Shown one piece after another: positions 1-64,000 of a stretch of DNA of 64,000 nucleotides. The DNA is taken from sequence record NC_048196.1, one strand, 5' to 3'. Origin of the DNA: Escherichia phage vB_EcoM_Schickermooser. Under the pieces are notes generated by a model. It worked only from the letters and a program-made list of their open reading frames with translations. It was not told the origin of the DNA and searched no databases. The translations under genes and the position numbers were made by a program. Each line of letters starts with the position of its first letter. Positions within the stretch are counted from its first letter, which is position 1.

Positions 1-165
1 AGCAAGTTCTCTTAAACGTAAATAAAATCAGAAAATTCTTGATTTATTTTAGTTTATATGTTAATAAACGTTTAAATAATAATCATTCTCATATAAATAA
101 TAGTCCGTCTGTCATGAGCGGGATTAGTTGACATTGTTCCGTCATATGATGAAGTTGCCAAACCA

Positions 166-196
166 TTGATAAATAAGTGTTTGTGTGATTTATAAT
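166..196 (+). promoter_or_regulatory. sigma70-like promoter candidate (TTGATA-N19-TATAAT)
   Basis: -35 TTGATA 166-171, -10 TATAAT 191-196; spacer is long (19 nt). Confidence 0.3.
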
Positions 197-613
197 CAAG
201 TGGCCCACCTTGTCGCTACGTTGGCATGAGCCTTGCATAAGTCATTGAATACGAATGATAATTATTCTCATTCGCATGATATTTGGGAATTGTCGCTGCG
301 TGGACCTGACGGCCCGAAAATTCGCGTTAAGCACTTCTTACGTATGCGCCATGATTATTGCCATATCATATTGATTCTATTAGATATTCTTGCCATTATT
401 GCCATTAAACAGGGTGTGTCGAAATAATCTCTCCCCGTAGATATTTTGGGTTACTTTTTATACAAGAGTGGGGTGTCAAAAATAATCGGTATATATGGGA
501 TAATTGATAGGAATCCCCTATGATAATTCGATTGTAATTGCCGAAGATTGATCGTATGATGTTGGTGATTGATGATTGCCATGAAAGATGGCTAACGATG
601 AGAGGAGATTGTC

Positions 614-958
614 ATGCAAGAGAGTAAAAATGTTCCGTTAAGTAGTTTACGTCTAATGAAGTTTTACAAAGCTTGGCTTGCTGGTGAGGTAGAAGGTCAC
701 ACAACGAGTGGTTTGTGCATATGTTTGATTAAGTATGTAGAGGGAACATACCCTGATGAACTGTTACCTCGTCTACAACAAGAGATGAAATCCCAGTTTA
801 TTGGTGCAGGACTAGATTACAATTTCCCGTTTAATGAAGGCGGTTATGAGGAATACACCTTCGAACATAAAAAACATATTTGCCATAAAAACAAACATCG
901 TATACAATGGGTGCTAGATAGAATTCAAGATTATGAAGGAGAGAAAAATGCCAAATAA
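614..958 (+). CDS. early paralog family A, member 1 (hypothetical)
   Basis: SD-like GAGGAG upstream; shares FYKAW / TSGLC.CL / GLDYN.PFN / RIQWV motifs with five other ORFs. Confidence 0.6.
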   Translation: MQESKNVPLSSLRLMKFYKAWLAGEVEGHTTSGLCICLIKYVEGTYPDELLPRLQQEMKSQFIGAGLDYNFPFNEGGYEEYTFEHKKHICHKNKHRIQWVLDRIQDYEGEKNAK

Positions 959-1316
959 TATTCCGTTGAGTAGTGCAACATTGCTTCGCTTCTATAAAGC
1001 ATGGATTGCCAACTATCCTGCAATGAATCGCACAACGAGTGGCTTATGTGGTTGTCTGGTAGACTATGTAGATGATTTTGTTGGTGAGACAACTAGAGAA
1101 GAAGATAGAAGATGGCGTGATCATTTGTTAGACCGTTTGAAATATGAAATGAGGAAACAATTTACATGTGCAGGGCTGGACTACAATCTTCCGTTCAATG
1201 CAGATTGCATGGATTACCTTTCAGAGTGTATAAACTTGGCGTGTCATACCAACGAGTTACGTATTCAGTGGGTGAAAGATCGCATTGAAGATGCAAATAA
1301 TGCTTGCATTGAATAA
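948..1316 (+). CDS. early paralog family A, member 2 (hypothetical)
   Basis: start moved to ATG 948 (AAGGAG upstream); same motif set; overlaps previous stop. Confidence 0.6.
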   Translation: MPNNIPLSSATLLRFYKAWIANYPAMNRTTSGLCGCLVDYVDDFVGETTREEDRRWRDHLLDRLKYEMRKQFTCAGLDYNLPFNADCMDYLSECINLACHTNELRIQWVKDRIEDANNACIE

Positions 1317-1365
1317 AGATGTTTGTATAATGGATGACATAACAGATAGCCAATGAGGAGATGAA

Positions 1366-1575
1366 ATGAAGAATTTGAAAACTGTCACAATGTTCTTGAC
1401 TAATCCTACACGTGTGCAAGCACTGGCTAAAGCCAGCCGTGTAGCTGTAGAATTCCAAAACTTTAAGCCGTCCGTTGTGACAGGCAGTGAAACGTGTGTT
1501 ATCGATTTCATTAACGAATACTTCCGAGGGAATCCGGTTGGTCGTTACTTTATTAAGGGTCTGAAGGATGCATAA
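1366..1575 (+). CDS. hypothetical protein
   Basis: ORF with GAGGAG upstream, co-oriented array. Confidence 0.45.
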   Translation: MKNLKTVTMFLTNPTRVQALAKASRVAVEFQNFKPSVVTGSETCVIDFINEYFRGNPVGRYFIKGLKDA

Positions 1576-1576
1576 C

Positions 1577-1798
1577 ATGAAACGCATGAAAATTCGTATT
1601 GAGAATGATGGTGGTTATAAAGGACTTACCCGTGCAAAATTCCCACTTGTGTTGGAAGCTACGGTGGAATACAGTGGGCTTGCTCATGTGCGATTCTCGA
1701 AGATGATGGAAGTGCAGGAATGGTTTTGGGACGAGATAGATGCACGAGAAGGGGAAGATTATGTTTTCTTTCCTCACGAATATGAAATTGTCTATTAA
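1577..1798 (+). CDS. hypothetical protein
   Basis: ATG 1577 after GAAGGA; co-oriented array. Confidence 0.45.
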   Translation: MKRMKIRIENDGGYKGLTRAKFPLVLEATVEYSGLAHVRFSKMMEVQEWFWDEIDAREGEDYVFFPHEYEIVY

Positions 1799-1810
1799 GG
1801 GTTGTGTGCA

Positions 1811-2050
1811 ATGATCACACCACAACAGAATGAAGCAGCAATGGATCTTCTCGATAGTTTGTATTTCGATAATTGGTACTCTGAATGTGAATGGATGAAT
1901 ATGCAAACTCTGAAAGAGAAGACAGAAGCGTTGATTACAGTAGATCAATTTCTTGCAGAGACGGAAAGAATGAATTATGATATGGCATCTCGCGCACGAC
2001 GCGTTTCCATTTTCAATAAAATGTTAGCATTATGGGGAGGTAGAAAATGA
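1811..2050 (+). CDS. hypothetical protein
   Basis: ORF; ATG 1811 preferred over TTG 1802. Confidence 0.4.
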   Translation: MITPQQNEAAMDLLDSLYFDNWYSECEWMNMQTLKEKTEALITVDQFLAETERMNYDMASRARRVSIFNKMLALWGGRK

Positions 2051-2508
2051 AACAACTATCTATACTGGAAGCGCATGTGCAATGTGTTGTAGATTATGTC
2101 AAAGAACACTCAAGTTTGTTGAATGTAACCTGTGCAGTGCAAAACGATGTAGGTATTGTCTGTGTGCAACATATCTTATCTGAAACTCGTTATGAAGTAT
2201 TTCGTGCCACGTTGTTTGGATGTGATCGAGTGCATGTAAACTTCCTGGACTCCAATTATCGTTATGCTTTAGAAAATATTGATGATTATCTTCCTTGCTC
2301 TCCGACAGGATATGTAATGGTAACAGCAAACGAAGTAACACCAAGCAACAGTGAGCGGGAAGCTTTGTTACGGAAGAAAATACGCCAACTGCAAGTGTTG
2401 AATGAACTGAAAGAAGAGATTGAAAAAGAGCTAAAAGAAGATTTTGGTATGCTTCCAAAAGACGCTTTGAAATGGTATGATGAACTAGGAGGAGAGAGCA
2501 ATGTTTAA
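2047..2508 (+). CDS. hypothetical protein
   Basis: GGGGAGG SD upstream; start overlaps previous stop. Confidence 0.55.
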   Translation: MKQLSILEAHVQCVVDYVKEHSSLLNVTCAVQNDVGIVCVQHILSETRYEVFRATLFGCDRVHVNFLDSNYRYALENIDDYLPCSPTGYVMVTANEVTPSNSEREALLRKKIRQLQVLNELKEEIEKELKEDFGMLPKDALKWYDELGGESNV

Positions 2509-2959
2509 AGAAGGTCATGTCTACCGTTTCCAGGATGAGGATTATATGCGACTATATTCTACCTTTGATAACAGTATTGCGGCTATCATTGGAGAGAATT
2601 TTTTCGAGGTGTTGAGCACTGATGCAAATGGTAATATCTTGTCAATGGTTGTAATAGGTATGAGAGATGGTATTATCACTGCTGGTGATGGGGATCGTTA
2701 CATAATCAATTCTGCTCATATAGATTATTTTGTTGACGGCGGTGTTCGTGGTGGTCGTGGAAAACCCCAAGAAGAACCTGTTGATACAACAAAAGAAGAG
2801 TGGTATGTTGTAATGACTGGTGACACCTGTATTTCTGGATCTCAAAATTATGAAGAAGCTTTGAAAGAAGCAGCGGAGCATAAAATGGCTAATCCTACAG
2901 AAGAGGTTGAAGTTTATAAACGTTTGGTTGTTGCTACCATCGGCGTATCTTTTGTTTAA
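2501..2959 (+). CDS. MFK-family protein 1 (hypothetical)
   Basis: N-terminus MFKEGHVYRF and C-terminal EVYKRLVVATIG shared with the next two ORFs. Confidence 0.55.
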   Translation: MFKEGHVYRFQDEDYMRLYSTFDNSIAAIIGENFFEVLSTDANGNILSMVVIGMRDGIITAGDGDRYIINSAHIDYFVDGGVRGGRGKPQEEPVDTTKEEWYVVMTGDTCISGSQNYEEALKEAAEHKMANPTEEVEVYKRLVVATIGVSFV

Positions 2960-2971
2960 AAGGAGAATGTT

Positions 2972-3757
2972 ATGTTTAAAGTAGGTTTTGTTTACAACTT
3001 CAAATCGGAAGATACCAAAAACAATTTTGGTAAAGCTAGTATTCGTAATGCCTTTTTTGTAGGTTGCATCCAAGATAGTAAATTTAAAGTTTTGGATGTT
3101 GATTTTCTTGGTTCTGTATCCAAGGTGAAGGTATTAGACACAAATAAAATCATCGAAGGTGGTTCTGGGCTTTTCCCTGAAGGTTATAAGCTTGTAAGTT
3201 GTATGGATTATACTCGTTTTGAAGAACATACTCCTGAAGATTATGAAGATTCTCCTACAGGAGGCTGTGTCTTTGTAGAAGGTGGTGTCTATAAGTTTGC
3301 AAGTGAACAAGATCGTAAGCTTTTCGCCAATTATATTGACGGAGGACAAACGACAAACAATGTAAACCGAAAAATTTCCGATCTTATTGGTGATGATCCT
3401 TTCGTGATCACAAAGATGGTTGGACAAGATGTAACAGCAATCCGTAGGCTTGTATGTAATACAAATCATGTAGCAGGTGAAGGTTGGTTCAAGGAAGCTT
3501 GTGCGCTGCTAATCAAAAGCGATAACCCTTATTTTAAAAATATTAAAGATGTTGTTGAGCCTAAACAAGAGGAATCCGCAGCGAATTTTAAACACTATGC
3601 TATTGTTAAAGGTATGAATGTCCAACTGGTGTCACATTCTTACGAAGAGATCGCCACAGAAGCAAAAAAGATGAAAGAAGAATACCCAATTTCTACTGTT
3701 GAGATCTATGAGCGTATTGGTGTTGTTAGTATTGAGCCTACTGCGGTAATAAAATAA
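2972..3757 (+). CDS. MFK-family protein 2 (hypothetical)
   Basis: N-terminus MFKVGFVYNF; AAGGAG SD upstream. Confidence 0.6.
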   Translation: MFKVGFVYNFKSEDTKNNFGKASIRNAFFVGCIQDSKFKVLDVDFLGSVSKVKVLDTNKIIEGGSGLFPEGYKLVSCMDYTRFEEHTPEDYEDSPTGGCVFVEGGVYKFASEQDRKLFANYIDGGQTTNNVNRKISDLIGDDPFVITKMVGQDVTAIRRLVCNTNHVAGEGWFKEACALLIKSDNPYFKNIKDVVEPKQEESAANFKHYAIVKGMNVQLVSHSYEEIATEAKKMKEEYPISTVEIYERIGVVSIEPTAVIK

Positions 3758-3766
3758 GGAGCTATT

Positions 3767-4204
3767 ATGTTCAAAGCTAATGCTGTTTACTGTTTCAAAA
3801 GCAAAGCTGCATGTGAAGCTTTCTCTACAATCTCTGATGAAAATTTCAAAATGGCAGCTTTGATTGAAGGGTCTTGTTTCCGCGTCGAAGATGTTAGTGA
3901 ATCAGGATCTGTTTGCTCGTTGACTTTATTGGACAGCGGAGATATTATTGAAGCTGGACAGTATCCGTTCAGAAGTTGGGAGATATTGTTAGCTCGCGGA
4001 GAGCGTAACTTTTTTATGTGCGTGTCTGCGGGGGAAGTTGTGAAAGAAACTAAGGATGTTTCTGTTTACAATTCTGAATTTATAAGTTATAGTGAGTATC
4101 AACATCTGGAAGGCATTGTTGGTCACTTGTTATCTCTGATTGACATTGAATGTGATTTGCCTGAATCATTGAAAGAAGAGTTGAAAGCATTAGATCTGCT
4201 GTAA
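3767..4204 (+). CDS. MFK-family protein 3 (hypothetical)
   Basis: N-terminus MFKANAVYCF; AAGGAG SD upstream. Confidence 0.55.
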   Translation: MFKANAVYCFKSKAACEAFSTISDENFKMAALIEGSCFRVEDVSESGSVCSLTLLDSGDIIEAGQYPFRSWEILLARGERNFFMCVSAGEVVKETKDVSVYNSEFISYSEYQHLEGIVGHLLSLIDIECDLPESLKEELKALDLL

Positions 4205-4231
4205 TGTTCCGCACAACGAAAGGAGAATAAA

Positions 4232-4531
4232 ATGAATCTGACCGAACAGTTACGCCGTATTGCAAAAGAAGCTTCCTTCAACTTCCCTGTTGAAGAAGTG
4301 ATCGAGACATGTTTTGCTGAAGCACGAGCGGGAAACTCTTCAAGAAATTTCACGCCATCTGATTTTGGTCTGGATAATTCCCCTACCCACCCAGGGGAAA
4401 TCTACAATCAGGTGAAATGGATGGATGAAGCAGTAGCAATTCTTCGTGAGCGTGGGCTTGTTGTTTATAAAGAAATGGATCTGAACGGGGCATACGAGTG
4501 GATCACTATTGATTGGTCGGAGGTGAAATAA
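4232..4531 (+). CDS. hypothetical protein
   Basis: AAGGAG SD upstream. Confidence 0.55.
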   Translation: MNLTEQLRRIAKEASFNFPVEEVIETCFAEARAGNSSRNFTPSDFGLDNSPTHPGEIYNQVKWMDEAVAILRERGLVVYKEMDLNGAYEWITIDWSEVK

Positions 4532-4740
4532 TGGTTACTATTACATTGACAGTTACACAAGAGCAAGCAGAAGAATTACGTGATGCAGTGGCATACATGG
4601 GACGCTCTTATTATATGCCTTATAAATCACAAGATGTTTTTGCTACAGCCATTGAGAAAGCTTTAAACAAATATCGAGAAACTCATGCCGTTCCTAAAGT
4701 AGCAGCAGAAGAGTTTGGCACTTGGCACGAAGTTAACTAA
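4531..4740 (+). CDS. hypothetical protein
   Basis: ATG 4531 overlaps upstream stop (TAATG); GGAGGTGA SD. Confidence 0.5.
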   Translation: MVTITLTVTQEQAEELRDAVAYMGRSYYMPYKSQDVFATAIEKALNKYRETHAVPKVAAEEFGTWHEVN

Positions 4741-4750
4741 GGAGGTATCG

Positions 4751-4984
4751 ATGAAAGGTAACAAGATGAAAGTTAATCAGGTACCGAGTGCATACACTTT
4801 GTGGCTTGCGCGAGCGTTACACCAGACGATCAAAAATCCTAAGAAGCCAATGAAGAGTGGGAAGAAGTTTATGTCTAAGGGCAAAACAACCTTTGGCTTC
4901 ACTCGTATGTCTGTTAAGATGAAAAGACTGGGGTATAAGCCAAACTACGCTCGTTACCCTTCCGAATACAACTGGTTTGACTAA
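4751..4984 (+). CDS. hypothetical basic protein
   Basis: ATG 4751 after AAGGAGG; lysine-rich product. Confidence 0.5.
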   Translation: MKGNKMKVNQVPSAYTLWLARALHQTIKNPKKPMKSGKKFMSKGKTTFGFTRMSVKMKRLGYKPNYARYPSEYNWFD

Positions 4985-4999
4985 AGAGGAGAACAAAAC

Positions 5000-5302
5000 A
5001 TGAAAACATTTATTCGCGTAAAACATGATCCGAACAGCAGTTACCCATACGCGTATGTTGAACGTCATGAAGGAGACTATTACACCATAAAACGTAAAGT
5101 CCCAACTGATACAGGGTTTAACTTCGATGTTATCGCACTGGATGATCAAGGTGTTGATAATCTGGTGAACGCATTACTCGCATTGAAGGAAGCACGATAT
5201 GAAAATCCGACTAATCGAAAAGGGGATACCATCTTCGAAACCCGTAAAGGGGAGATCACAGAGATTCCAGGAGAAAGATTATGGCTACTTTTCAACAACT
5301 GA
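5000..5302 (+). CDS. hypothetical protein
   Basis: AGAGGAG SD upstream. Confidence 0.55.
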   Translation: MKTFIRVKHDPNSSYPYAYVERHEGDYYTIKRKVPTDTGFNFDVIALDDQGVDNLVNALLALKEARYENPTNRKGDTIFETRKGEITEIPGERLWLLFNN

Positions 5303-5458
5303 AAGATGTTTCACGTTTAGTAAGAAAAATCCGAGAAGCAGACGCTGCTGTGCGAAATGCACTAACACCAGCAGAGCGTGAAGATCTTGAAGAGGAGGTG
5401 AAAACAGCCGAGAATGCTTTTGCTGCGTATCTTTCAACACTGCACACAGGAGGTTAAA
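5282..5458 (+). CDS. hypothetical small protein (58 aa)
   Basis: ATG 5282 after GGAGAAAG; stop overlaps next ATG (TAAATG). Confidence 0.4.
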
Positions 5459-5772
5459 TGTCAGAGGAACTTAAAGAATTTTATCAGGCATATCATAACT
5501 GGCTGTTAGCTGGTGCTCCAGATAATAATCCTTTCTGGCATGATAAAGGGTTATGTAGCTGCCTATATCTTTGGTCGGGTGGTTATGATGACCTAAATTA
5601 TGAAATGCAAATGCAATTCCGCGAAGCAGGTTTGTCTGAAGAATACCCGTTTGATGATGGGGATTGGTTTAAATATGATTTTGCACAAAGAAACGGGCTG
5701 CTACATTTGAATGCTGCCCGTATAAAATGGGTAAAAGATCATGCTACACAGGAGGATGTGCAATGCCTATAG
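5458..5772 (+). CDS. early paralog family A, member 3 (hypothetical)
   Basis: motifs FYQAYHNWL / GLCSCL / RIKWVKDH. Confidence 0.6.
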   Translation: MSEELKEFYQAYHNWLLAGAPDNNPFWHDKGLCSCLYLWSGGYDDLNYEMQMQFREAGLSEEYPFDDGDWFKYDFAQRNGLLHLNAARIKWVKDHATQEDVQCL

Positions 5773-5963
5773 TGTTTGTTTTCTTGGCGATTGCTATGGT
5801 AGTTCTTTTCGCTGCATGGCTTTGGGATTTTGACCCAGGAGCCGCGCAGCAAAGAGCTACGGACTTGAAAGAACAATGTATTGTGCTCAAACATGAACGA
5901 AATGCGGAGAAATTTCTTGACCTGGAGTGTGATCGCCTTGTAAGATACAAGCAAGACAAATAA
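5763..5963 (+). CDS. small membrane protein
   Basis: ATG 5763 after CAGGAGG; hydrophobic stretch IVFVFLAIAMVVLFAAWLW. Confidence 0.5.
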   Translation: MPIVFVFLAIAMVVLFAAWLWDFDPGAAQQRATDLKEQCIVLKHERNAEKFLDLECDRLVRYKQDK

Positions 5964-5977
5964 CCTTGAGGTGCAAA

Positions 5978-6166
5978 ATGGTAATTGAGATTAAACTTGA
6001 GTATGCTGGCGCTGTTGCTCTGATCGCACAAATGCTTGGAGCAAAGATTGAAGAAGTGTATATCAACGCTTGGAGCGTAGAGATTGATGTTCCTATGGAC
6101 AACATTGCTAATCGCTTGCTGGTGGCAGAGTGTGAACGCACCAACATAATCTACAAAGGAGCATAA
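5978..6166 (+). CDS. hypothetical protein
   Basis: ATG 5978 after GAGGTG. Confidence 0.45.
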   Translation: MVIEIKLEYAGAVALIAQMLGAKIEEVYINAWSVEIDVPMDNIANRLLVAECERTNIIYKGA

Positions 6167-6167
6167 T

Positions 6168-6389
6168 ATGAAAATTAGAGTTTGTGATGTATTGGGTTAT
6201 GTTGGTTTTGAGAATGTTCAGATTCCTTTTGTTGTTGAAGCACATCTTGTTAGTGAGGATATGACAACATTCTTTGTTACGATAGAAGAAATGTCCAAAG
6301 TCGAGGGATGGGAGTGGTTTGAAGAAGATGTTTGGGAAGGTTGTGATTACGTATTCTTCTCTGACGAAGTGAAGGTTCTTGCGGAGTAG
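6168..6389 (+). CDS. hypothetical protein
   Basis: AAGGAG SD upstream. Confidence 0.5.
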   Translation: MKIRVCDVLGYVGFENVQIPFVVEAHLVSEDMTTFFVTIEEMSKVEGWEWFEEDVWEGCDYVFFSDEVKVLAE

Positions 6390-6391
6390 GC

Positions 6392-6598
6392 ATGTCTTGT
6401 TTTACGAAAGCAGTGTCCATATGTAAGAAACAGTATGAAAGTGATTACGGAATATTTAATATTCCTGCGGATCATACAGAGTATTGTTCATGCGGTGGCA
6501 GAATGAAGAAAACAGTGATTTATGCGGATAATGGAGATGAACTTGTTCCGGTTATTGTTTGCAAAGCTTGTCATTCTGTTAAAACATTAAAAGCGTAA
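6392..6598 (+). CDS. small zinc-ribbon-like protein
   Basis: Cys pairs CSCGG ... CKACH. Confidence 0.45.
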   Translation: MSCFTKAVSICKKQYESDYGIFNIPADHTEYCSCGGRMKKTVIYADNGDELVPVIVCKACHSVKTLKA

Positions 6599-6694
6599 GG
6601 AGTCGGGACACCCGACGATTGGAGCTAAAAATTTTGCGTACAACCCTTTCTGCCCAACAGGGGGCGCATCGGGTAAACAAAGAGGAGAGTTTAT

Positions 6695-7093
6695 ATGAAA
6701 AAGATCATCGTAGGTTTCTTGTTACTCATTGCATCACTTGGAACAGCAAATGCGTCTCAAGTTTATGAGTGTGTGTCAGATGTGGTTGTTAAAAATCTGA
6801 AAGGTGAAGTGATTTCTGGTCCTAAGAAAATGGCTTCTGTTGTCATTAATAAAGATAACTCCTTTATCCTTAAAAATTCAGGTGGTGCTTTGATGAGTGG
6901 CATTCTGCAATACACAGGAGAAAAAAGTAAAGATGGTAGTGCTATGTACGGTTCACAACAATTTATTGGCACTACTGAAGTGGTTATGCTACGCACAGAA
7001 TATCGGGACACTTTAGCTTGGTTTGCATTTCTTAAAAATGATAAAACAATAACAAATGTTCTTACTCTAGAAGCTGATTGTACTCAACACTAA
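6695..7093 (+). CDS. secreted/periplasmic protein (signal peptide)
   Basis: N-terminus MKKIIVGFLLLIASLGTANA with AxA-type cleavage site; AGAGGAG SD. Confidence 0.6.
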   Translation: MKKIIVGFLLLIASLGTANASQVYECVSDVVVKNLKGEVISGPKKMASVVINKDNSFILKNSGGALMSGILQYTGEKSKDGSAMYGSQQFIGTTEVVMLRTEYRDTLAWFAFLKNDKTITNVLTLEADCTQH

Positions 7094-7180
7094 GAGAGTT
7101 CACCGTAAGATGTTCGAAATCATATTTTTCACTGTGTGTATATTTCTTTTAGGTAGCTTAGTTTATGAATAGGAGTTTAA

Positions 7181-7639
7181 ATGTCTAAAGTTAAACATTA
7201 TGGTGTAAATTGGAGTGATGCTTGGCCTCTATGTAAAGATGACCCTACAGAAGGGACATTTGTAAGATACGAGGATTATAAAGAATTATTAGATGCTGTG
7301 ATCGCATTGTTAGACGATATTCGTTCACGTTATCCAGGACAAGACTTCACTTGTCCTCACATTCAACTTCTTGCTTGTCTAGTAGAAGGTTTGCCAAAGG
7401 AGGTAGAAGAAGGGTTTAAGCGTGTGCAATATCAAGGTGAAACTCTAGATGTTCCTGAATTTGTTAATTATATTACAACAGATTCAAGTGGTGATCGTTA
7501 TGGTTACAGTCATAAGCCAGAGATTCCAGATTTCGTTCATGCTTGGCGTATTCCTTATGAAGTAATCAATGTTGCAGATTGTTGGTATTTAGGAGAAGGA
7601 GACAGCCGTAATTGGCGTGACTCTTTGATTCAGGTTTAA
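7181..7639 (+). CDS. hypothetical protein
   Basis: AGGAG SD upstream. Confidence 0.55.
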   Translation: MSKVKHYGVNWSDAWPLCKDDPTEGTFVRYEDYKELLDAVIALLDDIRSRYPGQDFTCPHIQLLACLVEGLPKEVEEGFKRVQYQGETLDVPEFVNYITTDSSGDRYGYSHKPEIPDFVHAWRIPYEVINVADCWYLGEGDSRNWRDSLIQV

Positions 7640-7643
7640 CAAT

Positions 7644-7907
7644 ATGAAAGAAACATTGCCAGCAGCATATCGTTTGAATGATGAACGTATTTGGGAGTGG
7701 ACCGACGTTTCTTGCTTTTACCCCGAAATAGTTCAGTATTGGCGAGCAAAAGGGTGTGTTGTAGTTATCAATCCTTGTGGACCAGTAGATGAAGATTGCT
7801 TGTATCTCGATGGGAAGTGGCACAGTTATTGTCGCTGGCCTTTTGAGTGGATGTGTAAAGAAGATCTCCCAGAGGGCTGGGAGTATCCAAAAGCAAATAG
7901 GAGATAA
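7644..7907 (+). CDS. hypothetical protein
   Basis: ORF in co-oriented array. Confidence 0.45.
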   Translation: MKETLPAAYRLNDERIWEWTDVSCFYPEIVQYWRAKGCVVVINPCGPVDEDCLYLDGKWHSYCRWPFEWMCKEDLPEGWEYPKANRR

Positions 7908-7908
7908 T

Positions 7909-8271
7909 ATGTCTAAAGATTTTGTTGAAGTATTTGTCAAAGATGAAGAAACTGGTTTAGGCACGGGTTTCATTTGTGAAGAAACTTTTAAACGTGAACA
8001 AGAAAAAGCTATCCTTATGCGAAACTATGATCATGCATTAGAACAATGGAAAAATGCAGAACAAAAATGCAAAAACCTTTATGCAGAAAATAGAAAACTA
8101 CAAGATCAAATGGAGTTGTTAGCTATCAGTTTACGATCTCTCATTTTGGCTGTAGAAGACGGTTTTAAAAATCCAGATGGTTTTCCTGTGAGCGATATTG
8201 AACATGATTTGTATCTTGCTCGTGGTGCTTACTTTTATGTTAAACAGAAGTCTGTAGAAGGAGAGAAGTGA
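7909..8271 (+). CDS. hypothetical protein
   Basis: ATG 7909 after TAGGAGA; upstream part of the listed ORF overlaps the previous gene. Confidence 0.5.
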   Translation: MSKDFVEVFVKDEETGLGTGFICEETFKREQEKAILMRNYDHALEQWKNAEQKCKNLYAENRKLQDQMELLAISLRSLILAVEDGFKNPDGFPVSDIEHDLYLARGAYFYVKQKSVEGEK

Positions 8272-8468
8272 TGGAAGAAAAACTGGAACGTATTATCGAG
8301 TTAGCCATGTCTATTGGCTACGACGATTGTTTTCTCCAAACTATTGGAGAAACACAGAACGATTACGACTCTTGGGTGAAAGAGTTGGAAGAACTCAAAA
8401 CTTCCTTGATTGCTGACTTTGCTGAAGCAGAGGATAAAGCGGATCGTTACAACTATCTGTGTCGATAA
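8268..8468 (+). CDS. hypothetical protein
   Basis: start overlaps previous stop (ATGA-type). Confidence 0.45.
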   Translation: MMEEKLERIIELAMSIGYDDCFLQTIGETQNDYDSWVKELEELKTSLIADFAEAEDKADRYNYLCR

Positions 8469-8471
8469 ACC

Positions 8472-8499
8472 TTGACATTTCTTTTATGTATGGTATACA
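8472..8499 (+). promoter_or_regulatory. sigma70-like promoter candidate
   Basis: TTGACA 8472-8477, 16-nt spacer, TATACA. Confidence 0.4.
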
Positions 8500-8529
8500 T
8501 ACATTATCAACACAGATAAGGAGAGAAAA

Positions 8530-8874
8530 ATGATTAAACTTTTATGTGCAGAGTCTTCTGTCGAGTTCCTTAAAGAGGGTAAGCAGTATCTAGCTTCCCA
8601 AGTTATAGATAATCCAGGTTTGTTTTATATTACAGACGAAGAAGGGGATACCCTGTGTATCTCTTTGATTATGGATTGTGGTCGGTTTCATGTAATTGAG
8701 GATGACACTATTCGTCTCTTTGAGGTTTCCTACACAAAAGACAATGGTCCTGTCCGTAAATATCAAATTCCCGCAAAATCCGCCTTTAACGCATGTGTAC
8801 GATTAGGTCAAATCTACGGGGACGATAAAGATTGTCGTGAAGATGTATTTATCAACGTGATCGAGGTAAAATAA
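8530..8874 (+). CDS. hypothetical protein
   Basis: AAGGAGAG SD upstream. Confidence 0.55.
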   Translation: MIKLLCAESSVEFLKEGKQYLASQVIDNPGLFYITDEEGDTLCISLIMDCGRFHVIEDDTIRLFEVSYTKDNGPVRKYQIPAKSAFNACVRLGQIYGDDKDCREDVFINVIEVK

Positions 8875-9200
8875 TGAAAACAAGTAAAGATTTGATGGAG
8901 TTTTATAAAATTTATCTAGCATGGATTGATGTTGGTGCTCCTGATGGTAAACCTTTTCGGCGGGATTGTGGTTTGTGTGCCAACTTGTTCGATTATGTGC
9001 ACAGAGGTAATTACAACCCCATTATAACAACCTTGTCAGATGAAATGCACGCACAGTTTTACCATAAAGGGTTGAATCAAGGACTCCCTTTCAATGAGAA
9101 CTACGATGCATATGTCTTAGAGTCAGATGCAGATGCCTGTCACCTGAACGTGGACAGAATTAATTGGGTAAGAGATCGTATTGCAGAGGAGGATGAATAA
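8874..9200 (+). CDS. early paralog family A, member 4 (hypothetical)
   Basis: motifs FYKIYLAWI / GLCANL / RINWVRDRI. Confidence 0.6.
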   Translation: MKTSKDLMEFYKIYLAWIDVGAPDGKPFRRDCGLCANLFDYVHRGNYNPIITTLSDEMHAQFYHKGLNQGLPFNENYDAYVLESDADACHLNVDRINWVRDRIAEEDE

Positions 9201-9417
9201 TGTCGGATTATAACTGGTATGAACTTGAAGCTGTTTGTCAGTTTTATGACTCAATAGTTCTGCGTGATCCAATCTGTCAAGAATTGAGTCGCCGTGCAAT
9301 GCAGAGGAGGATGAATAATGTCGGATTATAACTGGTATGAACTTGAAGCTGTTTGTCAGTTTTATGACTCAATAGTTCTGCGTGATCCAATCTGTCAAGA
9401 ATTGAGTCGCCGTGCAA
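9182..9417 (+). repeat. perfect tandem duplication, 2 x 118 bp
   Basis: 9182-9299 is identical base-for-base to 9300-9417. Confidence 0.9.
9200..9331 (+). pseudogene. truncated duplicate of the N-terminus of the 9318 gene (43 codons)
   Basis: first repeat copy carries the same ATG and first 33 codons (MSDYNWYELEAVCQFYDSIVLRDPICQELSRRA), then shifts frame and stops. Confidence 0.4.
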
Positions 9418-9545
9418 GTGCATTGGCAATCCGTGTTAAAATAAACGGTTGGAACGCAGATTTGGAAAAAGAGTTGGAATTTCTCTTAGAAAACACGCGG
9501 GTCTTCCGCAAAGTGTTCCCTGAATGGTTTGAGATGGAAGAATGA
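9318..9545 (+). CDS. hypothetical protein
   Basis: ORF starting in the second repeat copy; GAGGAGG upstream. Confidence 0.5.
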   Translation: MSDYNWYELEAVCQFYDSIVLRDPICQELSRRASALAIRVKINGWNADLEKELEFLLENTRVFRKVFPEWFEMEE

Positions 9546-9763
9546 TCATGTGGATTGTGCGTCTTAAGTATGATGGCCCTAATCCTTGGGTGAGAACAGT
9601 TTGCGGATGTGATACTAAAGAGTCAGCAGATAAAGCTGGAAGAATGATAAGTGCCTTTTATAATAGTAAACCTCTTTGTTTAGAAATGTCTGGTGTGGTT
9701 TGTATGAGCATGTTCGAATACTACTCTTATGAGATCAAAGAACACCAAGGGGAATGGAAATAA
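9542..9763 (+). CDS. hypothetical protein
   Basis: ATGA overlap with previous gene. Confidence 0.45.
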   Translation: MIMWIVRLKYDGPNPWVRTVCGCDTKESADKAGRMISAFYNSKPLCLEMSGVVCMSMFEYYSYEIKEHQGEWK

Positions 9764-9777
9764 ATAGTTGACAGAAG

Positions 9778-9806
9778 GATCTGTCTTTGTCATAATCATC
9801 TCATCG
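9778..9806 (+). promoter_or_regulatory. sigma70-like promoter candidate (TTGACA-N17-CATAAT)
   Basis: TTGACA 9778-9783, CATAAT 9801-9806. Confidence 0.5.
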
Positions 9807-9825
9807 AAACAAAGAGGAGAAAATC

Positions 9826-10314
9826 ATGAAAAAATTTATTTGCACCCGTTCCACTAACAGTGATATCCTTGTAGGTAAGGTTATCAAAGGAGAACTCTTC
9901 CATGCAAACGGTAAGAAATATATTCTGCTGAAAGATTCTTTCAACGGGGAATATCCGCGCTGTACTTTCTTCAATTACAACACTCCGTTTGCTTTAGAAG
10001 GAGATGCTTGGGACTGGGCTGAACTTCATCCTTTCTGTGAAGATGGACAGACAGAAGAGCAGGAAGAATCTACGGGAAGTTTACGTGATAAACTGCGTAA
10101 TAAAGCACTGCAAGCAAATTCCCATTTTACTGAAATGGTAGACGCCGTTCTATTAGAGATTGAAGATTGTGCGGAACAAGGGAAGTTTGAAAAATACTTT
10201 GAACCTTCCAGTTTTGGTTTGTGCAATAACCCTTCTTCTTATGAACAGATAAGTGAACAGAAAAGAGGGGCAAATGTTGTAGCTACAATGCTACGTGCAA
10301 AGGTTTGGATGTAA
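9826..10314 (+). CDS. hypothetical protein
   Basis: AGAGGAG SD upstream. Confidence 0.6.
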   Translation: MKKFICTRSTNSDILVGKVIKGELFHANGKKYILLKDSFNGEYPRCTFFNYNTPFALEGDAWDWAELHPFCEDGQTEEQEESTGSLRDKLRNKALQANSHFTEMVDAVLLEIEDCAEQGKFEKYFEPSSFGLCNNPSSYEQISEQKRGANVVATMLRAKVWM

Positions 10315-10389
10315 CATTGGCAACCGCAGAGCACAGTATTTTTGGGATTATCAAACACATCATTATTAGTTGGAACTAAAGGAGAGAAT

Positions 10390-10689
10390 ATGCAAGTTGA
10401 AGACCTGATCCACATTCTGAATAAAGCTAAAGAGAAGGGTGCTATCAAAGACTGGAAACGTGAAACAAGTGAAGATTTATCTCATTGTTGCCGAGAGTTT
10501 TACATCGAAGGTATTGCTGACGATCATTATACTATCGAATGGTATATCAACTTAATGACCCTTAAGCACGGTTCATTTGAGATTTGGTTTGATGCTATTG
10601 ATGTAAATGGTTTTCATCCTGGATATAAGATTGCTATGCAGTTATCTTATCGCAGAGAAGTTGTAGCTCATTTGGGTTTACATAACTAA
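10390..10689 (+). CDS. hypothetical protein
   Basis: ATG 10390 after AAAGGAGAG. Confidence 0.5.
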   Translation: MQVEDLIHILNKAKEKGAIKDWKRETSEDLSHCCREFYIEGIADDHYTIEWYINLMTLKHGSFEIWFDAIDVNGFHPGYKIAMQLSYRREVVAHLGLHN

Positions 10690-10699
10690 GGAGAAAAGA

Positions 10700-11023
10700 A
10701 TGCAAGCAGTTGTTAACGAAGCTATTATGAACTTATCTTTCTTGTTAGCTGGTTTAGGAGGTGTTCTCATAGGTTTGGCTCTTATCTGGTGTATTCGTCG
10801 ATTAATCGGGTACCGACAAAAAGGTGTTTCATGTTTTGTATCTTACAATTTTACAACTGCTTACAGCAATGAGGTTGGATCTGGCAATGCTCAAGCATTT
10901 TTACCAACATATCCTCCTACGGTGGAAGATATTAGAAACTTGGAAGTAGAACTTATGGGACTAGGTGATAACTATACATCTCTAGTTATTCAAAATATTT
11001 TTCGACTAAAACAGGGGGCGTGA
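10700..11023 (+). CDS. membrane protein
   Basis: AAGGAG SD; hydrophobic segment LSFLLAGLGGVLIGLALIWCI. Confidence 0.55.
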   Translation: MQAVVNEAIMNLSFLLAGLGGVLIGLALIWCIRRLIGYRQKGVSCFVSYNFTTAYSNEVGSGNAQAFLPTYPPTVEDIRNLEVELMGLGDNYTSLVIQNIFRLKQGA

Positions 11024-11215
11024 ATGAAGGTACATTACCCTCATCCATTTGATCCTAAAAAAAAAGCCGTAATTCTTCGTCAGTGGCAACGGGTTTGTCG
11101 TACTAAATGTCCAATCAATAGCCCACACAATGTAGACAAGGACTATCTGGGACATTTGTTGAATACACTACATAGAAAAACAAGCGTAAACAACATGTCG
11201 AGGAATACTGCTTAA
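11024..11215 (+). CDS. hypothetical protein
   Basis: ORF abutting previous stop. Confidence 0.4.
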   Translation: MKVHYPHPFDPKKKAVILRQWQRVCRTKCPINSPHNVDKDYLGHLLNTLHRKTSVNNMSRNTA

Positions 11216-11244
11216 GAGTAGAATGGCTGTAAATAATAAATACC

Positions 11245-11273
11245 TTGACAAGTGTTTATTCGTTTTGTAAAGT
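11245..11273 (+). promoter_or_regulatory. sigma70-like promoter candidate (TTGACA-N17-TAAAGT)
   Basis: TTGACA 11245-11250, TAAAGT 11268-11273. Confidence 0.45.
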
Positions 11274-11302
11274 GAGAATACAGCAATGGTTTAGGAGCGG
11301 TT

Positions 11303-11955
11303 ATGAAAAAGTTTGTTGTTTACAGTCGTCTTTCTAACAGAAAAAAGGTGAGGCACACATGGTATGGAGAGCCAAGAGAATGATATCCGTTACTTCTTAG
11401 GTGTGATGCGGAAGTTATTGGTCAATTTTCTGAATACTATTCGGGTAAGGCGATTGGAAGCAACGTAAGGAACTGGTTAAAGGTTGAAATGTGTAAAGCT
11501 ACCGGAGCATTATTGGTAAAGTTGACCGCTTGGGTCGTAACAACGCCTCCGTAGCAACTCTTCTAGAAATGATTGATGTTAAGATAGCCATCATGCCAGA
11601 CGCAGATAAAATGGTTATACAGCTTCTGTCTGTTCTGGCTGAACAAGAAGTTAGAGGTATTGCTGATCGTATTAAAAAGGGTCTTGCTGTAGCAAAAAGC
11701 AAAGGTGTTTTATTAGGCAGTGCTAATCCTAAAACTGCCGCTGCACGTAGAAAAGGAAAAATGGAATACAACTCTGTTAAAGCAGACGCTTTTGCAGAGA
11801 CATTCCGTGAACGCTTGGAGATCCTTAGAGATTTAAATACACCTTACAAAACTATTGCTGAAAAATTCAATAGTAAGAAAATAGCAACAGCACGTGGTGG
11901 TAAATGGGATGCTAAAACTGTTTCTCGTTTGTGTGCCAGACTGAACATTAAATAG
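11303..11955 (+). pseudogene. decayed serine recombinase (resolvase/invertase-like)
   Basis: N-terminus MKKFVVYSRLS (Y.R.S catalytic-like) hits in-frame TGA at 11381-11383; downstream SGKA and, in another frame, KVDRLGRN; one missing base near 11524 would restore VKLDRLGR. Confidence 0.45.
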
Positions 11956-11963
11956 GAGAGGAT

Positions 11964-12371
11964 ATGAAACAAGAAAATGAATCTATAGATCACTTAATCA
12001 TGCTGTCAGCCCTTTTTGCCGGATGGGACGTATTTTTTGAAAATTTGTTCAATTCTGCTACAGATGGTTCCGATTTTATGCGCCAATTTAAACGACGAAC
12101 TGTTGAGGACTATGCTTTCTATTCAGGTCGGATTGAAAAAGGTTACGAAGATACAAATACAACACTCACCATTAAAGTTTTAGATGTGATGTTTAGTGTT
12201 ATAGATGCTATCGACGAAAGTCTTCCGATCCTAGATAATTGTAATACGAAAGCCTATGTTTACAAAATAGCCCGTGCTTATGTGTCTGCAAACAGTTGTC
12301 TTCTTTCCACCCAAATTGCGGTGAACAATCTTGCCAACTTGTCGATGAAGGAAACTTTTTATGACAATTGA
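11964..12371 (+). CDS. hypothetical protein
   Basis: AGGAGAGG SD upstream. Confidence 0.55.
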   Translation: MKQENESIDHLIMLSALFAGWDVFFENLFNSATDGSDFMRQFKRRTVEDYAFYSGRIEKGYEDTNTTLTIKVLDVMFSVIDAIDESLPILDNCNTKAYVYKIARAYVSANSCLLSTQIAVNNLANLSMKETFYDN

Positions 12372-12723
12372 TTTGAAGTGTAAGAGGATTCTTTTAGATT
12401 TCTATAATAATTGGTTAGAACACCTCCGTCTCTTTCCACGAGAAAGTGGTTACGCTGATGTTGGCTTATGCCGAGGTCTACGTATGTATATAAGTGATGA
12501 ATTTCGAGCCGATCATTCTTTATATTCTGTTTATGGTATGCAATTAGCCAGTTTTGAAAATGCTGGTTTAGATACAACTTTCCCGTTTAACACAGCAAAA
12601 TCTTTTGAGCAAGAGTGTAAGGAAAAACGTTGCATGTTTAATGAAAAACGTGTACAGTGGGTTAAGGAGCGAGTTAAACAACTGGAACAAGAGTTGGATT
12701 TCTTCTATGATGAGGCAGAATAA
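12361..12723 (+). CDS. early paralog family A, member 5 (hypothetical)
   Basis: motifs FYNNWL / GLCRGL / RVQWVKERV. Confidence 0.6.
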   Translation: MTIDLKCKRILLDFYNNWLEHLRLFPRESGYADVGLCRGLRMYISDEFRADHSLYSVYGMQLASFENAGLDTTFPFNTAKSFEQECKEKRCMFNEKRVQWVKERVKQLEQELDFFYDEAE

Positions 12724-12995
12724 TGGATAGACAAACCTTAAAAACAATGGCAGATGCCACTAATTCCCCGTACTTTGAAAAAGTAAGTAAATTGGTAGCT
12801 CAAGCCGCAGAGGAAGGATATTATAACATAAACATCCACAACCCAAGTCTTATACTAGAAATGCCAGGTGATAAGAAGATACAAGAGAGTATCTGTGAAG
12901 GTATTGTTAGTTACTGGCGCGAGCGTGGGTGTGGTGCAAACATGGCTTTAGACAGTGCAAACATTGTAAGATATATAAATATTTCTTGGGGGTGA
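12723..12995 (+). CDS. hypothetical protein
   Basis: TAATG overlap with previous gene. Confidence 0.5.
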   Translation: MDRQTLKTMADATNSPYFEKVSKLVAQAAEEGYYNINIHNPSLILEMPGDKKIQESICEGIVSYWRERGCGANMALDSANIVRYINISWG

Positions 12996-12999
12996 TTTT

Positions 13000-13611
13000 A
13001 TGATTCAATGCACTCATATCCAAATTACTTGGAGAGATGAACTTTACCATTTAGGACAATTTACTGTAGGGGAAACATACCCTGTCATTAAACATAATCC
13101 TAACATCGCAAACTTTGACAGGATGGTTCTTGTTGAGGACGATCTAGGTCAAACTTATTCTTTAGATCTAAAATATCCGTTTTCTTACGGCTACGATTGG
13201 ATCGTTACTTTTGAAGACGTGGAGGAAAATAAAACAATGAACGAAAAAAATTCTTGGTATTATCGTTGTGAACTGCCGCCAGTAGGTGAAAAGGTTATCT
13301 TTGTTCCTGATTTGGAAAGATATTCTTGGGACAGTTCTTATTCTGTTCCTAAAGAAGGCACCGAAGTTGAAGTTATTGCACATCGCACAACTTCGCATGG
13401 TAACGATGTAGCAGTTGTTTTCTGGGATGATGAAGGCGCTGCTTGTGCAGGGGGCTTTGTTGCAGGTAATTTTGAACCACTGCCAGATCCTTTGAAGGAG
13501 GCAATTTTAGGCGTAGCTTCTTTTGGACTCTCTTACACATCTGCACAAGAGATCGTAGAAGGTATTTTAAACGGTACCGTTCCAAACGAAATTTTTAAAC
13601 AGATTAAATAA
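13000..13611 (+). CDS. hypothetical protein
   Basis: 203-aa ORF. Confidence 0.55.
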   Translation: MIQCTHIQITWRDELYHLGQFTVGETYPVIKHNPNIANFDRMVLVEDDLGQTYSLDLKYPFSYGYDWIVTFEDVEENKTMNEKNSWYYRCELPPVGEKVIFVPDLERYSWDSSYSVPKEGTEVEVIAHRTTSHGNDVAVVFWDDEGAACAGGFVAGNFEPLPDPLKEAILGVASFGLSYTSAQEIVEGILNGTVPNEIFKQIK

Positions 13612-13618
13612 TAGTTGC

Positions 13619-13645
13619 ACCCCGTTCTGCGGGGTGTTATTGTAT
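13619..13645 (+). terminator. intrinsic terminator candidate
   Basis: 7-bp GC-rich stem CACCCCG/CGGGGTG followed by T-rich tract. Confidence 0.45.
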
Positions 13646-13661
13646 ACGTAAAGGAGCGCTA

Positions 13662-14000
13662 ATGTATTACACTGAAGACTACATATTATATAACTTTTTT
13701 AAAGGCTGGTTGGAATGGGCGGAAAAAGCTCCTGTTGGAGATTGTGTTTTTCCTTGGGACTCTCGTCAAGGTTTGTGTCGTTGTTTGGAAGATTGGCTTA
13801 TAACCACAAGCTACAACTCAGAAACTAAGAAATCTACATCAAACAGATTAAAAATGTTATTTGAAGAAGATGGTTTAGATCCAATTTATCCTTTCGGTGC
13901 TGAAAGCTTCCACAATGGTCTTTTTCTTGGTACTCAACATTATGACAAAGATCGCGTAGATTGGGTAAAAGAAAAGGTAGCACAGTATGAATGGGGTTAA
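13662..14000 (+). CDS. early paralog family A, member 6 (hypothetical)
   Basis: motifs FFKGWLEW / GLCRCL / RVDWVKEKV. Confidence 0.6.
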   Translation: MYYTEDYILYNFFKGWLEWAEKAPVGDCVFPWDSRQGLCRCLEDWLITTSYNSETKKSTSNRLKMLFEEDGLDPIYPFGAESFHNGLFLGTQHYDKDRVDWVKEKVAQYEWG

Positions 14001-14326
14001 GAATTATCACCATTGGTTAGAAAGTTATATTAAGAAATGTGAACTTGGTGTTCCAGGTTATACTTACGACACGGACGAGATTCTTGATGAAATGGAAGTT
14101 TGGTTTAAAGAGCCTCGTGAACTATTGGCAAATATTCTAATGGCTTAGGATGGTACGGCACAAAGGGGAGGTAGAAATGAGTAAGAAATTGTTTAATATT
14201 CGTGAGAACCGTGATGATCGTTCTCTGTAGTCAATGAGTTTAACGTTTCGGTTGGGACTTTTATTACTAAACGTCAAGCAGAACAAGTCAGAGATACTTT
14301 AAACAAGTAAATTTTTAAGGGGACTT

Positions 14327-14746
14327 ATGTTAGGTAAGATCAAAGCTTTTTTCAAACGTATTGTTGAAGGAAGTCCAACAGAAGGTGCATTAGGAAGATC
14401 TCTAACAGGAGAACCACTTGCCATAATTTCTATCAGTCGGCATGGTGGATATTCCATTCGACAAACACCTTTAGGTATAGAAGGTAGTATGCTTTCTTGG
14501 ACAATATCTCAAGTTGGTGATAACAGACTTGCAGCTATAGCGTTACTTCGTGGGGAGTATGACTATTGTTTATCAGCACCTTGTAAAAAGCACCTCATAG
14601 AGCACATTAGAGACAGAGTAGAAAGAGAAGGCGGATACTTCTTCGAAACTAAGAGAAACGAACAAGGAACTCTTGACTTCACTAAGGTTTACTGGGACAA
14701 TCATACTCGTCAAACTGTTGAACAACTTCTGGAGGAAAGATGTTAA
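14327..14746 (+). CDS. hypothetical protein
   Basis: AAGGGGA SD upstream. Confidence 0.55.
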   Translation: MLGKIKAFFKRIVEGSPTEGALGRSLTGEPLAIISISRHGGYSIRQTPLGIEGSMLSWTISQVGDNRLAAIALLRGEYDYCLSAPCKKHLIEHIRDRVEREGGYFFETKRNEQGTLDFTKVYWDNHTRQTVEQLLEERC

Positions 14747-14949
14747 AAGCTTTTGCTGTATACTCTACTGTAGGATTCTTTTATTGGATTATAGTTGTTG
14801 TTGGATGTTGGTTGGGTTCTTCTGTTGTGATGGGAGAATGGTTAACATACAATGTATTTGAATGGGATGTAGTTTGTAGATCATTACTTGTTATATGGAC
14901 TGCTATTGTTTGTTGGATAACTGTTAGTCTAACATTAGATCTATATTGA
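14740..14949 (+). CDS. small membrane protein
   Basis: GGAGGAAAG SD; two hydrophobic segments. Confidence 0.5.
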   Translation: MLKAFAVYSTVGFFYWIIVVVGCWLGSSVVMGEWLTYNVFEWDVVCRSLLVIWTAIVCWITVSLTLDLY

Positions 14950-15117
14950 TTAATAGATGGTAGATAGATGATCATAGTTTATCTACCTTCACTTACGTTT
15001 CATACCTCACTATCGTGAGTAACATGAAACATTATTATATAGAAATCTACTACTCGCTATCGCTCGTAAACATATGTTTAGGGTACCATATTTTTTTGAA
15101 AAAGTCAATGCTGACTC

Positions 15118-15207
15118 ACCTATCAATTATCCGTTTAAGATAAGTCTTACCTATCAATCTAACTCTTAACTAGTATTGCACCTATAGTAAGACTATTCCT
15201 ATAGTTA
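15118..15207 (+). promoter_or_regulatory. direct-repeat cluster in a 360-bp non-coding region
   Basis: ACCTATCAAT at 15118 and 15149; CCTATAGT at 15181 and 15198. Confidence 0.35.
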
Positions 15208-15242
15208 TTAACCCTCTTCTTCTGTAGAATGTAATTAGATCC

Positions 15243-15272
15243 TTGACAAACTCACAAAGCTTGTGTTACATT
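15243..15272 (+). promoter_or_regulatory. sigma70-like promoter candidate
   Basis: TTGACA 15243-15248, N17/18, TTACAT/TACATT. Confidence 0.35.
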
Positions 15273-15309
15273 GTGTCTCACAGGTGAATAATACCGAACA
15301 GGAGGAAGA

Positions 15310-15525
15310 ATGAGTTCCAATTTTCTATACAAAGCAAAAGATTCACGAGATGGAGAGAACCATTGGTGGTTGATCACAGGAGATGGTGTTATCATCCTAC
15401 CGTGGGACGGAGAGACAAAAGTTCAAATACTAGAGAAAGTAAAAGGTGTTAGTTTTAATGTTAGTCATGACATAACAACTTTCAAAGCTTTTGCTATGAA
15501 TCCTAGTCTTGTTGCTGAATGGTAA
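15310..15525 (+). CDS. hypothetical protein
   Basis: CAGGAGGAAG SD upstream. Confidence 0.5.
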   Translation: MSSNFLYKAKDSRDGENHWWLITGDGVIILPWDGETKVQILEKVKGVSFNVSHDITTFKAFAMNPSLVAEW

Positions 15526-15538
15526 TCCAGGAGAAAAT

Positions 15539-15757
15539 ATGACTAAAATGTATGCAGCCGTTGATAAGCTGGATGGGTCTGATTCTGTTTTTATTTTGAA
15601 TAAAATGGGTGTCTTAGTTTATGCCCGAACTTCTCAAAACATAGAACACCAAGTGGAAGCAGCACAAATTTTAGAGCAAATAACCCCTCCATACCTATAC
15701 TCAAATGTTGAGCGTTTTAACGATGCACTTGGTTTGACGTTAATAGCGGAATGGTAG
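15539..15757 (+). CDS. hypothetical protein
   Basis: ATG 15539 after CAGGAGAAAAT. Confidence 0.5.
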   Translation: MTKMYAAVDKLDGSDSVFILNKMGVLVYARTSQNIEHQVEAAQILEQITPPYLYSNVERFNDALGLTLIAEW

Positions 15758-15759
15758 TA

Positions 15760-15957
15760 ATGGCGAAAATGTTGGAAATTGATAATGTCGTAACAATCAC
15801 TACGTCCATACCTTGTCCTCCTATACCTTGCCCCTATTGTGGTGGTGCAGGATATGTTATGGCGGACGTAGGTCAAATTTACGAGTGTAACCCGTGCAAA
15901 ACCACAGGTTATATCCAAATAGAATCAGAGGAGAAACACTATGAGCCAAAACGCTAA
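15760..15957 (+). CDS. small Cys-rich protein
   Basis: CPYCGG ... CNPC motifs. Confidence 0.4.
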   Translation: MAKMLEIDNVVTITTSIPCPPIPCPYCGGAGYVMADVGQIYECNPCKTTGYIQIESEEKHYEPKR

Positions 15958-16390
15958 AGAAAAAGAAGTAATCACGGTAATCCGTCAGATGGAAGGTGCC
16001 GAAAACAATGCTTTTGTTACTAAGATTCTTCTTAATATTTTTGAAGATGTTATTTTAAACAACCCTGGTCATAAAGATTATCAGTATGATGTTATGATGG
16101 GTGCTTTGCTTGAGATTAACAAAAACACTTTTGCTGAATATGAGCAACACATGCTTTTACCAGAGGAAGATCAGGATTATTTGTTATCTGGTGCTTTAAG
16201 TGCACAAGAAAATTTCTACCACGTTCTTAATATGGCTTATGCAGATGAACTTGCTGTTTCCCTTGAAGAGCGTATTCAAATGGTTCGTGATGTGATGAAT
16301 GAACAAATCCAAGAAGTTGAAGACTTGGTAGCAGAACCTTTAGCAGAAATTCGTGCAGCTATTGAAAAACAAAAAGGAACTCAATCATGA
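15941..16390 (+). CDS. hypothetical protein
   Basis: GAGGAGAAA SD upstream. Confidence 0.55.
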   Translation: MSQNAKEKEVITVIRQMEGAENNAFVTKILLNIFEDVILNNPGHKDYQYDVMMGALLEINKNTFAEYEQHMLLPEEDQDYLLSGALSAQENFYHVLNMAYADELAVSLEERIQMVRDVMNEQIQEVEDLVAEPLAEIRAAIEKQKGTQS

Positions 16391-16554
16391 TGCAAGTAGG
16401 TGATGTGGTTTGCCTTAAAGGTGCAAACAAACAAATGACAGTAATAGAAAGTTATGGTGAATCTTGTAAAGTAACTTGGTTCGATGAAAACGGGGAATTG
16501 CAACACGCCATATTCGATCAAAAAGCTTTGAGGAAGGTTGAAGAAAAAGAATGA
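16387..16554 (+). CDS. hypothetical small protein (55 aa)
   Basis: ORF bridging two genes with overlapping start/stop. Confidence 0.4.
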   Translation: MMQVGDVVCLKGANKQMTVIESYGESCKVTWFDENGELQHAIFDQKALRKVEEKE

Positions 16555-16814
16555 GCCATCCGTCAATATTTTTCTGTTTTGTAGATCTTGAAAACGAGTC
16601 TTTAATCGTTGATAGTGAGGGTTACTTCACTTATTGGGAATCCGAGCACGAAACTATAAGTGTAGTGAAAGAAATTATGCAAACCAATCCAAGCCTACCA
16701 GCGCATAAGTACGGTATTGCAAAAGTGTTTGTTACTAAAACAGAGTACACAAAAGAGCGAAGCACTTTGTACCATAATATTGAAGTGATTCACTATTTCA
16801 AAGATGTTATTTAG
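16551..16814 (+). CDS. hypothetical protein
   Basis: ATGA overlap with previous ORF. Confidence 0.5.
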   Translation: MSHPSIFFCFVDLENESLIVDSEGYFTYWESEHETISVVKEIMQTNPSLPAHKYGIAKVFVTKTEYTKERSTLYHNIEVIHYFKDVI

Positions 16815-16822
16815 GAGGTTAT

Positions 16823-17431
16823 ATGGAAGAGAAGATTTGGGATGGTAAAGATCCTTTAGAAGTTGGACATGTAGCGCGTGTCAAAAAATCTACTACAGGT
16901 CCTGGTTTTTCTGGTTTGTATCATATACCAGAAGAAGGTCAGCACGTTACAATTTTGGCTCGTGACAAACAAAACGGAGCAACGCCTGTGTGGATTGTTC
17001 GTTGGTATGACAAAGATCTTAACATTTGCTTGTCACCTATTATGGCTCATTTGCTGGAAGCCCCTTGCTCTGAAGAAGCTCTGATTTTTGTTTCGGCTTT
17101 TCAGAAAGCCACAGGTTTAACATTAGATGCAAAAGATGTGCAAAAAGCATTTGACATTATTCAGGAAGACAACGATACTACATCTAACGACGAACTGGTT
17201 GAAGTTACAATCTTATCTTCAGCAGATATCCGAGAGATTGATAAATGTGATTTTCCAATCACATTTAAAATGTCGCAGAAAGACATGCAGTCATCTGGAA
17301 GTTGTTTTGGTATACCTCGTTGGTTTTTTGATTCTATCAAAAATTCTACTACAGAGGGATCAGACTATGATCAAGATGACATGCTTTGGTTCTTAAAAAA
17401 CCGAGAGATTGTTCTCTCACCACTTAAATAA
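16823..17431 (+). CDS. hypothetical protein
   Basis: TTAGGAGG SD upstream; 202 aa. Confidence 0.6.
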   Translation: MEEKIWDGKDPLEVGHVARVKKSTTGPGFSGLYHIPEEGQHVTILARDKQNGATPVWIVRWYDKDLNICLSPIMAHLLEAPCSEEALIFVSAFQKATGLTLDAKDVQKAFDIIQEDNDTTSNDELVEVTILSSADIREIDKCDFPITFKMSQKDMQSSGSCFGIPRWFFDSIKNSTTEGSDYDQDDMLWFLKNREIVLSPLK

Positions 17432-17440
17432 GGAGAAATA

Positions 17441-17542
17441 ATGGTTTCATTTATCGTAGGTGTAGTTGTAGGCTATCTTATTAACAAATATCAAGACGTT
17501 ATCACGGCAAAAGTAAAAGACATTTTAGACTCATCTAAATAA
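17441..17542 (+). CDS. small membrane peptide (33 aa)
   Basis: AAGGAGAAATA then ATG; product MVSFIVGVVVGYLI... Confidence 0.35.
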   Translation: MVSFIVGVVVGYLINKYQDVITAKVKDILDSSK

Positions 17543-17594
17543 TCTATCAAAGCTGCATCTTCAATAGGTGCAGCCTTTTAAAAGGAGATATGGC

Positions 17595-17768
17595 ATGACT
17601 AAACGCACTGATTTTAAATGTATGCATTGTGGGAAATCTTTTGGGGATCATCAAGCTCGCACATTCAACTGTCCACGTAAAGGTCGCGGAAATTTTAAAG
17701 GTTTTAATCCCGCACATGTTTATTCTCCAGATTACGATAAGCCAGAAGAAGAAAAATTTGTTATTTAA
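17595..17768 (+). CDS. small zinc-finger-like protein
   Basis: ATG 17595 after AAAAGGAGA; CMHCG ... C motif. Confidence 0.45.
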   Translation: MTKRTDFKCMHCGKSFGDHQARTFNCPRKGRGNFKGFNPAHVYSPDYDKPEEEKFVI

Positions 17769-17780
17769 TAAGGAGGTCAT

Positions 17781-18062
17781 ATGGAACTCGTTCAAGAATT
17801 GTATAATGCTTTAGGAGCAAAAGGAAAAGATTGGCCCGAACATGCACTTATTGCTATAAGAGACTCCGATGGTGAGATTAAGTTTTCAAGCGTAAGTAAA
17901 GAGCACATCGTAGAAACAAAACTGGGTATTTACATGCGTGGAACTTATTGCTTATTCAACACCAGAATGGTAGAAGCCCCTGTTATCGAGGATGGAACAA
18001 AAGATTGCCCCACAATCGTAACAAAATCTGAATATGAGAAGTTTTTCTACGCTAAGGCTTGA
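17781..18062 (+). CDS. hypothetical protein
   Basis: TAAGGAGGT SD upstream. Confidence 0.55.
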   Translation: MELVQELYNALGAKGKDWPEHALIAIRDSDGEIKFSSVSKEHIVETKLGIYMRGTYCLFNTRMVEAPVIEDGTKDCPTIVTKSEYEKFFYAKA

Positions 18063-18107
18063 CACAGAAACAATACTATAGGATAGTGATCCTATCGTAG
18101 CAATAGA

Positions 18108-18128
18108 ACCCGCTTCGGCGGGTTTTTT
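18108..18128 (+). terminator. intrinsic terminator
   Basis: ACCCGC-TTCG-GCGGGT hairpin followed by TTTTTT. Confidence 0.6.
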
Positions 18129-18153
18129 CATATCTGTAGCAATAGGAGGTCGT

Positions 18154-18384
18154 GTGTTAAATAAAATCGAAGAAGGTTGTATGGCATTTTTGGTAGATAA
18201 CCCGTTTCCCTTTATGGTTAAGGTCCATGTAGGAGAGTATTTAGGTTATGACGAATGGGATTGTAGTATCAATAGTGAAATGCACCACTACCAACCAACA
18301 ATACTTAAGACGGATCAAATGGCGCGTATTACAGTAGAGGATGAATTGATCATTGAGTTATACGAGAGAGCACTACACAAGTAA
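18154..18384 (+). CDS. hypothetical protein
   Basis: ORF; start at 18154 or ATG 18181 unresolved. Confidence 0.4.
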   Translation: MLNKIEEGCMAFLVDNPFPFMVKVHVGEYLGYDEWDCSINSEMHHYQPTILKTDQMARITVEDELIIELYERALHK

Positions 18385-18428
18385 GCTAGAACCCACCTAA
18401 ATCGAACAGAGACGCTCTAAAATAGAAA

Positions 18429-18450
18429 AGGCACCCACTTGGGTGCCTTT
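18429..18450. terminator. bidirectional terminator between convergent genes
   Basis: 10-bp stem AAGGCACCCA/TGGGTGCCTT with A-run upstream and T-run downstream. Confidence 0.55.
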
Positions 18451-18453
18451 GTT

Positions 18454-18726
18454 TTATTCTTCGTTAGATTGCGTCTCAGACGCGTTAAATTCGGTTTCAG
18501 TACAACTTGCTAGGTAACTTATATTTTGCATCACTACAACTACAGGTGTTTGAAGTTTATCTTCTAGCCCCGCAGCCACTTGAGCCAAGGCATTATCAAT
18601 ATTTGATTTCCTAACGCCTGTTCCATGTCCTGTTGCCAAGTAAAGATTACCTTCCCCTTTTTGTGTAGCATTGGCAAAGTAGTAAACGTAATGTGCAAGG
18701 TAGTAATCACGGATTTCTTCAGTCAT
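18454..18726 (-). CDS. hypothetical protein
   Basis: AGGAGAA SD upstream on minus strand. Confidence 0.5.
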   Translation of the reverse strand: MTEEIRDYYLAHYVYYFANATQKGEGNLYLATGHGTGVRKSNIDNALAQVAAGLEDKLQTPVVVVMQNISYLASCTETEFNASETQSNEE

Positions 18727-18744
18727 TTTATTCTCCTAATAAGA

Positions 18745-18762
18745 AAGGGGCCGAAGCCCCTT
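18745..18762 (-). terminator. recurrent stem-loop AAGGGGC-CGAA-GCCCCTT
   Basis: same hairpin recurs at 30844 and 37013. Confidence 0.4.
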
Positions 18763-18769
18763 GAGTGGT

Positions 18770-19585
18770 TTATTTGTTTAAGTGGTCTTCGACCATTTTA
18801 ATGAAACCTTCATTGCTGAAGGCTGTTGCAGCTTTTTCTCGGTAAACAAAAACTCCACGATCTTCATAGAGAAGTGTTTCTTCGTAATTAACTCCAGGGT
18901 TAACTACAACCATTTTTGTACCCATACTAAGTGCAGGAAATAATTCCCAATTAAAATTGATAACTTGGTTTGAACATCCTACTACTACAACCAAATCTTG
19001 CATGGTCAAAGTATCGAACAAGTGAGCCATATCTGCATACAAAGGTGCAGCCTCACCAAAAAATACAACATTAGGCTTCACCCAGTTATAATCATCTATG
19101 TTTATACTATTGTAACCAATATCTACCAGTGTTTTGTAATCTCCAGGATGCATACGGTAAACTACTTCAGGAAGATATCCGTGTACGTGAATAACAGAAT
19201 CTCTGTCTACACCTGCTCGCTCTAGTAGATCATCAACGTTTGTTGTCAAGTTTACTATTTGGTTAGGATATTCCTTAAACCACTTTGCTATTTGAATATG
19301 TGCAGCATTAGGTTGTACATCTTTAAGCTCAACACGTCTTTTGTTATAAAATTCGTGTGTTTTGGCATACAAATCCATACCGTTCTCGTCTACACCACCG
19401 ACCACTGGAAGATCTGGAGATGTTCTAACACGATAACCTGCTTGGAAAGCTCCAATATCGCAGACCTCTTCTAAATCATATTCTTCCCATAAAGCACGAC
19501 CACTATCTGTGTCTGTTCTAAATGTTCGAATCCCACTGTCTGCACTTAAACCTGCACCGCTTACAAAAATCACTCGTCTTGGCAT
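18770..19585 (-). CDS. Sir2-family NAD-dependent deacylase/ADP-ribosyltransferase
   Basis: GAGLSADSGIRTFR matches the sirtuin GAG(I/L)S..GI..FR signature. Confidence 0.65.
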   Translation of the reverse strand: MPRRVIFVSGAGLSADSGIRTFRTDTDSGRALWEEYDLEEVCDIGAFQAGYRVRTSPDLPVVGGVDENGMDLYAKTHEFYNKRRVELKDVQPNAAHIQIAKWFKEYPNQIVNLTTNVDDLLERAGVDRDSVIHVHGYLPEVVYRMHPGDYKTLVDIGYNSINIDDYNWVKPNVVFFGEAAPLYADMAHLFDTLTMQDLVVVVGCSNQVINFNWELFPALSMGTKMVVVNPGVNYEETLLYEDRGVFVYREKAATAFSNEGFIKMVEDHLNK

Positions 19586-20055
19586 TCTTCCTCCTCAAAT
19601 GGATCATAAGAATTGTACTCGTAAGTATCATCTTCTGAAAATTCTACTTCGAAATAAATATCAAACTCTGCAAACAGACGTAGGATGTTAGCCATGCTGT
19701 AATAATTATCGTAGGCAGATTCAGCTTCATAGTAAACATAAAGCAAATGGTTAGCCTTATCATCTTCCAAATATTTCCCGTCTGCATACGCATAGTCTGC
19801 ATATGCTTTACCTGCATCTTCCACAAGAGAACGATCAAGCAGAGTAGGAAATGGTTTCTCTTTTTCTTTTAGTTTGCTCACTAACCAATGTGCAATATCA
19901 TTCCATTCTGCATCCATACCACTAAAGCAACTTGCTTCTTCTCCAAAAGAAGCTTCTCCTAAATCGCCACTAATACGAATAACATTAGATGAATTATAGC
20001 CACACGTTTCACAATCAGAGTAACTATTATGCACATTGACATTTACTTGAAACAT
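19570..20055 (-). CDS. acidic hypothetical protein
   Basis: 161-aa ORF rich in D/E/Y. Confidence 0.5.
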   Translation of the reverse strand: MFQVNVNVHNSYSDCETCGYNSSNVIRISGDLGEASFGEEASCFSGMDAEWNDIAHWLVSKLKEKEKPFPTLLDRSLVEDAGKAYADYAYADGKYLEDDKANHLLYVYYEAESAYDNYYSMANILRLFAEFDIYFEVEFSEDDTYEYNSYDPFEEEECQDE

Positions 20056-20113
20056 ATTCCCTCCTATAAAAGAAAAGCCCCCTGAAACAGGAGGCTTTGT
20101 TCAGATGCTGGCA

Positions 20114-20767
20114 CTATACCAGACTTTGTAGGTATTTGTCAAGGGCTTCTTGATCGCCTTGACAAACATAGCAACGGAAGTCTTGAGCCGAAGGTTGTTT
20201 ATTTTCATCCCAGTCCCAATAAACATTACCCTTATAACGTGAACCAGGAAACTCAAAAGAGGCTGTATGTGTAATGTATCCTGGGCCACCAATGAAATCA
20301 CAGAATGAGAATTGGGGGTATGCCGCCTTTACTGCCTCAATAAACCAAGCTTTACGATCTAAAGCTTCATTGATGCTATACGCATGTCTCTCCATTTCTT
20401 CCCACGTTTTCCAGACACTTCTCTCATCAGGAGAAAAGACAAGCCATTCTGGAAGGTATAGAGTGTCATAGTAATCATCATATTCGATCTCGGAGGCGCA
20501 CGAAGCTGACTCCTCCAGTTTTGAGTAATCAAAAGCAGAATATACCCACCAACCATCTTCCAGTAACGCTTTGATAGGGACGAAGCCTTTATCAGCATAT
20601 TGATCGAATTGTTTGACACGGTGGCTTGTGCAGTCTTCAAACTCACATTCTAAACGATATGCACCTTTTCGACGAGCCTCAAGACCGTGTGTACTGAAAA
20701 TAACAACACTTCCTTCACCATCATTACGATCTACTTGATAAGCAACCACTGGTTTTGAATTTGACAT
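20114..20767 (-). CDS. hypothetical protein
   Basis: 217-aa ORF. Confidence 0.5.
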   Translation of the reverse strand: MSNSKPVVAYQVDRNDGEGSVVIFSTHGLEARRKGAYRLECEFEDCTSHRVKQFDQYADKGFVPIKALLEDGWWVYSAFDYSKLEESASCASEIEYDDYYDTLYLPEWLVFSPDERSVWKTWEEMERHAYSINEALDRKAWFIEAVKAAYPQFSFCDFIGGPGYITHTASFEFPGSRYKGNVYWDWDENKQPSAQDFRCYVCQGDQEALDKYLQSLV

Positions 20768-21450
20768 TATTTCTCCTTATCTAGAAGATTGTTAGACAAA
20801 AACACTGCACGAGCAAAACCACGTGCGGTTAGTGATCTAAGTTGTTTTGTTTTTGCACTAGCTCCACCTAAGCTTTTCCAACCCCAGAAGCAGCCTATAT
20901 GATCTACTGGTTTCTTCACTGGTTGAACAAAACCATTGCCGTGCCAAATACAAGTTTTCTTTGTATACCCATCACGGGTAGGCATTTTAGGATGAAAGCT
21001 TCCTTCCTCTTCAAACAAATACCCACCATACTCATAAGGATCAAAGTAAAAATCGGGTTTACGCCATAAGGTTGAAAGTTTACCTACTGGGTTCTCAATC
21101 ATCCAAGGAACATTATATTTGTTACCCAAAGCTTCCACTACACGAATATTAGCTAAAGCTTCATCCAATTCCTCTGTGCTGCGTTCGTGTTTGCTGCCAC
21201 TACCTGCTAACATAGTGCAAGGTGGAAATCCAAAAATAATATCGGGTTTAGGTATCCCATGATCTTCAGGGTTGAATGTAGAATCTATCCAGGCATTCAC
21301 ATAGGTTATGTTTGGGTGCTCCATCCTAACCTCGTATTTACCGTGATCCCCTTCATCAGCGTTTACACAAAAACACTTGTGACCTGCTTCGGCATAACGT
21401 AACACCATGATCCCAGATCCGTCAAACATAGACAAAACTGTTTTACTCAT
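20767..21450 (-). CDS. C5-cytosine methyltransferase-like protein (variant motifs)
   Basis: ATG 21450 after GGAGGGG; FDGSG (motif I-like), GFPPCT (PC motif IV-like), ENP (ENV-like). Confidence 0.45.
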   Translation of the reverse strand: MSKTVLSMFDGSGIMVLRYAEAGHKCFCVNADEGDHGKYEVRMEHPNITYVNAWIDSTFNPEDHGIPKPDIIFGFPPCTMLAGSGSKHERSTEELDEALANIRVVEALGNKYNVPWMIENPVGKLSTLWRKPDFYFDPYEYGGYLFEEEGSFHPKMPTRDGYTKKTCIWHGNGFVQPVKKPVDHIGCFWGWKSLGGASAKTKQLRSLTARGFARAVFLSNNLLDKEK

Positions 21451-21856
21451 TACCCCTCCATTCAAGACAAGCCATAACTTTACGCCAATCACTTTCTGTA
21501 AGAAAAATCTCGTTTGCTTTCTTCCACAAATCTAAATCGTGAAGGGTTGGAATACGGTATGTTAGTTCACAGAATCTATGCTCTTCTTCTGTAATATAAC
21601 CAAAATGCAGAGCCACATCGTGAAACCAACACCAACCATGCATCTCTCGAACAACATGGTCATGTTGAGACATTATTTTATGCCGTAAACCTAACCAACA
21701 AGGAACAGATACTTTAGTAGTCTTTAATCTGTGATCAACAGTATTAGAGTATTCAATAATAGCTGTCAGTTTCAATCGTGCTTTTTCTAAATCCTCATGC
21801 GTCACTTTGAAATAACTTTCTGAAAGATATCCACACATATTAATAACCTCCTTCAA
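21443..21856 (-). CDS. hypothetical protein
   Basis: 137-aa ORF overlapping neighbours by a few bases. Confidence 0.5.
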   Translation of the reverse strand: MKEVINMCGYLSESYFKVTHEDLEKARLKLTAIIEYSNTVDHRLKTTKVSVPCWLGLRHKIMSQHDHVVREMHGWCWFHDVALHFGYITEEEHRFCELTYRIPTLHDLDLWKKANEIFLTESDWRKVMACLEWRGNE

Positions 21857-22781
21857 AAGGCTTTACTACATGTTGATTAGCTTTAAAACGTTCAACATAG
21901 TCGTTTTCGCCCATGTTTTCATATAGCTTAATAACAACATAAAAGTTTTCCCAAGCATATTCCCTAAACCAACCACTAGTGATGGATGTGCAGACTTTAG
22001 ATAAAGCCATTATAAAACTTTGCTTAGGGGTTGGACCTCCGATCTCTCCACCGAAAGGAATTTGTGAACGTTCCAAAGCCAAAACACACGCTTCTTCATA
22101 AACACCTAACAGGCGCACATGTTTTGGTTGAGCAAAAAACTTTTCTTTGCTGGTCATAACTTCACTTCCATCTTTCATATAAGATTTATATGCCGGAGCA
22201 TCCATTACCGCGATTGCTTCATGGATAGAATCATGATCATAAACATACGGAACCTCATCACCTTTAAAAAAGTCTTTACTTTTTACGTTTAAGTTCGGAT
22301 GAGAGTAAGTGTATGTTTCTTTCTCACGCAACTCATAAATACTCTTAAGATTTTCTGGGATCTTTGCGCCCAGTGACCGCATGAAATGAATATCTTTCAT
22401 AGTTTTAAAGAAGTGAGGACTATCCTTTTTAAAACGATGACTCATTTTAAGAAGGTAGAGCACATCTAAAGGAGCAACAACATGTCCCGCGTAAGTTCGA
22501 CGAACATCATCAGAATCTTCACAATAACTAATCAAAGCTTCTGTGCTATCTCCTTGAGAAGCAATATCGTATTCCAAATGTGCACCAGCTATCATTTTGA
22601 CATGGCCTTTGTTTCCTTTACGTTCTACAAGTTCAACAAACTCCTCTTGAGAGAACATTTTTGATAATTCTTCCCACTCTTGTTCTGTACACAGGTAATC
22701 TAAATCTACACAAGGGCGATACAAGTCTTTTCCCATGTCCATAGCATGAATTTGCAATGCACGGCTACCAATTAACACCAT
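21840..22781 (-). CDS. hypothetical protein, possible nucleotidyltransferase fold
   Basis: N-terminal LIGSRALQ...DLDYL resembles GS...D.D of minimal NTase folds; GAGGAG SD. Confidence 0.45.
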   Translation of the reverse strand: MVLIGSRALQIHAMDMGKDLYRPCVDLDYLCTEQEWEELSKMFSQEEFVELVERKGNKGHVKMIAGAHLEYDIASQGDSTEALISYCEDSDDVRRTYAGHVVAPLDVLYLLKMSHRFKKDSPHFFKTMKDIHFMRSLGAKIPENLKSIYELREKETYTYSHPNLNVKSKDFFKGDEVPYVYDHDSIHEAIAVMDAPAYKSYMKDGSEVMTSKEKFFAQPKHVRLLGVYEEACVLALERSQIPFGGEIGGPTPKQSFIMALSKVCTSITSGWFREYAWENFYVVIKLYENMGENDYVERFKANQHVVKPFEGGY

Positions 22782-22811
22782 AATATTTCTCCTCTATTGG
22801 TTGATAGGTTA

Positions 22812-22840
22812 AGTTTATCAAGCTTCCAGATTCCTGTCAA
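22812..22840 (-). promoter_or_regulatory. sigma70-like promoter, minus strand (TTGACA-N17-TAAACT)
   Basis: immediately downstream of terminator hairpin, upstream of the 22781 start. Confidence 0.5.
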
Positions 22841-22845
22841 TAAAA

Positions 22846-22863
22846 AACCCGCCGAAGCGGGTT
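22846..22863 (-). terminator. intrinsic terminator, minus strand
   Basis: AACCCGC-CGAA-GCGGGTT hairpin followed on minus strand by TTTTTTA. Confidence 0.55.
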
Positions 22864-22871
22864 ATTATTTA

Positions 22872-23144
22872 CTAACACATTGAGGAAGAAGAGATCCAAA
22901 CACCTCTTGTGGTTAAACCGTTTTCATCCAACTCTACACCATAATCTTCACAAATGAAATCAATATAGTGATCTGCGGCTGGCGTTCCTGTAGGGTAATA
23001 AGTTTCTCCGTTACCGTAGTCACCTATCCAAGCTTGTTCCTGAAACTGTTCACAAAGTTCTTCAATCTCCTTACGAAACTTTCTTTGTGCTTGTTCCATC
23101 TCTTTAACTTTCTTTTTTATCAGCAGTTCGCCTTCAGACTCCAC
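22872..23144 (-). CDS. small acidic protein, 'SS-C tail' family member
   Basis: C-terminus GVWISSSSMC; two paralogs downstream. Confidence 0.5.
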   Translation of the reverse strand: MESEGELLIKKKVKEMEQAQRKFRKEIEELCEQFQEQAWIGDYGNGETYYPTGTPAADHYIDFICEDYGVELDENGLTTRGVWISSSSMC

Positions 23145-23153
23145 AATCTCTCC

Positions 23154-23414
23154 TTAACAGCTACTACTGTGCCAAACGCCTTGAGAATTAACGACGAAAC
23201 CATCATCACCTTCACCATAACAAGAAGAGGATTGCCAATCTTCAAAACAGATTGCGTCATTTTCTAAACTAAGACCAAAACCAGCATCTTCAGCTTCTTT
23301 TGTAAGTTCGTCCACTAAAGCCATAATAGCTTGGGCTTTTTCAGTTAATTCTTCAACATTACGATCACTCATTAGTATTTCTCCTCCGGTTGGAAAACTG
23401 AACGACAAGCCCAC
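23154..23414 (-). CDS. small acidic protein, 'SS-C tail' family member
   Basis: C-terminus GVWHSSSC. Confidence 0.5.
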   Translation of the reverse strand: MGLSFSFPTGGEILMSDRNVEELTEKAQAIMALVDELTKEAEDAGFGLSLENDAICFEDWQSSSCYGEGDDGFVVNSQGVWHSSSC

Positions 23415-23686
23415 ATACTAGCTTCTTTTAAATGTTTAATAGCACAACGGATTTGATCAATACGCTCGTATGCAACATCTAATTCTTTTTCTGTGCCGTC
23501 AAAAGACCCATGATATGCTTCACAATACTCTTCCTCTAAAGCTTTGAAGATTAAACCTAAACGCTCTTCTGCATCTTTAATAGCGTTAACCTTGCCAATC
23601 TTATCGTCAGTATGCGCCTTATAACCTTTGATATCTTCGATTCCCACTTTACCTCCTATTAACAACTTAAAGAAGATGGATGCCAA
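23372..23686 (-). CDS. hypothetical protein
   Basis: 104-aa ORF. Confidence 0.45.
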   Translation of the reverse strand: MASIFFKLLIGGKVGIEDIKGYKAHTDDKIGKVNAIKDAEERLGLIFKALEEEYCEAYHGSFDGTEKELDVAYERIDQIRCAIKHLKEASMWACRSVFQPEEKY

Positions 23687-23856
23687 TTTGTCCCAGTATT
23701 CTCATTTTCATCTTCTGGATCATAATAACCCCCCATCCCATATTCAGGGGAGAAACGGAAACCTTCTCCAGTCTCGTCTGCTAACTGCTCTGCTTCCGCT
23801 AAAGCATCATAAGCTGCTTTTACGGCTTCTTCTACTGTTTTAAACTTGGTCGTCAT
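23659..23856 (-). CDS. small acidic protein, 'SS-C tail' family member
   Basis: C-terminus TNWHPSSLSC. Confidence 0.5.
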   Translation of the reverse strand: MTTKFKTVEEAVKAAYDALAEAEQLADETGEGFRFSPEYGMGGYYDPEDENENTGTNWHPSSLSC

Positions 23857-24130
23857 AAAATTTCTCCTCTCCTAAAGACATGGTGACATGAAATGCACGA
23901 TATGTAAATTCGTTGTCCGTTGTGTTTGAATAAAACTCAAATTGAACAACACCGTCTTGAGAAGACAAATACATGCCAATTTGAACTGTACCTTCTGGTA
24001 CCAGGTAAGCATACTCTGGGCGTAGTGTTACATTGTAAAAATAAAGTTCCCCAACACCCATTTCATCCCAAGCTTCCCAAGCGGTAACGAAGTTACTTTC
24101 AAAACTTGTTACTGATCCGAACTCTGCCAT
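23840..24130 (-). CDS. hypothetical protein
   Basis: 96-aa ORF. Confidence 0.5.
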   Translation of the reverse strand: MAEFGSVTSFESNFVTAWEAWDEMGVGELYFYNVTLRPEYAYLVPEGTVQIGMYLSSQDGVVQFEFYSNTTDNEFTYRAFHVTMSLGEEKFYDDQV

Positions 24131-24621
24131 AAAACCTCCTCAATCTTGTAGTTTGACTCCATCTCCAACACATTTCCACGAACGTCTCTCCGAAGAAAGG
24201 CATAAGCTTTATTAGGTATTGTAGACTCATATTTAACCATATCTGGCACAGCAAAAGATACTACTACTCCTGCTGGACTTCTGTCAAGAGCCTTATTAAT
24301 ATTTCTAAGGATATCATTAGCCAAGATCTCTGCCAATTCTCCAAGAACAGTTTCGGTTATATCTTTATATCCCATTAAGTATTTGTTGATATCTTTCATC
24401 TCTGTATTGTTCAGAGTATAATCTAAAGGATAGAAATTCAAAGCGGAGTCACTTTTATGTGTCCACATGAAATGTACCCGATCCGAGCAGAATCGTAACC
24501 CTCTACGAAGAATATCTTCTACAACAGGGAGAATTTCTTTTGTCACATCATTAACCATGTTGTAATCTAAGATTTCTGCCAAATTTGTTCTTTGTTCACC
24601 ACGTTTACGTTTAGGAATCAC
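24109..24621 (-). CDS. hypothetical protein
   Basis: 170-aa ORF. Confidence 0.5.
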   Translation of the reverse strand: MIPKRKRGEQRTNLAEILDYNMVNDVTKEILPVVEDILRRGLRFCSDRVHFMWTHKSDSALNFYPLDYTLNNTEMKDINKYLMGYKDITETVLGELAEILANDILRNINKALDRSPAGVVVSFAVPDMVKYESTIPNKAYAFLRRDVRGNVLEMESNYKIEEVLWQSSDQ

Positions 24622-25192
24622 TTGTTATTGCCCTCATTACCAAAGGTCGTAGAAAATCGTAAATCTCTTGTTTTGTTTTCCCACGAATGTTTAAACAAGG
24701 AACATTATTGGCTTTAGCTATCTTCCAAGCCGTAGCTGTTCCACCTTTTGCATCTCCATGTTTATCAGTATTAGCACAAGCCAACAAGAAACATGATGGA
24801 GCAGGATTCTCCAAATCTCTACCTAACACTTGATGCACATTACGTTGGTGCAATTTTCTAGCACCCTGCTTAAGCTTTTCATAGGCTGGGTGAACATCTT
24901 TGATCCATTGCACAGAGATAGCATAGTTCATTGTATCTGGTTTTGCAAGAACAATAACATCCCCTGGAATCTGATTACCTTTGAAATTTTCCCAAGGAAC
25001 ATAAATCTCCTTGTTAGTAGGATTTTCAGACTCTTGGACACCTGTTTCAAAAGCAGAATCACTACCCTCTGCCTTCCCAGACCTTAATTTAAACCCAAGG
25101 TTTGAAAGCCATTTCCCTATACCTACCATCAAAGCCCACTCTTCTTCGGATATGTCTCTACTTCCAACTCCCGTATAGAACAGTTCTGCCAT
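24611..25192 (-). CDS. DprA/Smf-like (SLOG-type Rossmann) protein
   Basis: ATG 25192 after GAGGTGA; YTGVGSRD and SGKAEGSD motifs. Confidence 0.45.
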   Translation of the reverse strand: MAELFYTGVGSRDISEEEWALMVGIGKWLSNLGFKLRSGKAEGSDSAFETGVQESENPTNKEIYVPWENFKGNQIPGDVIVLAKPDTMNYAISVQWIKDVHPAYEKLKQGARKLHQRNVHQVLGRDLENPAPSCFLLACANTDKHGDAKGGTATAWKIAKANNVPCLNIRGKTKQEIYDFLRPLVMRAITSDS

Positions 25193-25199
25193 AATCACC

Positions 25200-25508
25200 T
25201 CAACAAGTAATTTCAAAAGGTGTATACGGTTCCGTATTTCTCATGATCCAAGGACTGCTAGGATTGCTCGGATCATAAGGACCAAAAGGTTTTATGGTCG
25301 GTTGTGTTTCTTTCTTCTGAATCTCTTCAAAAATACGACGAAGTTCAGAATATTCTTGATCCACCATAAGATTCGGTGCATCTGATTCTACAGCTTGCAG
25401 GTTATCTTCCTTAAGAACAATCTCACGAACAAGATTAACATCTTCTGTTTCTAAGATAACTTCTTTACGGATATTACCTACACTTTGAATAATTGTAATC
25501 TTATACAT
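25200..25508 (-). CDS. hypothetical protein
   Basis: 102-aa ORF. Confidence 0.5.
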   Translation of the reverse strand: MYKITIIQSVGNIRKEVILETEDVNLVREIVLKEDNLQAVESDAPNLMVDQEYSELRRIFEEIQKKETQPTIKPFGPYDPSNPSSPWIMRNTEPYTPFEITC

Positions 25509-26251
25509 TAATCCTCCTCAAGAGTTGAATAAAATTGAAGACCACCGTCCATATCGAAATAAGCAAATGTTAAGTTATTATTGAACACAGATCCAGTATC
25601 CATATAAACACGATTCGCATTGATAATAGGTGTTTTTACATAAGAGTGTCCATGAAACACATAATCCACACCCATCACAACAGGAAGTTTCATTCCCTCT
25701 TTAGCACAGTCTACCATATCTCTGTCCCACATAAGTGCTTCAGCAAAACGGTTTTCCTGTGTTTTTGTCATCTTCGAAATGTATTCTGGAATATCTGTTA
25801 CAGGGAGATATTCCAAAGAAGATGGATACCCACCATGAATAAACGCAAGTTTCATGCCTCTGTAGTTAACAATGAGAACAACAGGTAAATCTTCTGTCAT
25901 CATTGCTAAGGCTGTAGCTCCTTCTTCACCACATTCTTCAAAGACCGTATATCCTCCATTTTGATACCAACACTCGTAGTAGCTACGATCTCCTTCCAGC
26001 ATACCTTTAATCATCATGTCTTCATGATTGCCACGAATAGCGTAGCGATTGTGTTTACGAGTAAATTCTAAAACACAACGAAAGTTTTGCTTTCCACGGT
26101 CAGTAAGATCTCCTAGAGATACAACCACATCTGTATCTCGGATACCTAACTTTGCCTTTCCTTTTTCATACAAATTATAACAACCGTGTAGATCTCCAAT
26201 TATAAAAAGATCTTGATCGCTTTTAACAGTAATTTCTCTGTGTATGATCAC
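25508..26251 (-). CDS. Ser/Thr protein phosphatase (lambda-phosphatase-like metallophosphoesterase)
   Basis: GDLHG, GDLTDRG and GNHE motifs. Confidence 0.7.
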   Translation of the reverse strand: MIIHREITVKSDQDLFIIGDLHGCYNLYEKGKAKLGIRDTDVVVSLGDLTDRGKQNFRCVLEFTRKHNRYAIRGNHEDMMIKGMLEGDRSYYECWYQNGGYTVFEECGEEGATALAMMTEDLPVVLIVNYRGMKLAFIHGGYPSSLEYLPVTDIPEYISKMTKTQENRFAEALMWDRDMVDCAKEGMKLPVVMGVDYVFHGHSYVKTPIINANRVYMDTGSVFNNNLTFAYFDMDGGLQFYSTLEED

Positions 26252-26577
26252 TTATCCTCCTCAAAATCTAAGAAAATAAAAATATTCACCTTTCCTTCAA
26301 TCTCTTGTTCTAAAACAAGATCGGCAAATTCTGCATAAGCTTTCTCTTCAACTTTTTCAATATGTTCTGCGGCATCTTTAAAAGGTGTATCCCCATCCAC
26401 CTTTACTAATAAGAAAAGAGATCGCATTTCGACGCTTTTACTGTTACGAGGAAGGAAATCTACAGCTTCAACAATTCTCCAACCCAAATAGCCAGGGGTT
26501 TTATGAATCTCCCCTAAATACTTTTCTAAGATTTTACGACCCTCGTCGATAAGGGCTTGTTCTGTAGTAATTTCCAT
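26248..26577 (-). CDS. hypothetical protein
   Basis: 109-aa ORF. Confidence 0.5.
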   Translation of the reverse strand: MEITTEQALIDEGRKILEKYLGEIHKTPGYLGWRIVEAVDFLPRNSKSVEMRSLFLLVKVDGDTPFKDAAEHIEKVEEKAYAEFADLVLEQEIEGKVNIFIFLDFEEDK

Positions 26578-26587
26578 TCCTTCCTCC

Positions 26588-27178
26588 TCAAATTATTAAC
26601 GAAACCGCATGACTAAATCTTGGTTCAGATATAACCTCTGCTACAGTCACATATGTATCGTGCAGCCAAAAAGATTCTACTCTACAAACACAAATACCGT
26701 TGATAATGAAATCTACACAGGATTTATTATTTTCGCACACCTGTTGACTATAAACAACCCCTAAAGAGTCATAAAGTGATCTCACTGTTGCTACCATTTC
26801 ATCTGTTTCGTCTTCCTGTGAAACAAAGAAAACGAATACAGACAAGTTATTAGCGAAAGTATTGCTATTCTCTACTTCAACCGACTTACAAGGTAAAAAG
26901 GAGTAATATTTACCGTTAGGTATCAATTTCGCCTCAACCTGGTTAAGTATGCTTTGAGATGGTTTTGTTACATAAAAAAGATTTTCTGTTGGGTTTTCAA
27001 CATTACTCCTTACTATGCAACGAGTGGGGTTCGAAGGATCAAAAACATGATCGAAATCGACACACACAGGTAAGTTAACAACTTTAAACTTTTTGCTAAG
27101 AATGCTTACTGCTGTAAAAATCAAACCAGCATTTATTTTGCCAGTGAAAGTTGAACGCATAACTACTCCTCGGATCAT
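26588..27178 (-). CDS. hypothetical protein
   Basis: 196-aa ORF. Confidence 0.5.
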   Translation of the reverse strand: MIRGVVMRSTFTGKINAGLIFTAVSILSKKFKVVNLPVCVDFDHVFDPSNPTRCIVRSNVENPTENLFYVTKPSQSILNQVEAKLIPNGKYYSFLPCKSVEVENSNTFANNLSVFVFFVSQEDETDEMVATVRSLYDSLGVVYSQQVCENNKSCVDFIINGICVCRVESFWLHDTYVTVAEVISEPRFSHAVSLII

Positions 27179-27369
27179 TCTACCAAAGAGAATTCCGCCT
27201 CTTCCAGGTAGATTACAGACCTTGTTGCATGATATTTAACGCTCCAGAAATTACCTTCGCGCCGTAAAAGTATCTCATTCACATCAAGATTGCTTAGAAA
27301 AACCATATAACTTAAAGCTTGTTGACGCGTTGAGAATTGTTTCTCTAAAAGTTCTTCTCCGCTCTGCAT
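27175..27369 (-). CDS. hypothetical protein
   Basis: 64-aa ORF, ATGA overlap. Confidence 0.45.
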   Translation of the reverse strand: MQSGEELLEKQFSTRQQALSYMVFLSNLDVNEILLRREGNFWSVKYHATRSVIYLEEAEFSLVE

Positions 27370-27414
27370 AATCCCTCCTTAAAATACTCCCTCCGAAAAG
27401 GGAGTATAAGTATA

Positions 27415-27618
27415 TCACGTAGTTGTTATGTTGTCTTCTTGGATACTAGAATCCACTTCTGCAAACATATCTTCTGCACTGTAATTATTTCCAGTCCAGC
27501 GTGATAAAAGGATAGCACCAATCTCTTTTGCATGAGATTCGGACTCTGCATAAACGTTAGTCCCAGTGTCACCTTTTTTCTTTTCATGTGCATAAATGCA
27601 GTAATAATTGTAAGCCAT
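27415..27618 (-). CDS. hypothetical protein
   Basis: 67-aa ORF. Confidence 0.45.
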   Translation of the reverse strand: MAYNYYCIYAHEKKKGDTGTNVYAESESHAKEIGAILLSRWTGNNYSAEDMFAEVDSSIQEDNITTT

Positions 27619-27854
27619 TAATCTTCCCAGTCATTGCCCTCGGTAGAGTGAACTAAAGCTCGCACGATACCACCGTAATCTACTGCCTGATTTGCAGCAT
27701 GTTCGGCATAAACTTCAATGGCTTTTTTGAAGAAAAGAGCAGTAGCTGCTTCAATATTATCCATTTCGCCATCTACGTCAGTAGAAAGTGAAAGGTTGAG
27801 GCTTTCATCTACTTCATCAAAATCAATAGCCACTGTCATAATTAGTTTACCCAT
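27618..27854 (-). CDS. hypothetical protein
   Basis: 78-aa ORF. Confidence 0.45.
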   Translation of the reverse strand: MGKLIMTVAIDFDEVDESLNLSLSTDVDGEMDNIEAATALFFKKAIEVYAEHAANQAVDYGGIVRALVHSTEGNDWED

Positions 27855-27866
27855 AGTTCACACTCC

Positions 27867-28376
27867 TTAAACAAAATAAAATGGTTGAGAGAGGCCCAAA
27901 CGATTCTTTGGGTCGTATACATACCAAGCGTATGCTGTCTTATCTGTTCCACCTGCAACAAACGAAGGACGTTCTGAAAGGACTATAAGGTTTGTTGGTG
28001 GATTCTTTTGATGGAACTCTCGTCGTTTCTTTGACTCCAAGAAGCCCAACCGAAGAAGATAAATACAAACATCCGCCTCTTTTAAGCTCTTTTCCAAGAA
28101 CTCCATTGCTAACTTAAATGGAGGATTTGTGATTATAATGTCGGGACGATTTTCCCATTCATGACTAAAATAATCTTTACCTTCTTCAAGTTCGCAATAT
28201 TCTGAACCTTCAGGAAAATGGCGATAAATCGCTTCAGCTTCACCTCTGCAAGGTTCTGCAAAAACCCAACCTTCTTCCTTTAGATTTTTGAAATCTATAA
28301 CACTAAACAAACTATTGATTGCTTTTTGCGGTGTCGGATAATAATCGCTCGTTGGGCGATCATAATCTAATGCCAT
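27867..28376 (-). CDS. small Dam-like N6-adenine DNA methyltransferase (putative)
   Basis: DIIITNPPF resembles catalytic motif IV (D/N)PP(Y/F); 169 aa. Confidence 0.45.
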   Translation of the reverse strand: MALDYDRPTSDYYPTPQKAINSLFSVIDFKNLKEEGWVFAEPCRGEAEAIYRHFPEGSEYCELEEGKDYFSHEWENRPDIIITNPPFKLAMEFLEKSLKEADVCIYLLRLGFLESKKRREFHQKNPPTNLIVLSERPSFVAGGTDKTAYAWYVYDPKNRLGLSQPFYFV

Positions 28377-28794
28377 CTAAAATCTCCTCTTTTGTAATAT
28401 TATCCAACTCTTTAAAGGATGAAATCTCGTTTAATAATCCTATTTGATCAGCCTCTAGAGGATAAGTGTTTTTATCTGTTTTTCTAGACAGAATATCTTC
28501 AACAAACTTATCAATAGCCAAAGAAGAATCATAAAATTTTAAAAGTTGGTAATCCATAGGAGATATTTTGTCATCTCTTAGAAATATTTCTAACATGTTT
28601 TCAGGAGTATCGTGGTTTAGTTTATGTTCACCAAAAATATTAACTTCGTAAACATCTTTGCCAAACCAACGTTTCTTCTTTTCAACAGTATAGGTTTTTG
28701 CCACCAGACCATCTAAACAGTTTCTTGCCCTCTTACATGTTTGACGGTAAGAGTGGATAGCGCCTTCAACAAACTTAGCAGGAACTTGTAACAT
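28360..28794 (-). CDS. hypothetical protein
   Basis: 144-aa ORF. Confidence 0.5.
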   Translation of the reverse strand: MLQVPAKFVEGAIHSYRQTCKRARNCLDGLVAKTYTVEKKKRWFGKDVYEVNIFGEHKLNHDTPENMLEIFLRDDKISPMDYQLLKFYDSSLAIDKFVEDILSRKTDKNTYPLEADQIGLLNEISSFKELDNITKEEILDGIRL

Positions 28795-28818
28795 TATTAA
28801 TCTCCTATGTTTAAGAAA

Positions 28819-28834
28819 TGCCCCCGAAGGGGCA
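28819..28834. terminator. intergenic stem-loop TGCCCC-CGAA-GGGGCA
   Basis: GC-rich hairpin flanked by T-rich sequence on both strands. Confidence 0.4.
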
Positions 28835-28839
28835 GTTTG

Positions 28840-29532
28840 TTAAATAGCGGTTCCTTCGAAATCCGCCACATTTACGAGATTAATATTTTCAGATTTAGAA
28901 GTCAAGTTGTTTTCTGCAACAGATTTTTCTTCAGTATCCGCCTCGTTACCTGCCACGTTACGAGGTTCTTCTTCACCGTAGGGATTACCGAATTTCAAAA
29001 GATTGATCAATTCTTCTTTGGAGAAGTTTTCTAAATCATCATCTGTTAATTCAATAATCTCGTCTTGTTCTTCAATAAATGTTTCACCACCAGAAAAAGC
29101 ATCTCGCTTTTTAGCTACTTCCATAGCCTGTTCTGGTGTTGCCCCTGCATCAAGAGCAGCTAAAGCAAAGTCTGACCCGCTTCCTACCGCATAATATTCT
29201 TCATCAATCGGATATGCACGTGTTGGGTTATTACCTTCGTGCAGGAAAATACGTCCGTCTGGATGAACAACAAGTGCAATAAACTCTTCATCTTCTTTAT
29301 CTGGATCAGAGTGAATCATCAAACCAGGGACAGCATCACGTGCTGCTTCGCACTGTAGATTTTGTTCAAACCATTGAAAGAAAGAAAGCACGGAGGTCAG
29401 ACGACCAGCACCACCTACAAGGTAATCTCCAATTTTTCGGACCTTTTTGAAATTAATAGAATCTACACGTCCACCAAAAGTTACCTTACCGTCACTCAAA
29501 ATCTTATTTTTGGTTGCAATAATTGTCGTCAC
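28840..29532 (-). CDS. HslV/proteasome-beta-like Ntn-hydrolase peptidase
   Basis: N-terminus MTTIIATKN (Thr right after Met), GGAGR and AVGSGSDFALAA resemble HslV; acidic C-terminal extension. Confidence 0.55.
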   Translation of the reverse strand: MTTIIATKNKILSDGKVTFGGRVDSINFKKVRKIGDYLVGGAGRLTSVLSFFQWFEQNLQCEAARDAVPGLMIHSDPDKEDEEFIALVVHPDGRIFLHEGNNPTRAYPIDEEYYAVGSGSDFALAALDAGATPEQAMEVAKKRDAFSGGETFIEEQDEIIELTDDDLENFSKEELINLLKFGNPYGEEEPRNVAGNEADTEEKSVAENNLTSKSENINLVNVADFEGTAI

Positions 29533-30035
29533 TATTCTTCCTCCTCTGTTAATGTTTTAAGAACCGCTTTCCCGCCATTCACATATTTGCAGATGTATTC
29601 TATCGCACGTAGTGTCTCTTTGTCAACAAAAATTTGATCAGACGTTGCGAGCGGGTTATTAAGAAGATCACTACAATCACGAACAAGCAGTGCTTTCTTA
29701 TTAAACAAATTACTTAAGAACAGTAACTTCGCCTCTTCTTCTGTTATGTGCAGAAGGCTAGGATCGGAGCCAGCTATTCCTATTATACAATCAAACAAGC
29801 TTTCTTTACTATCAGAAAGTTCTTGAAAATGGTTTAAAAGCCAATCTTCTCCTAGACACCAACATTTAAACATTTCCAGTTTATCTCGGAGGGTCATATT
29901 CTCTAAAGTAAGAGCAATCTCTTTTTCAATATGGTTTACACAAATTTGACGAAATTCGTTAGGTTTTACGAGTCCCGTTTGATAGCACTCATCTATACCG
30001 CTTCTTCCGATAGCTATTGTTGCTACACCCATCAA
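29532..30035 (-). CDS. hypothetical protein
   Basis: 167-aa ORF. Confidence 0.5.
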   Translation of the reverse strand: MMGVATIAIGRSGIDECYQTGLVKPNEFRQICVNHIEKEIALTLENMTLRDKLEMFKCWCLGEDWLLNHFQELSDSKESLFDCIIGIAGSDPSLLHITEEEAKLLFLSNLFNKKALLVRDCSDLLNNPLATSDQIFVDKETLRAIEYICKYVNGGKAVLKTLTEEEE

Positions 30036-30067
30036 TCCTCCTTATAAATGGCTTCCCTGCCACATTA

Positions 30068-30826
30068 TTAAATAAACACTTCAGTAATCAGTTTAGACAA
30101 ACGTCCACGTTTATTATCGTCCGTTGTCAGTTCAACGTATCCAATAAAATCTACAATTGGCTCACGAACACCTTCTTCATTTTCTGGATATAAAAGTTCC
30201 AAAATTTGATGCAGACCATTGCTACGTTTTTTAATTGCATATGTCTGGCGAACATCGCCTAATACAATAACATGCGTATTAATACCTGCACGTTCAATAA
30301 GAAGTTTAAGTGTTTCTGTTGACATAAGTTGTGCTTCGTCAATAATGACGATTGTATTATCCAGGGTAGCCCCCAACAAATAGTTAGGAATATTCAATTC
30401 GATCTTACCTGATCCAATATCGTTTTCCAATTTGTTGGCTGTCATGAATTGCTGGAAAATACGTTTTGTAGATTCATAGTGTGCTGCTAGTTTATCTGTT
30501 TTATCCCCAGACAAGAAACCAATCTGGTCATCTCCGACTTCAGTAGGGTTCTTGATAAAAAGTAGTTTACGGAAGTCTCCTGAACGAAGCATCTGCAAAG
30601 CTTTCCATAAAGCAACAGAGGTTTTACCAGTCCCTGCCGGAGCATTTACAACAGTCAGATCATTCCAAATCATGCTTTGAACAATCTTATTTTGGTCCCC
30701 TTCAGGCATAAATTCATCTAAACGGTAATCGTCATTACCTACCGCTTTTGCTGCATAACGGCTTTCAATCTTTGCTGAATTAGCCAGTTTCTGCCGTTGT
30801 GTTTTAGCTGCGGTTTTATTTCCCAT
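30068..30826 (-). CDS. phoH: PhoH-like ATPase
   Basis: Walker A NAPAGTGKT; start set to ATG 30826 (AAGGAG upstream) because the listed N-terminal extension covers the terminator hairpin. Confidence 0.75.
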   Translation of the reverse strand: MGNKTAAKTQRQKLANSAKIESRYAAKAVGNDDYRLDEFMPEGDQNKIVQSMIWNDLTVVNAPAGTGKTSVALWKALQMLRSGDFRKLLFIKNPTEVGDDQIGFLSGDKTDKLAAHYESTKRIFQQFMTANKLENDIGSGKIELNIPNYLLGATLDNTIVIIDEAQLMSTETLKLLIERAGINTHVIVLGDVRQTYAIKKRSNGLHQILELLYPENEEGVREPIVDFIGYVELTTDDNKRGRLSKLITEVFI

Positions 30827-30843
30827 AGTAGCACTCCTTTTAG

Positions 30844-30861
30844 AAGGGGCCGAAGCCCCTT
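30844..30861 (-). terminator. recurrent stem-loop AAGGGGC-CGAA-GCCCCTT
   Basis: between lysozyme stop and phoH SD. Confidence 0.45.
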
Positions 30862-30863
30862 TA

Positions 30864-31364
30864 TTAGTTGTAAGCATCTAAAGTTCCAGAAGTCAGAACT
30901 TTAATTACTCGTTCAGCACGGTTTGGCGTCTGGCTATACCATCGGCTTTTACGCATGTTTTTACCTGCTTGAGTATAATATGCATTGCTGATTAAAGTCA
31001 AGCTATTTTGAAACCCTTCAGCACCTTTTAACCCCAACTGGAAAACCATGTTGATTATTCCCAATTTACGAGTATCACTCACCTTATCATAGATTGGTGA
31101 TAAGATAGCACTGTTTTTTATGTCTCTCTTCACTTTTGCAACATCGTCAGCAAAGATTTGACGGGCTTCTTTTTCTGTGATAACTCCATTGGTCTTACGA
31201 CCAAGGAGATTATCTAAGATTTGAATAGCCTTTGCTTTATCTTTTATTTTAGTCAGAAGGTGTCCTATGCCGACTGTCCAATAACCAAGATGGTCTTGAT
31301 AAACAGTAAGCTTCAGTCCTTCATCGACTCGTAGCATATCAAACTCATCTACTACTTTAGCCAT
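30864..31364 (-). CDS. T4-type lysozyme (endolysin, muramidase)
   Basis: DEGLKLTVYQDHLGYWTVGIGHLL and SRWYSQTPNRAERVI closely match T4 lysozyme E as recalled. Confidence 0.8.
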   Translation of the reverse strand: MAKVVDEFDMLRVDEGLKLTVYQDHLGYWTVGIGHLLTKIKDKAKAIQILDNLLGRKTNGVITEKEARQIFADDVAKVKRDIKNSAILSPIYDKVSDTRKLGIINMVFQLGLKGAEGFQNSLTLISNAYYTQAGKNMRKSRWYSQTPNRAERVIKVLTSGTLDAYN

Positions 31365-31371
31365 TTACTTC

Positions 31372-31521
31372 CTATTCGTCGTCTCCTACTCCGTGATCCA
31401 ACTCATTAAACAACAGATGTTCTGGAGAAGTTTCACGTTTTGGTTTCGTTTTCTTTATGTTGGACTTCAGCTCATTTGCCAAAGCACGAGAAAAGATCTT
31501 ACGTTTCTGTTTACTTTTCAT
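31372..31521 (-). CDS. small basic protein (49 aa)
   Basis: GGAG SD upstream; K/R-rich N-terminus. Confidence 0.3.
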   Translation of the reverse strand: MKSKQKRKIFSRALANELKSNIKKTKPKRETSPEHLLFNELDHGVGDDE

Positions 31522-31526
31522 AATTG

Positions 31527-31787
31527 TTACTCCGCAATTTGAGCCATGAGATCACGCAGTTCGGTAAAACCGCCTACGTATGTTACCTCCCCGTTCACTT
31601 CAGACAAAATTTGTGGAAATGTGCGTGGAGGAACTCCGGTAAGATCAACAACTGTTTTAGTCATTGATTCTAAATCGTAGTCTTGGTCAAGACTTAAATA
31701 TTCAAACTGTTTATTGCGCATGGTTAATAGTTGTTTTGACATTTCGCAAAATTGACAGTTAGGTTTACCAAAAATTACAAATTCCAT
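31527..31787 (-). CDS. glutaredoxin (NrdH/Grx-like)
   Basis: CQFC redox motif in GKPNCQFCEMSK; 86 aa. Confidence 0.65.
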   Translation of the reverse strand: MEFVIFGKPNCQFCEMSKQLLTMRNKQFEYLSLDQDYDLESMTKTVVDLTGVPPRTFPQILSEVNGEVTYVGGFTELRDLMAQIAE

Positions 31788-32629
31788 TACCTCTCCTTAT
31801 TAAGTAATACTGCTAAAGACCGTTCAATACCTTTATTTAAATCTGATTTTGTAAGATAGTGACTGGTTACTAGTTGTGACTTCACCGGACGTGCTGCTGG
31901 AGCATTATAGGTTGAAGCTGATACCGCCGATATCTTAACAGGTTCTGGCATCTGTGTCAAGATCTTTTCCGCAAACTCCGCCCAAGAAATAAGATGGCTT
32001 CCTGCAAAATGGTAAGTCTTTACAGATCTTGACCAACCTGTTTTTAATACTTCAAAAATAGCTTCTGCTAAATCTGGGGCATATGTTGGACAAGAGAACT
32101 GATCTGCAACGATAGTAAAATCACGTTGTCCATCATTATAGCGAGACAACATAGTTTTTAGAAAGTTATTTCCAAATTCACTATATACAGACGCTGTTCG
32201 AATAATATATGCGTTCGGGTTAACTCCTCGCACCATTTTTTCACCGAGTTCTTTCGTATACCCATAATTGTTTATCGGGTTAGGTGTAGTATCTTCAAAA
32301 ATAGGATGAGAATAATTAAAAATATAGTCTGTAGAAATATGCACAAAATCAATTTTAAGTTTGCTGCACACTGCCGCAATATTTGCAGGGCCATAGGCAT
32401 TAACAGCCAAAGCAGTAGCAAAATCATGTTCTGCTTTATCTACAGCCGTATAAGCAGCGCAATTAATAACACCATCTACATAATCTTCAATAATAGCGTT
32501 TCGCACAGCTTCAAAATTTGTAATATCTACACGTTCTTTAGGATAAATTAAAGACACATTTGAAGGAGCCACTTTACGTAAAGCTTGTCCCAGTTGTCCA
32601 TTACCACCCAATACCAGATATGTTAGCAT
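31787..32629 (-). CDS. rmlD: dTDP-4-dehydrorhamnose reductase
   Basis: N-terminal GGNGQLG Rossmann motif; about 280 aa; last gene of rml operon. Confidence 0.7.
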   Translation of the reverse strand: MLTYLVLGGNGQLGQALRKVAPSNVSLIYPKERVDITNFEAVRNAIIEDYVDGVINCAAYTAVDKAEHDFATALAVNAYGPANIAAVCSKLKIDFVHISTDYIFNYSHPIFEDTTPNPINNYGYTKELGEKMVRGVNPNAYIIRTASVYSEFGNNFLKTMLSRYNDGQRDFTIVADQFSCPTYAPDLAEAIFEVLKTGWSRSVKTYHFAGSHLISWAEFAEKILTQMPEPVKISAVSASTYNAPAARPVKSQLVTSHYLTKSDLNKGIERSLAVLLNKER

Positions 32630-33189
32630 ACACCCTCGCTACGTAGCTGTTGAAAAGACTTAGCCATTGCATCTTTTGTTGATAAGATAGGTTTAAAATC
32701 TTCGTCAAAAATCATATCGAAGCCCCAATCAATCCCTATATCAGGATCATCCCAACGTAAACTTTGTTCGCTGGAAGGGTCGTATGGAGTTGTGCATTTG
32801 TATTCGAAGATAGCATCCATACTCAACACTATAAAACCATGTGCCAAACCAGGTGGAAGCCAGAACTGTGTATGGTGTCGTGCACGAAGAACAACACCGT
32901 CCCAAGCACCGTAAGTAGGACTATCTTTACGTAGGTCTACAGCGAAATCCAATACTTCCCCACTTACACAACGAACAAGCTTACCTTGCGGATTATTTGT
33001 TTGAAAGTGCATTCCTCGCAAAACACCGAAGTTTGATTTAGACATGTTATCTTGAACGAAAGTTTGTCTACCAATGATATCTTCATATTTTTGTTCATTA
33101 TATGTTTCTAAAAAGAAACCACGGTCATCTTTATAAACGTCTGGTTTGATAATTACCGCACCTTCAATTTTTGTTTTTTCTACTTTCAT
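32623..33189 (-). CDS. rmlC: dTDP-4-dehydrorhamnose 3,5-epimerase
   Basis: start set to ATG 33189 (GGAGG upstream, ATGA overlap with rmlA stop); DDRGFFLE cupin motif. Confidence 0.7.
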
Positions 33190-34064
33190 TTTCCCTCCGC
33201 TAATTTGAGTAGGTATTGCCCGTACTCTGTTTTCTTCAGTGAGTTTCCATGGTAGACCAAAGTCTCTAAAGAAATCCACCCTTTTTTGAAAGCAATTTCT
33301 TCCAGGCACGCAATCTTCAATCCTTGACAGTTCTCAATAGTCTGCACGAATTGACCAGCTTCCATCAGACTGGCGTGTGTTCCTGTGTCAAGCCAAGTAA
33401 ATCCTCGTCCGAGAACTTCTACTTGTAACTTCCTGTCTTCGAGGTAGCTGCGATTGATATCGGTGATCTCCAGTTCTCCACGCGCGGAAGGGGTTACTTC
33501 TAATGCACGTTGAATAACAGAGTTATCATAGAAATATAAACCTGTGACAGCATAATCTGATTTAGGATTTTCAGGTTTCTCTTCAATAGAAATAACTTGA
33601 CGATTACTCCCAAATTCAACCACACCGAATCGTTCAGGATCTTTCACCAAACACCCGAAGATACAAGCTCCGCCCCAAACATCTACCATCTCACTAGCGT
33701 TAATCAGTAGTTTACCAAAGCTTTGTCCGAAGAATAGGTTGTCACCTAAAATAAGAGCAACAGAGTCTTCTCCGATAAAATCTTTACCGATGATGAAAGC
33801 GTCCGCAAGACCTCGTGGCTCGGATTGGATTGCGTAAGTGAGTTTTATCCCAAACATAGACCCATCTCCAAGAAGATGCTCAAAGTCTTCCTGATCGCCT
33901 GGTGTGGTGATGATTAAGATATCCTTAATGTCAGCCAACATCAATACCGATAAGGGGTAGTAGATCATAGGTTTGTCATACACAGGGAGCAATTGCTTGC
34001 TCACACTGCGTGTTACCGGATGAAGGCGGGTTCCACTTCCTCCCGCCAAAATAATACCTTTCAT
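33186..34064 (-). CDS. rmlA: glucose-1-phosphate thymidylyltransferase
   Basis: N-terminus [18 protein letters not shown]. Confidence 0.8.
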
Positions 34065-34072
34065 AACCCTCC

Positions 34073-35065
34073 TTAAATCTTCTTACTCCACCATTGAGGG
34101 TTGTTTAAGTACCATTCAATCGTTGAGTAGAGATCTTGTTCAAATGTAGAGTTTGCACTCCAACCCAGTTCAGACTCTATTTTAGAAGGATTGATTTCAT
34201 AACGCAAGTCATGTCCTTTACGATCTTCAACAAAAGTTATCAAGTTGGAAGAAGGGTAGGTTCCTGCTTCTGGATGTACAGCATCCATGTAGTCACAAAC
34301 CATATAGATGATCTCCATATTGGTTTTGGGATTACGTGTTCCAACATTATACGTTTGACCTGGTTCTCCACCTGTTGCCACTTGAAGAATAGCTCGCGCA
34401 TGATCCTCAACAAAAAGCCAGTCTCGCACCTGATCGCCTTTACCATACACCGGAATCTCTTTATTCGTCAAGATACTTGTGATGATTTTTGGGATCAGCT
34501 TTTCTGGATGTTGATAAGGTCCAAAGTTATTGGAGCAGTTGGTTATCACAACAGGTAAACCGTAGGTACGGTACCAAGCTTTCACAAGATGGTCAGATGC
34601 TGCCTTAGACGCACTGTACGGGCTTGAAGGCGCATAAGCTGTCTCTTCGGTAAAGGGAACGCCAGAGTCTGCCATATCGCCGTACACTTCGTCTGTGGAG
34701 ACATGTACGAACATCTTAAGTTTATTTTTTGGGAGGAGCCTTGCAGCTTCCAATAAATTGTATGTACCAATAATATTGGAGTCGATGAAAACTCGTGGAT
34801 TCTTGATAGAATTATCCACATGACTCTCTGCCGCTAAGTGAATGATGAAATCGGGATTGCACTCTACTACTAAACTTTTGACCTGGGTTTCGTTTGCCAA
34901 ATCTGTTATGCTTAGTTTAACGTGAGTGATATCGCCTACATTCTCAATATCTGCTGCATAGCCCATCTTATCAACGACAAAAACTTCGTTATTGGGATCT
35001 TGACAAAGAGAGCGCACCACGGCACTCCCAATAAAACCAAGACCACCTGTTACCAGATAGCGCAT
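34073..35065 (-). CDS. rmlB: dTDP-glucose 4,6-dehydratase
   Basis: GGLGFIGS Rossmann motif and YSASK catalytic motif; first of rmlB-A-C-D. Confidence 0.75.
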
Positions 35066-35074
35066 CAGTTCTCC

Positions 35075-35401
35075 TTACCAGACATGTTGAGAAATAATAG
35101 TTTCCGTTTTAATGTTATATTTTTCAAGTAGCTTTGCATAGGCTTCTTTTGCATTCTCATTCAATTGCTCAAGATCTACAGCTATGCTTCCTTCTCCGCC
35201 TTCTAAATCAAGGCCATATATGCAATAAGACTCATCCGCATCGTAGAAAGGAGAGATGCGGCTTAAGTCAAGACCTTCTTGTAAGAACCAGTTAAAATCT
35301 CCGTCAAATTCTTCTTCAATTCTAGGATCTTCTCCTACAGCCTCTTCCCACTTATTAAAAGGTGCACCCTGTAACATACGCCATTCGATATCAATACCCA
35401 T
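35075..35401 (-). CDS. hypothetical acidic protein
   Basis: 108-aa ORF. Confidence 0.5.
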   Translation of the reverse strand: MGIDIEWRMLQGAPFNKWEEAVGEDPRIEEEFDGDFNWFLQEGLDLSRISPFYDADESYCIYGLDLEGGEGSIAVDLEQLNENAKEAYAKLLEKYNIKTETIISQHVW

Positions 35402-35553
35402 TTTTCATCTCCTCCTCTTCTTGAGCAGCTTTAATAATTGCTTCATAAATATCGTAAGCAATGCCTCCACAACATCTAGCTTCGAAAGCTATTGCTTCTG
35501 CAATGTGATCTGTTAATTCTCGTGGAATGCGAACATACTCTTTTTCACTCTCC
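35389..35553 (-). CDS. small hypothetical protein (54 aa)
   Basis: GGAGGTAGAAG SD then ATG. Confidence 0.35.
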
Positions 35554-35697
35554 ATCTTCTACCTCCAACCCTTCTTTTTCAAAGACTACTACTCGTCCCT
35601 CACCATGACAATTCAGGCAAGGAAATGTTACCATAATTTCCACTTCCATCTGTCCCGTCCCACCGCACACAGGACAAAAAATAAGTTTTTCAGCCAC
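35545..35697 (-). CDS. small zinc-ribbon protein (50 aa)
   Basis: GTG start 5 nt after AAGGAGG; CPVCGG ... CLNCHG. Confidence 0.4.
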   Translation of the reverse strand: MAEKLIFCPVCGGTGQMEVEIMVTFPCLNCHGEGRVVVFEKEGLEVEDGE

Positions 35698-35906
35698 TAT
35701 TCCTCCTTAATTATTTCAAATTTGGCAACACCATTTACAATAATATGACCACAAGACATAACTCCTAGCCAAGGATCGCCGTTTTTCTTCAGGCGTTTAC
35801 CGAATACATCACAAAAACCATTCTTCATTTCAGAGGCTTCATAAGAAGCCCCTTTATCAAAAACGTCTTTGAATGTGTCGATTATACCAACACATTTCAA
35901 AATCAT
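35697..35906 (-). CDS. hypothetical protein
   Basis: 69-aa ORF, ATGA overlap with nrdB. Confidence 0.45.
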   Translation of the reverse strand: MILKCVGIIDTFKDVFDKGASYEASEMKNGFCDVFGKRLKKNGDPWLGVMSCGHIIVNGVAKFEIIKEE

Positions 35907-36991
35907 TCGAAGTCAAGCTCCTCATCATCAGAGAGATCTTTGTTAGCTGAATTCAATTTGTAGTTAGTTAACTGAATCTCTTGGGCTGCTGACTGAATCA
36001 AATCAGGATTCAACCATTTTTCCATCCAAGCTAAAGGGCTATGTTTAGGTGCTTTAAACTTGGCTTTCATTTTCAATCGACGATAAATAGGAGCAGCATT
36101 GAAATAAACCCACTGTTTAGACAATTCGGCGTTAAGACCTACAATAAAACGACCTTCACTAAACAGGTAGTCACACCACTGTTCCTCTTGTTCAACAACA
36201 GTGTCGAGGATCAAAGTCAACTCTTCAATATTGTCTTCGTAAATTTTACGCCAAATTGGGTCATGCATCAATGCATCAATTACAGCATAATCCATCTTAA
36301 CATGCAAGATTTCATCTAGCATAATTTTCTGGATCAGTTTACAAGCTCCAACAAACAGTTGTTGTTCTGCCATAGCAAAAGTAGCAGAGAAGGAAGATAT
36401 AAACTGAATACCTTCTAATCCAATCAGGGCTACCATCCCTTTAAGAATCAGCAATCGAAGTTCATCGTTAGCTTCAATCAATCCTAGAGCATACTTATGA
36501 CCAGCTTCTTCCAACTGACCCATGATATCAGCAATGATACCCATACGATTGAAAATTTTATCATTAATCATAATCTGATTGATGACTTCAATTGGATCTG
36601 GAGTACATTGACGGATTATTTCAGAATACGTTAACGCATGGAGAACTTCCATTTCACTCTGCTTCATCATCATAGCACAGGCTTCATTATTACTCAAGAA
36701 TGGAGAGAACAAAGTGATGATTGATTTTGCAAGAGAATCATTTTCCCATTGGAACGATAAGTTTTTAATCATAACATCATAATTGTTTTTAGAACAAGCT
36801 ACGAAATCTTTACGTGTCTGATCCAGATTGACTTCATTCTCATCCCAATCTTGTGCTTTTTGAAGTTTGTAGAGTTTGTGCATCTCTGGATAAGTTACGT
36901 TAACAGAATCAAAGATCCCTAATTGTTCCCCTAAAAATACTGGATATTTTCCTGTTTTGTAAACTTCATTGTGTAAATTAATTGCTGCCAT
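35903..36991 (-). CDS. nrdB: ribonucleotide reductase class Ia beta subunit
   Basis: 362 aa; ferritin-like helical protein adjacent to nrdA. Confidence 0.75.
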   Translation of the reverse strand: MAAINLHNEVYKTGKYPVFLGEQLGIFDSVNVTYPEMHKLYKLQKAQDWDENEVNLDQTRKDFVACSKNNYDVMIKNLSFQWENDSLAKSIITLFSPFLSNNEACAMMMKQSEMEVLHALTYSEIIRQCTPDPIEVINQIMINDKIFNRMGIIADIMGQLEEAGHKYALGLIEANDELRLLILKGMVALIGLEGIQFISSFSATFAMAEQQLFVGACKLIQKIMLDEILHVKMDYAVIDALMHDPIWRKIYEDNIEELTLILDTVVEQEEQWCDYLFSEGRFIVGLNAELSKQWVYFNAAPIYRRLKMKAKFKAPKHSPLAWMEKWLNPDLIQSAAQEIQLTNYKLNSANKDLSDDEELDFE

Positions 36992-37012
36992 TTAAAATTC
37001 TCCTCAATAAAA

Positions 37013-37028
37013 AGGGGCCGAAGCCCCT
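37013..37028 (-). terminator. recurrent stem-loop AGGGGC-CGAA-GCCCCT
   Basis: between nrdA stop and nrdB start. Confidence 0.4.
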
Positions 37029-37035
37029 AGTTTCA

Positions 37036-39276
37036 TCACATCTTGCAAGCTTCACAACCACCATCAGAATCTTCTTGTGCTAAAGAGTCTGCTGATTTTG
37101 TTCTACTATTAAGGTAATACAATGATTTGCCACCCAGTCTAGCAAAATTCAGAATAAACTGCATCTCAGCTTTCACGGATAAACGTCCACCTACCAATTT
37201 AGAATAATCTAGCCAAGAATCACAAGAAATTCCTTGGTCAGTAAACTTGGTAAAGATACCATACATTTCTGCAAGGTCTTTAGCCGGAGTATCCCAGGCA
37301 GATTGGTAGAACATTTTCAGTTTTTCGTAGTCTGGAACAATAAATAATACACTACCTTTCTGACTTTGTTTATACATAATGGTATCACGAACAGGATACA
37401 GAGAGTTAGTAGTATTGCTTACCAAACTGCTGGACTCATTAGGTGCAATAGCAGCCAATACACTGTTACGGATACCACCTTGTTCAATGATTTCAGCACG
37501 TAAACCTTCCCAGTCCATTTTAAGATCAAAATTACCGATACTATCTACTGTTTTAGCATAGGTGTCAATTGGTAGCCAACCTTGAGGCCATTTGGTCTTA
37601 TCGATCCATTCCGCATTACCTTTTTCCTTAGCCAGACGCAGAGAGGCTTTTGCCAACCAAAAGTAATGACGTTCTGCAAGTTCATGCATTAATTTTTTAG
37701 CATAAGCATCTGAATAATTTACAAAATTACTTGCCAAGTAATGCGCTAAGTTTGTAATACCTACACCAATAGATCTACGTGCTTTAGCAGTTATTTCGTT
37801 ATGTTTAAATGGATAATCCATTGTTTCAATAACGTTGTCAATTGTCAATACAGTGTAGTATGCAACATCCTCATATTCTTCAGGTAATACACGACCAGCA
37901 ACAATAGAAGATAAGAAGCATAAAGCCAATTCTTGATCTTCTGTATTCTCACCAGTAAAGAGATCCGGCATACTGTGGAAAGCTTTAGTTGGCAAGAAGA
38001 TCTCTTGACACAGGTTTGATTGATACACCGTATCCAGGAAAGGTGTATGGTTGTTAACGTTGTCAGCAAAGAACATGTAAATACGTCCTGTTTCTGCACG
38101 TTGAACAATAATCTCTGTCAGAAGATCACGAGCCTTAACAAATTTTTTCTTAATGCGACGACGACTTACTTTGTCATAAACTGCATCAAACTCTTCTTCA
38201 CTTTTATATAAAGCTTCATAAAGTTCAGGAGCATCATCACAACTAACTAACATCCAGTCTTCGTTTTTTGCTGCTCGACGCAAGAACGAACGGTTAACAA
38301 CAATAGAATAATCTAGTTTATCCACTCGTTTATCTATAGGTGTTGTTGGATTCTTCAGTCGAATCAGATCGTCGAAGTCTGGTTCAAGTATGGTAAAGGT
38401 AACTGTAGCACTACCTCCACGGCTTGCTTGCTTTGAAGCTCCAACACTATCTTCCATCCATTTCAGATACGGAAGAAGACCACCGTGAATAATACGATTA
38501 TTCTTAACACCTTGACCTGTGGCACGAGTTTGAAGATTAACACCAATACCTGCGTTATTCAACGTATACTCATGAGCTAAGTAATTAGCAATGGCTAAAG
38601 ACTCTGCCGTATCGTCTGCACGGAATAAACAACAAGACGCACTTCCTTTGATTGGAGTTCGTAGAGTTGTCAGATATGGCGATGGCAGATTAATCTTAAG
38701 ATCGCTGACATAAGTATAAAGTTTTTTAATATCTTCTATACGGCGTTCTTTTGGTTGGATCTCCATAACCTTCATTGCGATACCAATGAAAAGGAACTGT
38801 GGAGACTCATGCACCACATCGTTTACTGCATCTCGAATAAGATATTTATCCACCATTTGACGTAAAACAGAATAACCATAAGTTAGATTTTTATTATGCT
38901 TTACAATCTTACCGATTTCTTTGATCTCTTCATCAGTATAATCCATTTTAGCCCAATGACCACGTTCTACCATATCATGATAAAAGGTATTCAGTGAAGG
39001 GATACTGTGGTATCCCCCATGAGCCTGTTTGTAAATCATACCCAGAAGAAGTCTTCCTGCCATATCACTGTAAGCTTGTGTTTTCTTGTCAATACACGCT
39101 GCAATCATTGCTTTATGCAGATCACGTGTAGACACACCGTCATAACACCGCTTCACAGCTTCTAATTCAATTTCAGACCAGTTTAGTTTACCTGCTGCAA
39201 ATTCAGACCACTTGCGAAGTTTTTCTGGATTAAACTCCTCTGTCTTACCGTTAGATTTAGTTACAAAACGAATCAA
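37036..39276 (-). CDS. nrdA: ribonucleotide reductase class Ia alpha subunit
   Basis: 746 aa; ATP-cone-like N-terminus; C-terminal Cys pair (CEACKM); TTG start after GGAGGAGAAG. Confidence 0.85.
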   Translation of the reverse strand: MIRFVTKSNGKTEEFNPEKLRKWSEFAAGKLNWSEIELEAVKRCYDGVSTRDLHKAMIAACIDKKTQAYSDMAGRLLLGMIYKQAHGGYHSIPSLNTFYHDMVERGHWAKMDYTDEEIKEIGKIVKHNKNLTYGYSVLRQMVDKYLIRDAVNDVVHESPQFLFIGIAMKVMEIQPKERRIEDIKKLYTYVSDLKINLPSPYLTTLRTPIKGSASCCLFRADDTAESLAIANYLAHEYTLNNAGIGVNLQTRATGQGVKNNRIIHGGLLPYLKWMEDSVGASKQASRGGSATVTFTILEPDFDDLIRLKNPTTPIDKRVDKLDYSIVVNRSFLRRAAKNEDWMLVSCDDAPELYEALYKSEEEFDAVYDKVSRRRIKKKFVKARDLLTEIIVQRAETGRIYMFFADNVNNHTPFLDTVYQSNLCQEIFLPTKAFHSMPDLFTGENTEDQELALCFLSSIVAGRVLPEEYEDVAYYTVLTIDNVIETMDYPFKHNEITAKARRSIGVGITNLAHYLASNFVNYSDAYAKKLMHELAERHYFWLAKASLRLAKEKGNAEWIDKTKWPQGWLPIDTYAKTVDSIGNFDLKMDWEGLRAEIIEQGGIRNSVLAAIAPNESSSLVSNTTNSLYPVRDTIMYKQSQKGSVLFIVPDYEKLKMFYQSAWDTPAKDLAEMYGIFTKFTDQGISCDSWLDYSKLVGGRLSVKAEMQFILNFARLGGKSLYYLNSRTKSADSLAQEDSDGGCEACKM

Positions 39277-39292
39277 CTTCTCCTCCCTATTA

Positions 39293-39547
39293 TTAATGCA
39301 TATTCAAAACATCTACATCATAACCGAACTTCATTTCATTAAAAAGTCCATTAGCATATAGAAAACCTTCAAAATGAGTTATGTCATCAAACCCTTTTGC
39401 TTTTGCTCGACGGTCTGCTTCTTGTCTTTTAGGAGATAAACGTTTTGAAGTGTCTAGAATTACAGTTACATTACAACCAACAGTTTCATCAAAATAGACT
39501 TCGATTTCACAGCCTTCATATTTATTATCAGTCATTGTCCCTCTCAT
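39293..39547 (-). CDS. hypothetical protein
   Basis: 84-aa ORF. Confidence 0.45.
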   Translation of the reverse strand: MRGTMTDNKYEGCEIEVYFDETVGCNVTVILDTSKRLSPKRQEADRRAKAKGFDDITHFEGFLYANGLFNEMKFGYDVDVLNMH

Positions 39548-39954
39548 TGATTAGTATCATCTGCTTTCGCAGGATCATAAGAGTTACCGAAATCATCCAT
39601 CTTAATATGTGACGCACCCCAACCTGTAAATTCTTCATCACCAAAATGAAAAATATCATTTTCTTGGTAGATTCGTTTAAAACCACAATTAGGTGAAACA
39701 GGGAAAGTGAAAAGCGTTGTATTTGCAAACACTACTCGCTTATCGTTATTGCTTCGGATATTCACATTACGCTCAACAGAATAGTGTGAATCTTCAGCCA
39801 TACCCAGCATTACAAGCGACGCTCTAATAACAGCATTTTGTTTCTCGTGTGGGATATTACCATTGTGTTTATTTGATTCTAGTTTCCAGATAGGGGTAGA
39901 CATTACAGTAGACATGCTTACGGTAGCCCAAGTTGTAGTATTTACTAATGACAT
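39544..39954 (-). CDS. hypothetical protein
   Basis: ATG 39954 after AAGGAGAAAAT. Confidence 0.5.
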   Translation of the reverse strand: MSLVNTTTWATVSMSTVMSTPIWKLESNKHNGNIPHEKQNAVIRASLVMLGMAEDSHYSVERNVNIRSNNDKRVVFANTTLFTFPVSPNCGFKRIYQENDIFHFGDEEFTGWGASHIKMDDFGNSYDPAKADDTNQ

Positions 39955-40052
39955 ATTTTCTCCTTCATTTTGAATGGGAGGACTCACCTCCTCCCAGTAT
40001 TGTGCTATATTATACTAAAACTAATACTAAAGTCAATAACTATTTAAACAGA

Positions 40053-41051
40053 TCACCATTTAGTATGATTTGTTAAAAGTTGACGATGTTGAATCCAGCC
40101 TTTGAAATTGCCAGACCAAAACTTACCATTACGATCTACATGGGTAATACCTGGTTCCCAAGAGTTAAAATCCCAAGGAGCATTGATAAACAAATCTTCA
40201 AAACAGTTCTCTCCGTATTGTTCGCATGTTTCTTGCATTGGGGTGGCTTGATGTTCAAACGGAGAAGCATGAACCTTGCGCCCAGTTAGCAAACGACCAT
40301 AGATATCTAAAGCTTTATCTTTAGTTGCATTCAAACGACGATAGCTAACCTGTGCACAACACGAAGCTGAAATAGCTTTGGCTTCTTCCAAAGTAAGCAC
40401 AACAACTTCTCCAGATTCATCTTGAACATAGTATCCACCAAAAACAAAATGATCGTCACCTTCTGTGCCAATACTATCATAGAAATGGTCTACATAAGGT
40501 GTGTGCCATTGCCCTGGTTTCAGCACTTCTGGTGTAGATTCTTCATACTCTTTGTGCATCTCTTTAGCCAAAGCCTCGATAGTAGGATCGGCTTCTTTGT
40601 CATCACGTAGCCACCAGAAATTTTCATATTCTGTTGCTGTCAGAACTGTTTTAATTCGTTGGAAAGGTTCCAGAAGACGGTTTGCAACTTGTTTGTGGTA
40701 CCCTGCCAAAGAGAATTCTTCTGCAAAACGTGCTGCACTAAGCGCGGCAAGATCCCACCACTCTTGAGCAGTATAACCTGCATCAATAAGAGCATCATGG
40801 TCAACACCTTTATCCTGCATACCAGGTTGGTTAGCCCCAAAACGATAAGGACGAGCAGGTTGACTTCGCACCATTTCAATCAGTGTTTTAACAGGTATAG
40901 CACGGCTAGAAGCAGCATTACGACTGAACAGGCGGTGAGTCATCAATTCTGAATGAATAATACGTGGATACTCTAGTTCAAAAGTTACAATCTCTTTTCC
41001 GTCTTCAGTGATGGAATGCGCAATAATACTAGCCGAAATCTGTTTTGTCAT
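40053..41051 (-). CDS. thyX: ThyX-like flavin-dependent thymidylate synthase (variant motif)
   Basis: THRLFSRNAASSRA aligns to the ThyX RHR-x7-S-x-R signature, with Thr in place of the first Arg. Confidence 0.55.
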   Translation of the reverse strand: MTKQISASIIAHSITEDGKEIVTFELEYPRIIHSELMTHRLFSRNAASSRAIPVKTLIEMVRSQPARPYRFGANQPGMQDKGVDHDALIDAGYTAQEWWDLAALSAARFAEEFSLAGYHKQVANRLLEPFQRIKTVLTATEYENFWWLRDDKEADPTIEALAKEMHKEYEESTPEVLKPGQWHTPYVDHFYDSIGTEGDDHFVFGGYYVQDESGEVVVLTLEEAKAISASCCAQVSYRRLNATKDKALDIYGRLLTGRKVHASPFEHQATPMQETCEQYGENCFEDLFINAPWDFNSWEPGITHVDRNGKFWSGNFKGWIQHRQLLTNHTKW

Positions 41052-41060
41052 TTTTTCTCC

Positions 41061-41669
41061 TTAGTTTTTAAAATTGTTCAAAGTGTTAAAAACATCCAAA
41101 CATGTTAACCACTGATCTTCTAAACCTGTGATCACAACATTTGGTTTTTTCTTTAGTTCTTCTAGATGGTTATCTTTATAAGGCGTATTAAAATATATTT
41201 TAACCACTTCATCTGGAAAATATAGTAGGTTATCAGCCCTGTCATCTATTGCTATATCACAAGGCAATAAGTATTTTTCTTTCGTAGCAAAAAAGCCGTT
41301 ACCAGATCCTTTGCTAAAATCAATCGTATCTAACGTTCTTAAAACATGCTTATGTTTAGAACTTAAGTGACCACCTTTTGTCACACTTGCGATCAAAAGA
41401 TTGCTACCTTTCCTTGAAACATACTTTAAGAAATCTGGCATACCTGGAACAAAACCCATTGTATCATAGAGATGAGGATTATCCAGAAATCCGTAAGGAT
41501 CTATATTGAACTCCTCCCTGAAACCAGGAAAGTAGTTGGTAAGATCATAGTCTGCATTTTTTGTGAATGTGTCTATCTTAACACCAAGTCCACTAATCTT
41601 ATTCAACCATTCTAACCAAGCAACATCTAATGGAGCCACAACTAAATCCCAATCACATACTATCTGCAT
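41061..41669 (-). CDS. HAD-superfamily nucleotidase (putative 5'-deoxynucleotidase)
   Basis: N-terminal CDWDLVV matches HAD motif I DxDx(V/T). Confidence 0.45.
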   Translation of the reverse strand: MQIVCDWDLVVAPLDVAWLEWLNKISGLGVKIDTFTKNADYDLTNYFPGFREEFNIDPYGFLDNPHLYDTMGFVPGMPDFLKYVSRKGSNLLIASVTKGGHLSSKHKHVLRTLDTIDFSKGSGNGFFATKEKYLLPCDIAIDDRADNLLYFPDEVVKIYFNTPYKDNHLEELKKKPNVVITGLEDQWLTCLDVFNTLNNFKN

Positions 41670-41705
41670 AAAACCTCCTCTCTCTTTTAGTATAGTTATC
41701 TTATA

Positions 41706-42260
41706 CTAACTTTCAATTTCCTGCAATAGGATTTTGACTATTTGTTTGCGGCGTTTCGCTACTGTGCTTTCAGGTTCTATTTTACGCTTCTTCAACCAAG
41801 CTTTATCTTTCTTAGCTCTACACAAAGCTATTGCTTCTTTTTCAGCTTTCGCTTCTTCAAAAGATATGCCTTGCTTGTCTGCATAAGCAAGAATAGAGTT
41901 GCACAATTTACAAACCATTCGCAAATCTTCTTCTTTCACATAGATTAAACGGAAAACAAAAAGAGGAATATCATCAAAACATTGAAGTTGTTTTGCTGCG
42001 TGAATATGATCCACTTGGAAGTCTTTCATTCCTCCTCTATGTCCACATATTTCGCACTCACAATTCCAAACTTGTTTTGGTTTTCCAGTTTTCTTGTCTA
42101 TCATCACATTGCCGTCTTTATCTACGCGATCAACTTTAAAACGCCTTGCATTGATAACCTTAATTTTATTAGGGTGTCTCATCCATGCTTTTCTAAAACA
42201 TCCTCTAAGATAAGTATAAAATTCCGCTTGTGTTTTCCAGGGTGTTCCTTCACCCCACAT
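41706..42260 (-). CDS. HNH endonuclease
   Basis: CECEICGH ... DHIH ... CKLCN; ATG 42260 preferred over TTG 42281. Confidence 0.55.
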   Translation of the reverse strand: MWGEGTPWKTQAEFYTYLRGCFRKAWMRHPNKIKVINARRFKVDRVDKDGNVMIDKKTGKPKQVWNCECEICGHRGGMKDFQVDHIHAAKQLQCFDDIPLFVFRLIYVKEEDLRMVCKLCNSILAYADKQGISFEEAKAEKEAIALCRAKKDKAWLKKRKIEPESTVAKRRKQIVKILLQEIES

Positions 42261-42448
42261 TATTTTTGGTTCACCTGCCAATATTGCTCACCTTTTTAGC
42301 TGTATATTCCCCTGGTGGGATATTGTGTTTAAAAAACAAAAGGCGGTCTAACCCCGCCTTGCACATTGTTTCTGGAATAGTCAAAGTTAGTAAAAGTTTA
42401 TCACCTTTTCGGTTGAATATTTTATAAACTTCTCCTGCTCCATATTGT

Positions 42449-42850
42449 TTAGTATTGCTCGCCACTAATACGTTCCTTAAGTTGTTTAATAGCTTCAACT
42501 GCATCTACATAAGAAGAGTTATACATGTGTTTCAGTGCCACTCGGATTAAAGGATCTTTTGTGAAGAAATCAATAAGAAGCATAGCTTGATCATGTTTAG
42601 CTGCATTTGTCATAGATGGATAATTTTCACGAACCATATACGTGTTATTTTGCATAAGGGTTCTTTCTAGTTCGATACAATGAATAGCTTTATCTAGGTT
42701 AATCTGACGTTCACCTTTAATACGTGTTGCGTATTTTGCCAATTTGCAAAAACAAGGTGTGCCACCAACCAAATAAGTTAGTTCGATAGGTTGCATTGCC
42801 ATTTTTGTGTAGTGATCACCGTCAACCTGATTATCAAAAGCATTAGACAT
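42449..42850 (-). CDS. hypothetical protein
   Basis: 133-aa ORF. Confidence 0.5.
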   Translation of the reverse strand: MSNAFDNQVDGDHYTKMAMQPIELTYLVGGTPCFCKLAKYATRIKGERQINLDKAIHCIELERTLMQNNTYMVRENYPSMTNAAKHDQAMLLIDFFTKDPLIRVALKHMYNSSYVDAVEAIKQLKERISGEQY

Positions 42851-43115
42851 AATTTTCCTCCTGAATTCCTACTGCGCCTTCTTCTGGGTAATCTGTATAA
42901 TAAGCTACCCTACCTTGATAGATAACATCACCATCATCATTGTAGATTGCTGTATCTTCTTGAATTGTTATTTTAACGTCAAGTAAATCTGGGTCTTTCT
43001 CGATGGTGTAGTTTAAACCTAACATTTCAAACAGTTCGAAAATTTCGTTACCTGTTAATGTAATGCTCATATTTCCTCCTTTTATTGTGGTTAGCAGAGT
43101 ATACACTAATATCAA
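42843..43115 (-). CDS. hypothetical protein
   Basis: AAGGAGGAAAT SD then ATG. Confidence 0.5.
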   Translation of the reverse strand: MILVYTLLTTIKGGNMSITLTGNEIFELFEMLGLNYTIEKDPDLLDVKITIQEDTAIYNDDGDVIYQGRVAYYTDYPEEGAVGIQEENYV

Positions 43116-43125
43116 ATTTTTGTCA
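43097..43125 (-). promoter_or_regulatory. sigma70-like promoter, minus strand (TTGACA-N17-TATACT)
   Basis: directly downstream of terminator hairpin 43132-43150. Confidence 0.5.
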
Positions 43126-43131
43126 ATAAAA

Positions 43132-43150
43132 AAGGGAGCAATAAGCTCCC
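43132..43150 (-). terminator. intrinsic terminator, minus strand
   Basis: AGGGAGC-AATAA-GCTCCCT hairpin followed by TTTTTTA. Confidence 0.5.
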
Positions 43151-43156
43151 TGATTA

Positions 43157-44116
43157 TTAGATTCCAATAATAGTTGCTGCTCGTTTATCTTTGGATCTGG
43201 TGTTTGCTCTACTACGTGACAAACCTCCACAAGATTCACAACGAATGATATCGAAAGAACTTACCGCAGTGTGGTATTGTTTACCAGTAACAACGTGAAC
43301 GTGATCACTGCCACAACGAGAACAACGGACCTTCTCATCTGGGTAATAAGCGGATAAGTTAGGATGCTGTGGAATCCACGGAAGGATTTTCATATACAAA
43401 TCACGGAGCGAAACAACATCACCATCATTGTAAATCTGCATACGTTCAAAAGCATCACGATCACCTTCACAACATGCTTTCCATAAAGGGAACCCCTCGT
43501 TATCCAGTTTTTCACTTTCTGTTTCGAAATATGCTCCCATTTCTTTAAGGGAGTTGGAAGGAAGTGCAAATTGTTTCTTAGCTGCCTTCAATGTATCAAC
43601 AACTACATAATTAGAAGGAGGAGCCATATCGTGATATGCAAATCGTTGGTTAATGTATGCACGGTCAAACTTATATCCGTTGTGTGCCACAACTACATCT
43701 GCCTCATTCAGAAGGTTCCAAAGATCTTGGCAAAGCTCCCAATCATCTGTATGATCAATATCAAAAAGAGGATAAGAAGACAAGTTCTTACCTTCCACTT
43801 CACCAGTATACAGGTCGGCAGAAGAGTAAGATAACAAATAACCCCTACGAATTACTTGATCTGGAGAAATGAAGGCTTTGAATCGACGGAAAGTATATGC
43901 AATCTCTGGTGCAGTTTCAACATCAATAATTTTAATAACTGGTTGTTTCTTTTTAACTGGCTCTTGTTTACTTGCTCCGAATCGTGCAAGGAAATCGTTC
44001 ACTGTGCTTTTTCTTGTTGGACTACCTAAAACAATTGCTGCAATATTGCGAGAAGACATACCCTCTGCACTCATACTAAGGATATCTGCTTTCTGCTCTT
44101 CTGTTAATCTGCTCAC
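43157..44116 (-). CDS. DEDD-type 3'-5' exonuclease with N-terminal HTH and C-terminal zinc ribbon
   Basis: IIDVETA (Exo I), VVAHNGYKFD (Exo II), YNDGD (Exo III-like); CSRCG ... CESCGG. Confidence 0.55.
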   Translation of the reverse strand: MSRLTEEQKADILSMSAEGMSSRNIAAIVLGSPTRKSTVNDFLARFGASKQEPVKKKQPVIKIIDVETAPEIAYTFRRFKAFISPDQVIRRGYLLSYSSADLYTGEVEGKNLSSYPLFDIDHTDDWELCQDLWNLLNEADVVVAHNGYKFDRAYINQRFAYHDMAPPSNYVVVDTLKAAKKQFALPSNSLKEMGAYFETESEKLDNEGFPLWKACCEGDRDAFERMQIYNDGDVVSLRDLYMKILPWIPQHPNLSAYYPDEKVRCSRCGSDHVHVVTGKQYHTAVSSFDIIRCESCGGLSRSRANTRSKDKRAATIIGI

Positions 44117-45243
44117 TCTGCCTCCTGTTGCGAGATGTATGACTGAAGCATACTCTCAAATGTTGTATCGTCATTATCCCAGCGTTTCATGTATACCAAC
44201 TGGAAAATTGTTTCTATCCATTCATCTGTTGTCATATGGACTTCTTCTCCATCCCAAGAAGTAAAATTAACACCATCTGGGAACCATGAGTAGTAAGTAT
44301 CTTTAACTGTTTGGAAAAGTTCTGCTTGAGTTTTACAAGCTGAAAGAAGATTAAAACAAGTAATATCTCCGAACTTAATATCAAAATCTTGATAAGGTCG
44401 GATACTATCTGTTTTATCTCCCATTAGCATCTGATATGCTAACCAGTAACTGCCCCAACCTTTAACTTCTTTCTTTTTACCTTTATCTACGATCCATATG
44501 TCGCCAATAGACTCGTCAATAAGAATTATATCTGGATTTTTAAATACTCCATCCTCTTTGTAGAAATTAAAAAGGATACTAGGAGTATGTAAACTATCTT
44601 TATCTATAGATACAACGATATAAGAAAATTTACCCGTCCTTTTATAATCTTTATAACCTTGGAAACCATACTTCTCTAACTCATCATCAGCTTCTATTAC
44701 AGTAACAACATCACCATTGTGGAACTCCACAAGATAATCTTTGGTTTCTGAAAGCTGGAGTGGTTTGATATCTAATCGTTCAGATTTATATTCTACAGGC
44801 ATTTTGAAGGCGTGTCTGAAAGTTTTTCCTACGCCAATAACTCCGCAATATTTTTCTAAACGTAGATGTTTTAGAATACCTAAGACTTTTGTTTTAGCTG
44901 CTTGGAAGGTGTGTCCGATATCTTCTGGCGGATATTGCTTATCAATGATTTCGAACTCTTCCTTTGTGAAGGGACGTTTGTTTTTGGAGGCTCTTTCTGC
45001 ATTTGTATCTCCTAGCCAACCTCCAATTTTAGTCTTGCTTTTACCCCAAAACTCTGTCTTATTTTTAAATTCCTTTTGAGCACCTGAAGGGATGTGCTTC
45101 GCAATGATTGTTCTTTTCTCTAATGCAGACGCTGCTTGGAAAGCGATCTGATCATAATCAATTGCAGCTATTGTTTCTTCGTTGACATATAAATGAAGAT
45201 CTTCAGGTTTAATTAAAATATAACCGCTAATATTTCCCCCTAA
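44113..45243 (-). CDS. FEN-family 5'-3' exonuclease/flap endonuclease-like protein; start unresolved
   Basis: EADD, SIDKD and GDKTDSIRP motifs; frame is open from first ATG (44802) up to 45243 with no ATG/GTG/TTG. Confidence 0.45.
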   Translation of the reverse strand, partial: LGGNISGYILIKPEDLHLYVNEETIAAIDYDQIAFQAASALEKRTIIAKHIPSGAQKEFKNKTEFWGKSKTKIGGWLGDTNAERASKNKRPFTKEEFEIIDKQYPPEDIGHTFQAAKTKVLGILKHLRLEKYCGVIGVGKTFRHAFKMPVEYKSERLDIKPLQLSETKDYLVEFHNGDVVTVIEADDELEKYGFQGYKDYKRTGKFSYIVVSIDKDSLHTPSILFNFYKEDGVFKNPDIILIDESIGDIWIVDKGKKKEVKGWGSYWLAYQMLMGDKTDSIRPYQDFDIKFGDITCFNLLSACKTQAELFQTVKDTYYSWFPDGVNFTSWDGEEVHMTTDEWIETIFQLVYMKRWDNDDTTFESMLQSYISQQEAE

Positions 45244-45453
45244 TTATTCATCGTCATCCTCTGTTGAGAATGTTTTAGTATACGGACATTGACGACTTTT
45301 CGGGATTGCTATAACTTCATCTTGGTTAGCGTTAGAATAGTAGCAATATTTTGTGTTGCCATTAACTTCAGAATCAGACAAGATTAAAGTAATTTGACCT
45401 GCTGCTACTGTGAAACTAAAAGCTAAAAGAACGACTGTCAGAATCTTTTTCAT
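45244..45453 (-). CDS. small secreted protein
   Basis: signal-peptide-like MKKILTVVLLAFSFTVAAG; AGGAGG SD. Confidence 0.5.
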   Translation of the reverse strand: MKKILTVVLLAFSFTVAAGQITLILSDSEVNGNTKYCYYSNANQDEVIAIPKSRQCPYTKTFSTEDDDE

Positions 45454-45468
45454 AACGCCTCCTAAAAA

Positions 45469-45492
45469 GCCTACCTCATTAAGTAGGTAGGC
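45469..45492 (-). terminator. stem-loop GCCTACCT...AGGTAGGC
   Basis: perfect 8-bp inverted repeat followed on minus strand by TTTTT, then the SD. Confidence 0.4.
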
Positions 45493-45521
45493 ATAATATC
45501 ATAACTAATCCCGCAAGTCAA
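45493..45521 (-). promoter_or_regulatory. sigma70-like promoter, minus strand (TTGACT-N17-TATTAT)
   Basis: -35 is the reverse complement of 45516-45521, -10 of 45493-45498. Confidence 0.5.
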
Positions 45522-45525
45522 GAAC

Positions 45526-46404
45526 TTATTTAAGGATTGTTGCTTTGGTTAAATCTTCCATCAGACCTCGAATCTCATTGAAGCACAGAAGGACTGAAGC
45601 TTCAATACTACCTTCTTCGTCTGCAAAATATTTCGGAAAACGTAGTTTAGAAAGTTTAAACTCTTTATCCACTACAAAATCTACAACACCGTCATATTCA
45701 AGACCGATTGCAACAACATCTTTACCATCTTCTTTTAGTTCGACAGCTTTAGACTCGTATAGAGATTCTTTACTCCAAACAACAACGCCCTCGCTATCCT
45801 CCATTTTGATATAATTTCCGAGAGTAATACGATCTGCTTCGTGATTCTCCAGCAATTCACCAAAACCTTTTACAATAGCTTCTTCGTGCACACTAAAACC
45901 TACCGAAGGGAAAGTCCCCAGGACGGAACGGAGGAAAGAAGTAATCTCTTCTGCAACCTTTTTACTTCCATTAAGAACATAAAGAAGATTCGTAGTTTTA
46001 TCCAAGACAACATAGTTAAAGAAATCTTCAGGTTCTGTTTCAGGCAATAGTGCAAATTCAATATCTTCTTTCATTGCTTTGACTACTTCTTTATCGACAT
46101 AAAACTCTTTACCTTCGCTCTCCATGTCCTGACGCATTTCTTCTAGACGTTCATTCAGAATACGTTTAACTTTCTTTTTATCTACCTTCTTCACAGATTG
46201 ACCTACATTAAGCAGTTCAAGATCTGAAAACTCTTTTACAAATTTAGAGTCATCTTCGAAACGAACAAGACCGATAGTGTGTGACTGGGAGCCTTCTGCT
46301 GTTACAAATTCCAGAGGAATATCTGTAATGCTGTTAAGGGATGCTACAGAAGCATTGTCACCAACAACCATAGGCAGAGCGGATTTAAAAGATTTTACAA
46401 ACAT
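45526..46404 (-). CDS. hypothetical protein, possibly RdgC-like
   Basis: 292 aa; LNGSKKVAEEITSFLRSVLGTFPSV loosely resembles RdgC as recalled. Confidence 0.35.
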   Translation of the reverse strand: MFVKSFKSALPMVVGDNASVASLNSITDIPLEFVTAEGSQSHTIGLVRFEDDSKFVKEFSDLELLNVGQSVKKVDKKKVKRILNERLEEMRQDMESEGKEFYVDKEVVKAMKEDIEFALLPETEPEDFFNYVVLDKTTNLLYVLNGSKKVAEEITSFLRSVLGTFPSVGFSVHEEAIVKGFGELLENHEADRITLGNYIKMEDSEGVVVWSKESLYESKAVELKEDGKDVVAIGLEYDGVVDFVVDKEFKLSKLRFPKYFADEEGSIEASVLLCFNEIRGLMEDLTKATILK

Positions 46405-46460
46405 GTTTCCTCCTATTTAATACATCTCACATTACCGCCCATAAAGGGCGGCTTACAACA

Positions 46461-47186
46461 TTACTTATTAATAATACCTGCAATATTAGGTTTGACAAAG
46501 GTCGATGGTTTCATGATCTTACCTTTATCATCAAAGAACACATACACTTTCTGTTTTTCATTATAAACAGCATGAACACCAGTGTATGCCCCTTCTGGAC
46601 GATTGGCATTTCGTTCTTCAATTGCAGCGCATTCTTGTGCAATGGCTGAATCGATATCCGAAGTTTTCCAAGTTTTCAGCAACTGTTGTTTAGTTGGATA
46701 CTTGGAATCATTACTTTTCAATACCTCTTTAATAACTTTCTTTTCTGGATATTTTGAACGGATTAGAGTGTCACGAGACATACGCATAATACCAGCAGCC
46801 ATTAGTGCCATTTGAACTGGCTCTGTAAATGTTTGTTCCAAAGCATCAAAATCAGTATACACAGTTGGAGTAAAAACATCGCCTACAGCATAGTCCAAGA
46901 AATTCATCGTATGTTCTTCACCAAAGAACATGTAGGTCAGATAACTGGATACTACAAAAATATCCGCTGCTGCATCCAAGAGTTCTACATGATCGTTTAC
47001 TTTCGCGGCTGTTTCATACTCTTTAAGCTCTTCACGAACGAATCCGATTTGGGACATAAATAGCTCTTGAGTGAATTCAGGTTGTTCACCACCTCGTGCT
47101 TTAGCATTCCAATCAATCACGTGCTTCGCTGCATTTTTGAAAAATTCAGTATCGAACTTAATATCTTTAAAAAAATTCTCGATCAT
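46461..47186 (-). CDS. hypothetical protein, possibly MazG-like NTP pyrophosphohydrolase
   Basis: all-alpha E-rich segment EELKEYETAAK...ELLDAAADI. Confidence 0.35.
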   Translation of the reverse strand: MIENFFKDIKFDTEFFKNAAKHVIDWNAKARGGEQPEFTQELFMSQIGFVREELKEYETAAKVNDHVELLDAAADIFVVSSYLTYMFFGEEHTMNFLDYAVGDVFTPTVYTDFDALEQTFTEPVQMALMAAGIMRMSRDTLIRSKYPEKKVIKEVLKSNDSKYPTKQQLLKTWKTSDIDSAIAQECAAIEERNANRPEGAYTGVHAVYNEKQKVYVFFDDKGKIMKPSTFVKPNIAGIINK

Positions 47187-47195
47187 TATAACTCC

Positions 47196-47378
47196 TTATT
47201 TAAAATAGCTTTCTAGAAAGTTGCTAATATTTACTACAGTCTCACCCATGTAAATTCCTGCGAAACCGAAAACAAGCATACGTGGAATATTGAAATACCA
47301 TTTATCCGCTGGAAAAGATGCCAGAATTACAATAGCAATTGCTATCAGCATCATAAGAATTGTTGCTAAAATTATCAT
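47196..47378 (-). CDS. small membrane protein (60 aa)
   Basis: ATG 47378 after GGAGG; single TM; ATGA overlap with upstream ORF. Confidence 0.4.
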   Translation of the reverse strand: MIILATILMMLIAIAIVILASFPADKWYFNIPRMLVFGFAGIYMGETVVNISNFLESYFK

Positions 47379-47569
47379 AAAAATGCCTCCAGGTATTTTG
47401 AACAATGATAAGCTAAGAAACAAGAAACTACCGCATACCCAACTCCAGACATACATGAATCAATCACAACACATACGGTTCTTTTCTTTGAATTCTTAGG
47501 AAAGTTTTCCGAAGCATTCATACAATAAAAAGAAAGTACACTGAAAACGATTAAAATGGCTAAGAACAT
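47375..47569 (-). CDS. small membrane protein (64 aa)
   Basis: AAGGAGG SD; hydrophobic N-terminus MFLAILIVFSVLSF. Confidence 0.45.
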   Translation of the reverse strand: MFLAILIVFSVLSFYCMNASENFPKNSKKRTVCVVIDSCMSGVGYAVVSCFLAYHCSKYLEAFL

Positions 47570-47578
47570 TTTTCCTCC

Positions 47579-48706
47579 TTACTCTGCTGGTTCCCAAGTG
47601 CCTGGGATCATTTCTCGAATACGAACACCAACAGGTTTTGTTGGAATACCTTCATCTGAAAATTCTTCATACTCTATTTCAACGAACTGATTAATCAAGG
47701 TAGAAGCATTCTCTGCTTTACGATAATTGATAGTCTCATGAGCATCTTTACGCATTAAGAATTCGACTACTTTACCATTTTCCATCTCACCTGTCAACAC
47801 TCCATCGCCATTTTTATCGCTTTTTGAATTTGTTACTTTAACTTCAAGGGTGTGGCGAGGCTTACGTTTAATAACGTCATAAGAACGTTTATCAAATTCG
47901 TAAACTCCGTGAGCATTACGATATACTACACCTTCAGCTTTCTCAAGTAAAGCTTTTTCATAGAAAGCGTCAAACTGCTCTTGGTTTTCAATATACTCTG
48001 TATGAACTACACAAATAAGCTCGTCAAGACCATAATCTTCAACTACTGCCTTAAGAGCAGCAAGAGCATCAACACGTTTTTCAAACGGTAGACCTGGAAC
48101 TGGAATATCGTATACGTAATAATTCAGCAAAGGTGTATTTGCATTATGCTTCTTCCAAGCACTGTTAATTTGTTGCAGACTAAGGACACCTAACCCAGCA
48201 AACACTTCACCATCAAGAGGATGACCAACAACTTCACTAATAAAGTTTGGAATACCTTTCCAATGAGGTGGCAGGTTATACACTTCCCCAGCTTTTGATA
48301 AACACTCCCCTTTCATGTTAATCATAGAACGTAACCCGTTCAGTTTGTATTGTGCATAACCAGGGAACACAACCCTTTCAGGATAATCTTTATAATCCTG
48401 GCATTTCATTGGTGTGGAAGGAACATGGTTTTCAGCTTCTTCTTTTGTTTTATAATAGCCATTCTTTAACTGTTTTGTCCATTTGGCAAAAGCTTCAAGT
48501 TCAGCTTGTTCTTCCGGTGTTGTTTCATTGGAACGACCAATGTTTTTTGCTTCTGCTGTATAAGATTTTTCTGTGATCTTTCCACCTACTCTTCCATGAG
48601 CTACAGTAACAACTGCACCATCTGTATATACTGTCCACTGTTTAAGTTTTCCTTTTGAATCTTTACCATACAGCGTTTGATTTGTTTGTTGCATTAGTCC
48701 TCCCAT
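47579..48706 (-). CDS. ATP-dependent ligase (nucleotidyltransferase family; DNA-ligase-like)
   Basis: motif I KLNGLR (KxDG variant), motif III LDGEVF, motif IV EGVVYR, motif V-like VIKRK. Confidence 0.5.
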   Translation of the reverse strand: MGGLMQQTNQTLYGKDSKGKLKQWTVYTDGAVVTVAHGRVGGKITEKSYTAEAKNIGRSNETTPEEQAELEAFAKWTKQLKNGYYKTKEEAENHVPSTPMKCQDYKDYPERVVFPGYAQYKLNGLRSMINMKGECLSKAGEVYNLPPHWKGIPNFISEVVGHPLDGEVFAGLGVLSLQQINSAWKKHNANTPLLNYYVYDIPVPGLPFEKRVDALAALKAVVEDYGLDELICVVHTEYIENQEQFDAFYEKALLEKAEGVVYRNAHGVYEFDKRSYDVIKRKPRHTLEVKVTNSKSDKNGDGVLTGEMENGKVVEFLMRKDAHETINYRKAENASTLINQFVEIEYEEFSDEGIPTKPVGVRIREMIPGTWEPAE

Positions 48707-48915
48707 TTAAAAACTGAAATTTTCAATCTGTTACACACTTCATCCAAATCTGCGTCGAGTAACGTTGTAGATGTTGCCAACATATAATCAATGCTTGTGA
48801 AACCTTGCCCTTTGGCATAGTCAAGCATATCTTCATACATATCTTCAAGATCACCGTCATCAAAAGTAGCTAGAAAATCCTCTTCTCCGCTACGAACATA
48901 AAATGCAGTACTCAT
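48694..48915 (-). CDS. hypothetical protein
   Basis: 73-aa ORF. Confidence 0.4.
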   Translation of the reverse strand: MSTAFYVRSGEEDFLATFDDGDLEDMYEDMLDYAKGQGFTSIDYMLATSTTLLDADLDEVCNRLKISVFKWED

Positions 48916-49103
48916 TCTTCTTCATCCCAAGATTCAAAAGCACAACAATCATCGGTTTCTATAATACCAACACGTCCGCAGGTATTGCAAGTGATTTTAT
49001 CCCCGTAGAATAAATAATTTTTATCACCCTCTGTGTTTACAGTTATGTCATTACTACCACAAGGGCAAGTCAGCCAACCAACAACAACGATATCTTTTTT
49101 CAT
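48912..49103 (-). CDS. small zinc-ribbon protein
   Basis: CPCG ... CNTCG. Confidence 0.45.
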   Translation of the reverse strand: MKKDIVVVGWLTCPCGSNDITVNTEGDKNYLFYGDKITCNTCGRVGIIETDDCCAFESWDEEE

Positions 49104-49112
49104 AATCCCTCC

Positions 49113-49439
49113 TTAAGCGTTCAGTTCGTTGTTGAGTTCGTAAATCTCTTCTTGAAGAGCATCAATCTCTTCCTCCAAACGGGAGATCTCTTCTTTTAGA
49201 TATACCATTTCGGATTCTTTCTCTTCTAATTCATTTTCAAATTTTACTTTATTAGCCTCATTTTCATAATGCAGTTCAGCGTAATCATCACGCATTTGTT
49301 CAATAAGATGAATCAGAGACAAGATATAATTGTCTCCCGTTTCATCACGCCACTCTTCACCGTGACGGAGAACGGTAATTCGTCCAGTATCTTCATCTAA
49401 AATTGTCTCATATTTACGATCATCTGTATAAATCTGCAT
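49113..49439 (-). CDS. coiled-coil protein
   Basis: C-terminal repetitive EE..E..L heptad-like sequence. Confidence 0.5.
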   Translation of the reverse strand: MQIYTDDRKYETILDEDTGRITVLRHGEEWRDETGDNYILSLIHLIEQMRDDYAELHYENEANKVKFENELEEKESEMVYLKEEISRLEEEIDALQEEIYELNNELNA

Positions 49440-49448
49440 TATTTCTCC

Positions 49449-49853
49449 TTATTGAAGTTTAAGTGAACCACGAAGACGTTTCTCTTGCTGATCACGGATA
49501 TATTGTGGAACCTCGTGAATTGAATCATTACCGTGCCTATTTTCAACAATTAAAGAGATAACTTGATAACCAAACTCTTCAGCAAGAGCTAGATAAGGTT
49601 TAAGTTCTTTCTCTGTGGTTGAAGTATTAGAAACAATAATCTTGTTAAGATTAGATGCCATAGCATCACGAACAATACCCTGACACCATGCGTGTGCTTT
49701 ACCTACATTTTCTGGCTTCCAATCGTAAACACCACTCTCTGTGTAATGATATTGATCTGCCTCACAGATAGGCCAATAACCTTCAGAAATAATTTCTGCT
49801 ACTGTAGATTTACCAGCACCTGAAACGCCACGTAAAATGATAAGTTGTTTCAT
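49449..49853 (-). CDS. P-loop kinase (polynucleotide-kinase-like)
   Basis: Walker A GVSGAGKST; 134 aa; adjacent to ligase and phosphoesterase. Confidence 0.55.
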   Translation of the reverse strand: MKQLIILRGVSGAGKSTVAEIISEGYWPICEADQYHYTESGVYDWKPENVGKAHAWCQGIVRDAMASNLNKIIVSNTSTTEKELKPYLALAEEFGYQVISLIVENRHGNDSIHEVPQYIRDQQEKRLRGSLKLQ

Positions 49854-50786
49854 TTATCCTCCAAAAAAGTTTTCGATTTTTTCACGTCGCTCTTGCTGAT
49901 TTAAAGCAGCCCATTGAGTCTTCGTAAAATTATTTCGAATCCATTCTAACAAAGCGTAATATTCTTCGTCAACCATTTGTTTGGCATTTTTTGGATTATC
50001 CCAAATCAGATCCCACTTTTTATCTCCACCGCGCATAAGAAACTTCTTAGTAAGATAGTGTGGTGATTTAATTTTTAAAAGTAAGTTGAACGGATAGTTT
50101 GTTTCACGAACTACAAACCCTTCGTGTTTACAATGTTTAGACATTTCAACAACATCTGAAAACTTAACCATTGGATGAACTTCAGGACGCTTAAATTTGG
50201 TGACAGAAGCAATTCCATCAAGAGCACCTTCAGGTAACATAAAACTTGTCCCATCAGGATTTTGAATTCTGGCACCAATTAAGTATGCACCTGGTTCTTC
50301 TTCGACAATATGCGGATCAGAAGGATCACAGATTTCAAAAAGGAAAGTTGCTTTTGCACTCTCTGTCCATTTGATGAAATGTTCTATGTCATCACACTCT
50401 GAAACAATACGATTCTTTGCAATACTTGCAAAATCTGATTCAAGGCTTCCTGTTGTCGATACAATAAGTTGACCTTTATATACACCTACAGAGGCCATAA
50501 AACCATTTACTTTACGAACCACATCTACAAGTTCATCCAATGGTAGATCTGTGCCATTCTCAAAACGATTAAAAATCTTAGTGAAAGGCCAAATAACAAC
50601 ATTGTCATCAGCATCAACAACGATTCCGCGACATTCTAGAAGACGAGAATCAATGCTCCATAAGTTATCCCAGAAAACTTTGTTCTTATACTTAAGAACA
50701 GATAGACCAGAATACTCTCCTTCTTTATATGTTTTCTTATGAACTAAACCTTTTTCAACCAAATCGTCGCAATTAAATTTAGTCAC
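49854..50786 (-). CDS. RNA-ligase-like nucleotidyltransferase
   Basis: motif I KVNGFM, motif IV EGFVVRE, motif V LLKIK. Confidence 0.5.
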   Translation of the reverse strand: MTKFNCDDLVEKGLVHKKTYKEGEYSGLSVLKYKNKVFWDNLWSIDSRLLECRGIVVDADDNVVIWPFTKIFNRFENGTDLPLDELVDVVRKVNGFMASVGVYKGQLIVSTTGSLESDFASIAKNRIVSECDDIEHFIKWTESAKATFLFEICDPSDPHIVEEEPGAYLIGARIQNPDGTSFMLPEGALDGIASVTKFKRPEVHPMVKFSDVVEMSKHCKHEGFVVRETNYPFNLLLKIKSPHYLTKKFLMRGGDKKWDLIWDNPKNAKQMVDEEYYALLEWIRNNFTKTQWAALNQQERREKIENFFGG

Positions 50787-50787
50787 A

Positions 50788-51339
50788 TTACTCTCCTTTG
50801 ATTATTTTGTGATGGTCTACAGTCACGATATCTCGTTTACTCATCATAGAAATTATCTCATCAAAATGCAAGATTTTTCCGTGTGCATCCCAACCCACAT
50901 CTAACATTTTACCATAAGCTTCATCAGGGAAAGATCCGTGGGAATGCCCGTGTAGCATGATTGATCCACGACCTTGTTTATTCCAGGAGGCCATAGGGTA
51001 ATGACTTAAGACGAAGAACAGCTTCTGATATTTCACTTCGTCATAATACACCACTTCCCCATACTCTGCAAGCACTTCTCGGTGTTTGCTGTAGTCATGG
51101 TTCCCAACACAGTAGGTGATATCTCCTTGGAGACGAGAAGCAATTTTACGGGTATCTTCTTCAGTTCCGAAACAGAAGTCGCCCAAATGCCACATCTTAA
51201 CACCAGGAGTAGTAGCACATTTGTTCCATGCTTCGATCAAGGCTTCTGTCATGTGGTCCATATCTTCCCACGGACGATATTCAGGAGCAAACTCTCGAAT
51301 ACGTTTATGCATAAAATGCAAATCGCTTGTAATAAACAT
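50788..51339 (-). CDS. calcineurin-like metallophosphoesterase
   Basis: SDLHF, LGDFCFG, GNHD and HGHSH motifs. Confidence 0.65.
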   Translation of the reverse strand: MFITSDLHFMHKRIREFAPEYRPWEDMDHMTEALIEAWNKCATTPGVKMWHLGDFCFGTEEDTRKIASRLQGDITYCVGNHDYSKHREVLAEYGEVVYYDEVKYQKLFFVLSHYPMASWNKQGRGSIMLHGHSHGSFPDEAYGKMLDVGWDAHGKILHFDEIISMMSKRDIVTVDHHKIIKGE

Positions 51340-51695
51340 TAGTATAATCCCTCGCTAAATAATTCATGGTCGTGACCATTACGCTCATGGTCGATCTGGT
51401 CAGCATTTTCCGCGATGATGTAAGCATCCGCACGACTCCACCAATTGTAATACTGATCGATAAAGCCTTGATTATCTGGTGTGCACAAAGTTTTGTTGAT
51501 TACACCTGCTTCTTTCAACACGTTTAACTGTGCATATAGTACAGGATTTGCATGTCGAACACAAGGAATAATTAACTCTTCACCATTATTCAAAATATAC
51601 TTATTTGCAGCACAGACGATAACACGTTGCGCATAATGACCCTCACCCATCCAGGTAAGAGGTTGGTAACAAATATTGTTTTCAATACCACTCAT
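51339..51695 (-). CDS. hypothetical protein
   Basis: 118-aa ORF. Confidence 0.5.
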   Translation of the reverse strand: MSGIENNICYQPLTWMGEGHYAQRVIVCAANKYILNNGEELIIPCVRHANPVLYAQLNVLKEAGVINKTLCTPDNQGFIDQYYNWWSRADAYIIAENADQIDHERNGHDHELFSEGLY

Positions 51696-51701
51696 TGTTT
51701 C

Positions 51702-51845
51702 CTAATCCTCCTCTCTTAAGTTATCCTCGAAAAAACTAGTGTCTGGAAGTAAAAGATCATTACTTGTGTCGGGCCAATCCTCTTCTTCTCGGTAGATAAA
51801 GTAACCTTCGTCCTCTTCTTGTTCCGACCAAACCGAATGATGCAT
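51702..51845 (-). CDS. small acidic protein (47 aa)
   Basis: AAGGAGAG SD then ATG. Confidence 0.3.
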   Translation of the reverse strand: MHHSVWSEQEEDEGYFIYREEEDWPDTSNDLLLPDTSFFEDNLREED

Positions 51846-51854
51846 GTTCTCTCC

Positions 51855-52199
51855 TTAGTAGTGCACACGAATCATTTTAATACCATAACGCAGCATAGAT
51901 TCTTTTGCAAGCATGAATTTATCCCCAGCGGCGGGATTAGAAGTATGCACGAAAATGGTGGGTGAACCAAAGCAAGGTTTACCAAACGCCAGAAGTTCTT
52001 CCAGGTACAGGAAAACATCATACCCATCTTGGTCTGACTCCATACCTAAATCATTGTCAAAAGACCACTCGGTTACTCTTCGATACAGTTTAGCAGGATC
52101 GTTGAGAAAGGCCATAGCTTCTTGTGACGTTTTAAACCAAATTGCATCCTCCTGTCCATAGTCGGCTGGGTTCCGCATATCATCTATCCAAACTTTCAT
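51855..52199 (-). CDS. hypothetical protein
   Basis: 114-aa ORF. Confidence 0.5.
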   Translation of the reverse strand: MKVWIDDMRNPADYGQEDAIWFKTSQEAMAFLNDPAKLYRRVTEWSFDNDLGMESDQDGYDVFLYLEELLAFGKPCFGSPTIFVHTSNPAAGDKFMLAKESMLRYGIKMIRVHY

Positions 52200-52209
52200 A
52201 TAACCTCCT

Positions 52210-52680
52210 TTAAGCTGGCATGATTAAAAAAGAACTTTCCACTTCAAAATGCCAATCATCAACAAGCCCTGATTCCCAATCCTTCTCTTCATGGAAAGAG
52301 CAAATCCAACGGTACATACCTGGCGGTGTATTCTCAACATCTTCTGGCAACCCATAATCCAAAGCTGTCTTACCGTTCTCTGTAAAACTAGGATGGAGAT
52401 TAGGAGCCTTCAGTACAGAAACCATACCTCCAACATCCACAGCTACGATCCACTCTGTCATGTATGGGCTGTCATATTGAGGCTCATCAGAACCTACCTC
52501 AACAGCCTCTGTGCGTAAGATGATAATAGCCTGCTCTGTGATTGGGGCTTTGACAATATAACCGTGGTCCTCAAAAAGATCGATAACCTCGAACTCATCG
52601 CCGTTTTCGACACCATAACTCTTATTCAAAGAGATAAACTTCGGGTTATCATCGTAAGCTTTAGTTACTTTAATTCTCAT
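52210..52680 (-). CDS. hypothetical protein
   Basis: 156-aa ORF. Confidence 0.5.
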   Translation of the reverse strand: MRIKVTKAYDDNPKFISLNKSYGVENGDEFEVIDLFEDHGYIVKAPITEQAIIILRTEAVEVGSDEPQYDSPYMTEWIVAVDVGGMVSVLKAPNLHPSFTENGKTALDYGLPEDVENTPPGMYRWICSFHEEKDWESGLVDDWHFEVESSFLIMPA

Positions 52681-52898
52681 TTTTCCTCCTTCACTTTAAC
52701 CTCAAATTCTACAGGATTACCCTCAATGTAAAAACACTGATACTCTGCCTTATCATCATCACGAGGCCAAGTTACCAAGGAGTTATAGCAATCTTCTGGT
52801 GCTTTGAAGATGGTTTTAGTCTCCACAGTAACATTCCCATTAAGTGTTGCCAATACCACCCACCCAGCTACAGGGATCATAGTGCCTCCACTTTCCAC
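52677..52898 (-). CDS. hypothetical protein
   Basis: 73-aa ORF. Confidence 0.45.
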   Translation of the reverse strand: MESGGTMIPVAGWVVLATLNGNVTVETKTIFKAPEDCYNSLVTWPRDDDKAEYQCFYIEGNPVEFEVKVKEEK

Positions 52899-53059
52899 GT
52901 TTTACCCTTATCAACCAAGGTCTTTGCTACAGCATACTCCTTCCCATTAACAATGAAATAATAAACTATAAAAGATTTTCCGATTGTTACTGTCTTAGTA
53001 ACCTCTACGCGTTTAACACCTTGCATGTATTTTGCCTTACCGGAATAGAGTAAAATCAT
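52877..53059 (-). CDS. hypothetical protein
   Basis: 60-aa ORF. Confidence 0.4.
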   Translation of the reverse strand: MILLYSGKAKYMQGVKRVEVTKTVTIGKSFIVYYFIVNGKEYAVAKTLVDKGKTWKVEAL

Positions 53060-53337
53060 TTTGCATTCCTCTTGTTGTTGATAACATCCATAGTAGTATA
53101 TGGTTTATTAGTGCCATGATACTCCAGAATCATTGGAGATCCTTCTTGCACTACTTCAAAGATACCATAAACAGAACTTTCAGCAAATACCATTTGCTTC
53201 GTACCTTCATCGTTTACAACGAGAGAAAACTTCTTGCCTGTCCCGTTGAGGATCTCGTATTTCTTGCCAGCAGTGAATAATCCAGAGTACCACTCATTAT
53301 CTGTTGCTTTTACACACTTCAGGAAAGTCTTGATCAT
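53056..53337 (-). CDS. hypothetical protein
   Basis: 93-aa ORF. Confidence 0.45.
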   Translation of the reverse strand: MIKTFLKCVKATDNEWYSGLFTAGKKYEILNGTGKKFSLVVNDEGTKQMVFAESSVYGIFEVVQEGSPMILEYHGTNKPYTTMDVINNKRNAK

Positions 53338-53687
53338 TTCTTTTTGCTCCTCTTTTTAGATTTCTCATACAAACCTAACACAGCCGCTTCTTTTGCACAA
53401 GTAGGAACTGAAGTCATTCCTCTTCGTTTTGCTTCTGGTAGTTGCAAAGTCCATATTCCCCACCAATAAATTTGGTCTGCCGTGAGTGGTTCAGCCATTG
53501 GATCTGCCTCCTGCTCCTCAAGACGTTGCAACGCTTCTTCAATCTTCTCGATTGGTGTGTCAAAGACGAATGCCTCCGTATCAAATTTATCTTTCTTAGG
53601 AACTGATTTGGCTACTTTGAGAACCTCGTTTTTCTGTTTCTTAGTAACGTTCTTTGGCTTTGATAACTTCTTCGGTGTTTTCGCCAC
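53334..53687 (-). CDS. hypothetical protein with lysine-rich N-terminus
   Basis: MAKTPKKLSKPKNVTKKQKN; 117 aa. Confidence 0.5.
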   Translation of the reverse strand: MAKTPKKLSKPKNVTKKQKNEVLKVAKSVPKKDKFDTEAFVFDTPIEKIEEALQRLEEQEADPMAEPLTADQIYWWGIWTLQLPEAKRRGMTSVPTCAKEAAVLGLYEKSKKRSKKK

Positions 53688-53880
53688 TTACTACCTCCAT
53701 ACGATCTAAAAAGTCATTCACAAATCTCCAGTAACGTTGACCTGTTCTAAGATCTTCATAGATAACCACAGGATCAAACACTTTAGATATTCCGGCAGGT
53801 TTTGGAAATTCCACTACCGTATATAAACCACCTTTTGCTACACAAGAATAGGTTACGCCTGTAATTGGATAGTTGCTCAT
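53641..53880 (-). CDS. hypothetical protein
   Basis: 79-aa ORF. Confidence 0.45.
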   Translation of the reverse strand: MSNYPITGVTYSCVAKGGLYTVVEFPKPAGISKVFDPVVIYEDLRTGQRYWRFVNDFLDRMEVVSGENTEEVIKAKERY

Positions 53881-54071
53881 TTCTTTACGTACTCCATGAT
53901 TGGAGTATGGTCGCCAGTAAGCGTAACACGGCTGTAGGACACATCTTGTGTCTTCAATGTATCAATCCACTCTAAGAAGTGTTCTTTCGCTTCTGTGTAG
54001 TTCTGTGTGCCTTTAACAACGTGTATACCATCTAGCGTTACACGGAATACCATTTGAATAACGTCTTTCAT
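53877..54071 (-). CDS. hypothetical protein
   Basis: 64-aa ORF. Confidence 0.45.
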   Translation of the reverse strand: MKDVIQMVFRVTLDGIHVVKGTQNYTEAKEHFLEWIDTLKTQDVSYSRVTLTGDHTPIMEYVKK

Positions 54072-54184
54072 TTCTTACCTCCTTTGTTGTCAAAGTAGCT
54101 TACCAGAACATCGTGAACCACACACATGGCAAAAATCAGAACAATTGTTGCCAGGATTGGGTTCTCACTAATTAGTGCTATCAT
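54068..54184 (-). CDS. small membrane peptide (38 aa)
   Basis: ATG 54184 after GGAGGTGG; hydrophobic core. Confidence 0.3.
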   Translation of the reverse strand: MIALISENPILATIVLIFAMCVVHDVLVSYFDNKGGKK

Positions 54185-54491
54185 CTTTAACCACCTCCAA
54201 TTGCCTTTCGAGTTTGACTTTGTTTGAGAACTGATAATGACACAACTTACATTGCATGTCAACAATCTGATCGTGATTTAACCCTACAATTTTAACTTCC
54301 TTTGCACCATCCCACTCCAAATACTCAAAGCCATCCAAATGATTACTCTTGTCCAACAGGAATGCTATCTGCTGCCATTCAATCTGAATATCATTTAAAT
54401 GATATGCTGCACAGAAGATATCCTCGTAGTAAAAGACGATCATTGTCATTGCTTCGTCCAGCACAACTACCTCTTGTCTTGTAAATCTCAT
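54168..54491 (-). CDS. hypothetical protein (first gene of minus-strand block)
   Basis: TAGGAGG SD upstream. Confidence 0.5.
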   Translation of the reverse strand: MRFTRQEVVVLDEAMTMIVFYYEDIFCAAYHLNDIQIEWQQIAFLLDKSNHLDGFEYLEWDGAKEVKIVGLNHDQIVDMQCKLCHYQFSNKVKLERQLEVVKDDSTN

Positions 54492-54756
54492 TCTAGCCTC
54501 CTAAACGCGTCTCTGACGCACTTTTTATATATAAGATGATAAATCACCTTACCTAGTAAGTGAACTTTCTCTACGAGCCTCTTATGAAGCTTATGTTATA
54601 GGCTATACTATTGCTACCTATTTAAGCAAGGTTTTTTGCACAAAGAAAATAATTTTTAATAAAACTCTTGACTTTTGTGTTCGAAGTGTGCTACCCTAGA
54701 AATCTATTAACGAGCGCAGCGAGTTAAGGTTTTAGGTTGTTGATGTAGTACTCTGT

Positions 54757-54941
54757 ACTCAAGTACTGTACTCCGTACTAGATTAATAATTATTAAATAT
54801 TAATAATAAATAATTATTAGATCTAACAAACAGGTACAGTGTATCAGAACTGGTACGTACAGATCAACTTCTATCAATTAAAAATAATAAATTATTATAA
54901 ATAATACTTGATCTATAGATTAGTATGAAGTACAGTACGGA
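54757..54941. promoter_or_regulatory. divergent control region with GTAC-rich repeats flanking an AT-rich palindromic core
   Basis: five GTACT units at 54757-54778, AT-only near-palindrome 54781-54819, AGTACAGTAC inverted copies at 54833 and 54929. Confidence 0.45.
54908..54936 (+). promoter_or_regulatory. sigma70-like promoter candidate (TTGATC-N17-TACAGT)
   Basis: upstream of first plus-strand gene at 54969. Confidence 0.35.
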
Positions 54942-54968
54942 ACATCTTAACAAGAATGGAGGTGTGCA

Positions 54969-55154
54969 ATGATTAGTGAGAATCCGTGCAAATGGCATCA
55001 TGTGCCTATTAAAGATTGTATGTCTTGTAATCCACGTTCTATTTATAACATTGCATCTTATGACGATGACAATGTGTTAGACGATGATGAAGGCTGGGAG
55101 GATTTAGATTGGACTGGTTATGAAACCAAAAAGGATAAAATTATTCCTAGTTGA
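54969..55154 (+). CDS. hypothetical protein
   Basis: GGAGGTG SD upstream. Confidence 0.5.
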   Translation: MISENPCKWHHVPIKDCMSCNPRSIYNIASYDDDNVLDDDEGWEDLDWTGYETKKDKIIPS

Positions 55155-55191
55155 CTTAAGATATCCTTCGTGCTAAACTAGAAGTGAGGAG

Positions 55192-55443
55192 ATGCCGATC
55201 ACTCCCCATTTGGGGTTCGAAGGATATATGCAAAATAGTTTTTATTTTAGGTGCCGTGCTTGTAATAGGCATTTGACAAACCACTCCAGACGTGATAAAA
55301 ATGGAGTCATCAAGGAATCAGACCTCTGTTCTATTTGCACAGGTTTGGCTTTTGATGATAGTCCCGAAAGGGTTTATCAGCATCAATGTATAACAGACGT
55401 TCTCGTGTCAAACTTGGTAGAGGACGAACAACTAACAGATTAG
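55192..55443 (+). CDS. Cys-rich hypothetical protein
   Basis: GTGAGGAG SD; CRACN ... CSICTG. Confidence 0.5.
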   Translation: MPITPHLGFEGYMQNSFYFRCRACNRHLTNHSRRDKNGVIKESDLCSICTGLAFDDSPERVYQHQCITDVLVSNLVEDEQLTD

Positions 55444-55451
55444 GAGGAACA

Positions 55452-55700
55452 ATGTCTCTATTAGAAAAACACGTGTTTGAAGATGGTAACGGCAATGCAG
55501 TTTTTCTTTTCCATCCAGAAAAATACACATCTGAAAACAATGGTACAACTTCTATTGTAATCACTAAAGATGTTAAAGTTATTGATTTCTTGGCTCTGAT
55601 GCGAGAGATGGATCTTGAAATTAATACTTTTAACGCAGAAGCTTTGGTTGTTGCTCTTCTGGAAAAGAAAGATAGTGAAGAAGTAGCAGAATATGCTTAA
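55452..55700 (+). CDS. hypothetical protein
   Basis: ATG 55452 after TTAGGAGG. Confidence 0.5.
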   Translation: MSLLEKHVFEDGNGNAVFLFHPEKYTSENNGTTSIVITKDVKVIDFLALMREMDLEINTFNAEALVVALLEKKDSEEVAEYA

Positions 55701-55707
55701 ATAACTA

Positions 55708-55737
55708 TTGACAAACGTATCCTTCATATGTTAGGAT
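55708..55737 (+). promoter_or_regulatory. sigma70-like promoter candidate (TTGACA-N18-TAGGAT)
   Basis: shares the cTATTGACA ... TAG..T architecture seen at 56295, 57264 and 63426. Confidence 0.45.
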
Positions 55738-55750
55738 ACGTTCATCAAGT

Positions 55751-55940
55751 GTGGTAACAGGGTCGTTGACTTTTGTTAAGAGGGGCTTGCACTGCGGTAG
55801 TGTTAGAGACTACTTCTTCAGAGGTTAGCTACCAAAGAGGAAAAGGAATAGTCTCGGCTCAAGAACTTTTACGCTGAAAGTTGGGCTTGGTCTTAGAGAA
55901 TGTAGCGGTTCTCTACAATCGTCAGCGTCTCTGTTACCAC
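55751..55940 (+). ncRNA. candidate structured RNA flanked by 10-bp inverted repeat
   Basis: GTGGTAACAG at 55751 pairs with CTGTTACCAC at 55931; internal stems GAGACTA/TAGTCTC and TGTAG/CTACA; no ORF. Confidence 0.3.
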
Positions 55941-55946
55941 ATTTAT

Positions 55947-56021
55947 GGCCCTGTAGCTCAATGGGAGAGCTGTCGGCTCATAACCGATAGGTAGCTGGAT
56001 CGAAACCAGCCAGGGCCACCA
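55947..56021 (+). tRNA. tRNA-Met (anticodon CAT; could be Ile2/lysidine type)
   Basis: manual cloverleaf: acceptor GGCCCTG/CAGGGCC, anticodon loop CTCATAA, encoded CCA. Confidence 0.6.
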
Positions 56022-56023
56022 AA

Positions 56024-56098
56024 GTCTTTATGGTGTAATGGATAGCACAGGAGTCTTCTAAACTCTTAGTCAAGGTTCGATTCCTTGTAAAGACACCA
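56024..56098 (+). tRNA. tRNA-Arg (anticodon TCT)
   Basis: acceptor GTCTTTA/TAAAGAC, anticodon loop CTTCTAA, T-loop TTCGATT, CCA. Confidence 0.6.
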
Positions 56099-56100
56099 GA

Positions 56101-56286
56101 ACATTTTAACATGAATTAGCTCAAGTGATTTGAACCCACTACTGATCATGGTGGCAGAGAATGAGGCAAGTATGTCAGACATTATAAACAAAGGCCACGG
56201 TTATATTAGAAGACATAAATGCTCGAAGAGCACCGTTCGTGGAGAACGGGGGTTGGTGGAGTCACCATTCATGGTAAAATGTTTTA
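56101..56286 (+). ncRNA. candidate structured RNA flanked by 17-bp near-perfect inverted repeat
   Basis: AACATTTTAACATGAAT at 56101 pairs with ATTCATGGTAAAATGTT at 56270 (one mismatch). Confidence 0.3.
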
Positions 56287-56294
56287 AAAAACTA

Positions 56295-56324
56295 TTGACA
56301 ACAAGTATTATTTTATGTTAGATT
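56295..56324 (+). promoter_or_regulatory. sigma70-like promoter candidate (TTGACA-N18-TAGATT)
   Basis: TTGACA 56295-56300; immediately upstream of tRNA-Ser. Confidence 0.45.
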
Positions 56325-56332
56325 ATAAGTAT

Positions 56333-56423
56333 GGAAGGGCAAATCGACGTGGCGACGAAAACGGTCTTGAAAACCGCCGAGCTTTAAAGAGCCTTGGGAG
56401 TTCGACTCTCCCTCCTTCCGCCA
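56333..56423 (+). tRNA. tRNA-Ser (anticodon TGA), type II
   Basis: acceptor GGAAGGG/TCCTTCC, loop CTTGAAA, long variable arm, CCA. Confidence 0.55.
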
Positions 56424-56428
56424 GGTTA

Positions 56429-56514
56429 GGTAGATTGGTGAAATGGTAGCCACGACAGTTTGCTAAACTGTAGTCGGAAACGGCGTGTAGGTTCGAGTCC
56501 TACATCTACCGCCA
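56429..56514 (+). tRNA. tRNA-Ser (anticodon GCT), type II
   Basis: acceptor GGTAGAT/ATCTACC, loop TTGCTAA, long variable arm, CCA. Confidence 0.6.
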
Positions 56515-56516
56515 AG

Positions 56517-56625
56517 TTCTTTTTAATGTAGCTTACTTTAATAGAGTAAACTTTCGGCAAATGGCCCCCACCATCTTACCGATAACTCATAGTTAGTGGT
56601 GCGAACACTGGCTATTTTAAAAAGA
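56517..56625 (+). ncRNA. candidate structured element between tRNAs
   Basis: TTCTTTTTAA at 56517 versus TTAAAAAGAA at 56616 inverted repeat; internal hairpins. Confidence 0.2.
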
Positions 56626-56643
56626 ATTTAAATACTAGCATTT

Positions 56644-56731
56644 AGGTGAGTTAATTCCGTAGGGGTAGCGGGGCAGACTGTAAATCTGTTATCATTGCGA
56701 TTCGGGTGGTTCGACTCCATCACTCACCACC
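56644..56731 (+). tRNA. tRNA-Tyr (anticodon GTA), type II
   Basis: acceptor GGTGAGT/ACTCACC, loop CTGTAAA, long variable arm, CCA. Confidence 0.55.
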
Positions 56732-56737
56732 AAATTA

Positions 56738-56823
56738 AGATGAGTTGGCTGAATGGTTTAAGCGGCGGACTGTTAATCCGTGTTCGAAAGAACGATATAG
56801 GTTCAAATCCTATACTCATCGCC
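56738..56823 (+). tRNA. type II tRNA with apparent anticodon GTT (Asn anticodon on long-variable-arm body)
   Basis: acceptor GATGAGT/ACTCATC, anticodon stem GCGGA/TCCGT, loop CTGTTAA, variable hairpin GTTC-GAAA-GAAC, CCA. Confidence 0.45.
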
Positions 56824-56830
56824 AGAATTA

Positions 56831-56908
56831 TGGACTTGTAGAGTTAAGGTAAACCCCCCAGTCGCCAAGAGGCTTCTGGAATTGCAGGTATCGAATCCTG
56901 CCGAGTCC
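56831..56908 (+). tRNA. tRNA-like element, atypical (anticodon not assignable)
   Basis: 7-bp acceptor pairing GGACTTG/CGAGTCC and T-arm GCAGG/CCTGC with 8-nt loop; no canonical anticodon arm. Confidence 0.3.
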
Positions 56909-56914
56909 CAGCTT

Positions 56915-56989
56915 TGCTCCTATAGTATAATGGCTATTACAACGGTTTTGTAATCCGTGGATCTCTGTTCGATTCAGAGTGGGAGCACC
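56915..56989 (+). tRNA. tRNA-Thr (anticodon TGT)
   Basis: acceptor GCTCCTA/TGGGAGC, loop TTTGTAA, T-arm CTCTG-TTCGATT-CAGAG, CCA. Confidence 0.55.
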
Positions 56990-57263
56990 AACACAACATT
57001 AAGGGCACTGTGATTGATCGTCGTATCCTGTGCACAAGGTCTGTTCGAAAGACAGTGTTCTTAGTATTGTGTTGATCACAAAAAGAGTTACCTGAAACTT
57101 GACCGGAGTAGGGTTGGATGGGGCAAAAGAAGAAGCGGCTCTCCCATCGACAGCAACGAAGAATAATATTTGACTTTGGTTTTGTATTATTTTAAGTTAG
57201 CTTACCGAACGTAGGGCTAGTCACCCAATGGGATACTCGTCACTGTCCCACTCAATAAAACTA

Positions 57264-57293
57264 TTGACAACCAATAGTAAAATGTAGTATAGT
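57264..57293 (+). promoter_or_regulatory. sigma70-like promoter candidate (TTGACA-N18-TATAGT)
   Basis: TTGACA 57264-57269, TATAGT 57288-57293; upstream of tRNA-Gly. Confidence 0.5.
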
Positions 57294-57304
57294 AAAGATG
57301 TAGG

Positions 57305-57378
57305 GCGTTCTTGGTGTAGCGGTAGCATTCCGTCCTTCCAAGTCGGCGGCACGAGTTCGATCCTCGTAGAACGCTCCA
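57305..57378 (+). tRNA. tRNA-Gly (anticodon TCC)
   Basis: acceptor GCGTTCT/AGAACGC, loop CTTCCAA, T-arm ACGAG-TTCGATC-CTCGT, CCA. Confidence 0.55.
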
Positions 57379-57476
57379 AATTATTTAATAAAGGGTTGCC
57401 AGAAAACTTTCTCTTTTACTCATGGTTTTCTCCTTCTCTCACACCTCTTCTGGTTGCCCTTCATTAAATGATTTAT

Positions 57477-57552
57477 TGGTTTGTAGTGTAGTCAGGTAGC
57501 ACACGACACTTTGACTGTCGTAGGTTTGGTTCAAATCCAGACAGACCAGCCA
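57477..57552 (+). tRNA. tRNA-Gln (anticodon TTG)
   Basis: U1-A72 acceptor TGGTTTG/CAGACCA, anticodon stem CGACA/TGTCG, loop CTTTGAC, CCA. Confidence 0.55.
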
Positions 57553-57557
57553 TATAA

Positions 57558-57634
57558 CGGAATTTAGCTCAGTTTGGTAGAGCATACGCTTTGGGAGCGT
57601 AGGGTCGCAGGTTCGAATCCTGCAATTCCGACCA
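57558..57634 (+). tRNA. tRNA-Pro (anticodon TGG)
   Basis: acceptor CGGAATT/AATTCCG, loop TTTGGGA, T-arm GCAGG-TTCGAAT-CCTGC, CCA. Confidence 0.65.
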
Positions 57635-57640
57635 ATTTAA

Positions 57641-57714
57641 TGTTTCGTAGTTCAATGGTAGAACCCACGACTGATAATCGTGAGACACAAGTTCGATTCT
57701 TGTCGAAACAACCA
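57641..57714 (+). tRNA. tRNA-Ile (anticodon GAT)
   Basis: acceptor TGTTTCG/CGAAACA, anticodon stem CACGA/TCGTG, loop CTGATAA, CCA. Confidence 0.55.
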
Positions 57715-57717
57715 ATT

Positions 57718-57786
57718 TCCCGTTAGACTTACAGGATAAGAGTTCCACAGCTTATTGTGATGCTGGTTCGAATCCAGCACGGGATA
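57718..57786 (+). tRNA. tRNA-like element with non-canonical anticodon arm
   Basis: T-arm GCTGG-TTCGAAT-CCAGC and 6/7 acceptor pairing; best anticodon stem CACA/TGTG encloses a 6-nt loop; no CCA. Confidence 0.3.
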
Positions 57787-57792
57787 CATAAT

Positions 57793-57871
57793 AGCGGGAT
57801 AGAGGAGTCTGGTCGTCCTCGCCAGTTTCATATGCTGGAGATCATCGGTTCAAATCCGATTCCCGCCTCCA
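57793..57871 (+). tRNA. tRNA-Met (anticodon CAT), 1-72 mismatch (initiator-like?)
   Basis: acceptor AGCGGGA/TCCCGCC with A1-C72 mismatch, anticodon stem CCAGT/GCTGG, loop TTCATAT, T-loop TTCAAAT, CCA. Confidence 0.5.
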
Positions 57872-57984
57872 AATATCGCTTGCCAGCGGTATCTTTGAAG
57901 ACCTTGCCTGGTTCCTTCTAAGATGGAGGGGTGCGACTCCTTAACGCACAACATACTACTACTAAATACTTATCAGGAGATATC

Positions 57985-58254
57985 ATGTATACTTTAAAAG
58001 TAATTCGCAAGTTTCCTCAAGAAGAGGAAGTAAGAATTTATAACACTGTACCATTCGTAGTAAATGAAGAAGAATTCTTTTATTGCTTAGAAGATGAAGT
58101 AATTATTCAATATCATTGGGAAGGTTACGACAGACAAGATGGTGTTGTAGCTTCTGTGCTTGCTGGTGATAGAGTGTTATTCATTCACAAAACTGAATCA
58201 GCATATCTAATGAATGATAAAGGACAAACTGTTAAAGTAATTAACAGACCATAA
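57985..58254 (+). CDS. hypothetical protein
   Basis: ATG 57985 after AGGAGA; listed upstream extension runs into the tRNA region. Confidence 0.5.
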   Translation: MYTLKVIRKFPQEEEVRIYNTVPFVVNEEEFFYCLEDEVIIQYHWEGYDRQDGVVASVLAGDRVLFIHKTESAYLMNDKGQTVKVINRP

Positions 58255-58264
58255 AGAATTTTAT

Positions 58265-58292
58265 AAAAGCCTCCTTATTGGAGGCTTTTTGC
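58265..58292 (+). terminator. intrinsic terminator
   Basis: AAAGCCTCC-TTATT-GGAGGCTTT hairpin followed by T-run. Confidence 0.55.
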
Positions 58293-58309
58293 TATCTATT
58301 GAATAAAAC

Positions 58310-58338
58310 TTGACTTATTATTTTTTATATGTTAAGAT
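58310..58338 (+). promoter_or_regulatory. sigma70-like promoter candidate (TTGACT-N17-TAAGAT)
   Basis: TTGACT 58310-58315, TAAGAT 58333-58338. Confidence 0.45.
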
Positions 58339-58359
58339 AAGGTTTAGGAGGATTTTATT

Positions 58360-58656
58360 ATGCCTAAACTAAAACGTGGTCGTGGAAGACCAACAGCCGA
58401 AATGCAACAGATTTACGCAATGGATGCGGCGCAAGCAAGTGTAAAAGAATTATTTGCAGAGCATTATTTAGAAGCTATGCGATATATTGTTGAACTTGTT
58501 AATGATAAGGATGCAGCAAAACCTCTCCGCTTCCAAGCAGCTAAAGCTATTAAAGAGCAAGTAGAAGAATGGTTAGAAGAACATTATGAAGCTATGGAAG
58601 AAGAAACCCCTGCCGTGCAGAATACAGATGACGTTCCTAAAAAGATCGTAATCTAA
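58360..58656 (+). CDS. hypothetical protein
   Basis: TTTAGGAGG SD upstream. Confidence 0.55.
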   Translation: MPKLKRGRGRPTAEMQQIYAMDAAQASVKELFAEHYLEAMRYIVELVNDKDAAKPLRFQAAKAIKEQVEEWLEEHYEAMEEETPAVQNTDDVPKKIVI

Positions 58657-58705
58657 TCCCTCTCCTCTCTTGGGGCTTTGCCCCTCCTCCTTGTTATTTT
58701 TAACA

Positions 58706-58740
58706 CCCCTCTCCGAAAGGTTAGGGGCTTTTTTATTTTT
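58706..58740 (+). terminator. terminator candidate
   Basis: CCCCT ... AGGGG stem followed by TTTTTTATTTTT; a second small hairpin GGGGC-TTT-GCCCC lies at 58672-58684. Confidence 0.45.
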
Positions 58741-58796
58741 AATGCTTGCAATTGTATATCATTTTGTGATAAGATCAGATATGAGGAGGATAAAAT

Positions 58797-58967
58797 ATGC
58801 GCAATTTTGTAGTTAAAAATGACTTTAACCGCTCTTCTTATCATAAAGATAAAAAGAATGATTACACACGTGTTTGGAATTTGGAGGAAGAACTCTATGA
58901 CGATAGAGAAGACGTGGGAAGAGATCCTAGCGGAATCTCAACCAATGGAAGTGAAGAAGATAGTTAA
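58797..58967 (+). CDS. small hypothetical protein (56 aa)
   Basis: GAGGAGGATAAAAT then ATG; overlaps alternative ORF 58897-59034 in another frame. Confidence 0.4.
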   Translation: MRNFVVKNDFNRSSYHKDKKNDYTRVWNLEEELYDDREDVGRDPSGISTNGSEEDS

Positions 58968-59017
58968 TAATGCCCCTTCTCTTCCTAAAATAAAATTTTA
59001 TGAGGAAGCAGAAGATA

Positions 59018-59410
59018 ATGAATCTAAAGACTAAAACTGTATTAGGTTTTGTTTTAATTGTCGTTCTTATTCTTGCTGGAATGTTTGCTTATAACAAGAT
59101 ACATGAGTCTGGCTACAAAGATGGTGTTGTCTATCAAACGCAATTGTATCAAGCAGCCCAAGCAAAAGCAAAACAAGATTTTGATGTTCTTCAAAAAAGA
59201 GCAGATGAAGAAAGAGCATTATTAAATACTCAAATAAACAACTTGTCTAAAAACAATGCACAATTAAAAGCAGATTTAGAGAAGAAGAAACAAACGATCA
59301 ATGAGGATACAACGAATTATGCAAAAACTAATTCTGGCAGTATGTCTTGCTTTGCCCCTAATGATGACGGGTTGTTCATCATCAACAAAAGCTTCCCCAG
59401 TTCTTATTGA
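59018..59410 (+). CDS. membrane-anchored coiled-coil protein (possible i-spanin-like)
   Basis: ATG 59018 after GAGGAAG; N-terminal TM LGFVLIVVLILAGMFAY then coiled-coil-like region. Confidence 0.45.
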   Translation: MNLKTKTVLGFVLIVVLILAGMFAYNKIHESGYKDGVVYQTQLYQAAQAKAKQDFDVLQKRADEERALLNTQINNLSKNNAQLKADLEKKKQTINEDTTNYAKTNSGSMSCFAPNDDGLFIINKSFPSSY

Positions 59411-59645
59411 TGAGTGTAAGGCCGTAGCAATAGAAAAGGTTAAAGGTCCAGATTCGGACTTGATGGATAAAGTATCGACACCTGTGCCATACACTAAAAA
59501 TCAAATTGCAAAAGGGGTTAGTAGATCTGAAGTTGTCAACAACCAAACTCAAAACAATGCTCTTTGGGAGCAAGATAGACGAAAGGTTTTAGGTTTACAA
59601 GCATATATTAAAACACTGCAAGAAAAAGGTATTATTGCTGAATAA
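59319..59645 (+). CDS. lipoprotein (possible o-spanin or superinfection-exclusion lipoprotein)
   Basis: signal peptide with lipobox LMMTGC; starts inside the preceding ORF in another frame. Confidence 0.45.
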   Translation: MQKLILAVCLALPLMMTGCSSSTKASPVLIDECKAVAIEKVKGPDSDLMDKVSTPVPYTKNQIAKGVSRSEVVNNQTQNNALWEQDRRKVLGLQAYIKTLQEKGIIAE

Positions 59646-59654
59646 GGAGGGAAT

Positions 59655-61730
59655 GTGGCAAAGAAAAAGGCAGCAGGTAGTTTAGCTGGAGTAGATATTG
59701 AAGTAAAGGCTCAACCAGGTAAACAGACTCTTGCAATGGATTTAATGCCAGAAGTTATGATTTATGGTGGTGCCGCTGGATGTGTTTCTGCTGAAACGGA
59801 ATATCTTACAAAAGACGGTTGGAGACAGATTAGTAAATATTCGGGAGAAGATATTTACCAATACAACCCTAAGAATAAGCGTTTAGAATTGGTAACACCT
59901 TACTTTGTAGAATACGATTTAAATGGAGATAATCTATACAGAATAACAAATGGTGTAGGATTGTTCCAAGAACTTAGTATGGAACACCGTTTTGTATTCT
60001 ATAAGAAAAAGAAATCAAAGAAACATTTCGAGATTCTTGTAGGAGATCTTATTGCATTACAGCAAATAGGAAAACCCCTGCAAGGTTATGTAGAAAATCC
60101 ATTCGGTAAACGTGTTCCTTTTAACATACCTGGTAAAAAGAGCACTTACTTAAAAATACACGAGGTTATTTCAACAGATGATAAGAAATATTGTTTTGAG
60201 ACTCCAAGCAGCTATATTGTCTTTAGACGTGGCGATCACTGCTTCGTTACTGGGAATAGCGGCAAGTCTCGTCTGCTATTGCTGAAAGCTTTAAAATACG
60301 CCTACAAAGATCCTTTGTTTGGTGGAATACTTTTCCGTAAGAACACCACTGCTCACCGTAAACCAGGTGGTCTGTTTACAGAAGCAAAACGTTTGTATCT
60401 TCCTTTACAACCGCACGTAAAAGAAAGTACAATGGATATCATTTTTGAAGCCACTGGTGGTGGAACCCTCAAATTTGACCATTTGGAAAATGACAACGTA
60501 ACAGCAGAAACAAACCATCAGGGTACACAGTATTCAATGGTAGGTTTTGACGAGTTAACCCACTTCACGCAATATGAAATGCTCTATCTTCTGGGACGTA
60601 TGCGTTCAGAATCAGAAACAAGCTTCATGTTGTGCACATGTAACCCCGATGCAGATAGTTGGGTTTTGAATTGGGTATTACCTTATCTCGATGAGGGCGG
60701 TTATCCTAGAGAAGATATGTGTGGTAAACAAAAATATTTCATCATTGTTAACGATGAACCTGTTTTTGCTGACACACCTGAAGAACTGAAAGAAAAATAT
60801 CCAGAAAACTGTTTCATGGAAAACCCTAATACAGGGGAGACAGTTGTTATTGAACCACAAACTTTCGTATTTATCGGTGGGACAATATTTGATAACCCAG
60901 AATTGATTAGGCTTAACCCTAATTATTTAGCACAGCTTAAATCACAAACAGCAATCAAAAGAGCACAACTCTTGGACGGCTGTTGGTTTGCACGTATACA
61001 GAAAGAGTCTTTCTTCCAACGTGAATGGTTGCATAAGATATCTTATAAAGATGTTCCTAATAATCTTAAACTAATGCGAGCATGGGATAAAGCTGTTTCA
61101 GTTCCTACAGAAACTTATCGTTATCCAGACTATACAACATCTGTCAAAATGGGTAAAGACCAAGATGGTAATATCTACATCTTTGGTGACTATGATTATG
61201 ATGCTGTGGATGAGAAAAGTAAAATTTTCGGAAGGTTTCGAAGATTACCTGGGGAAAGGGATAACCTGATTCTAAATCAATGTAAGATTGATGGACCAGA
61301 AGTTACAGTAGTTCTTCCTAAAGACCCATCTGGTGCTGGGACAATAGAATATACAGAGTCTGCAAAGAAACTTATTCTAGAGGGTTTTGTTGTTAAACCA
61401 GATGCTATGCCAGGCAACAAGAAAAAGCTTCAGCGTTTTATGCCTTTTAGTAGTGCGTGTCAAAACGGTTTTGTTTATATTGTTGAAGATTCTTTCCCTA
61501 ATGTGGAAACTTTAACCCACTTTTATAAAGAATTGGAATCTTTCAATGGTGAAAGATCTACAGCCACTATTAAAGATGACATTCCCGATGCTGCTGCTTC
61601 TTGTTTCAATACTCTGTCAAAAGAGAATACTTTCAAAGCAGTAGCTATCCCTGCAACAACAAATGCTCCTACAGGATACAGTAGAATGAACAGCGGATTT
61701 CACCAACCGTATAGTGTCCGTAAAAGATAA
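59655..61730 (+). CDS. terL: terminase large subunit, interrupted by a mini-intein in the Walker A motif
   Basis: GTG start after AGGAGGG; P-loop GGAAG | intein | SGKS; nuclease-like C-terminal half; 691 aa (about 532 aa without the insert). Confidence 0.75.
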   Translation: MAKKKAAGSLAGVDIEVKAQPGKQTLAMDLMPEVMIYGGAAGCVSAETEYLTKDGWRQISKYSGEDIYQYNPKNKRLELVTPYFVEYDLNGDNLYRITNGVGLFQELSMEHRFVFYKKKKSKKHFEILVGDLIALQQIGKPLQGYVENPFGKRVPFNIPGKKSTYLKIHEVISTDDKKYCFETPSSYIVFRRGDHCFVTGNSGKSRLLLLKALKYAYKDPLFGGILFRKNTTAHRKPGGLFTEAKRLYLPLQPHVKESTMDIIFEATGGGTLKFDHLENDNVTAETNHQGTQYSMVGFDELTHFTQYEMLYLLGRMRSESETSFMLCTCNPDADSWVLNWVLPYLDEGGYPREDMCGKQKYFIIVNDEPVFADTPEELKEKYPENCFMENPNTGETVVIEPQTFVFIGGTIFDNPELIRLNPNYLAQLKSQTAIKRAQLLDGCWFARIQKESFFQREWLHKISYKDVPNNLKLMRAWDKAVSVPTETYRYPDYTTSVKMGKDQDGNIYIFGDYDYDAVDEKSKIFGRFRRLPGERDNLILNQCKIDGPEVTVVLPKDPSGAGTIEYTESAKKLILEGFVVKPDAMPGNKKKLQRFMPFSSACQNGFVYIVEDSFPNVETLTHFYKELESFNGERSTATIKDDIPDAAASCFNTLSKENTFKAVAIPATTNAPTGYSRMNSGFHQPYSVRKR
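59781..60257 (+). mobile_element. mini-intein (159 aa, no homing-endonuclease domain) in terL
   Basis: begins with Cys (CVSAETEYLTKDGW) right after GGAAG, ends ...HCFVTGN followed by Ser; excision restores GGAAGSGKS. Confidence 0.65.
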
Positions 61731-61733
61731 TTG

Positions 61734-61762
61734 TTGACAAAAGTCACTTTAAAGTGTATTAT
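61734..61762 (+). promoter_or_regulatory. sigma70-like promoter candidate (TTGACA-N17-TATTAT)
   Basis: TTGACA 61734-61739, TATTAT 61757-61762; upstream of putative portal gene. Confidence 0.5.
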
Positions 61763-61831
61763 AACTAGATAGGTGAGGTTGTATATAATACAGCCTTGCC
61801 TTAACGATTTTATACCTGACTGGAGGAACAA

Positions 61832-63397
61832 GTGTCAACAGGAAAAAGAACGTACACTAAAAAGTCAGAATACTGGGACAAAGGTGCTGCAAATAAAGCT
61901 GCTCTCTCTCCAACAAAAGAGGCAGAGAAAGAGAAAACGTTACTCCTGTCACCTGAAATAGGAACGATCGGATTAAACTCAATCAAAGCATTTACGAATT
62001 TCATGCAACCTTATGAGACTCGTTTCCCAGAATGTATTCGCACTTTTAAAGAGATGGGTGAAGACCCTGATGTAGCTACTGCTCTTGACGCTACATATAT
62101 CTTTGTAGATAGAGCATTCTTTGATTTCAAGATAAAATACAATGTAAACTCGGCAAAGTCAAGAAAAGCTGCTAAGTTTATTGATTACATGTTACGCAAT
62201 ATGCAAGCCCCTCTACGTCAATATGTTAGATCACTTTTGACATATAAGCAATACGGGTTTGCATTCGCAGAAAAAGTTTATGAGTTGGATGAAGATCCTA
62301 AGAGTCCTTACTTTGGGTATTGGCGATTGACCAAACTGGCTTTTAGACCACAAGACACTCTTCACATGGCTCAACCTTTTACATATTCGGCAGACGGACG
62401 TTCTATTCTATCTGTTAACCAGAATATCACCAATACGATGTTAGCTCCAGGTAATACAACTTTAGAAACTGGTATTAAAGAAATTCCTTTCAGTAAAGTT
62501 TTATTTGTTGGTAGTAACATTACAGAGAATAACCCACTAGGAGTTAGTCCGCTTTTAGCTGTATATCGTAGCTGGCGTGAAAAATCTCTTATTCAGGAAT
62601 TTGAGGTTATTGGGGTATCTAAAGATTTAGGCGGTATGCCAGTTCTTAAGGTTCCAAGTGACATTCTAAACAGGGCATCTTTAGATCCTGCTGGGGATGA
62701 AGCACAATCTCTTCGAGTTCTCCAAGCCAATATCGCTAACCTGCACTCTGGTGAGCAAGCCTATATGGTATTGCCTTCAGACGTTTATGAAGGCACAGTG
62801 ATGCGTCAATACGATCTTGTATTCCAAGGTGTTGATGGCACGGGTAAACAGTTTGACACTCAAGCACTAATCAAACAACGCAAACTGGATATTTATAACC
62901 GCTTTGGTGCGGGTGTGTTGATTATGGGTGATGGTGATGCAGGAAGTTTTGCGCTTTCTGACAACAAACAAACACTATTGTCTCATTTTATTGAGCGAGA
63001 TGTAGATATTGTTGTAGAAGCTATAAACTCTCAACTGATCCCTCAAACACTACGACTAAACAATATCTTCCTTTCTGATGAAGATATGCCTAAGTTTGTC
63101 AGTGGTGAAATGGGTGATCCTGATATTGAAGTAAATGCTAAAGCTATTCAGCAGTTGGTAGCCTCTGGTGCAATACCTTTAACCCCAGAAGTTATTAACG
63201 AGTTCCTTGAAAAAATTGGTTTTGAATATCGTATCCCTGACGATATTGTTGCCAATAAAGAGAAATTCTTTGAATTCATGGATAACTATATGCCTGACAA
63301 AACTTCACGATCAGGAGATGGTTTAGCTACAGCGGGAACTGGAACGTCTGATACTGTTTCTGCTTTAGATCCTTCGGCACAAAACCTGTCGAATTAA
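61832..63397 (+). CDS. putative portal protein
   Basis: 521-aa ORF directly downstream of terL; GTG start after TGGAGGAACAA; assignment from position and size only. Confidence 0.5.
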   Translation: MSTGKRTYTKKSEYWDKGAANKAALSPTKEAEKEKTLLLSPEIGTIGLNSIKAFTNFMQPYETRFPECIRTFKEMGEDPDVATALDATYIFVDRAFFDFKIKYNVNSAKSRKAAKFIDYMLRNMQAPLRQYVRSLLTYKQYGFAFAEKVYELDEDPKSPYFGYWRLTKLAFRPQDTLHMAQPFTYSADGRSILSVNQNITNTMLAPGNTTLETGIKEIPFSKVLFVGSNITENNPLGVSPLLAVYRSWREKSLIQEFEVIGVSKDLGGMPVLKVPSDILNRASLDPAGDEAQSLRVLQANIANLHSGEQAYMVLPSDVYEGTVMRQYDLVFQGVDGTGKQFDTQALIKQRKLDIYNRFGAGVLIMGDGDAGSFALSDNKQTLLSHFIERDVDIVVEAINSQLIPQTLRLNNIFLSDEDMPKFVSGEMGDPDIEVNAKAIQQLVASGAIPLTPEVINEFLEKIGFEYRIPDDIVANKEKFFEFMDNYMPDKTSRSGDGLATAGTGTSDTVSALDPSAQNLSN

Positions 63398-63425
63398 AAA
63401 TATTTAATATTTTTTAATTTTTCTA

Positions 63426-63454
63426 TTGACAAAACAACAAATATCCTGTAGACT
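63426..63454 (+). promoter_or_regulatory. sigma70-like promoter candidate (TTGACA-N17-TAGACT)
   Basis: TTGACA 63426-63431. Confidence 0.4.
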
Positions 63455-63490
63455 AAGATTTATGGGATATCTGTTTTTAAGAGGTTTCAA

Positions 63491-63970
63491 ATGGAACTCA
63501 ATAAAGATACACTGTGGGAACTCTTCAAAACCTTCGCTGGTTTTAAAGAGAATTCTGAATCCCAACAAGATTCTATACCATCTCAAAAACCTGAAACTCT
63601 AGTCAAACAAAATAAATTTGATGAAGAAAAGATGCAGGTTATTGAGGTCTTGTATTGTCCACCTGAAGAAGACGATCTCCACGGAGAGCGCATGTCTGAT
63701 TTGGAAATCAGGAAGATGGTTGACAACTTCAATGAGAATATTACCAACATTAGTGGTAATCTTGGTCACATGAAGAACACCGATAAGTTTTCTCCAATTA
63801 AAGCTTGGGTAAATGAAGTCGATTGTTACATTGGTGACGAACTCGTTGTGGAAGGAACTCCCCTCGTTAAAATCCAATTCAACGACCCTGAATTATATCA
63901 AGCTCGTAAAGACGGCGTTCTTAAAGGTTTGAGTATAGGCGCAATGGGCGTTAAAGTCAAGAAGGACTAA
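63491..63970 (+). CDS. hypothetical head-morphogenesis-region protein
   Basis: 159-aa ORF following the putative portal. Confidence 0.45.
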   Translation: MELNKDTLWELFKTFAGFKENSESQQDSIPSQKPETLVKQNKFDEEKMQVIEVLYCPPEEDDLHGERMSDLEIRKMVDNFNENITNISGNLGHMKNTDKFSPIKAWVNEVDCYIGDELVVEGTPLVKIQFNDPELYQARKDGVLKGLSIGAMGVKVKKD

Positions 63971-64000
63971 TCGTGGCAAATACATATTTAACTAACGTAG

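Follow-up and report, generated by a model that had tools for sequence, protein, structure and literature searches.

Sirtuin, nucleotidyltransferase, SLOG and phosphatase genes of a Phapecoctavirus: probably a mosaic of accessory genes rather than a single enzyme system

Introduction

Do a Sir2-family protein, a nucleotidyltransferase (NTase), a SLOG/DprA-like protein and a lambda-phosphatase-like enzyme encoded within 8 kb of a phage genome act together? The question is raised by positions 18770-26251 of the window, a stretch of 64,000 nucleotides from a phAPEC8-like coliphage of the genus Phapecoctavirus, where the initial annotation proposed an anti-defence island. In our analysis, the interval is best read as a mosaic: its accessory genes are independent of one another, occupy at least three transcription units and do not form a single enzyme system. 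We give this reading a probability of about 0.6.

Results

Gene content and transcription units

The four open reading frames are where the initial annotation had placed them, all on the minus strand, and their co-location is real. The interval contains the following genes:

18770..19585, minus strand: Sir2-family protein, 271 aa, CobB-like phage-specific clade (PF02146, E=1.9e-22)
19570..20055, minus strand: 161-aa protein, phrog_9509, stop overlapping the Sir2 start by 16 nt
20114..20767, minus strand: 217-aa protein, phrog_8514
20767..21450, minus strand: orphan C5-cytosine-type DNA methyltransferase with FDGSG and FPPC motifs (phrog_757, 6.7e-85)
21443..21856, minus strand: 131-137-aa protein, phrog_16551, overlapping the NTase stop
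21840..22781, minus strand: DUF7277+DUF7275 pol-beta-type NTase, 313 aa
22872..23144, minus strand: Ser-tail protein a, 90 aa, acidic, ends GVWISSSSMC, phrog_899
23154..23372, minus strand: Ser-tail protein b, 72 aa from the annotated start, ends GVWHSSSC, phrog_899
23372..23647, minus strand: Acb2/Vs.4 homologue, 91 aa, predicted anti-CBASS sponge for cyclic oligonucleotides (PF24729, 7UQ2)
23659..23856, minus strand: Ser-tail protein c, 65 aa, ends TNWHPSSLSC, phrog_899
23840..24130, minus strand: 96-aa protein, phrog_4991
24109..24621, minus strand: 170-aa protein, phrog_8569
24611..25192, minus strand: DprA (SMF)-type SLOG protein with one domain, 193 aa when read from the annotated ATG
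25200..25508, minus strand: 102-aa protein, phrog_15301, packed between the phosphatase and SLOG genes
25508..26251, minus strand: lambda-phosphatase-like (NinI/PrpA-like) binuclear metallophosphoesterase (Metallophos, E=2.7e-13)

The domain calls made earlier for the four enzymes were all borne out, those of Sir2 and phosphatase by domain HMMs. The C5 methyltransferase, the Acb2/Vs.4 homologue and the three paralogous Ser-tail proteins had been missed. The methyltransferase, for which we used the annotated start taken from ESCO13, matches the PADLOC model MTase_II/DruM (1.4e-4), and a second orphan methyltransferase, of the N6 type, lies at 27867-28376. A Pfam search with the 161-aa protein gave no match.

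The interval forms the distal end of a 36-kb leftward gene block, which is probably expressed early or middle because its content is mostly nucleotide-metabolism, DNA/RNA-processing and small hypothetical genes. The phosphatase, SLOG, Ser-tail and Acb2 genes make up one string with overlaps or gaps within about 10 nt, and co-transcription is therefore likely. Gene packing, together with promoter-like and terminator-like sites that are all consensus matches only, would split the interval into at least three transcription units:

20074..20098, minus strand: terminator-like hairpin, 11 bp, 6 GC, with T-run
20142-20113, minus strand: promoter-like TTGACA-18-TATAGT
22863-22846, minus strand: hairpin with T-run, between Ser-tail protein a and the NTase
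22840-22812, minus strand: promoter-like TTGACA-17-TAAACT, after the preceding hairpin

The hairpin in the intergenic stretch 22812..22863 also matches features labelled 'terminator' in other phage records.

Co-inheritance of the four enzymes

Homologues of the NTase were grouped at 60% identity into 28 clusters. A Sir2 gene lies within 10 kb of the NTase in 2 of these, SLOG and phosphatase genes in 4 each, and Acb2 in 1. All four enzymes occur together in two related NTase lineages that differ in arrangement (L006-L009 versus L010-L012 and L017), and the co-location is not conserved past Stephanstirmvirinae-like lineages. Sir2, NTase, SLOG protein and phosphatase are no co-inherited module. 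Nevertheless, as the linkage is kept in two lineages, some selection for it is possible. The view of the four as defence-related types found no backing in the PADLOC defence models, none of which matched Sir2, NTase or SLOG protein at E<=0.01, while the phosphatase gave one weak match (PDC-S10, E=0.0045).

The sirtuin and its genomic context

The best solved relative of the sirtuin is E. coli CobB (1S5P, E=7.6e-19), with which it shares the Rossmann NAD-binding motifs, the N and D of TQNID, the catalytic His and FGE. It differs in having Thr for the Gln of TQNID, in an insertion at residues 52-72 and in lacking the four-Cys zinc module, and its score is far below the CobB equivalog cut-offs. 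As evidenced by comparison with phage homologues, GAG(10-12), N116, D118, H135 and FGE do not vary; the zinc-module region is free of Cys in three of four homologues and holds one lone Cys in the fourth. Judged by its sequence, the protein belongs to a Zn-less phage clade. The protein is CobB-like and not a ThsA/DSR/HerA-like Sir2.

Homologues are present in 982 phage records, including T5 (52% identity), where the gene adjoins nrdD, and the clade extends over T5, rV5-like and jumbo phages. In Vequintavirinae the sirtuin sits between RNA ligase/cREC/kinase and MazG/DNA ligase genes, in the order RNA ligase-cREC-Sir2-MazG in Vequintavirus and RNA ligase-cREC-kinase-Sir2-DNA ligase in Mydovirus. 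This context fits the published prediction of an RNA-repair role (Iyer et al. 2022, PMC9503650, section 3.7.3) rather than the NAD depletion suggested earlier. Such a role is predicted from gene context; the sirtuin would spend NAD+ on an RNA end or a protein and would not deplete it. The rV5/Mydo sirtuins are of the same clade (46-56% identity), and our phage likewise encodes RNA ligase 1, an AAA_33 kinase, cREC, a calcineurin-like phosphoesterase and MazG. Here, however, this module (46.4-52.2 kb) is without the sirtuin, which lies 27 kb away, coupled to the 161-aa protein.

The nucleotidyltransferase, its Ser-tail partners and the phosphatase

The NTase has a MenT/AbiEii-like fold with complete pol-beta catalytic motifs: the hGS..DxD motif that the initial annotation had noted as GS...D.D, a third acidic residue, and invariant K112 and D130, 18 residues apart, compared with 15-22 between motifs III and IV of MenT1, 3 and 4. 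It departs from these enzymes in a large, conserved helical C-terminal domain of 150 residues, in which many His, Asp and Tyr positions are invariant, and in its confinement to viral sequence, namely phage genomes (733 phage records), viral contigs, some giant viruses and a few MAG contigs (only 9 in a set of 185,579 species genomes). Genes for small proteins lie immediately upstream, as does that of MenA1 (68 aa), but here in arrays of 1 to 6, varying by lineage, with a common C-terminal tail. These acidic proteins ending GGW-x-SSS-x-x-C precede the NTase in 74 of 80 viral loci and 8 of 9 MAG loci (26 of 28 clusters overall), and the motif marks 18.6% of ORFs upstream of the NTase versus 0.3% elsewhere. 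The NTase would work with the Ser-tail proteins, which may be substrates nucleotidylated on serines, targeting adaptors or antitoxin-like regulators.

The phosphatase is homologous over its full length to lambda NinI (1G5B, E=5.5e-27) and E. coli PrpA/PrpB and has all PPP metal-binding motifs (GDLHG, GDLTDRG, GNHE). It differs from them by about 25 extra residues and scores below the equivalog cut-offs, and unlike NinI it belongs to a lytic myophage, beside hypothetical genes. In jumbo phages it is adjacent to the NTase (1-2.4 kb), which hints at a possible link; the phosphatase may undo or complement the NTase/Ser-tail step.

These observations also bear on a distinctly less probable reading, in which the enzymes form an RNA/tRNA repair and modification set that works with the RNA ligase/kinase/cREC module at 49-52 kb against host anticodon nucleases and tRNA-targeting toxins. 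The MenT-like NTase would rebuild or extend damaged tRNA 3' ends, the phosphatase would heal 2',3'-cyclic or 3'-phosphate ends, and the sirtuin would remove 2'-phosphates with NAD+, in a KptA-like manner. Besides the sirtuin clade's place in RNA ligase/PNK/cREC modules of Vequintavirinae and the NTase-phosphatase adjacency, this would accord with a weak match of the phosphatase to bacterial Pnkp (TIGR04075, 3e-5), with the 2',3'-cyclic phosphodiesterase activity that lambda phosphatase reportedly has, and with the 10 tRNA genes that the phage carries along with its RNA ligase module. However, Sir2, NTase and phosphatase lie 27-30 kb from that module in different transcription units, the constant partners of the NTase are the Ser-tail proteins and not RNA-repair genes, sequence searches matched the NTase neither to CCA-adding enzymes nor to DUF1814, and we know of no biochemical precedent for a sirtuin acting on an RNA 2'-phosphate.

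The Acb2/Vs.4 homologue

By family membership, the product of 23372-23647 would be the sole clear counter-defence gene of the interval. It matches PF24729 (2.1e-16, 60 bits, cut-off 27) and T4 Vs.4 (PDB 7UQ2, E=2.9e-28), having the same length as the latter at about 60% identity, and is thus assigned to a validated anti-defence family that sequesters CBASS cyclic di- and trinucleotides. Translation starts at a GTG 8 nt after AGGAGG. Tyr9 of 'IKGY' and Lys24, spaced as Y11/K26 of PaMx33 Acb2, are the Tyr and Lys required for cGAMP binding in the dinucleotide pocket. Unlike T4 Vs.4, the gene resides in a Phapecoctavirus, flanked by two Ser-tail genes. Its allele is 66% identical overall to that of sister phages such as ESCO13, while the flanks are about 97% identical, and the divergence is in the central third (residues 36-70).

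The SLOG protein and the case for a coordinated island

The SLOG protein has the motifs of DprA. It differs from DprA/SMF and ShosA in being a single domain, without SAM-like and C-terminal domains, and its fold is just as near to LOG-like proteins and molybdenum cofactor carriers. It may bind ssDNA or a nucleotide. Its neighbours in distant phages are PhoH, NrdAB and ThyX: among 68 distant loci, PhoH was found in 21, NrdA in 16, the phosphatase in 4, and Sir2 or Acb2 in none.

An island in which the four enzymes act together on NAD+ or nucleotide second messengers to defeat Thoeris, CBASS or Sir2-based immunity is unlikely. For example, the NTase would make decoy cyclic nucleotides, the SLOG protein would bind or cleave gcADPR, and Sir2 and phosphatase would process ADPr derivatives. 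The fold of SLOG is common to the gcADPR-binding ThsA domain, viral SLOG domains have been predicted to counter ADPr-derived signals (Iyer et al.), and some phage MNT-like NTases are known to produce cGAMP and to block TIR-STING (Ho et al., bioRxiv 10.1101/2022.06.09.495361). Like the latter, our NTase is a phage pol-beta-type enzyme near methyltransferases and other accessory genes, but the signature of cyclic-dinucleotide-making phage NTases, GS-x-AY[GAN]T-x4-SDxD, is absent, a distance of 19 residues separates GS from DxD, and our protein is far larger. It resembles tRNA-modifying MenT toxins instead. Acb2 does share its close-packed string with the SLOG protein and phosphatase, and the four genes are linked in two related lineages. 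Against this stand the missing co-inheritance, the four enzymes' lack of PADLOC/anti-defence family matches bar PDC-S10, a CobB-like sirtuin tied to RNA repair genes elsewhere, and the DprA motifs of the SLOG protein with its PhoH, Nrd and ThyX neighbours in other phages. What survives of the proposed island is the Acb2/Vs.4 member, the orphan C5 and N6 methyltransferases and the likely co-transcribed string; the four named enzymes as a system do not.

Discussion

That the genes are ordinary replication and nucleotide-metabolism helpers without a conflict role, clustered by shared expression timing only (the DprA-like protein as a recombination mediator, phosphatase and sirtuin as regulators of host or phage proteins, the NTase in housekeeping), is improbable: the SLOG neighbours in distant phages, the continuation of the 36-kb block into nrd, thyX, ligase and exonuclease genes and the 95-99% identity of the region across the genus would suit it, but Acb2 and both orphan methyltransferases belong to counter-defence families, phages that are otherwise about 97% identical diverge strongly in the central part of Acb2, and the variable number of Ser-tail genes is typical for conflict genes.

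We therefore favor the mosaic of independent accessory genes. Both orphan methyltransferases may shield the phage DNA from restriction, and the block as a whole would serve host takeover and counter-defence by way of separate mechanisms.

Organization of the block

Rightward genes fill the window up to ~18.4 kb, and between ~54 kb and 18.45 kb the genes point leftward. The ~18.4-kb switch point coincides with a sign change of the GC skew and with a two-way hairpin (18427-18450). The interval 18770-26251 accordingly forms the distal end of a leftward block of 36 kb. This block also encodes nrdAB, thyX, DNA and RNA ligases, exonucleases, PhoH, a lysozyme and, in a lytic phage, a dTDP-rhamnose pathway (~31.8-35 kb, minus strand; 22382-25660 in L001, a sister phage with another Acb2 allele). 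The latter comprises glucose-1-phosphate thymidylyltransferase, 3,5-epimerase and two epimerase/reductase genes, two of these genes being absent in phage anhysbys. At the switch from the leftward to the rightward block, which holds the terminase and structural genes, lie ten tRNA genes (55947-57871, plus strand: Met twice, Arg, Ser, Asn, Thr, Gly, Gln, Pro and Ile).

The 8.2 kb around the block are 99.5% identical to Escherichia phages vB_EcoM_ESCO25, 3A1_SA_NWU and Ro121c4YLVW, and the block shares 95-99% identity with dozens of further Phapecoctavirus (Stephanstirmvirinae, phAPEC8-like) genomes of ~150 kb each. Records of these relatives already carry the names Sir2, DNA methyltransferase, DprA-like protein and NinI-like phosphatase, the remaining genes being hypothetical; the block is known sequence with domains of known type. 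Note that 'Campylobacter phage B15' (MG065650.1) and 'Acinetobacter phage vB_AbaM_ABPW7' (OP562383.1) are 99-100% identical to E. coli Phapecoctavirus in this region, which probably reflects wrong host labels or contaminated samples.

From a 109-aa ORF down to position 22872 neighboring genes either overlap or leave gaps of ~10 nt at most, and two further runs follow.

Gene order of the block, with the nearby N6-type methyltransferase
27867-28376, just outside the interval: N6-type DNA methyltransferase (catalytic motifs)
26248-26577, minus: 109-aa ORF, head of the packed string
25508-26251, minus: phosphatase, followed by a 102-aa ORF
24611-25192, minus: SLOG protein, followed by a 170-aa and a 96-aa ORF
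23659-23856, minus: Ser-tail protein c
23372-23647, minus: Acb2/Vs.4 homologue, in one string with the phosphatase and SLOG genes
23154-23372, minus: Ser-tail protein b
22872-23144, minus: Ser-tail protein a
22863-22846: hairpin and T-run, then a TTGACA-17-TAAACT site (consensus match only)
21840-22781, minus: nucleotidyltransferase (NTase), head of an overlapping run, followed by a 131-aa ORF
20767-21450, minus: C5-type DNA methyltransferase (catalytic motifs), followed by a 217-aa ORF
20098-20074: second hairpin and promoter-like site (consensus match only)
19570-20055, minus: 161-aa ORF, overlapping Sir2 by 16 nt
18770-19585, minus: Sir2, followed by a third hairpin (consensus match only)

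Terminator-like sites, all of them consensus matches only, are about twofold enriched, with 17 found against 7.8 expected from shuffled sequence. Unrelated 46-kb E. coli siphophages contain sequences 95-97% identical to the hairpin AACCCGCTTCGGCGGGTT (22846-22863) that separates Ser-tail protein a from the NTase, and several of these phages have them annotated as 'terminator'. An HslV/proteasome-like peptidase (28840-29532, minus strand; PF00227, 1.1e-5) is found just upstream of the block, with a terminator-like hairpin (28819-28834) in between. Two inherited names were discarded: 'histidyl-tRNA synthetase' for ORF 26588-27178 (minus strand; phrog_4806) had no backing from Pfam, NCBIfam or PDB sequence searches, and the 90-aa 'Sir2-like' ORF 18454-18726 (minus strand; ESCO13 gp056) matched only phrog_15991, of unknown function, again with no support from Pfam, NCBIfam or PDB.

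Domain assignments

The initial annotation had named four enzymes, Sir2, NTase, SLOG/DprA-like protein and phosphatase, and all four calls held, with complete catalytic motifs in the NTase, the sirtuin and the phosphatase. Profile searches, the check it had proposed, clearly confirmed Sir2 (PF02146, 80.5 bits against a gathering cut-off of 24, 1.9e-22; CobB, 1S5P, 7.6e-19), but left the SLOG protein below the DprA threshold (PF02481, E=0.068, 12.8 bits against 29.6). The phosphatase is a full-length homologue of lambda phosphatase (1G5B, 5.5e-27) with every metal motif in place (GDxHG, GDxxDRG and GNHE at residues 19-23, 47-53 and 74-77). As to the interleaved 'small unknown ORFs', these do exist, but the ones overlooked were the Acb2 homologue, the C5 methyltransferase and three phrog_899 paralogues.

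The SLOG protein has the Rossmannoid SLOG fold, and GVGSR and RSGxAxGxD are invariant in its family, matching the DprA motif VGSR...SGxAxGID. These motifs align weakly with DprA structures 3MAJ and 3UQZ (E 0.1-0.5), and PF02481 or PF18306 is found in a small number of homologues. In contrast to full DprA it is a single domain of 193 aa that lacks the SAM-like N-domain and the C-terminal domain, and unlike LOG phosphoribohydrolases its family shows no PGGxGTxxE, but GGT(A/R)TA, not followed by a conserved Glu.

The NTase displays hG[GS]...[DE]h[DE], a third acidic residue on the next strand and an alpha/beta NTase fold, as in the pol-beta superfamily. Pfam returned DUF7275 and DUF7277 only, with no match to DUF1814 (MenT/AbiEii), and a profile search of PDB sequences gave noise and no MenT. 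K112 and D130 are invariant, and by their similar sequence spacing they may correspond to the active-site Lys and Asp of MenT motifs III and IV. The pattern GS-x-AY[GAN]T-x4-SDxD of the phage MNT-like enzymes that synthesize cyclic dinucleotides (Ho et al.) occurs in none of the called ORFs of the window; the NTase has GSRAL-x17-VDLD instead, and its assignment to that group was rejected. Its family is essentially viral, with 733 phage records against nine contigs, all of them from metagenome bins, in 185,579 species genomes.

The four enzymes are not one module

Linkage was analyzed in 80 viral and nine genome loci around NTase homologues, searched with all window proteins and grouped at 60% identity by single linkage into 28 clusters, the viral loci coming from one collection. 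Within 10 kb of the NTase, Sir2 was present in two clusters, SLOG and the phosphatase in four each and Acb2 in one. Around 68 distant SLOG homologues, Sir2 and Acb2 were never found and the phosphatase four times; the usual neighbors were PhoH (21), NrdA (16), an N6 methyltransferase (12), NrdB and ThyX (9 each) and the RNA ligase set (6-7). The four enzymes are not one module. The context of the DprA-like protein points to DNA or nucleotide metabolism, and it would bind single-stranded DNA or a nucleotide.

The anti-defence island that had been proposed survives in part: it does contain an Acb2 homologue, but its four enzymes form no module in the NTase and SLOG loci. PADLOC defence models did not match the four enzymes, save for a weak hit of the phosphatase (PDC-S10, E=0.0045). 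We favor a mosaic reading of the block, at a probability of about 0.6.

A zinc-free sirtuin from a clade with RNA-ligase neighbors in other phages

Among four phage sirtuin homologues compared, the NAD-binding residues G10-A11-G12, N116 and D118 of the TQNID motif and the catalytic H135 are invariant. The phage protein differs from CobB-type enzymes in a Thr that replaces the Gln of TQNID, and from CobB in lacking the four-cysteine zinc module, with no Cys between H135 and F175, where those of CobB are located. The clade lacks zinc-binding cysteines, yet the residues for NAD binding and catalysis are retained. With 85.9 bits the protein stays below the NCBIfam CobB equivalog cut-off of 320, and with 106 below that of the best subfamily (243). 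A defence-type SIR2 NADase such as ThsA, DSR or SIR2-HerA was considered and rejected, as the protein is CobB-like and no PADLOC model matched at E<=0.01. The overlapping 161-aa protein, with homologues seen in close relatives only, has a CxxC near its N-terminus, while the sirtuin itself lacks zinc cysteines.

The sirtuin family comprises 982 phage records, including T5 (52% identity), rV5-like (46%), Vibrio and jumbo phages. Its gene order is RNA ligase, cREC, Sir2, MazG in Vequintavirus and RNA ligase, cREC, kinase, Sir2, DNA ligase in Mydovirus, and the window holds the same RNA-ligase/cREC set, minus the sirtuin, at 46.4-52.2 kb (minus strand).

RNA-ligase/cREC gene set of the window
46461-47186, minus: MazG-like pyrophosphatase
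within 46461-52199, minus: DNA ligase
49449-49853, minus: AAA_33 kinase
49854-50786, minus: T4-type RNA ligase 1
50788-51339, minus: calcineurin-like phosphoesterase
51855-52199, minus: cREC

Whereas in Vequintavirinae the sirtuin lies inside such an RNA-repair-type module, in the window, where the module is complete, it is 27 kb away from it (46461-52199). The MazG-like protein may be the counterpart of the Atd1 family reported for Phapecoctavirus. Iyer et al. (PMC9503650) predicted a role in RNA repair for the main phage sirtuin clade from gene neighborhoods of this kind, and the Vequintavirus and Mydovirus contexts, together with the set at 46.4-52.2 kb, match the ones behind their prediction. 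The context of the sirtuin points toward RNA repair and away from NAD warfare, and the enzyme would use NAD+ on RNA ends or on proteins. A broader reading in terms of RNA or tRNA repair would agree with this context; we consider it unlikely.

An Acb2 homologue with two alleles

The Acb2/Vs.4 homologue starts with GTG, 8 nt downstream of AGGAGG, and scores 60.3 bits on PF24729 (cut-off 27) and 2.9e-28 against T4 Vs.4 (7UQ2). Its Tyr9, in 'IKGY', and Lys24 are 15 residues apart and correspond to Y11 and K26 of PaMx33 Acb2, both needed for cyclic-dinucleotide binding, with the residue context taken from mutagenesis primers (PMC10312549). Two alleles exist in the genus, one in the window (23372-23647, minus strand) and one in L001 (13973-14248), with 66% identity overall between flanks of ~97%. 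The divergence is concentrated in residues 36-70, and the 3' end of the gene is 89.6% identical in DNA sequence to T4-like phages. In other Acb2 proteins, the variable part is the region that tunes ligand range. The notion that half of the genus lacks Acb2, suggested by 30 against 60 records at >=95% identity, was rejected, as the rest carry the divergent allele.

Judged by its sequence, the Acb2 homologue, a member of an already known family, is the one assignable counter-defence gene of the block, and it would sequester CBASS signals; the methyltransferases would shield phage DNA. The papers examined on structural modelling of sponges and on phage transposon mutagenesis do not mention these genes. 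The sponge is one of the points in favor of the integrated NAD/nucleotide-signalling island of the initial annotation; given the sirtuin context and the scarce linkage, that island is very improbable. Plain housekeeping, consistent with the nrdAB-type neighbors of SLOG and at odds with a predicted sponge, we hardly credit either.

The NTase is paired with Ser-tail proteins

A family of small acidic Ser-tail proteins is the single constant neighbor of the NTase. As evidenced by the locus comparison, one to six tandem small ORFs lie on the same strand within 3 kb upstream of it in 74 of 80 viral and eight of nine MAG loci, or 26 of 28 clusters. The median values for these ORFs are 90 aa in length and -9 in net charge. 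The three phrog_899 paralogues of the window end in GVWISSSSMC (22872-23144), GVWHSSSC (23154-23372) and TNWHPSSLSC (23659-23856), and the consensus is G-G-W-[VI]-S-S-S-x-x-C, with Cys terminal in 175 of 183 distinct tails. As the search pattern required nothing but the W, a single S and a C near the end, the Ser at -3 and -4 (145/175 and 138/175) and the Gly pair represent conservation beyond it. Among ORFs in the zone upstream of the NTase 18.6% carry the motif, against 0.3% elsewhere in the same loci; in the window the pattern matches just one other ORF, which ends in NWGSFC and lies opposite the coding strand in the rightward block. No tail motif was found in the T4, T5 and rV5-like loci examined, where the NTase is likewise missing.

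A set of 54 diverse members gave 31 matches to phrog_899 (function unknown) and not one to Pfam, and a PDB profile search for a solved relative gave noise only. The W...C tail is not conserved in Gram-positive phages: the acidic protein upstream of the NTase in Brevibacillus phage Sundance has two YSSSYY repeats at its C-terminus, and no such protein is present in Streptomyces phage Blueeyedbeauty. In 11 loci of jumbo phages, a lineage far from Phapecoctavirus, the NTase is preceded by Ser-tail genes and followed, after 1-2.4 kb and on the same strand, by a lambda-type phosphatase gene (L019, L022-L024, L028-L030, L033, L035, L050 and L064).

The pairing appears to be undescribed so far, as the Ser-tail family has no Pfam entry and an incomplete library returned no paper for DUF7275, DUF7277, PF23940, PF23942, phrog_2141 or phrog_899. 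Taking MenT/MenA pairs and partner-AMPylating MNT enzymes as models, we infer a functional link in which the NTase would act on the Ser-tail proteins or be steered or restrained by them. Our tentative proposal, which we put forward as possible rather than probable, is a new, virus-only two-component system. Here a MenT-like NTase would nucleotidylate the serine-rich C-terminal tails, or the tails would target it or hold it in check, while the variable acidic N-terminal parts might direct each paralogue to its own host target. The eraser may be the lambda-type phosphatase, whose gene is next to that of the NTase in jumbo phages and 2.7 kb from it in the window.

Implications

As originally written, the finding changes little, for the block is present and annotated in dozens of near-identical coliphages that are therapeutic candidates. 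The evidence speaks against taking each phage Sir2, SLOG or NTase domain as a sign of NAD or nucleotide-signal warfare. The near-universal pairing of NTase and Ser-tail proteins, a gene pair of T4-like, jumbo and phAPEC8-like phages, offers a clean and cheaply testable hypothesis. If the proposed two-component system proves true, phage-host conflict would include a protein-nucleotidylation module of a new type. Phapecoctavirus phages are widely used in phage-therapy collections. The genus carries a predicted anti-CBASS sponge that had gone unannotated, and its two alleles, differing in the ligand-range region, may help to explain differences in host range.

Follow-up and report, generated by a model that had tools for sequence, protein, structure and literature searches.

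A characterized relative of the predicted compact cytosine methyltransferase described here is the Dcm of phage K42 (Drexlerviridae), a phage near-identical to KarlJaspers (Bas06). K42 Dcm introduced 5-methylcytosine (5mC) into the msDNA of retron Ec86 and triggered that defence, and the plasmid-borne enzyme alone was enough for both effects. The enzyme required a particular site in the stem-loop of the msDNA, and the assignment of CCWGG as the target is based on mutation of this msDNA site rather than on a methylome. A catalytic mutant gave no 5mC; Cys82 was mutated, and the lysine pair K175/K176 was included in an inactive quadruple mutant. The host in these experiments was dcm+, and the retron was not activated by the host's Dcm (bioRxiv 10.1101/2023.08.16.553469; Wang et al., Cell Rep 2024, 43:114857).

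Canonical C5-methyltransferases such as M.HhaI, M.HaeIII, and DNMT3A/B carry PCQ, ENV, and QxRxR signatures and a target-recognition domain of at least 80 residues between motifs VIII and IX. The γ-class adenine methyltransferases M.TaqI, M.EcoRI, M.BseCI, and MmeI and the type I HsdM subunits are proteins of 380-550 aa with a C-terminal recognition domain. Non-specific phage and prophage adenine methyltransferases also exist; Hia5/Hin1523 and M.EcoGII are phage- or prophage-borne orphan enzymes that act against restriction. An earlier note on the DNA studied here had pointed to two small methyltransferase-like proteins with seemingly non-canonical motifs, and we compared both with these systems.

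Results

The window, a stretch of 64,000 nucleotides from Escherichia phage vB_EcoM_Schickermooser (NC_048196.1), belongs to a Phapecoctavirus and is 99.6% identical to Escherichia phage ESCO25. Both genes lie on the minus strand. ORF A (20767..21450) encodes 227 aa from an ATG at 21448-21450, preceded by a strong Shine-Dalgarno sequence, GGAGGGG (21453..21459). ORF B (27867..28376) encodes 169 aa, with its ATG at 28374-28376 and a strong GAGGAG at 28384..28389. The start of ORF A is overlapped by 8 nt by the stop of the upstream ORF, its own stop overlaps the next ATG (TAATG), and the start of ORF B is overlapped by 17 nt by the upstream ORF at 28360-28794. The same gene starts are used in public records, and near-identical records annotate both products as "DNA methyltransferase." The PHROGs of the neighboring genes are of unknown function.

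The motif coordinates of both proteins were checked by translation, which confirmed FDGSG, PPC, and ENP in ORF A and NPPF in ORF B. Of 323 segments between stop codons (60 aa or longer) across the window, ORF A alone carried F.G.G, P.C, and EN[VP] correctly ordered and spaced, and ORF B was the sole carrier both of [DNS]PP[YFW] and of the ordered γ-like motif pattern. The motifs of both ORFs are beyond chance. Their identification as methyltransferase-like proteins was borne out by fold, PHROG family, and invariant catalytic motifs, and the HMM searches gave no significant match to unrelated Rossmann enzymes. These are real but ordinary phage genes for unusually small methyltransferases.

We examined the relationship of ORF A to canonical C5-methyltransferases. 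The best fold matches of its predicted model were DNMT3B and bacterial C5-methyltransferases. At the sequence level, PF00145 remained below threshold (11.6 bits, with the cut-off at 22; E = 0.18) and matched none of 32 family members at E ≤ 0.01. No Pfam or NCBIfam model scored above threshold for ORF A, its family profile matched no PDB sequence, and the hhalign alignment with M.HhaI covered motifs I-IV only. Motifs I, IV, and VI of the ten-motif PF00145 architecture were recognizable. Motif I, the AdoMet-binding loop FDGSG (residues 9-13; 21412..21426, minus strand), aligned with FxGxG of M.HaeIII and M.HhaI; D10 is fully conserved and G13 almost fully, even at 33% identity. Motif IV, PPCT (residues 76-79; 21214..21225, minus strand), contains the predicted catalytic Cys78, which aligned with C81 of HhaI, the PPC of HaeIII, and C82 of KarlJaspers Dcm; F75, P76, C78, and T79 are invariant. 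In the predicted model, the loop that follows (residues 79-87) had low pLDDT and resembled a mobile catalytic loop. Motif VI, ENPVG (residues 119-123; 21082..21096, minus strand), lay on a β-strand of the model, as expected for this motif, with E119, N120, and P121 invariant and E119 corresponding to E128 of the KarlJaspers and K42 enzymes.

Other features differed from the canonical enzymes, and ORF A is ~100 residues shorter than M.HhaI. PCT and ENP replace PCQ and ENV, and QxRxR was absent. At the equivalent position stands Y162-T-K164-K165-T166 (20953..20967, minus strand), which has no Arg and in which Y162, K164, and T166 are invariant; K164/K165 correspond to K175/K176 of KarlJaspers and K42 Dcm. 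Motif order and secondary structure of the model suggest that YTKKT is the counterpart of motif VIII. Instead of a target-recognition domain, ORF A has ~25 variable residues (172-198; 20857..20937, minus strand), the most variable part of the divergent alignment, reading HIGCFWGWKSLGG as compared with DKDNPGWAKTGG in KarlJaspers Dcm. This segment may have a role in sequence recognition. It is followed by a motif IX-like helix, RSLTARGFARAV (20803..20838, minus strand), with R205, S206, T208, A213, A215, and V216 invariant. By inspection, this helix resembles RKLHPRECARVM of HhaI, and its form RSLT(A/P)RGFARAV resembles motif IX (RxxTxxE). No GN-type motif X was found after it, and the C-terminus lies ~11 residues on.

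Next, ORF A was placed in its family. It matched phrog_757 over residues 1-225 (E = 1.8e-84), a family with 1,486 phage records and 1,803 cluster representatives, nearly all of 200-260 aa. FPxCT and ENP were invariant throughout the family alignment and are best read as signatures of active compact C5-methyltransferases rather than as degenerate motifs. In BLASTP, KarlJaspers Dcm was 50% identical to ORF A over the full length (E = 1e-71). The K42/KarlJaspers Dcm (236 aa in K42) and ORF A (227 aa) belong to the same PHROG-level family and are identical at FPPCT, IENPVGKLSTLWRKPD, KKTC, and RSLTPRGFARAVF, with their catalytic positions in register. They differ in genomic context and in phage family. 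Their loops at residues 181-193 also differ, so that the target specificity of ORF A may differ. By analogy with K42 Dcm, ORF A itself would be active. These results indicate that ORF A is very probably a DNA 5mC methyltransferase, a compact "Dcm-like" enzyme.

The earlier note had taken PCT and ENP as a possible sign of a substrate other than DNA. This found no support, given that both signatures are invariant and that K42 Dcm makes 5mC in DNA. A free nucleotide as substrate, for example dCMP methylated before incorporation, would suit the small size and the lack of an obvious DNA-binding domain. To our knowledge, however, dCMP-modifying enzymes have the thymidylate-synthase fold, which is not the fold found here, and the structural neighbors of ORF A were all polynucleotide C5-methyltransferases. 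Moreover, the homologue from K42 increased 5mC in the msDNA in a site-dependent manner, and the avoidance of restriction sites described below opposes wholesale base replacement. A nucleotide substrate is thus scarcely credible.

ORF B was analyzed in the same way. Its product is acidic (pI 5.2) and carries, in order, an N-terminal motif X-like YYPTP (residues 12-16; 28329..28343, minus strand), in which T15 is invariant and Y13 and P16 nearly so; motif I EPCRG (residues 41-45; 28242..28256, minus strand), with E41, P42, and C43 invariant and G45 nearly so; and the catalytic motif IV TNPPF (residues 83-87; 28116..28130, minus strand), with T83, N84, P85, and P86 invariant and F or Y at position 87. 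In the clade of ORF B, the second Gly of the family's GxG is replaced (GEAEA) and one residue is inserted. The γ-class linear order X, I, IV is kept, and the AdoMet loop precedes the catalytic motif in the chain. TNPPF was matched by positions 134-157 of the EcoRI_methylase model, the sole Pfam match of that stretch, and NPPF is the motif form of M.EcoRI. Although the earlier note had listed NPPF as non-canonical, it falls within the (D/N/S)PP(Y/F/W) consensus and is a canonical form. The protein ends after the seventh core strand, and the C-terminal recognition domain of the 380-550 aa enzymes is entirely missing.

ORF B belongs to phrog_799, a widespread family of at least 4,454 proteins whose best 120 members are ~160-200 aa long and for which no curated Pfam or NCBIfam model was found. 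No member of the family characterized by experiment was found in literature and structure searches. EcoRI_methylase scored below threshold on ORF B (14.7 bits against 26.4), as did Eco57I and N6_Mtase, the best family member reaching E = 3e-4. MTS (PF05175) gave E = 0.29 on ORF B and matched 1 of 37 family members at E ≤ 0.01.

In fold comparisons, the top two matches were the RNA methyltransferases PH1948 and METTL5. A METTL5/PH1948- or Erm/KsgA-type enzyme acting on host rRNA or phage tRNAs would agree with this ranking, and the fold together with NPPF fits a METTL5/PH1948-type enzyme as well as a γ-class catalytic domain. DNA methyltransferases, however, scored essentially equally (MmeI, 13.1; M.TaqI, 12.9; BseCI, 12.3), followed by CamA (11.9) and type I M subunits (11-12), so that fold matches of the predicted model do not distinguish DNA from RNA substrates. 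At the sequence level, family members matched the DNA-methylase models EcoRI_methylase, Eco57I, and Dam more than MTS. Neither METTL5 nor PH1948 gave a significant sequence match, and there was no sign of a TRMT112-like partner for ORF B. Small temperate phages also carry homologues of ORF B, there within modules for replication or recombination, a DNA replication context unlike that of METTL5/PH1948; these phages presumably lack tRNA genes. The RNA substrate therefore appears unlikely for ORF B, and methylation of DNA adenine is the somewhat favored assignment; both statements about its substrate are inferred.

The absence of a recognition domain in both proteins could also mean that one or both need a separate specificity or stabilizing partner, such as the products of the translationally coupled neighbors at 20114-20767, 21443-21838, and 28360-28794, or that they are inactive AdoMet-binding remnants. 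Such a partner arrangement would resemble split C5-methyltransferases or METTL5-TRMT112. The overlaps of ORF A with both neighbors and of ORF B with its upstream one, the uncharacterized PHROGs of these neighbors, and the atypical motif I of the ORF B clade would fit such a scheme. By contrast, K42 Dcm acted alone from a plasmid, and the neighbors of each family are wholly different between phage groups, which indicates that neither family has a conserved partner. Catalytic residues were invariant over thousands of sequences, as would not be expected of dead remnants. We consider a partner-dependent or inactive state improbable for either protein.

Finally, we asked what protection such enzymes could confer. 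Many restriction sites were strongly avoided in the genome, among them GTAC, CCGG, and GGCC (observed/expected 0.35, 0.31, and 0.46, respectively), and CTGCAG, GGATCC, and CAGCTG were wholly absent. Such avoidance would be needless in a genome whose every C or A is methylated, and it counts against blanket methylation. Homologues of both ORF A (~48%) and ORF B (48-85%) are present in Vequintavirinae and phi92-like phages, and these relatives in the BASEL collection have been called "exceptionally susceptible" to six restriction systems, EcoKI, EcoCFT_I, EcoRI, EcoRV, EcoP1_I, and EcoCFT_II, so any protective effect would be narrow. A non-specific methylase of the Hia5 or M.EcoGII kind, giving broad anti-restriction, would account for the missing recognition domains, and enzymes of this kind are carried by phages and prophages. 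The site avoidance and the sensitivity of the relatives speak against it, however. Hia5/Hin1523 and M.EcoGII also represent sequence families separate from that of ORF B, no member of which reached a gathering threshold, and non-specific methylation is highly improbable here. The anti-restriction role raised in the earlier note is therefore retained at best in a narrow form, and broad protection is not.

Discussion

Gene reality, family membership, fold, and invariant catalytic residues are established for both proteins, and the published activity is that of a homologue of ORF A. We propose that ORF A and ORF B, which lie in an early or middle block of genes in a Phapecoctavirus, are small AdoMet-dependent methyltransferases that consist of a single domain and act on nucleic acids, ORF A a DNA C5-cytosine methyltransferase and ORF B most likely a DNA N6-adenine methyltransferase, and we put the probability of this two-gene explanation as a whole at roughly 65%.

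If ORF A follows established C5-methyltransferase chemistry, a flipped-out cytosine would be attacked at C6 by Cys78 of the FPPCT motif and protonated at N3 by Glu119 of the ENP motif, and its C5 would receive the methyl group from the AdoMet held at FDGSG. In place of a recognition domain, ORF A may rely on the ~25-residue loop that links its motif VIII-like and IX-like elements and on other conserved aromatic segments. The product would likely be site-specific 5mC, possibly at CCWGG, which could protect from cognate restriction enzymes and carry the liability of activating retron Eco1/Ec86. ORF B would be a bare γ-class core (YPTP, EPCxG, TNPPF) of limited specificity rather than a blanket enzyme.

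Bolder outcomes are conceivable but unlikely. The ORF B family, thousands of proteins of ~170 aa, might comprise METTL5/PH1948-type RNA m6A methyltransferases that bias translation through host rRNA or phage tRNAs or, if acting on DNA, be among the smallest known adenine methyltransferases that read sequence, with no dedicated domain, and the subfamily of ORF A might use its ~25-residue loop to recognize a sequence that is not CCWGG.

Both the ORF A and ORF B families are currently missed by Pfam and NCBIfam. As annotation, both genes are routine: near-identical public genomes name them DNA methyltransferases, and the ORF A family includes a characterized member. By analogy with that member, ORF A may be regarded as a candidate for triggering retron Eco1/Ec86. 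Phapecoctavirus phages are used in therapy cocktails, and they may accordingly be sensitive to hosts that carry Eco1/Ec86.

Two methyltransferase genes in the minus-strand block

ORF A (20767-21450, minus strand; 227 aa counted from the ATG) and ORF B (27867-28376, minus strand; 169 aa), which the earlier note had described as methyltransferase-like, were both present as genes at these positions. A strong Shine-Dalgarno sequence stands ahead of each ATG on the minus strand (GGAGGGG at 21453-21459 for ORF A and GAGGAG at 28384-28389 for ORF B). The upstream GTG (21492) was rejected as the start of ORF A, since the Shine-Dalgarno sequence, the family alignment, and public annotation all favor the ATG at 21450. 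The two genes lie in a minus-strand block that, as seen from GC skew, extends in the window from ~18 to ~54 kb, and each shares a few bases with its neighbors, as genes do in compact phage operons. Escherichia phage vB_EcoM_ESCO25 is 99.6% identical to the window across 9 kb, and identity is 98-99.5% for dozens of further genomes of Phapecoctavirus (subfamily Stephanstirmvirinae).

Translation confirmed the quoted motifs, FDGSG (residues 9-13), PPCT (76-79), and ENPVG (119-123) in ORF A and TNPPF (83-87) in ORF B, and showed YYPTP (12-16) and EPCRG (41-45) ahead of the latter. In a motif scan of the window's 323 stop-to-stop segments of 60 aa or longer, only ORF A contained F.G.G, P.C, and EN[VP] in the correct order and spacing, only ORF B contained [DNS]PP[YFW], and no other methyltransferase was detected. 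Because of this sole occurrence and because the motif residues are invariant in the alignment of each family, the motifs are not chance tri- or tetrapeptides. Together with matches to phrog_757 (ORF A) and phrog_799 (ORF B), the invariant motifs bear out the methyltransferase identity of both proteins; the observation in the earlier note was thus confirmed, and its interpretation was partly right.

Several other genes were noted in this region. The block ends with a gene two positions downstream of ORF A, which encodes a Sir2-family (NAD-dependent deacetylase-like) protein (18770-19585, minus strand; PF02146, E=1.9e-22; phrog_2162), and two genes upstream of ORF A lies the gene of a 313-aa protein matching DUF7277 (E=1e-13) and DUF7275 (E=7.5e-76; 21840-22781, minus strand). 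Three small, very acidic ORFs at 22872-23856 (minus strand; 90, 86, and 65 aa; pI 4.0-4.4) have in common the C-terminal motif W-x-(x)-S-S-(x)-(x)-C (...GVWISSSSMC, ...GVWHSSSC, and ...NWHPSSLSC) and look like a local paralogous family. A homolog of DprA-like recombination mediators (24611-25216, minus strand; phrog_768, no Pfam match) is encoded between ORF A and ORF B. A 196-aa ORF (26588-27178, minus strand) is labeled "histidyl tRNA synthetase" by PHROG (phrog_4806), and GenBank records have copied the label; as the ORF lacks Pfam support and is much too short for a HisRS, this annotation is probably misleading. An HslV-like peptidase gene (28840-29532, minus strand) is located just upstream of the ORF B cluster, and ten tRNA genes (55947-57871, plus strand; Met x2, Arg, Ser, Asn, Thr, Gly, Gln, Pro, and Ile) closely follow the change of strand at ~54 kb.

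Family and motifs of ORF A

ORF A matched phrog_757 ("DNA methyltransferase") over its full length (E=1.8e-84). In the Pfam scan, it scored 11.6 bits against PF00145, below the threshold of 22, and it had no NCBIfam match; scanning its aligned relatives (family A) with Pfam and NCBIfam gave nothing. A single-sequence search of the PDB returned just a weak match to M.HaeIII (E=0.08), and the family profile found nothing among PDB sequences. The family is nevertheless large: a word-indexed search yielded 870 clusters at 90% identity (the best 120 each sharing 60% or more identity with ORF A), tblastn detected homologs in 1,486 phage records, and an exhaustive profile search gave 1,803 representatives at 50% identity, 758 of them with E<=1e-10. 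The hosts of the gene include Drexlerviridae, Webervirus, Vequintavirinae, PVP-SE1-like phages, Krischvirus, mEp021, SO-1, and the P1-like D6. Full-length matches in the profile search were nearly all 200-260 aa, which argues that the small size of ORF A is the normal form of the family and not a truncation.

The earlier note had regarded PCT in place of PCQ and ENP in place of ENV as deviant motifs. In a divergent alignment taking in members just 33-40% identical (KB57, Azospirillum phage Cd, and D6), F75-P76-x-C78-T79 and E119-N120-P121 were invariant, and PCT/ENP are therefore the family's own signature. Also invariant were D10, G85, D160-x-Y162-x-K164-x-T166, R205-S206-x-T208, and A213-x-A215-V216. 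When the family was aligned with M.HhaI, whose sequence was verified first, hhalign reached motifs I-IV alone, with C78 opposite C81; motifs VI-X were placed by inspection and secondary structure. On this placement, motif VIII reads Y-T-K-K-T in ORF A instead of the QxRxR of canonical C5-methyltransferases, and the motif IX-like RSLTxRGFARAV lacks after it the GN-type motif X of the canonical enzymes. The recognition domain that canonical enzymes carry between motifs VIII and IX is shrunk to ~25 residues (172-198), the most variable stretch of the divergent alignment.

A characterized relative of ORF A

Family A genes are annotated as "Dcm-like C5 cytosine methyltransferase" in the BASEL phage collection. 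A relative has been studied experimentally in work on the retron Ec86 (bioRxiv 10.1101/2023.08.16.553469; later peer-reviewed as Wang et al., Cell Rep 2024, 43:114857). Escape mutants were isolated from K42, a member of Drexlerviridae with 95% identity to KarlJaspers (Bas06), and in all four escapers the 711-bp dcm was disrupted or mutated just upstream (bioRxiv 10.1101/2023.08.16.553469). K42 Dcm expressed alone was toxic only in retron-carrying cells; LC-MS showed high 5mC in msDNA with the wild-type enzyme and low 5mC with the C82A/E128A/K175A/K176A enzyme or empty vector, and altering CCTGG in the msDNA stem-loop abolished defense (bioRxiv 10.1101/2023.08.16.553469).

We found that the Dcm-like gene of KarlJaspers (MZ501090) is exactly 711 bp and that its product has C82, E128, K175, and K176. 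ORF A is 50% identical to this protein (E=1e-71, residues 5-220), and the alignment pairs C78 with C82, E119 with E128, and K164/K165 with K175/K176. This identity and the same Cys/Glu/Lys-Lys residues place ORF A, by homology, in a family with demonstrated DNA 5mC-forming activity. The suggestion that its motif variants reflect a non-DNA substrate found no support, the family having a DNA 5mC-forming member. ORF A belongs to a known, active family of compact C5-cytosine DNA methyltransferases, of which the unusual motifs are the hallmark.

In the phage genomes compared, family A genes were located in replication/recombination modules. The gene adjoins a helicase in Drexlerviridae, primase/helicase and DNA polymerase in Vequintavirus, and ligase and primase/helicase in PVP-SE1 and KB57; in Azospirillum phage Cd, it lies immediately upstream of the gene for a primosomal protein, with that of a Holliday-junction resolvase nearby, and in D6, it adjoins an exonuclease and a homolog of the C-terminal half of Dmt from P1. 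In the D6 arrangement (NC_050154.1, 1471-3049), the family A gene is directly upstream of and overlaps the latter gene, which is similar to the C-terminal (C5-methyltransferase) half of Dmt alone, and it stands about where the N-terminal half of Dmt would be. A conserved partner subunit was rejected for both families, as neighbors were not kept across the phage groups compared.

Family and substrate of ORF B

ORF B matched phrog_799 ("DNA methyltransferase", E=2.8e-59). It had no NCBIfam match, and in Pfam only its NPPF stretch matched EcoRI_methylase, below threshold (E=0.02). Its relatives (family B) were found in 542 phage records, comprising Phapecoctavirus, phi92-like phages (85% identity), rV5-like and PVP-SE1-like phages (~48%), phages of Aeromonas, Vibrio (among them the peduovirus VPUSM 8), Staphylococcus, Listeria, Geobacillus, and Campylobacter, and, as partial matches, cyanophages and phiCbK. 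A profile search collected no fewer than 4,454 proteins; of these, the 120 best were all ~160-200 aa and without a Pfam domain. ORF B is a member of a very large uncurated family of gamma-class methyltransferase cores without a recognition domain. Some members in the alignment have a Cys-rich, zinc-ribbon-like insertion (CxxC...CxC) between the RPSF and GTD motifs, and others end in a low-complexity tail of ~55 aa; both additions could serve as accessory elements for recognition.

Six GenBank "Campylobacter phage" records (host C. jejuni; MG065639, MG065647, MG065654, MG065658, MG065674, and MG065681) match genes that characterize rV5-like, phi92-like, and Drexlerviridae phages of E. coli, with 48-85% identity to window proteins, and their lengths fit those groups, which suggests mislabeled hosts or contaminant phages.

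Family B members showed weak matches to EcoRI_methylase (14/37), Eco57I, and Dam models, and the family profile weakly matched DpnA and Erm among PDB sequences. A fold search of BFVD with ORF B returned just predicted or unnamed phage proteins, and literature and structure searches following rV5, phi92, and K139 orf8 found no characterized member. Among small temperate phages, the gene is just upstream of the replication nickase in Vibrio phage VPUSM 8, and in a Streptococcus prophage, it adjoins RecT and a Holliday-junction resolvase. The DNA-methylase model matches and this replication/recombination context favor a DNA substrate. Several points speak against this or call for caution: our searches yielded no characterized member, ORF B is acidic (pI 5.2), the AdoMet loop in the Phapecoctavirus/phi92 clade has its second glycine replaced (GEAEA) and a one-residue insertion, and the ten tRNA genes of the window could in principle serve as substrates. 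ORF B is probably a DNA adenine methylase, with RNA as a less probable, though conceivable, substrate.

Restriction and sequence specificity

Recognition domains are absent from both proteins, as would be expected of non-specific methylases giving blanket protection. However, palindromes are strongly avoided over the whole window (1-64000): observed/expected (O/E) ratios were 0.35 for GTAC (z = -8.9), 0.31 for CCGG, and 0.46 for GGCC, and CTGCAG, GGATCC, and CAGCTG had zero copies against 14, 8.6, and 6.9 expected. Moreover, in BASEL restriction tests, which cover Vequintavirinae and phi92-like relatives and so bear on Phapecoctavirus itself indirectly, these phages were "exceptionally susceptible" to EcoKI, EcoCFT_I, EcoRI, EcoRV, EcoP1_I, and EcoCFT_II; they carry homologs of ORF A (~48%) and ORF B (48-85%). 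Non-specific methylation was therefore rejected, and the avoidance and the sensitivity of the relatives point to narrow specificities. Of the anti-restriction role proposed earlier, a narrow benefit at most stands, and broad protection does not.

GATC (O/E 0.93) and CCWGG (62 observed versus 71 expected under a Markov model; O/E 0.87) were not avoided. Unavoided CCWGG with depleted CCGG and GGCC fits a narrow ORF A specificity leaving out the latter two, and the site counts are compatible with CCWGG as its target; the absence of CCWGG avoidance is also expected simply because E. coli hosts methylate this site themselves. The CCWGG assignment of K42 Dcm is not methylome-based and was made in a dcm+ host (bioRxiv 10.1101/2023.08.16.553469), whose own Dcm evidently left the retron untriggered. 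The putative recognition loop, too, differs between ORF A (HIGCFWGWKSLGG) and KarlJaspers Dcm (DKDNPGWAKTGG); the target of ORF A may therefore be CCWGG or another sequence. Our literature search for phage methylomes bearing on the specificity of either family found nothing usable.

Several public records of near-identical genomes already label both genes "DNA methyltransferase", and the family of ORF A has been studied experimentally.

What the first reader, a model, noticed from the sequence alone, without database searches (positions are those of the whole stretch)
22872..23856. Trio of small acidic paralogs ending in a Ser-Ser-Cys tail
Three ORFs (22872, 23154, 23659) are acidic, helical-looking N-terminally and end in GVWISSSSMC, GVWHSSSC and TNWHPSSLSC. 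A shared aromatic-then-SS(S)C C-terminus on tandem paralogs suggests a conserved terminal modification or metal/thiol site. The acidity is reminiscent of DNA-mimic anti-restriction proteins.
Basis: seen in the sequence. Interest (0 to 1): 0.45.

Follow-up and report, generated by a model that had tools for sequence, protein, structure and literature searches.

The report
Cysteine-tailed small proteins partnering a phage nucleotidyltransferase
Three small acidic phage proteins share an invariant Trp-x-Ser-Ser-(Ser-x-x)-Cys ending; this ending marks a large uncharacterised phage protein family that nearly always sits just upstream of a MenT-like nucleotidyltransferase gene, which suggests an undescribed enzyme-plus-tagged-partner module.

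Summary
Three minus-strand genes (22872-23144, 23154-23372, 23659-23856) encode acidic proteins (pI 4.0-4.4) ending GVWISSSSMC, GVWHSSSC and TNWHPSSLSC. All three hit PHROG 899 and are under purifying selection (pN/pS 0.15-0.22). They are not strictly tandem: an Acb2/Vs.4 anti-CBASS sponge gene (23372-23647) lies between the second and third.

The tail is the most conserved part of the family. W, S, S and the terminal C are invariant across 41 aligned homologs, and 110 distinct tail proteins from 49 loci match the same motif pattern. At least 16 sequence clusters carry it, and about a sixth of the proteins carry it twice. Shuffled C-termini match at 9e-5.

Best reading: the tails are the enzyme's recognition or acceptor element. 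The DNA-mimic idea has no support beyond acidity. The function is untested and I found no publication on it.

The parts
23659..23856 (-). ORF-C, 65 aa. Tail-family member (main cluster, AYGMGG-type body) ending NWHPSSLSC.
   Evidence: phrog_899 E 6e-13; pN/pS 0.15
23662..23685 (-). Tail motif of ORF-C: W-H-P-S-S-L-S-C (long class, W + 7).
23372..23647 (-). Inserted gene, not a tail-family member: Acb2/Vs.4 cyclic-nucleotide sponge homolog (91 aa). Its stop overlaps the ORF-B start (TAATG).
   Evidence: PF24729 E 1.3e-16; T4 Vs.4 7uq2 E 1.8e-28. Absent from the array in the 77%-identical relative L003.
23154..23372 (-). ORF-B, 72 aa. Tail-family member of the double-motif subfamily, ending VWHSSSC.
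   Evidence: phrog_899 E 1.4e-5; pN/pS 0.22; cluster 1
23220..23237 (-). Internal copy of the motif in ORF-B: W-Q-S-S-S-C (residues 46-51).
23157..23174 (-). Terminal tail motif of ORF-B: W-H-S-S-S-C (short class, W + 5).
22872..23144 (-). ORF-A, 90 aa. Tail-family member (main cluster, GDYGNGETYYP body) ending VWISSSSMC.
   Evidence: phrog_899 E 5e-14; AF2 pLDDT 94.8; pN/pS 0.18
22875..22898 (-). Tail motif of ORF-A: W-I-S-S-S-S-M-C. In the model, W83-S85 form the third strand of the small sheet.
22846..22863 (-). Intrinsic-terminator-like hairpin (AACCCGC-TTCG-GCGGGTT followed by TTTTTAT) starting 9 nt after the ORF-A stop.
22812..22840 (-). Sigma-70-like promoter TTGACA-17-TAAACT (with TG) in front of the nucleotidyltransferase gene.
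21840..22781 (-). Coupled enzyme gene, 313 aa: DUF7277 (Pol-beta nucleotidyltransferase core with invariant G5 S6, D26 x D28, E70) plus the DUF7275 helical domain.

Best explanation
ORF-A, -B and -C belong to a large uncharacterised phage superfamily of small acidic proteins. Each has an N-terminal helix, a short beta-sheet, and an invariant ending W-x-[S/A/P]-S-S-x-x-C or W-x-[P/S]-S-S-C.

These proteins are most likely the cognate partners of the MenT/AbiEii-like nucleotidyltransferase encoded just downstream (21840-22781). In this reading the shared tail is the element the enzyme recognises, and the variable bodies give each paralog its own role early in infection, in host takeover or counter-defence.

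My preferred sub-mechanism is that the tail enters the enzyme's active site and one of the invariant serine hydroxyls accepts a nucleotidyl (NMP) group. That would make the arrangement one enzyme with several tagged substrates. The closest alternative within the same explanation is that the tail acts as a pseudo-substrate or regulatory plug, as the small MenA1 antitoxin does for MenT1.

Shown here: the genes are real; the tail is invariant and portable; the coupling to the enzyme gene is near-obligate in both directions; the enzyme has a nucleotidyltransferase fold and catalytic residues.

Inferred only: physical contact, the chemistry, the acceptor residue, and the biological target.
For: 1. 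Tail invariance. W, S, S and C are the only invariant columns apart from the start Met in 41 homologs. All 110 distinct tail proteins matched by the motif regex fall into two tail classes, and in the 86-member long class both serines were free to vary in the regex yet are invariant.

2. Portability. The same tail sits on at least 16 sequence clusters with unrelated bodies of 50-173 aa. It is duplicated within 21 of 121 proteins, including ORF-B. That is how a recognition or modification motif behaves.

3. Coupling.
- 20 of the 23 viral loci fetched with the enzyme as query carry 1-5 tail ORFs just upstream on the same strand; the other three have one about 6 kb away on the opposite strand.
- 24 of 24 loci fetched with a tail-family query carry the enzyme 0.05-2.3 kb downstream.
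- The script scored 13 of 16 enzyme lineages at 60% identity as coupled, about 15 of 16 after inspecting L051 and L053 by eye.
- All 9 distant metagenomic contigs (39-50% identity) have such ORFs just upstream of the enzyme gene, one of them with a variant ending.
- Acinetobacter, Pseudomonas and Pseudoalteromonas phages show the same arrangement.
- Genus counts of phage records nearly match: Escherichia 258 vs 251, Klebsiella 35 vs 34, Enterobacter 36 vs 34, Shigella 18 vs 18.

5. Precedent. MenT1 is controlled by a short protein encoded upstream, which blocks the active site and triggers auto-phosphorylation (PMC10435456, PMC11375011).

6. Tail-less homologs differ. The actinophage enzyme homologs without tail ORFs also lack C264 and the SPHF and YSHP motifs, which are invariant in tail-linked enzymes.

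7. Loose linkage. A terminator plus a separate promoter, and intervening genes in T4-like phages, fit enzyme and substrates better than a stoichiometric toxin-antitoxin pair.
Against: - No interaction or modification has been observed, and no complex model could be run.
- In the AF2 model the tail Trp-x-Ser stretch (residues 83-85) is a strand of the domain's sheet rather than a floppy tail. It may therefore be structural.
- From my own knowledge, the known protein substrates of Pol-beta-fold nucleotidyltransferases are modified on Tyr (MntA on HepT, GlnE, DrrA), not on Ser.
- The model does not explain the invariant Trp and Cys.
- Coupling is not absolute. L007-L009 have the enzyme with the only tail ORF 6 kb away on the other strand. 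Actinophage homologs have none.
- The C264 correlation rests on two related sequences and is confounded by phylogeny.
- Synteny in hyperplastic early regions can persist through co-inheritance alone.
Confidence: 0.5

Rival explanations
1. MenA-like regulators. The small proteins are antitoxin-like inhibitors or switches of a tRNA-modifying nucleotidyltransferase. Contact would be mainly through their N-terminal helix, and the tail would play a secondary or different role. The module would be a phage-borne toxin-antitoxin-like pair used for host shut-off or timing.
For: The closest structural relatives of the enzyme are MenT toxins. MenA1 is a short protein encoded upstream of MenT1 whose N-terminal helix drives inhibition. 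The tail proteins sit upstream on the same strand, are acidic, and begin with a long helix carrying a conserved AE-x-LAD motif.
Against: One antitoxin would be enough, yet arrays hold 1-5 diverged paralogs that are retained as separate subfamilies. A terminator and a separate promoter separate the array from the enzyme. Intervening genes occur in T4-like phages. The invariant part is the tail, not the helix. The enzyme does not match PF08843/DUF1814 in Pfam even at E<=10. The family profile finds no PDB sequence, MenA1 included, at E<=10.
Confidence: 0.2
2. Autonomous anti-defence or host-takeover binders, such as nucleic-acid mimics or small-molecule sponges. The C-terminal motif would be a structural cap or ligand pocket, and linkage to the enzyme would reflect co-inheritance within an early accessory-gene block.
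For: The proteins are very acidic, with median pI 4.33 and 99 of 110 below pI 5. In this window an Acb2 sponge gene sits inside the array, and Sir2- and methyltransferase-annotated genes are nearby. The tail Trp-x-Ser stretch is part of the folded sheet. A second conserved motif, GDYGxGxTYYPKG, could form a pocket with it.
Against: Acb2 is in the array only in the phAPEC8 group. There is no fold or sequence similarity to any known mimic or sponge. Many tail carriers, ORF-B included, lack the GDYG motif. Co-inheritance does not easily explain conservation of the pairing down to 39% enzyme identity across unrelated phage groups.
Confidence: 0.17
3. Thiol, metal or redox module. The terminal cysteines of several subunits or paralogs come together to form a metal or disulfide/persulfide site, possibly completed by the enzyme's invariant Cys264 and His residues.
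For: The terminal Cys is invariant. Tail-linked enzymes have an invariant C264 and several invariant His residues, while tail-less actinophage homologs have Ile at position 264.
Against: 35 of 110 members have a single Cys. Paralog number varies from 1 to 5, so no fixed stoichiometry is apparent. The invariant serines are not typical metal ligands. No oligomer evidence exists. The cytoplasm is reducing.
Confidence: 0.08
4. RiPP-like precursors. The tail would be a core peptide processed into a small molecule or crosslinked, for example Ser activation and elimination followed by Cys addition, or a Trp-Cys crosslink.
For: Several precursor-like paralogs lie next to one enzyme. A conserved C-terminal core with Ser and Cys recalls cofactor-type RiPPs (my own knowledge of PqqA and MftA).
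Against: The proteins are confidently predicted as folded domains with the tail's Trp-x-Ser stretch inside the sheet. The bodies are under purifying selection. No known RiPP enzyme class is nearby. There is no protease or exporter, and no precedent exists for this enzyme fold in such chemistry.
Confidence: 0.05

Closest known systems
MenAT1 (MenA1 antitoxin with MenT1 nucleotidyltransferase toxin, Mycobacterium tuberculosis) and the wider DUF1814/AbiEii family
   Different: There is no detectable sequence membership in DUF1814. The enzyme carries an extra 190-aa DUF7275 domain. The system is encoded by lytic phages and has 1-5 diverged small partners rather than one. The partners share an invariant C-terminal W-x-S-S-S-x-x-C motif and show no similarity to MenA1. 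A terminator and promoter lie between the partners and the enzyme. Toxicity and tRNA activity are untested.
MntA-HepT (type VII toxin-antitoxin, in which a minimal nucleotidyltransferase poly-AMPylates its partner protein)
   Same: The concept matches the preferred sub-mechanism: a Pol-beta nucleotidyltransferase covalently nucleotidylylates a small partner protein encoded next to it (my own knowledge of the family).
   Different: In MntA-HepT the acceptor is a Tyr in a HEPN RNase. The tail proteins have no HEPN fold. The proposed acceptor here is Ser in a C-terminal motif, and there are several substrates. Nothing has been demonstrated here.
Acidic phage DNA mimics (Ocr, ArdA, Arn)
   Same: Small size, strong negative charge and early-gene context.
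   Different: There is no sequence or fold similarity. The mimics have no conserved terminal Ser/Cys motif and no coupled enzyme.
Acb2/Vs.4, Tad1 and Tad2 sponge proteins
   Same: These are small phage proteins of similar size, and an Acb2 gene is embedded in this very array.
   Different: The tail proteins do not hit the Acb2/Tad1 Pfam model. The fold differs. Acb2 is absent from the arrays of all other phage groups examined.

Membership tests
PHROG 899 / tail-family superfamily (uncharacterised) | Significant profile match | tested here: met
   phrog_899 E 5.1e-14 (A), 1.4e-5 (B), 6.1e-13 (C). Family HMM E 1.3e-27, 1.4e-9, 7.3e-14.
PHROG 899 / tail-family superfamily (uncharacterised) | C-terminal W-x-[SAP]-S-S-x-x-C or W-x-[PS]-S-S-C at the very end of the protein | tested here: met
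   A has WISSSSMC, C has WHPSSLSC and B has WHSSSC.
PHROG 899 / tail-family superfamily (uncharacterised) | DUF7277/DUF7275 nucleotidyltransferase gene downstream on the same strand | tested here: met
   The window enzyme gene at 21840-22781 starts 90 bp after the ORF-A stop.
MenAT / AbiE (DUF1814 nucleotidyltransferase toxin with cognate antitoxin) | Enzyme belongs to DUF1814 (PF08843) by sequence | tested here: not met
   Pfam at E<=10 returns only DUF7275, DUF7277 and a chance CLCA hit. PADLOC returns none.
MenAT / AbiE (DUF1814 nucleotidyltransferase toxin with cognate antitoxin) | MenT-like nucleotidyltransferase fold with G[ST], DxD and a further acidic catalytic residue | tested here: met
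MenAT / AbiE (DUF1814 nucleotidyltransferase toxin with cognate antitoxin) | Small partner homologous to a known antitoxin (MenA1, MenA3/AbiEi) | tested here: not met
MenAT / AbiE (DUF1814 nucleotidyltransferase toxin with cognate antitoxin) | Toxicity of the enzyme, neutralisation by the partner, and tRNA 3'-end extension | not testable with these tools
   Requires expression and tRNA assays.
DNA-mimic anti-restriction proteins (Ocr, ArdA, Arn) | Sequence or fold relationship to a known mimic | tested here: not met
   Searches give no such hit.
DNA-mimic anti-restriction proteins (Ocr, ArdA, Arn) | Strongly acidic small protein | tested here: met
   pI 4.05-4.40. This feature is not specific to mimics.
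DNA-mimic anti-restriction proteins (Ocr, ArdA, Arn) | Inhibition of restriction or other DNA-binding defence enzymes | not testable with these tools
   Needs plating or biochemical assays.
RiPP precursor peptides | Adjacent enzyme of a known RiPP-modifying class, and a largely unstructured leader/core peptide | tested here: not met
   The neighbours carry no RiPP enzyme domains. ORF-A is predicted as a compact fold with pLDDT 94.8.
RlaP (PF10127) RNA-ligase-associated nucleotidyltransferases (considered for the coupled enzyme) | Match to PF10127 | tested here: not met
   No PF10127 hit at E<=10. The family definition comes from the bioRxiv abstract 10.64898/2025.12.29.696909, listed.

The most novel reading that the evidence does not exclude
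Lytic phages of many groups encode a previously unrecognised protein-tagging system. A MenT-like nucleotidyltransferase would covalently nucleotidylylate, or otherwise chemically modify, a portable W-x-S-S-S-x-x-C tag carried by an array of small acidic effector proteins. This would switch on or retarget several host-takeover or anti-defence effectors at once.
Probability: 0.25. Interest if true: 0.85.

Novelty: new variant of a known kind. Interest (0 to 1): 0.6.

Why it matters
The enzyme is present in more than 700 sequenced phage genomes, including RB69 and many therapeutic-candidate coliphages, and it has about 2,200 database homologs. Yet both components are annotated only as hypothetical or DUF.

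A short invariant terminal motif shared by up to five diverged paralogs and tied to one enzyme gives a clean, cheap hypothesis to test by mass spectrometry, pull-down and point mutants. If the tail is modified or plugs the enzyme, this would extend MenT/AbiE-type nucleotidyltransferase biology from bacterial toxin-antitoxin defence to the phage side of the conflict. It would also define a new sequence tag for finding phage effector proteins.

If the tail does neither, the family remains one of the larger uncharacterised early-gene families of T4-like phages, and it appears to have a new small fold.

Tried and rejected
Searches that returned nothing useful for the three proteins:
- Pfam, NCBIfam and PADLOC.
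- PDB sequence-profile search: 0 hits at E<=10.
- Foldseek against BFVD: only uncharacterised family members.
- The afdb50 fold library was unavailable.

Technical dead ends:
- The search for related loci with the broad alignment A3 failed for lack of a conserved 7-10-column block. A narrower alignment, A5, worked.

Ideas tested and dropped:
- Tails conserved because of a DNA repeat or terminator. Rejected because the serine codons differ between paralogs.
- Acb2 as part of the system. Rejected because it is in the array only in the phAPEC8 group.
- RlaP identity of the enzyme. Rejected.
- tRNA-cluster adjacency as a functional clue. The window's tRNA cluster is 33 kb away.
- Cassette as a bacterial toxin-antitoxin or defence module. 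Only 9 hits in 185,579 species genomes, all MAG contigs that carry the same cassette; I suspect these are phage-derived but did not test that.

Literature searches for DUF7275/DUF7277, phage MenT-like enzymes and C-terminal-cysteine small proteins found nothing on this family.

Full report
**Source and layout.** The window is a Phapecoctavirus, a phAPEC8-like E. coli myovirus of about 150 kb. Bases 22000-25000 are 99% identical to Escherichia phage Mt1B1_P17 and many relatives. All genes in the region run on the minus strand.

**Checking the observation.** The three ORFs exist as described.
- ORF-A (22872-23144): 90 aa, ends GVWISSSSMC.
- ORF-B: 72 aa from ATG 23372. The longer 23414 frame has no RBS support and is not the annotated gene. 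It ends GVWHSSSC.
- ORF-C (23659-23856): 65 aa, ends TNWHPSSLSC.

They are acidic, with pI 4.40, 4.05 and 4.10. All three hit the same PHROG of unknown function (phrog_899) but no Pfam, NCBIfam or PADLOC model. Against orthologs in a relative with 75-80% protein identity, pN/pS is 0.18, 0.22 and 0.15, so all three are expressed, constrained genes.

The tail serines are encoded by TCN codons in one paralog and AGY codons in another. Selection therefore acts on the peptide, not on a DNA repeat.

One correction to the finding: the trio is interrupted. The 91-aa gene at 23372-23647 between ORF-B and ORF-C is an Acb2/Vs.4 anti-CBASS sponge homolog (Pfam PF24729, E 1.3e-16; T4 Vs.4 structure 7uq2, E 1.8e-28).

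**Is the tail conserved?** Yes, more than anything else in the protein.
- A word-indexed search and an exhaustive HMMER search recovered homologs from T4-like and other phages down to about 25% identity.
- In a 41-sequence alignment the only invariant columns apart from the start Met are W83, S86, S87 and C90 of ORF-A.
- tblastn with one member finds 440 phage records.
- Across 49 fetched loci I collected 110 distinct proteins with the motif. They fall into two classes, W-x-[S/A/P]-S-S-x-x-C (86) and W-x-[P/S]-S-S-C (24).
- Median length is 86 aa and median pI is 4.33. In 35 of them the terminal Cys is the only Cys.
- Shuffled C-termini match the motif at 9e-5.
- The motif sits on at least 16 sequence clusters whose bodies are not alignable by BLAST. 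In 21 of 121 proteins, ORF-B included (WQSSSC...WHSSSC), it occurs twice.

**The key new finding is the neighbour.** RB69 carries its own trio of tail genes: ORF139c/138c (split by a frameshift in that record), ORF137c and ORF136c. These are followed by ORF134c, a homolog of the window's 313-aa gene at 21840-22781. I tested this synteny in both directions.

- *Enzyme as query.* All 23 viral loci fetched contain tail ORFs. In 20 of them, 1-5 lie directly upstream on the same strand.
- *Tail-family alignment as query.* All 24 loci fetched contain the enzyme gene 0.05-2.3 kb downstream on the same strand.
- *Collapsing redundancy.* The script scored 13 of 16 enzyme lineages at 60% identity as having the arrangement. 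Inspection raises this to about 15 of 16: L053 does have a tail ORF ending at 4978 just before the match, and L051 has a variant tail.
- *The real exception.* In one lineage (L007-L009) the only tail ORF is 6 kb away on the other strand.
- *Distant contigs.* Nine metagenome-assembled contigs with only 39-50% enzyme identity still show tail ORFs just upstream.
- *Other phage groups.* The same holds in Acinetobacter (Lazarusvirus), Pseudomonas (Otagovirus) and Pseudoalteromonas phages.
- *Record counts.* The enzyme is in 713 phage records, and genus counts nearly equal those of the tail family.

The Acb2 gene lies inside the array only in the phAPEC8 group. A relative with 77% enzyme identity lacks it there, so Acb2 is an insertion and not part of the module.

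**What the neighbour is.** Pfam calls it DUF7277 + DUF7275. I found no paper mentioning either. An alignment of 34 homologs has invariant G5 S6, D26 x D28 and E70, which is the Pol-beta nucleotidyltransferase signature, plus many invariant His, Asp and Cys residues in the C-terminal domain.

MenT toxins add nucleotides to tRNA 3' ends. MenT1 is controlled by MenA1, a short protein encoded upstream that blocks the active site and induces auto-phosphorylation (PMC10435456, PMC11375011).

**Interpretation.** The motif is invariant, portable and sometimes duplicated on otherwise diverged small proteins, and it is near-obligately linked to one enzyme gene. The simplest explanation is that the proteins are the enzyme's partners and the tail is what the enzyme recognises.

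I favour a substrate model, in which a serine hydroxyl of the tail accepts an NMP. Four points support it:
- Several diverged paralogs share only the tail.
- The motif can be repeated within one protein.
- The invariant residues include two hydroxyls.
- Array and enzyme are not translationally coupled. In this window a terminator-like hairpin (22863-22846) and a TTGACA-17-TAAACT promoter (22840-22812) lie between them. In T4-like phages other genes intervene.

A MenA-like inhibitor role is the closest alternative.

One weak lead: the two actinophage enzyme homologs that lack tail ORFs also lack C264 and the SPHF and YSHP motifs, which are invariant in tail-linked enzymes. They sit next to an RNA ligase gene or a tRNA cluster. 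Only two related sequences support this, so it is a hint and not a correlation.

**What argues against the interpretation.**
- Nothing physical has been shown.
- The tail Trp-x-Ser stretch is part of the predicted sheet and could be structural.
- From my own knowledge, known protein substrates of this enzyme superfamily are modified on Tyr.
- The invariant Trp and Cys remain unexplained.
- Synteny alone cannot prove interaction.

Rival readings are listed in the report with their tests: autonomous acidic binders or sponges, a thiol/metal site built from several subunits, and RiPP-like precursors.

**Novelty.** Neither component has a described function in the libraries or literature available here. 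The nearest known system is the MenA1-MenT1 pair. The phage module differs in five ways:
- the enzyme's sequence family;
- the extra DUF7275 domain;
- the number and diversity of the partners;
- the signature tail;
- the gene organisation.

I rate it a new variant of a known kind (a nucleotidyltransferase with small protein partners). It could turn out to be a new kind of protein tagging.

Noticed in passing
window 23372-23647 (-): An Acb2/Vs.4 anti-CBASS cyclic-nucleotide sponge homolog (91 aa, GTG start) is embedded between ORF-B and ORF-C. Its stop overlaps the ORF-B start codon (TAATG). It sits in this position only in the phAPEC8 group.
   Followed up: yes
L002 3995-4301 (RB69 AY303349, ORF139c/ORF138c): In the RB69 record the first tail-family gene is split into two annotated ORFs by a frameshift. 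The body ends ...PKGEIVSQWYEK, and the tail ...EGAWVSSPALC is in another frame. This is either a pseudogene or a sequencing error. The tail also reads SSP instead of SSS.
   Followed up: partly
L061 (Streptomyces phage Annadreamy) 3848-4603; L062 (Gordonia phage Smoothie) 3812-4603: The actinophage homologs of the nucleotidyltransferase are shorter (251-263 aa) and have no tail ORFs nearby. They lie next to an RNA ligase gene (Annadreamy) or a tRNA gene cluster (Smoothie), which hints at an RNA/tRNA-end function for the enzyme core.
   Followed up: partly
L004-L006 4032-5895; L036 4989-6234: Some phages carry five consecutive tail genes. Two of them are about 145 aa with bodies unrelated to PHROG 899, and one ends SSSICW instead of a terminal Cys.
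   Followed up: partly
window 18770-19585 (-), 20767-21492 (-): On the enzyme-gene side of the cassette, within about 3 kb, lie a Sir2-family gene (PF02146, E 1.9e-22) and a gene annotated as DNA methyltransferase in RefSeq, which has no Pfam hit here.
   Followed up: no
window 24611-25216 (-), 25508-26251 (-): [quoted passage not shown] No tool result supports either function.
   Followed up: no
window 55947-57871 (+): A cluster of 10 tRNA genes (Met, Arg, Ser, Asn, Thr, Gly, Gln, Pro, Ile, Met) lies 33 kb from the cassette.
   Followed up: no
phage record MG065650.1 (hits H38, H136, H141): A record named 'Campylobacter phage B15' carries this region, with the nucleotidyltransferase 100% identical to the window's. 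It is a Phapecoctavirus-type genome, so the host label looks doubtful. The same applies to the 'Acinetobacter', 'Pseudomonas' and 'Klebsiella ZCKP1' records at 97% (ABPW7, ZCKP1) and 80% (PsgM04F) identity over ORF-C.
   Followed up: no
window 23840-24130 (-): A 96-aa gene (phrog_4991, unknown function) overlaps the ORF-C start by 17 nt. It has no tail motif and is not part of the conserved cassette in other phages.
   Followed up: partly
L007 6001-6927: The one enzyme lineage without adjacent tail genes keeps C264 but changes the otherwise conserved TSGWFREYAWEN motif to TSGRFRTYAWEN.
   Followed up: no
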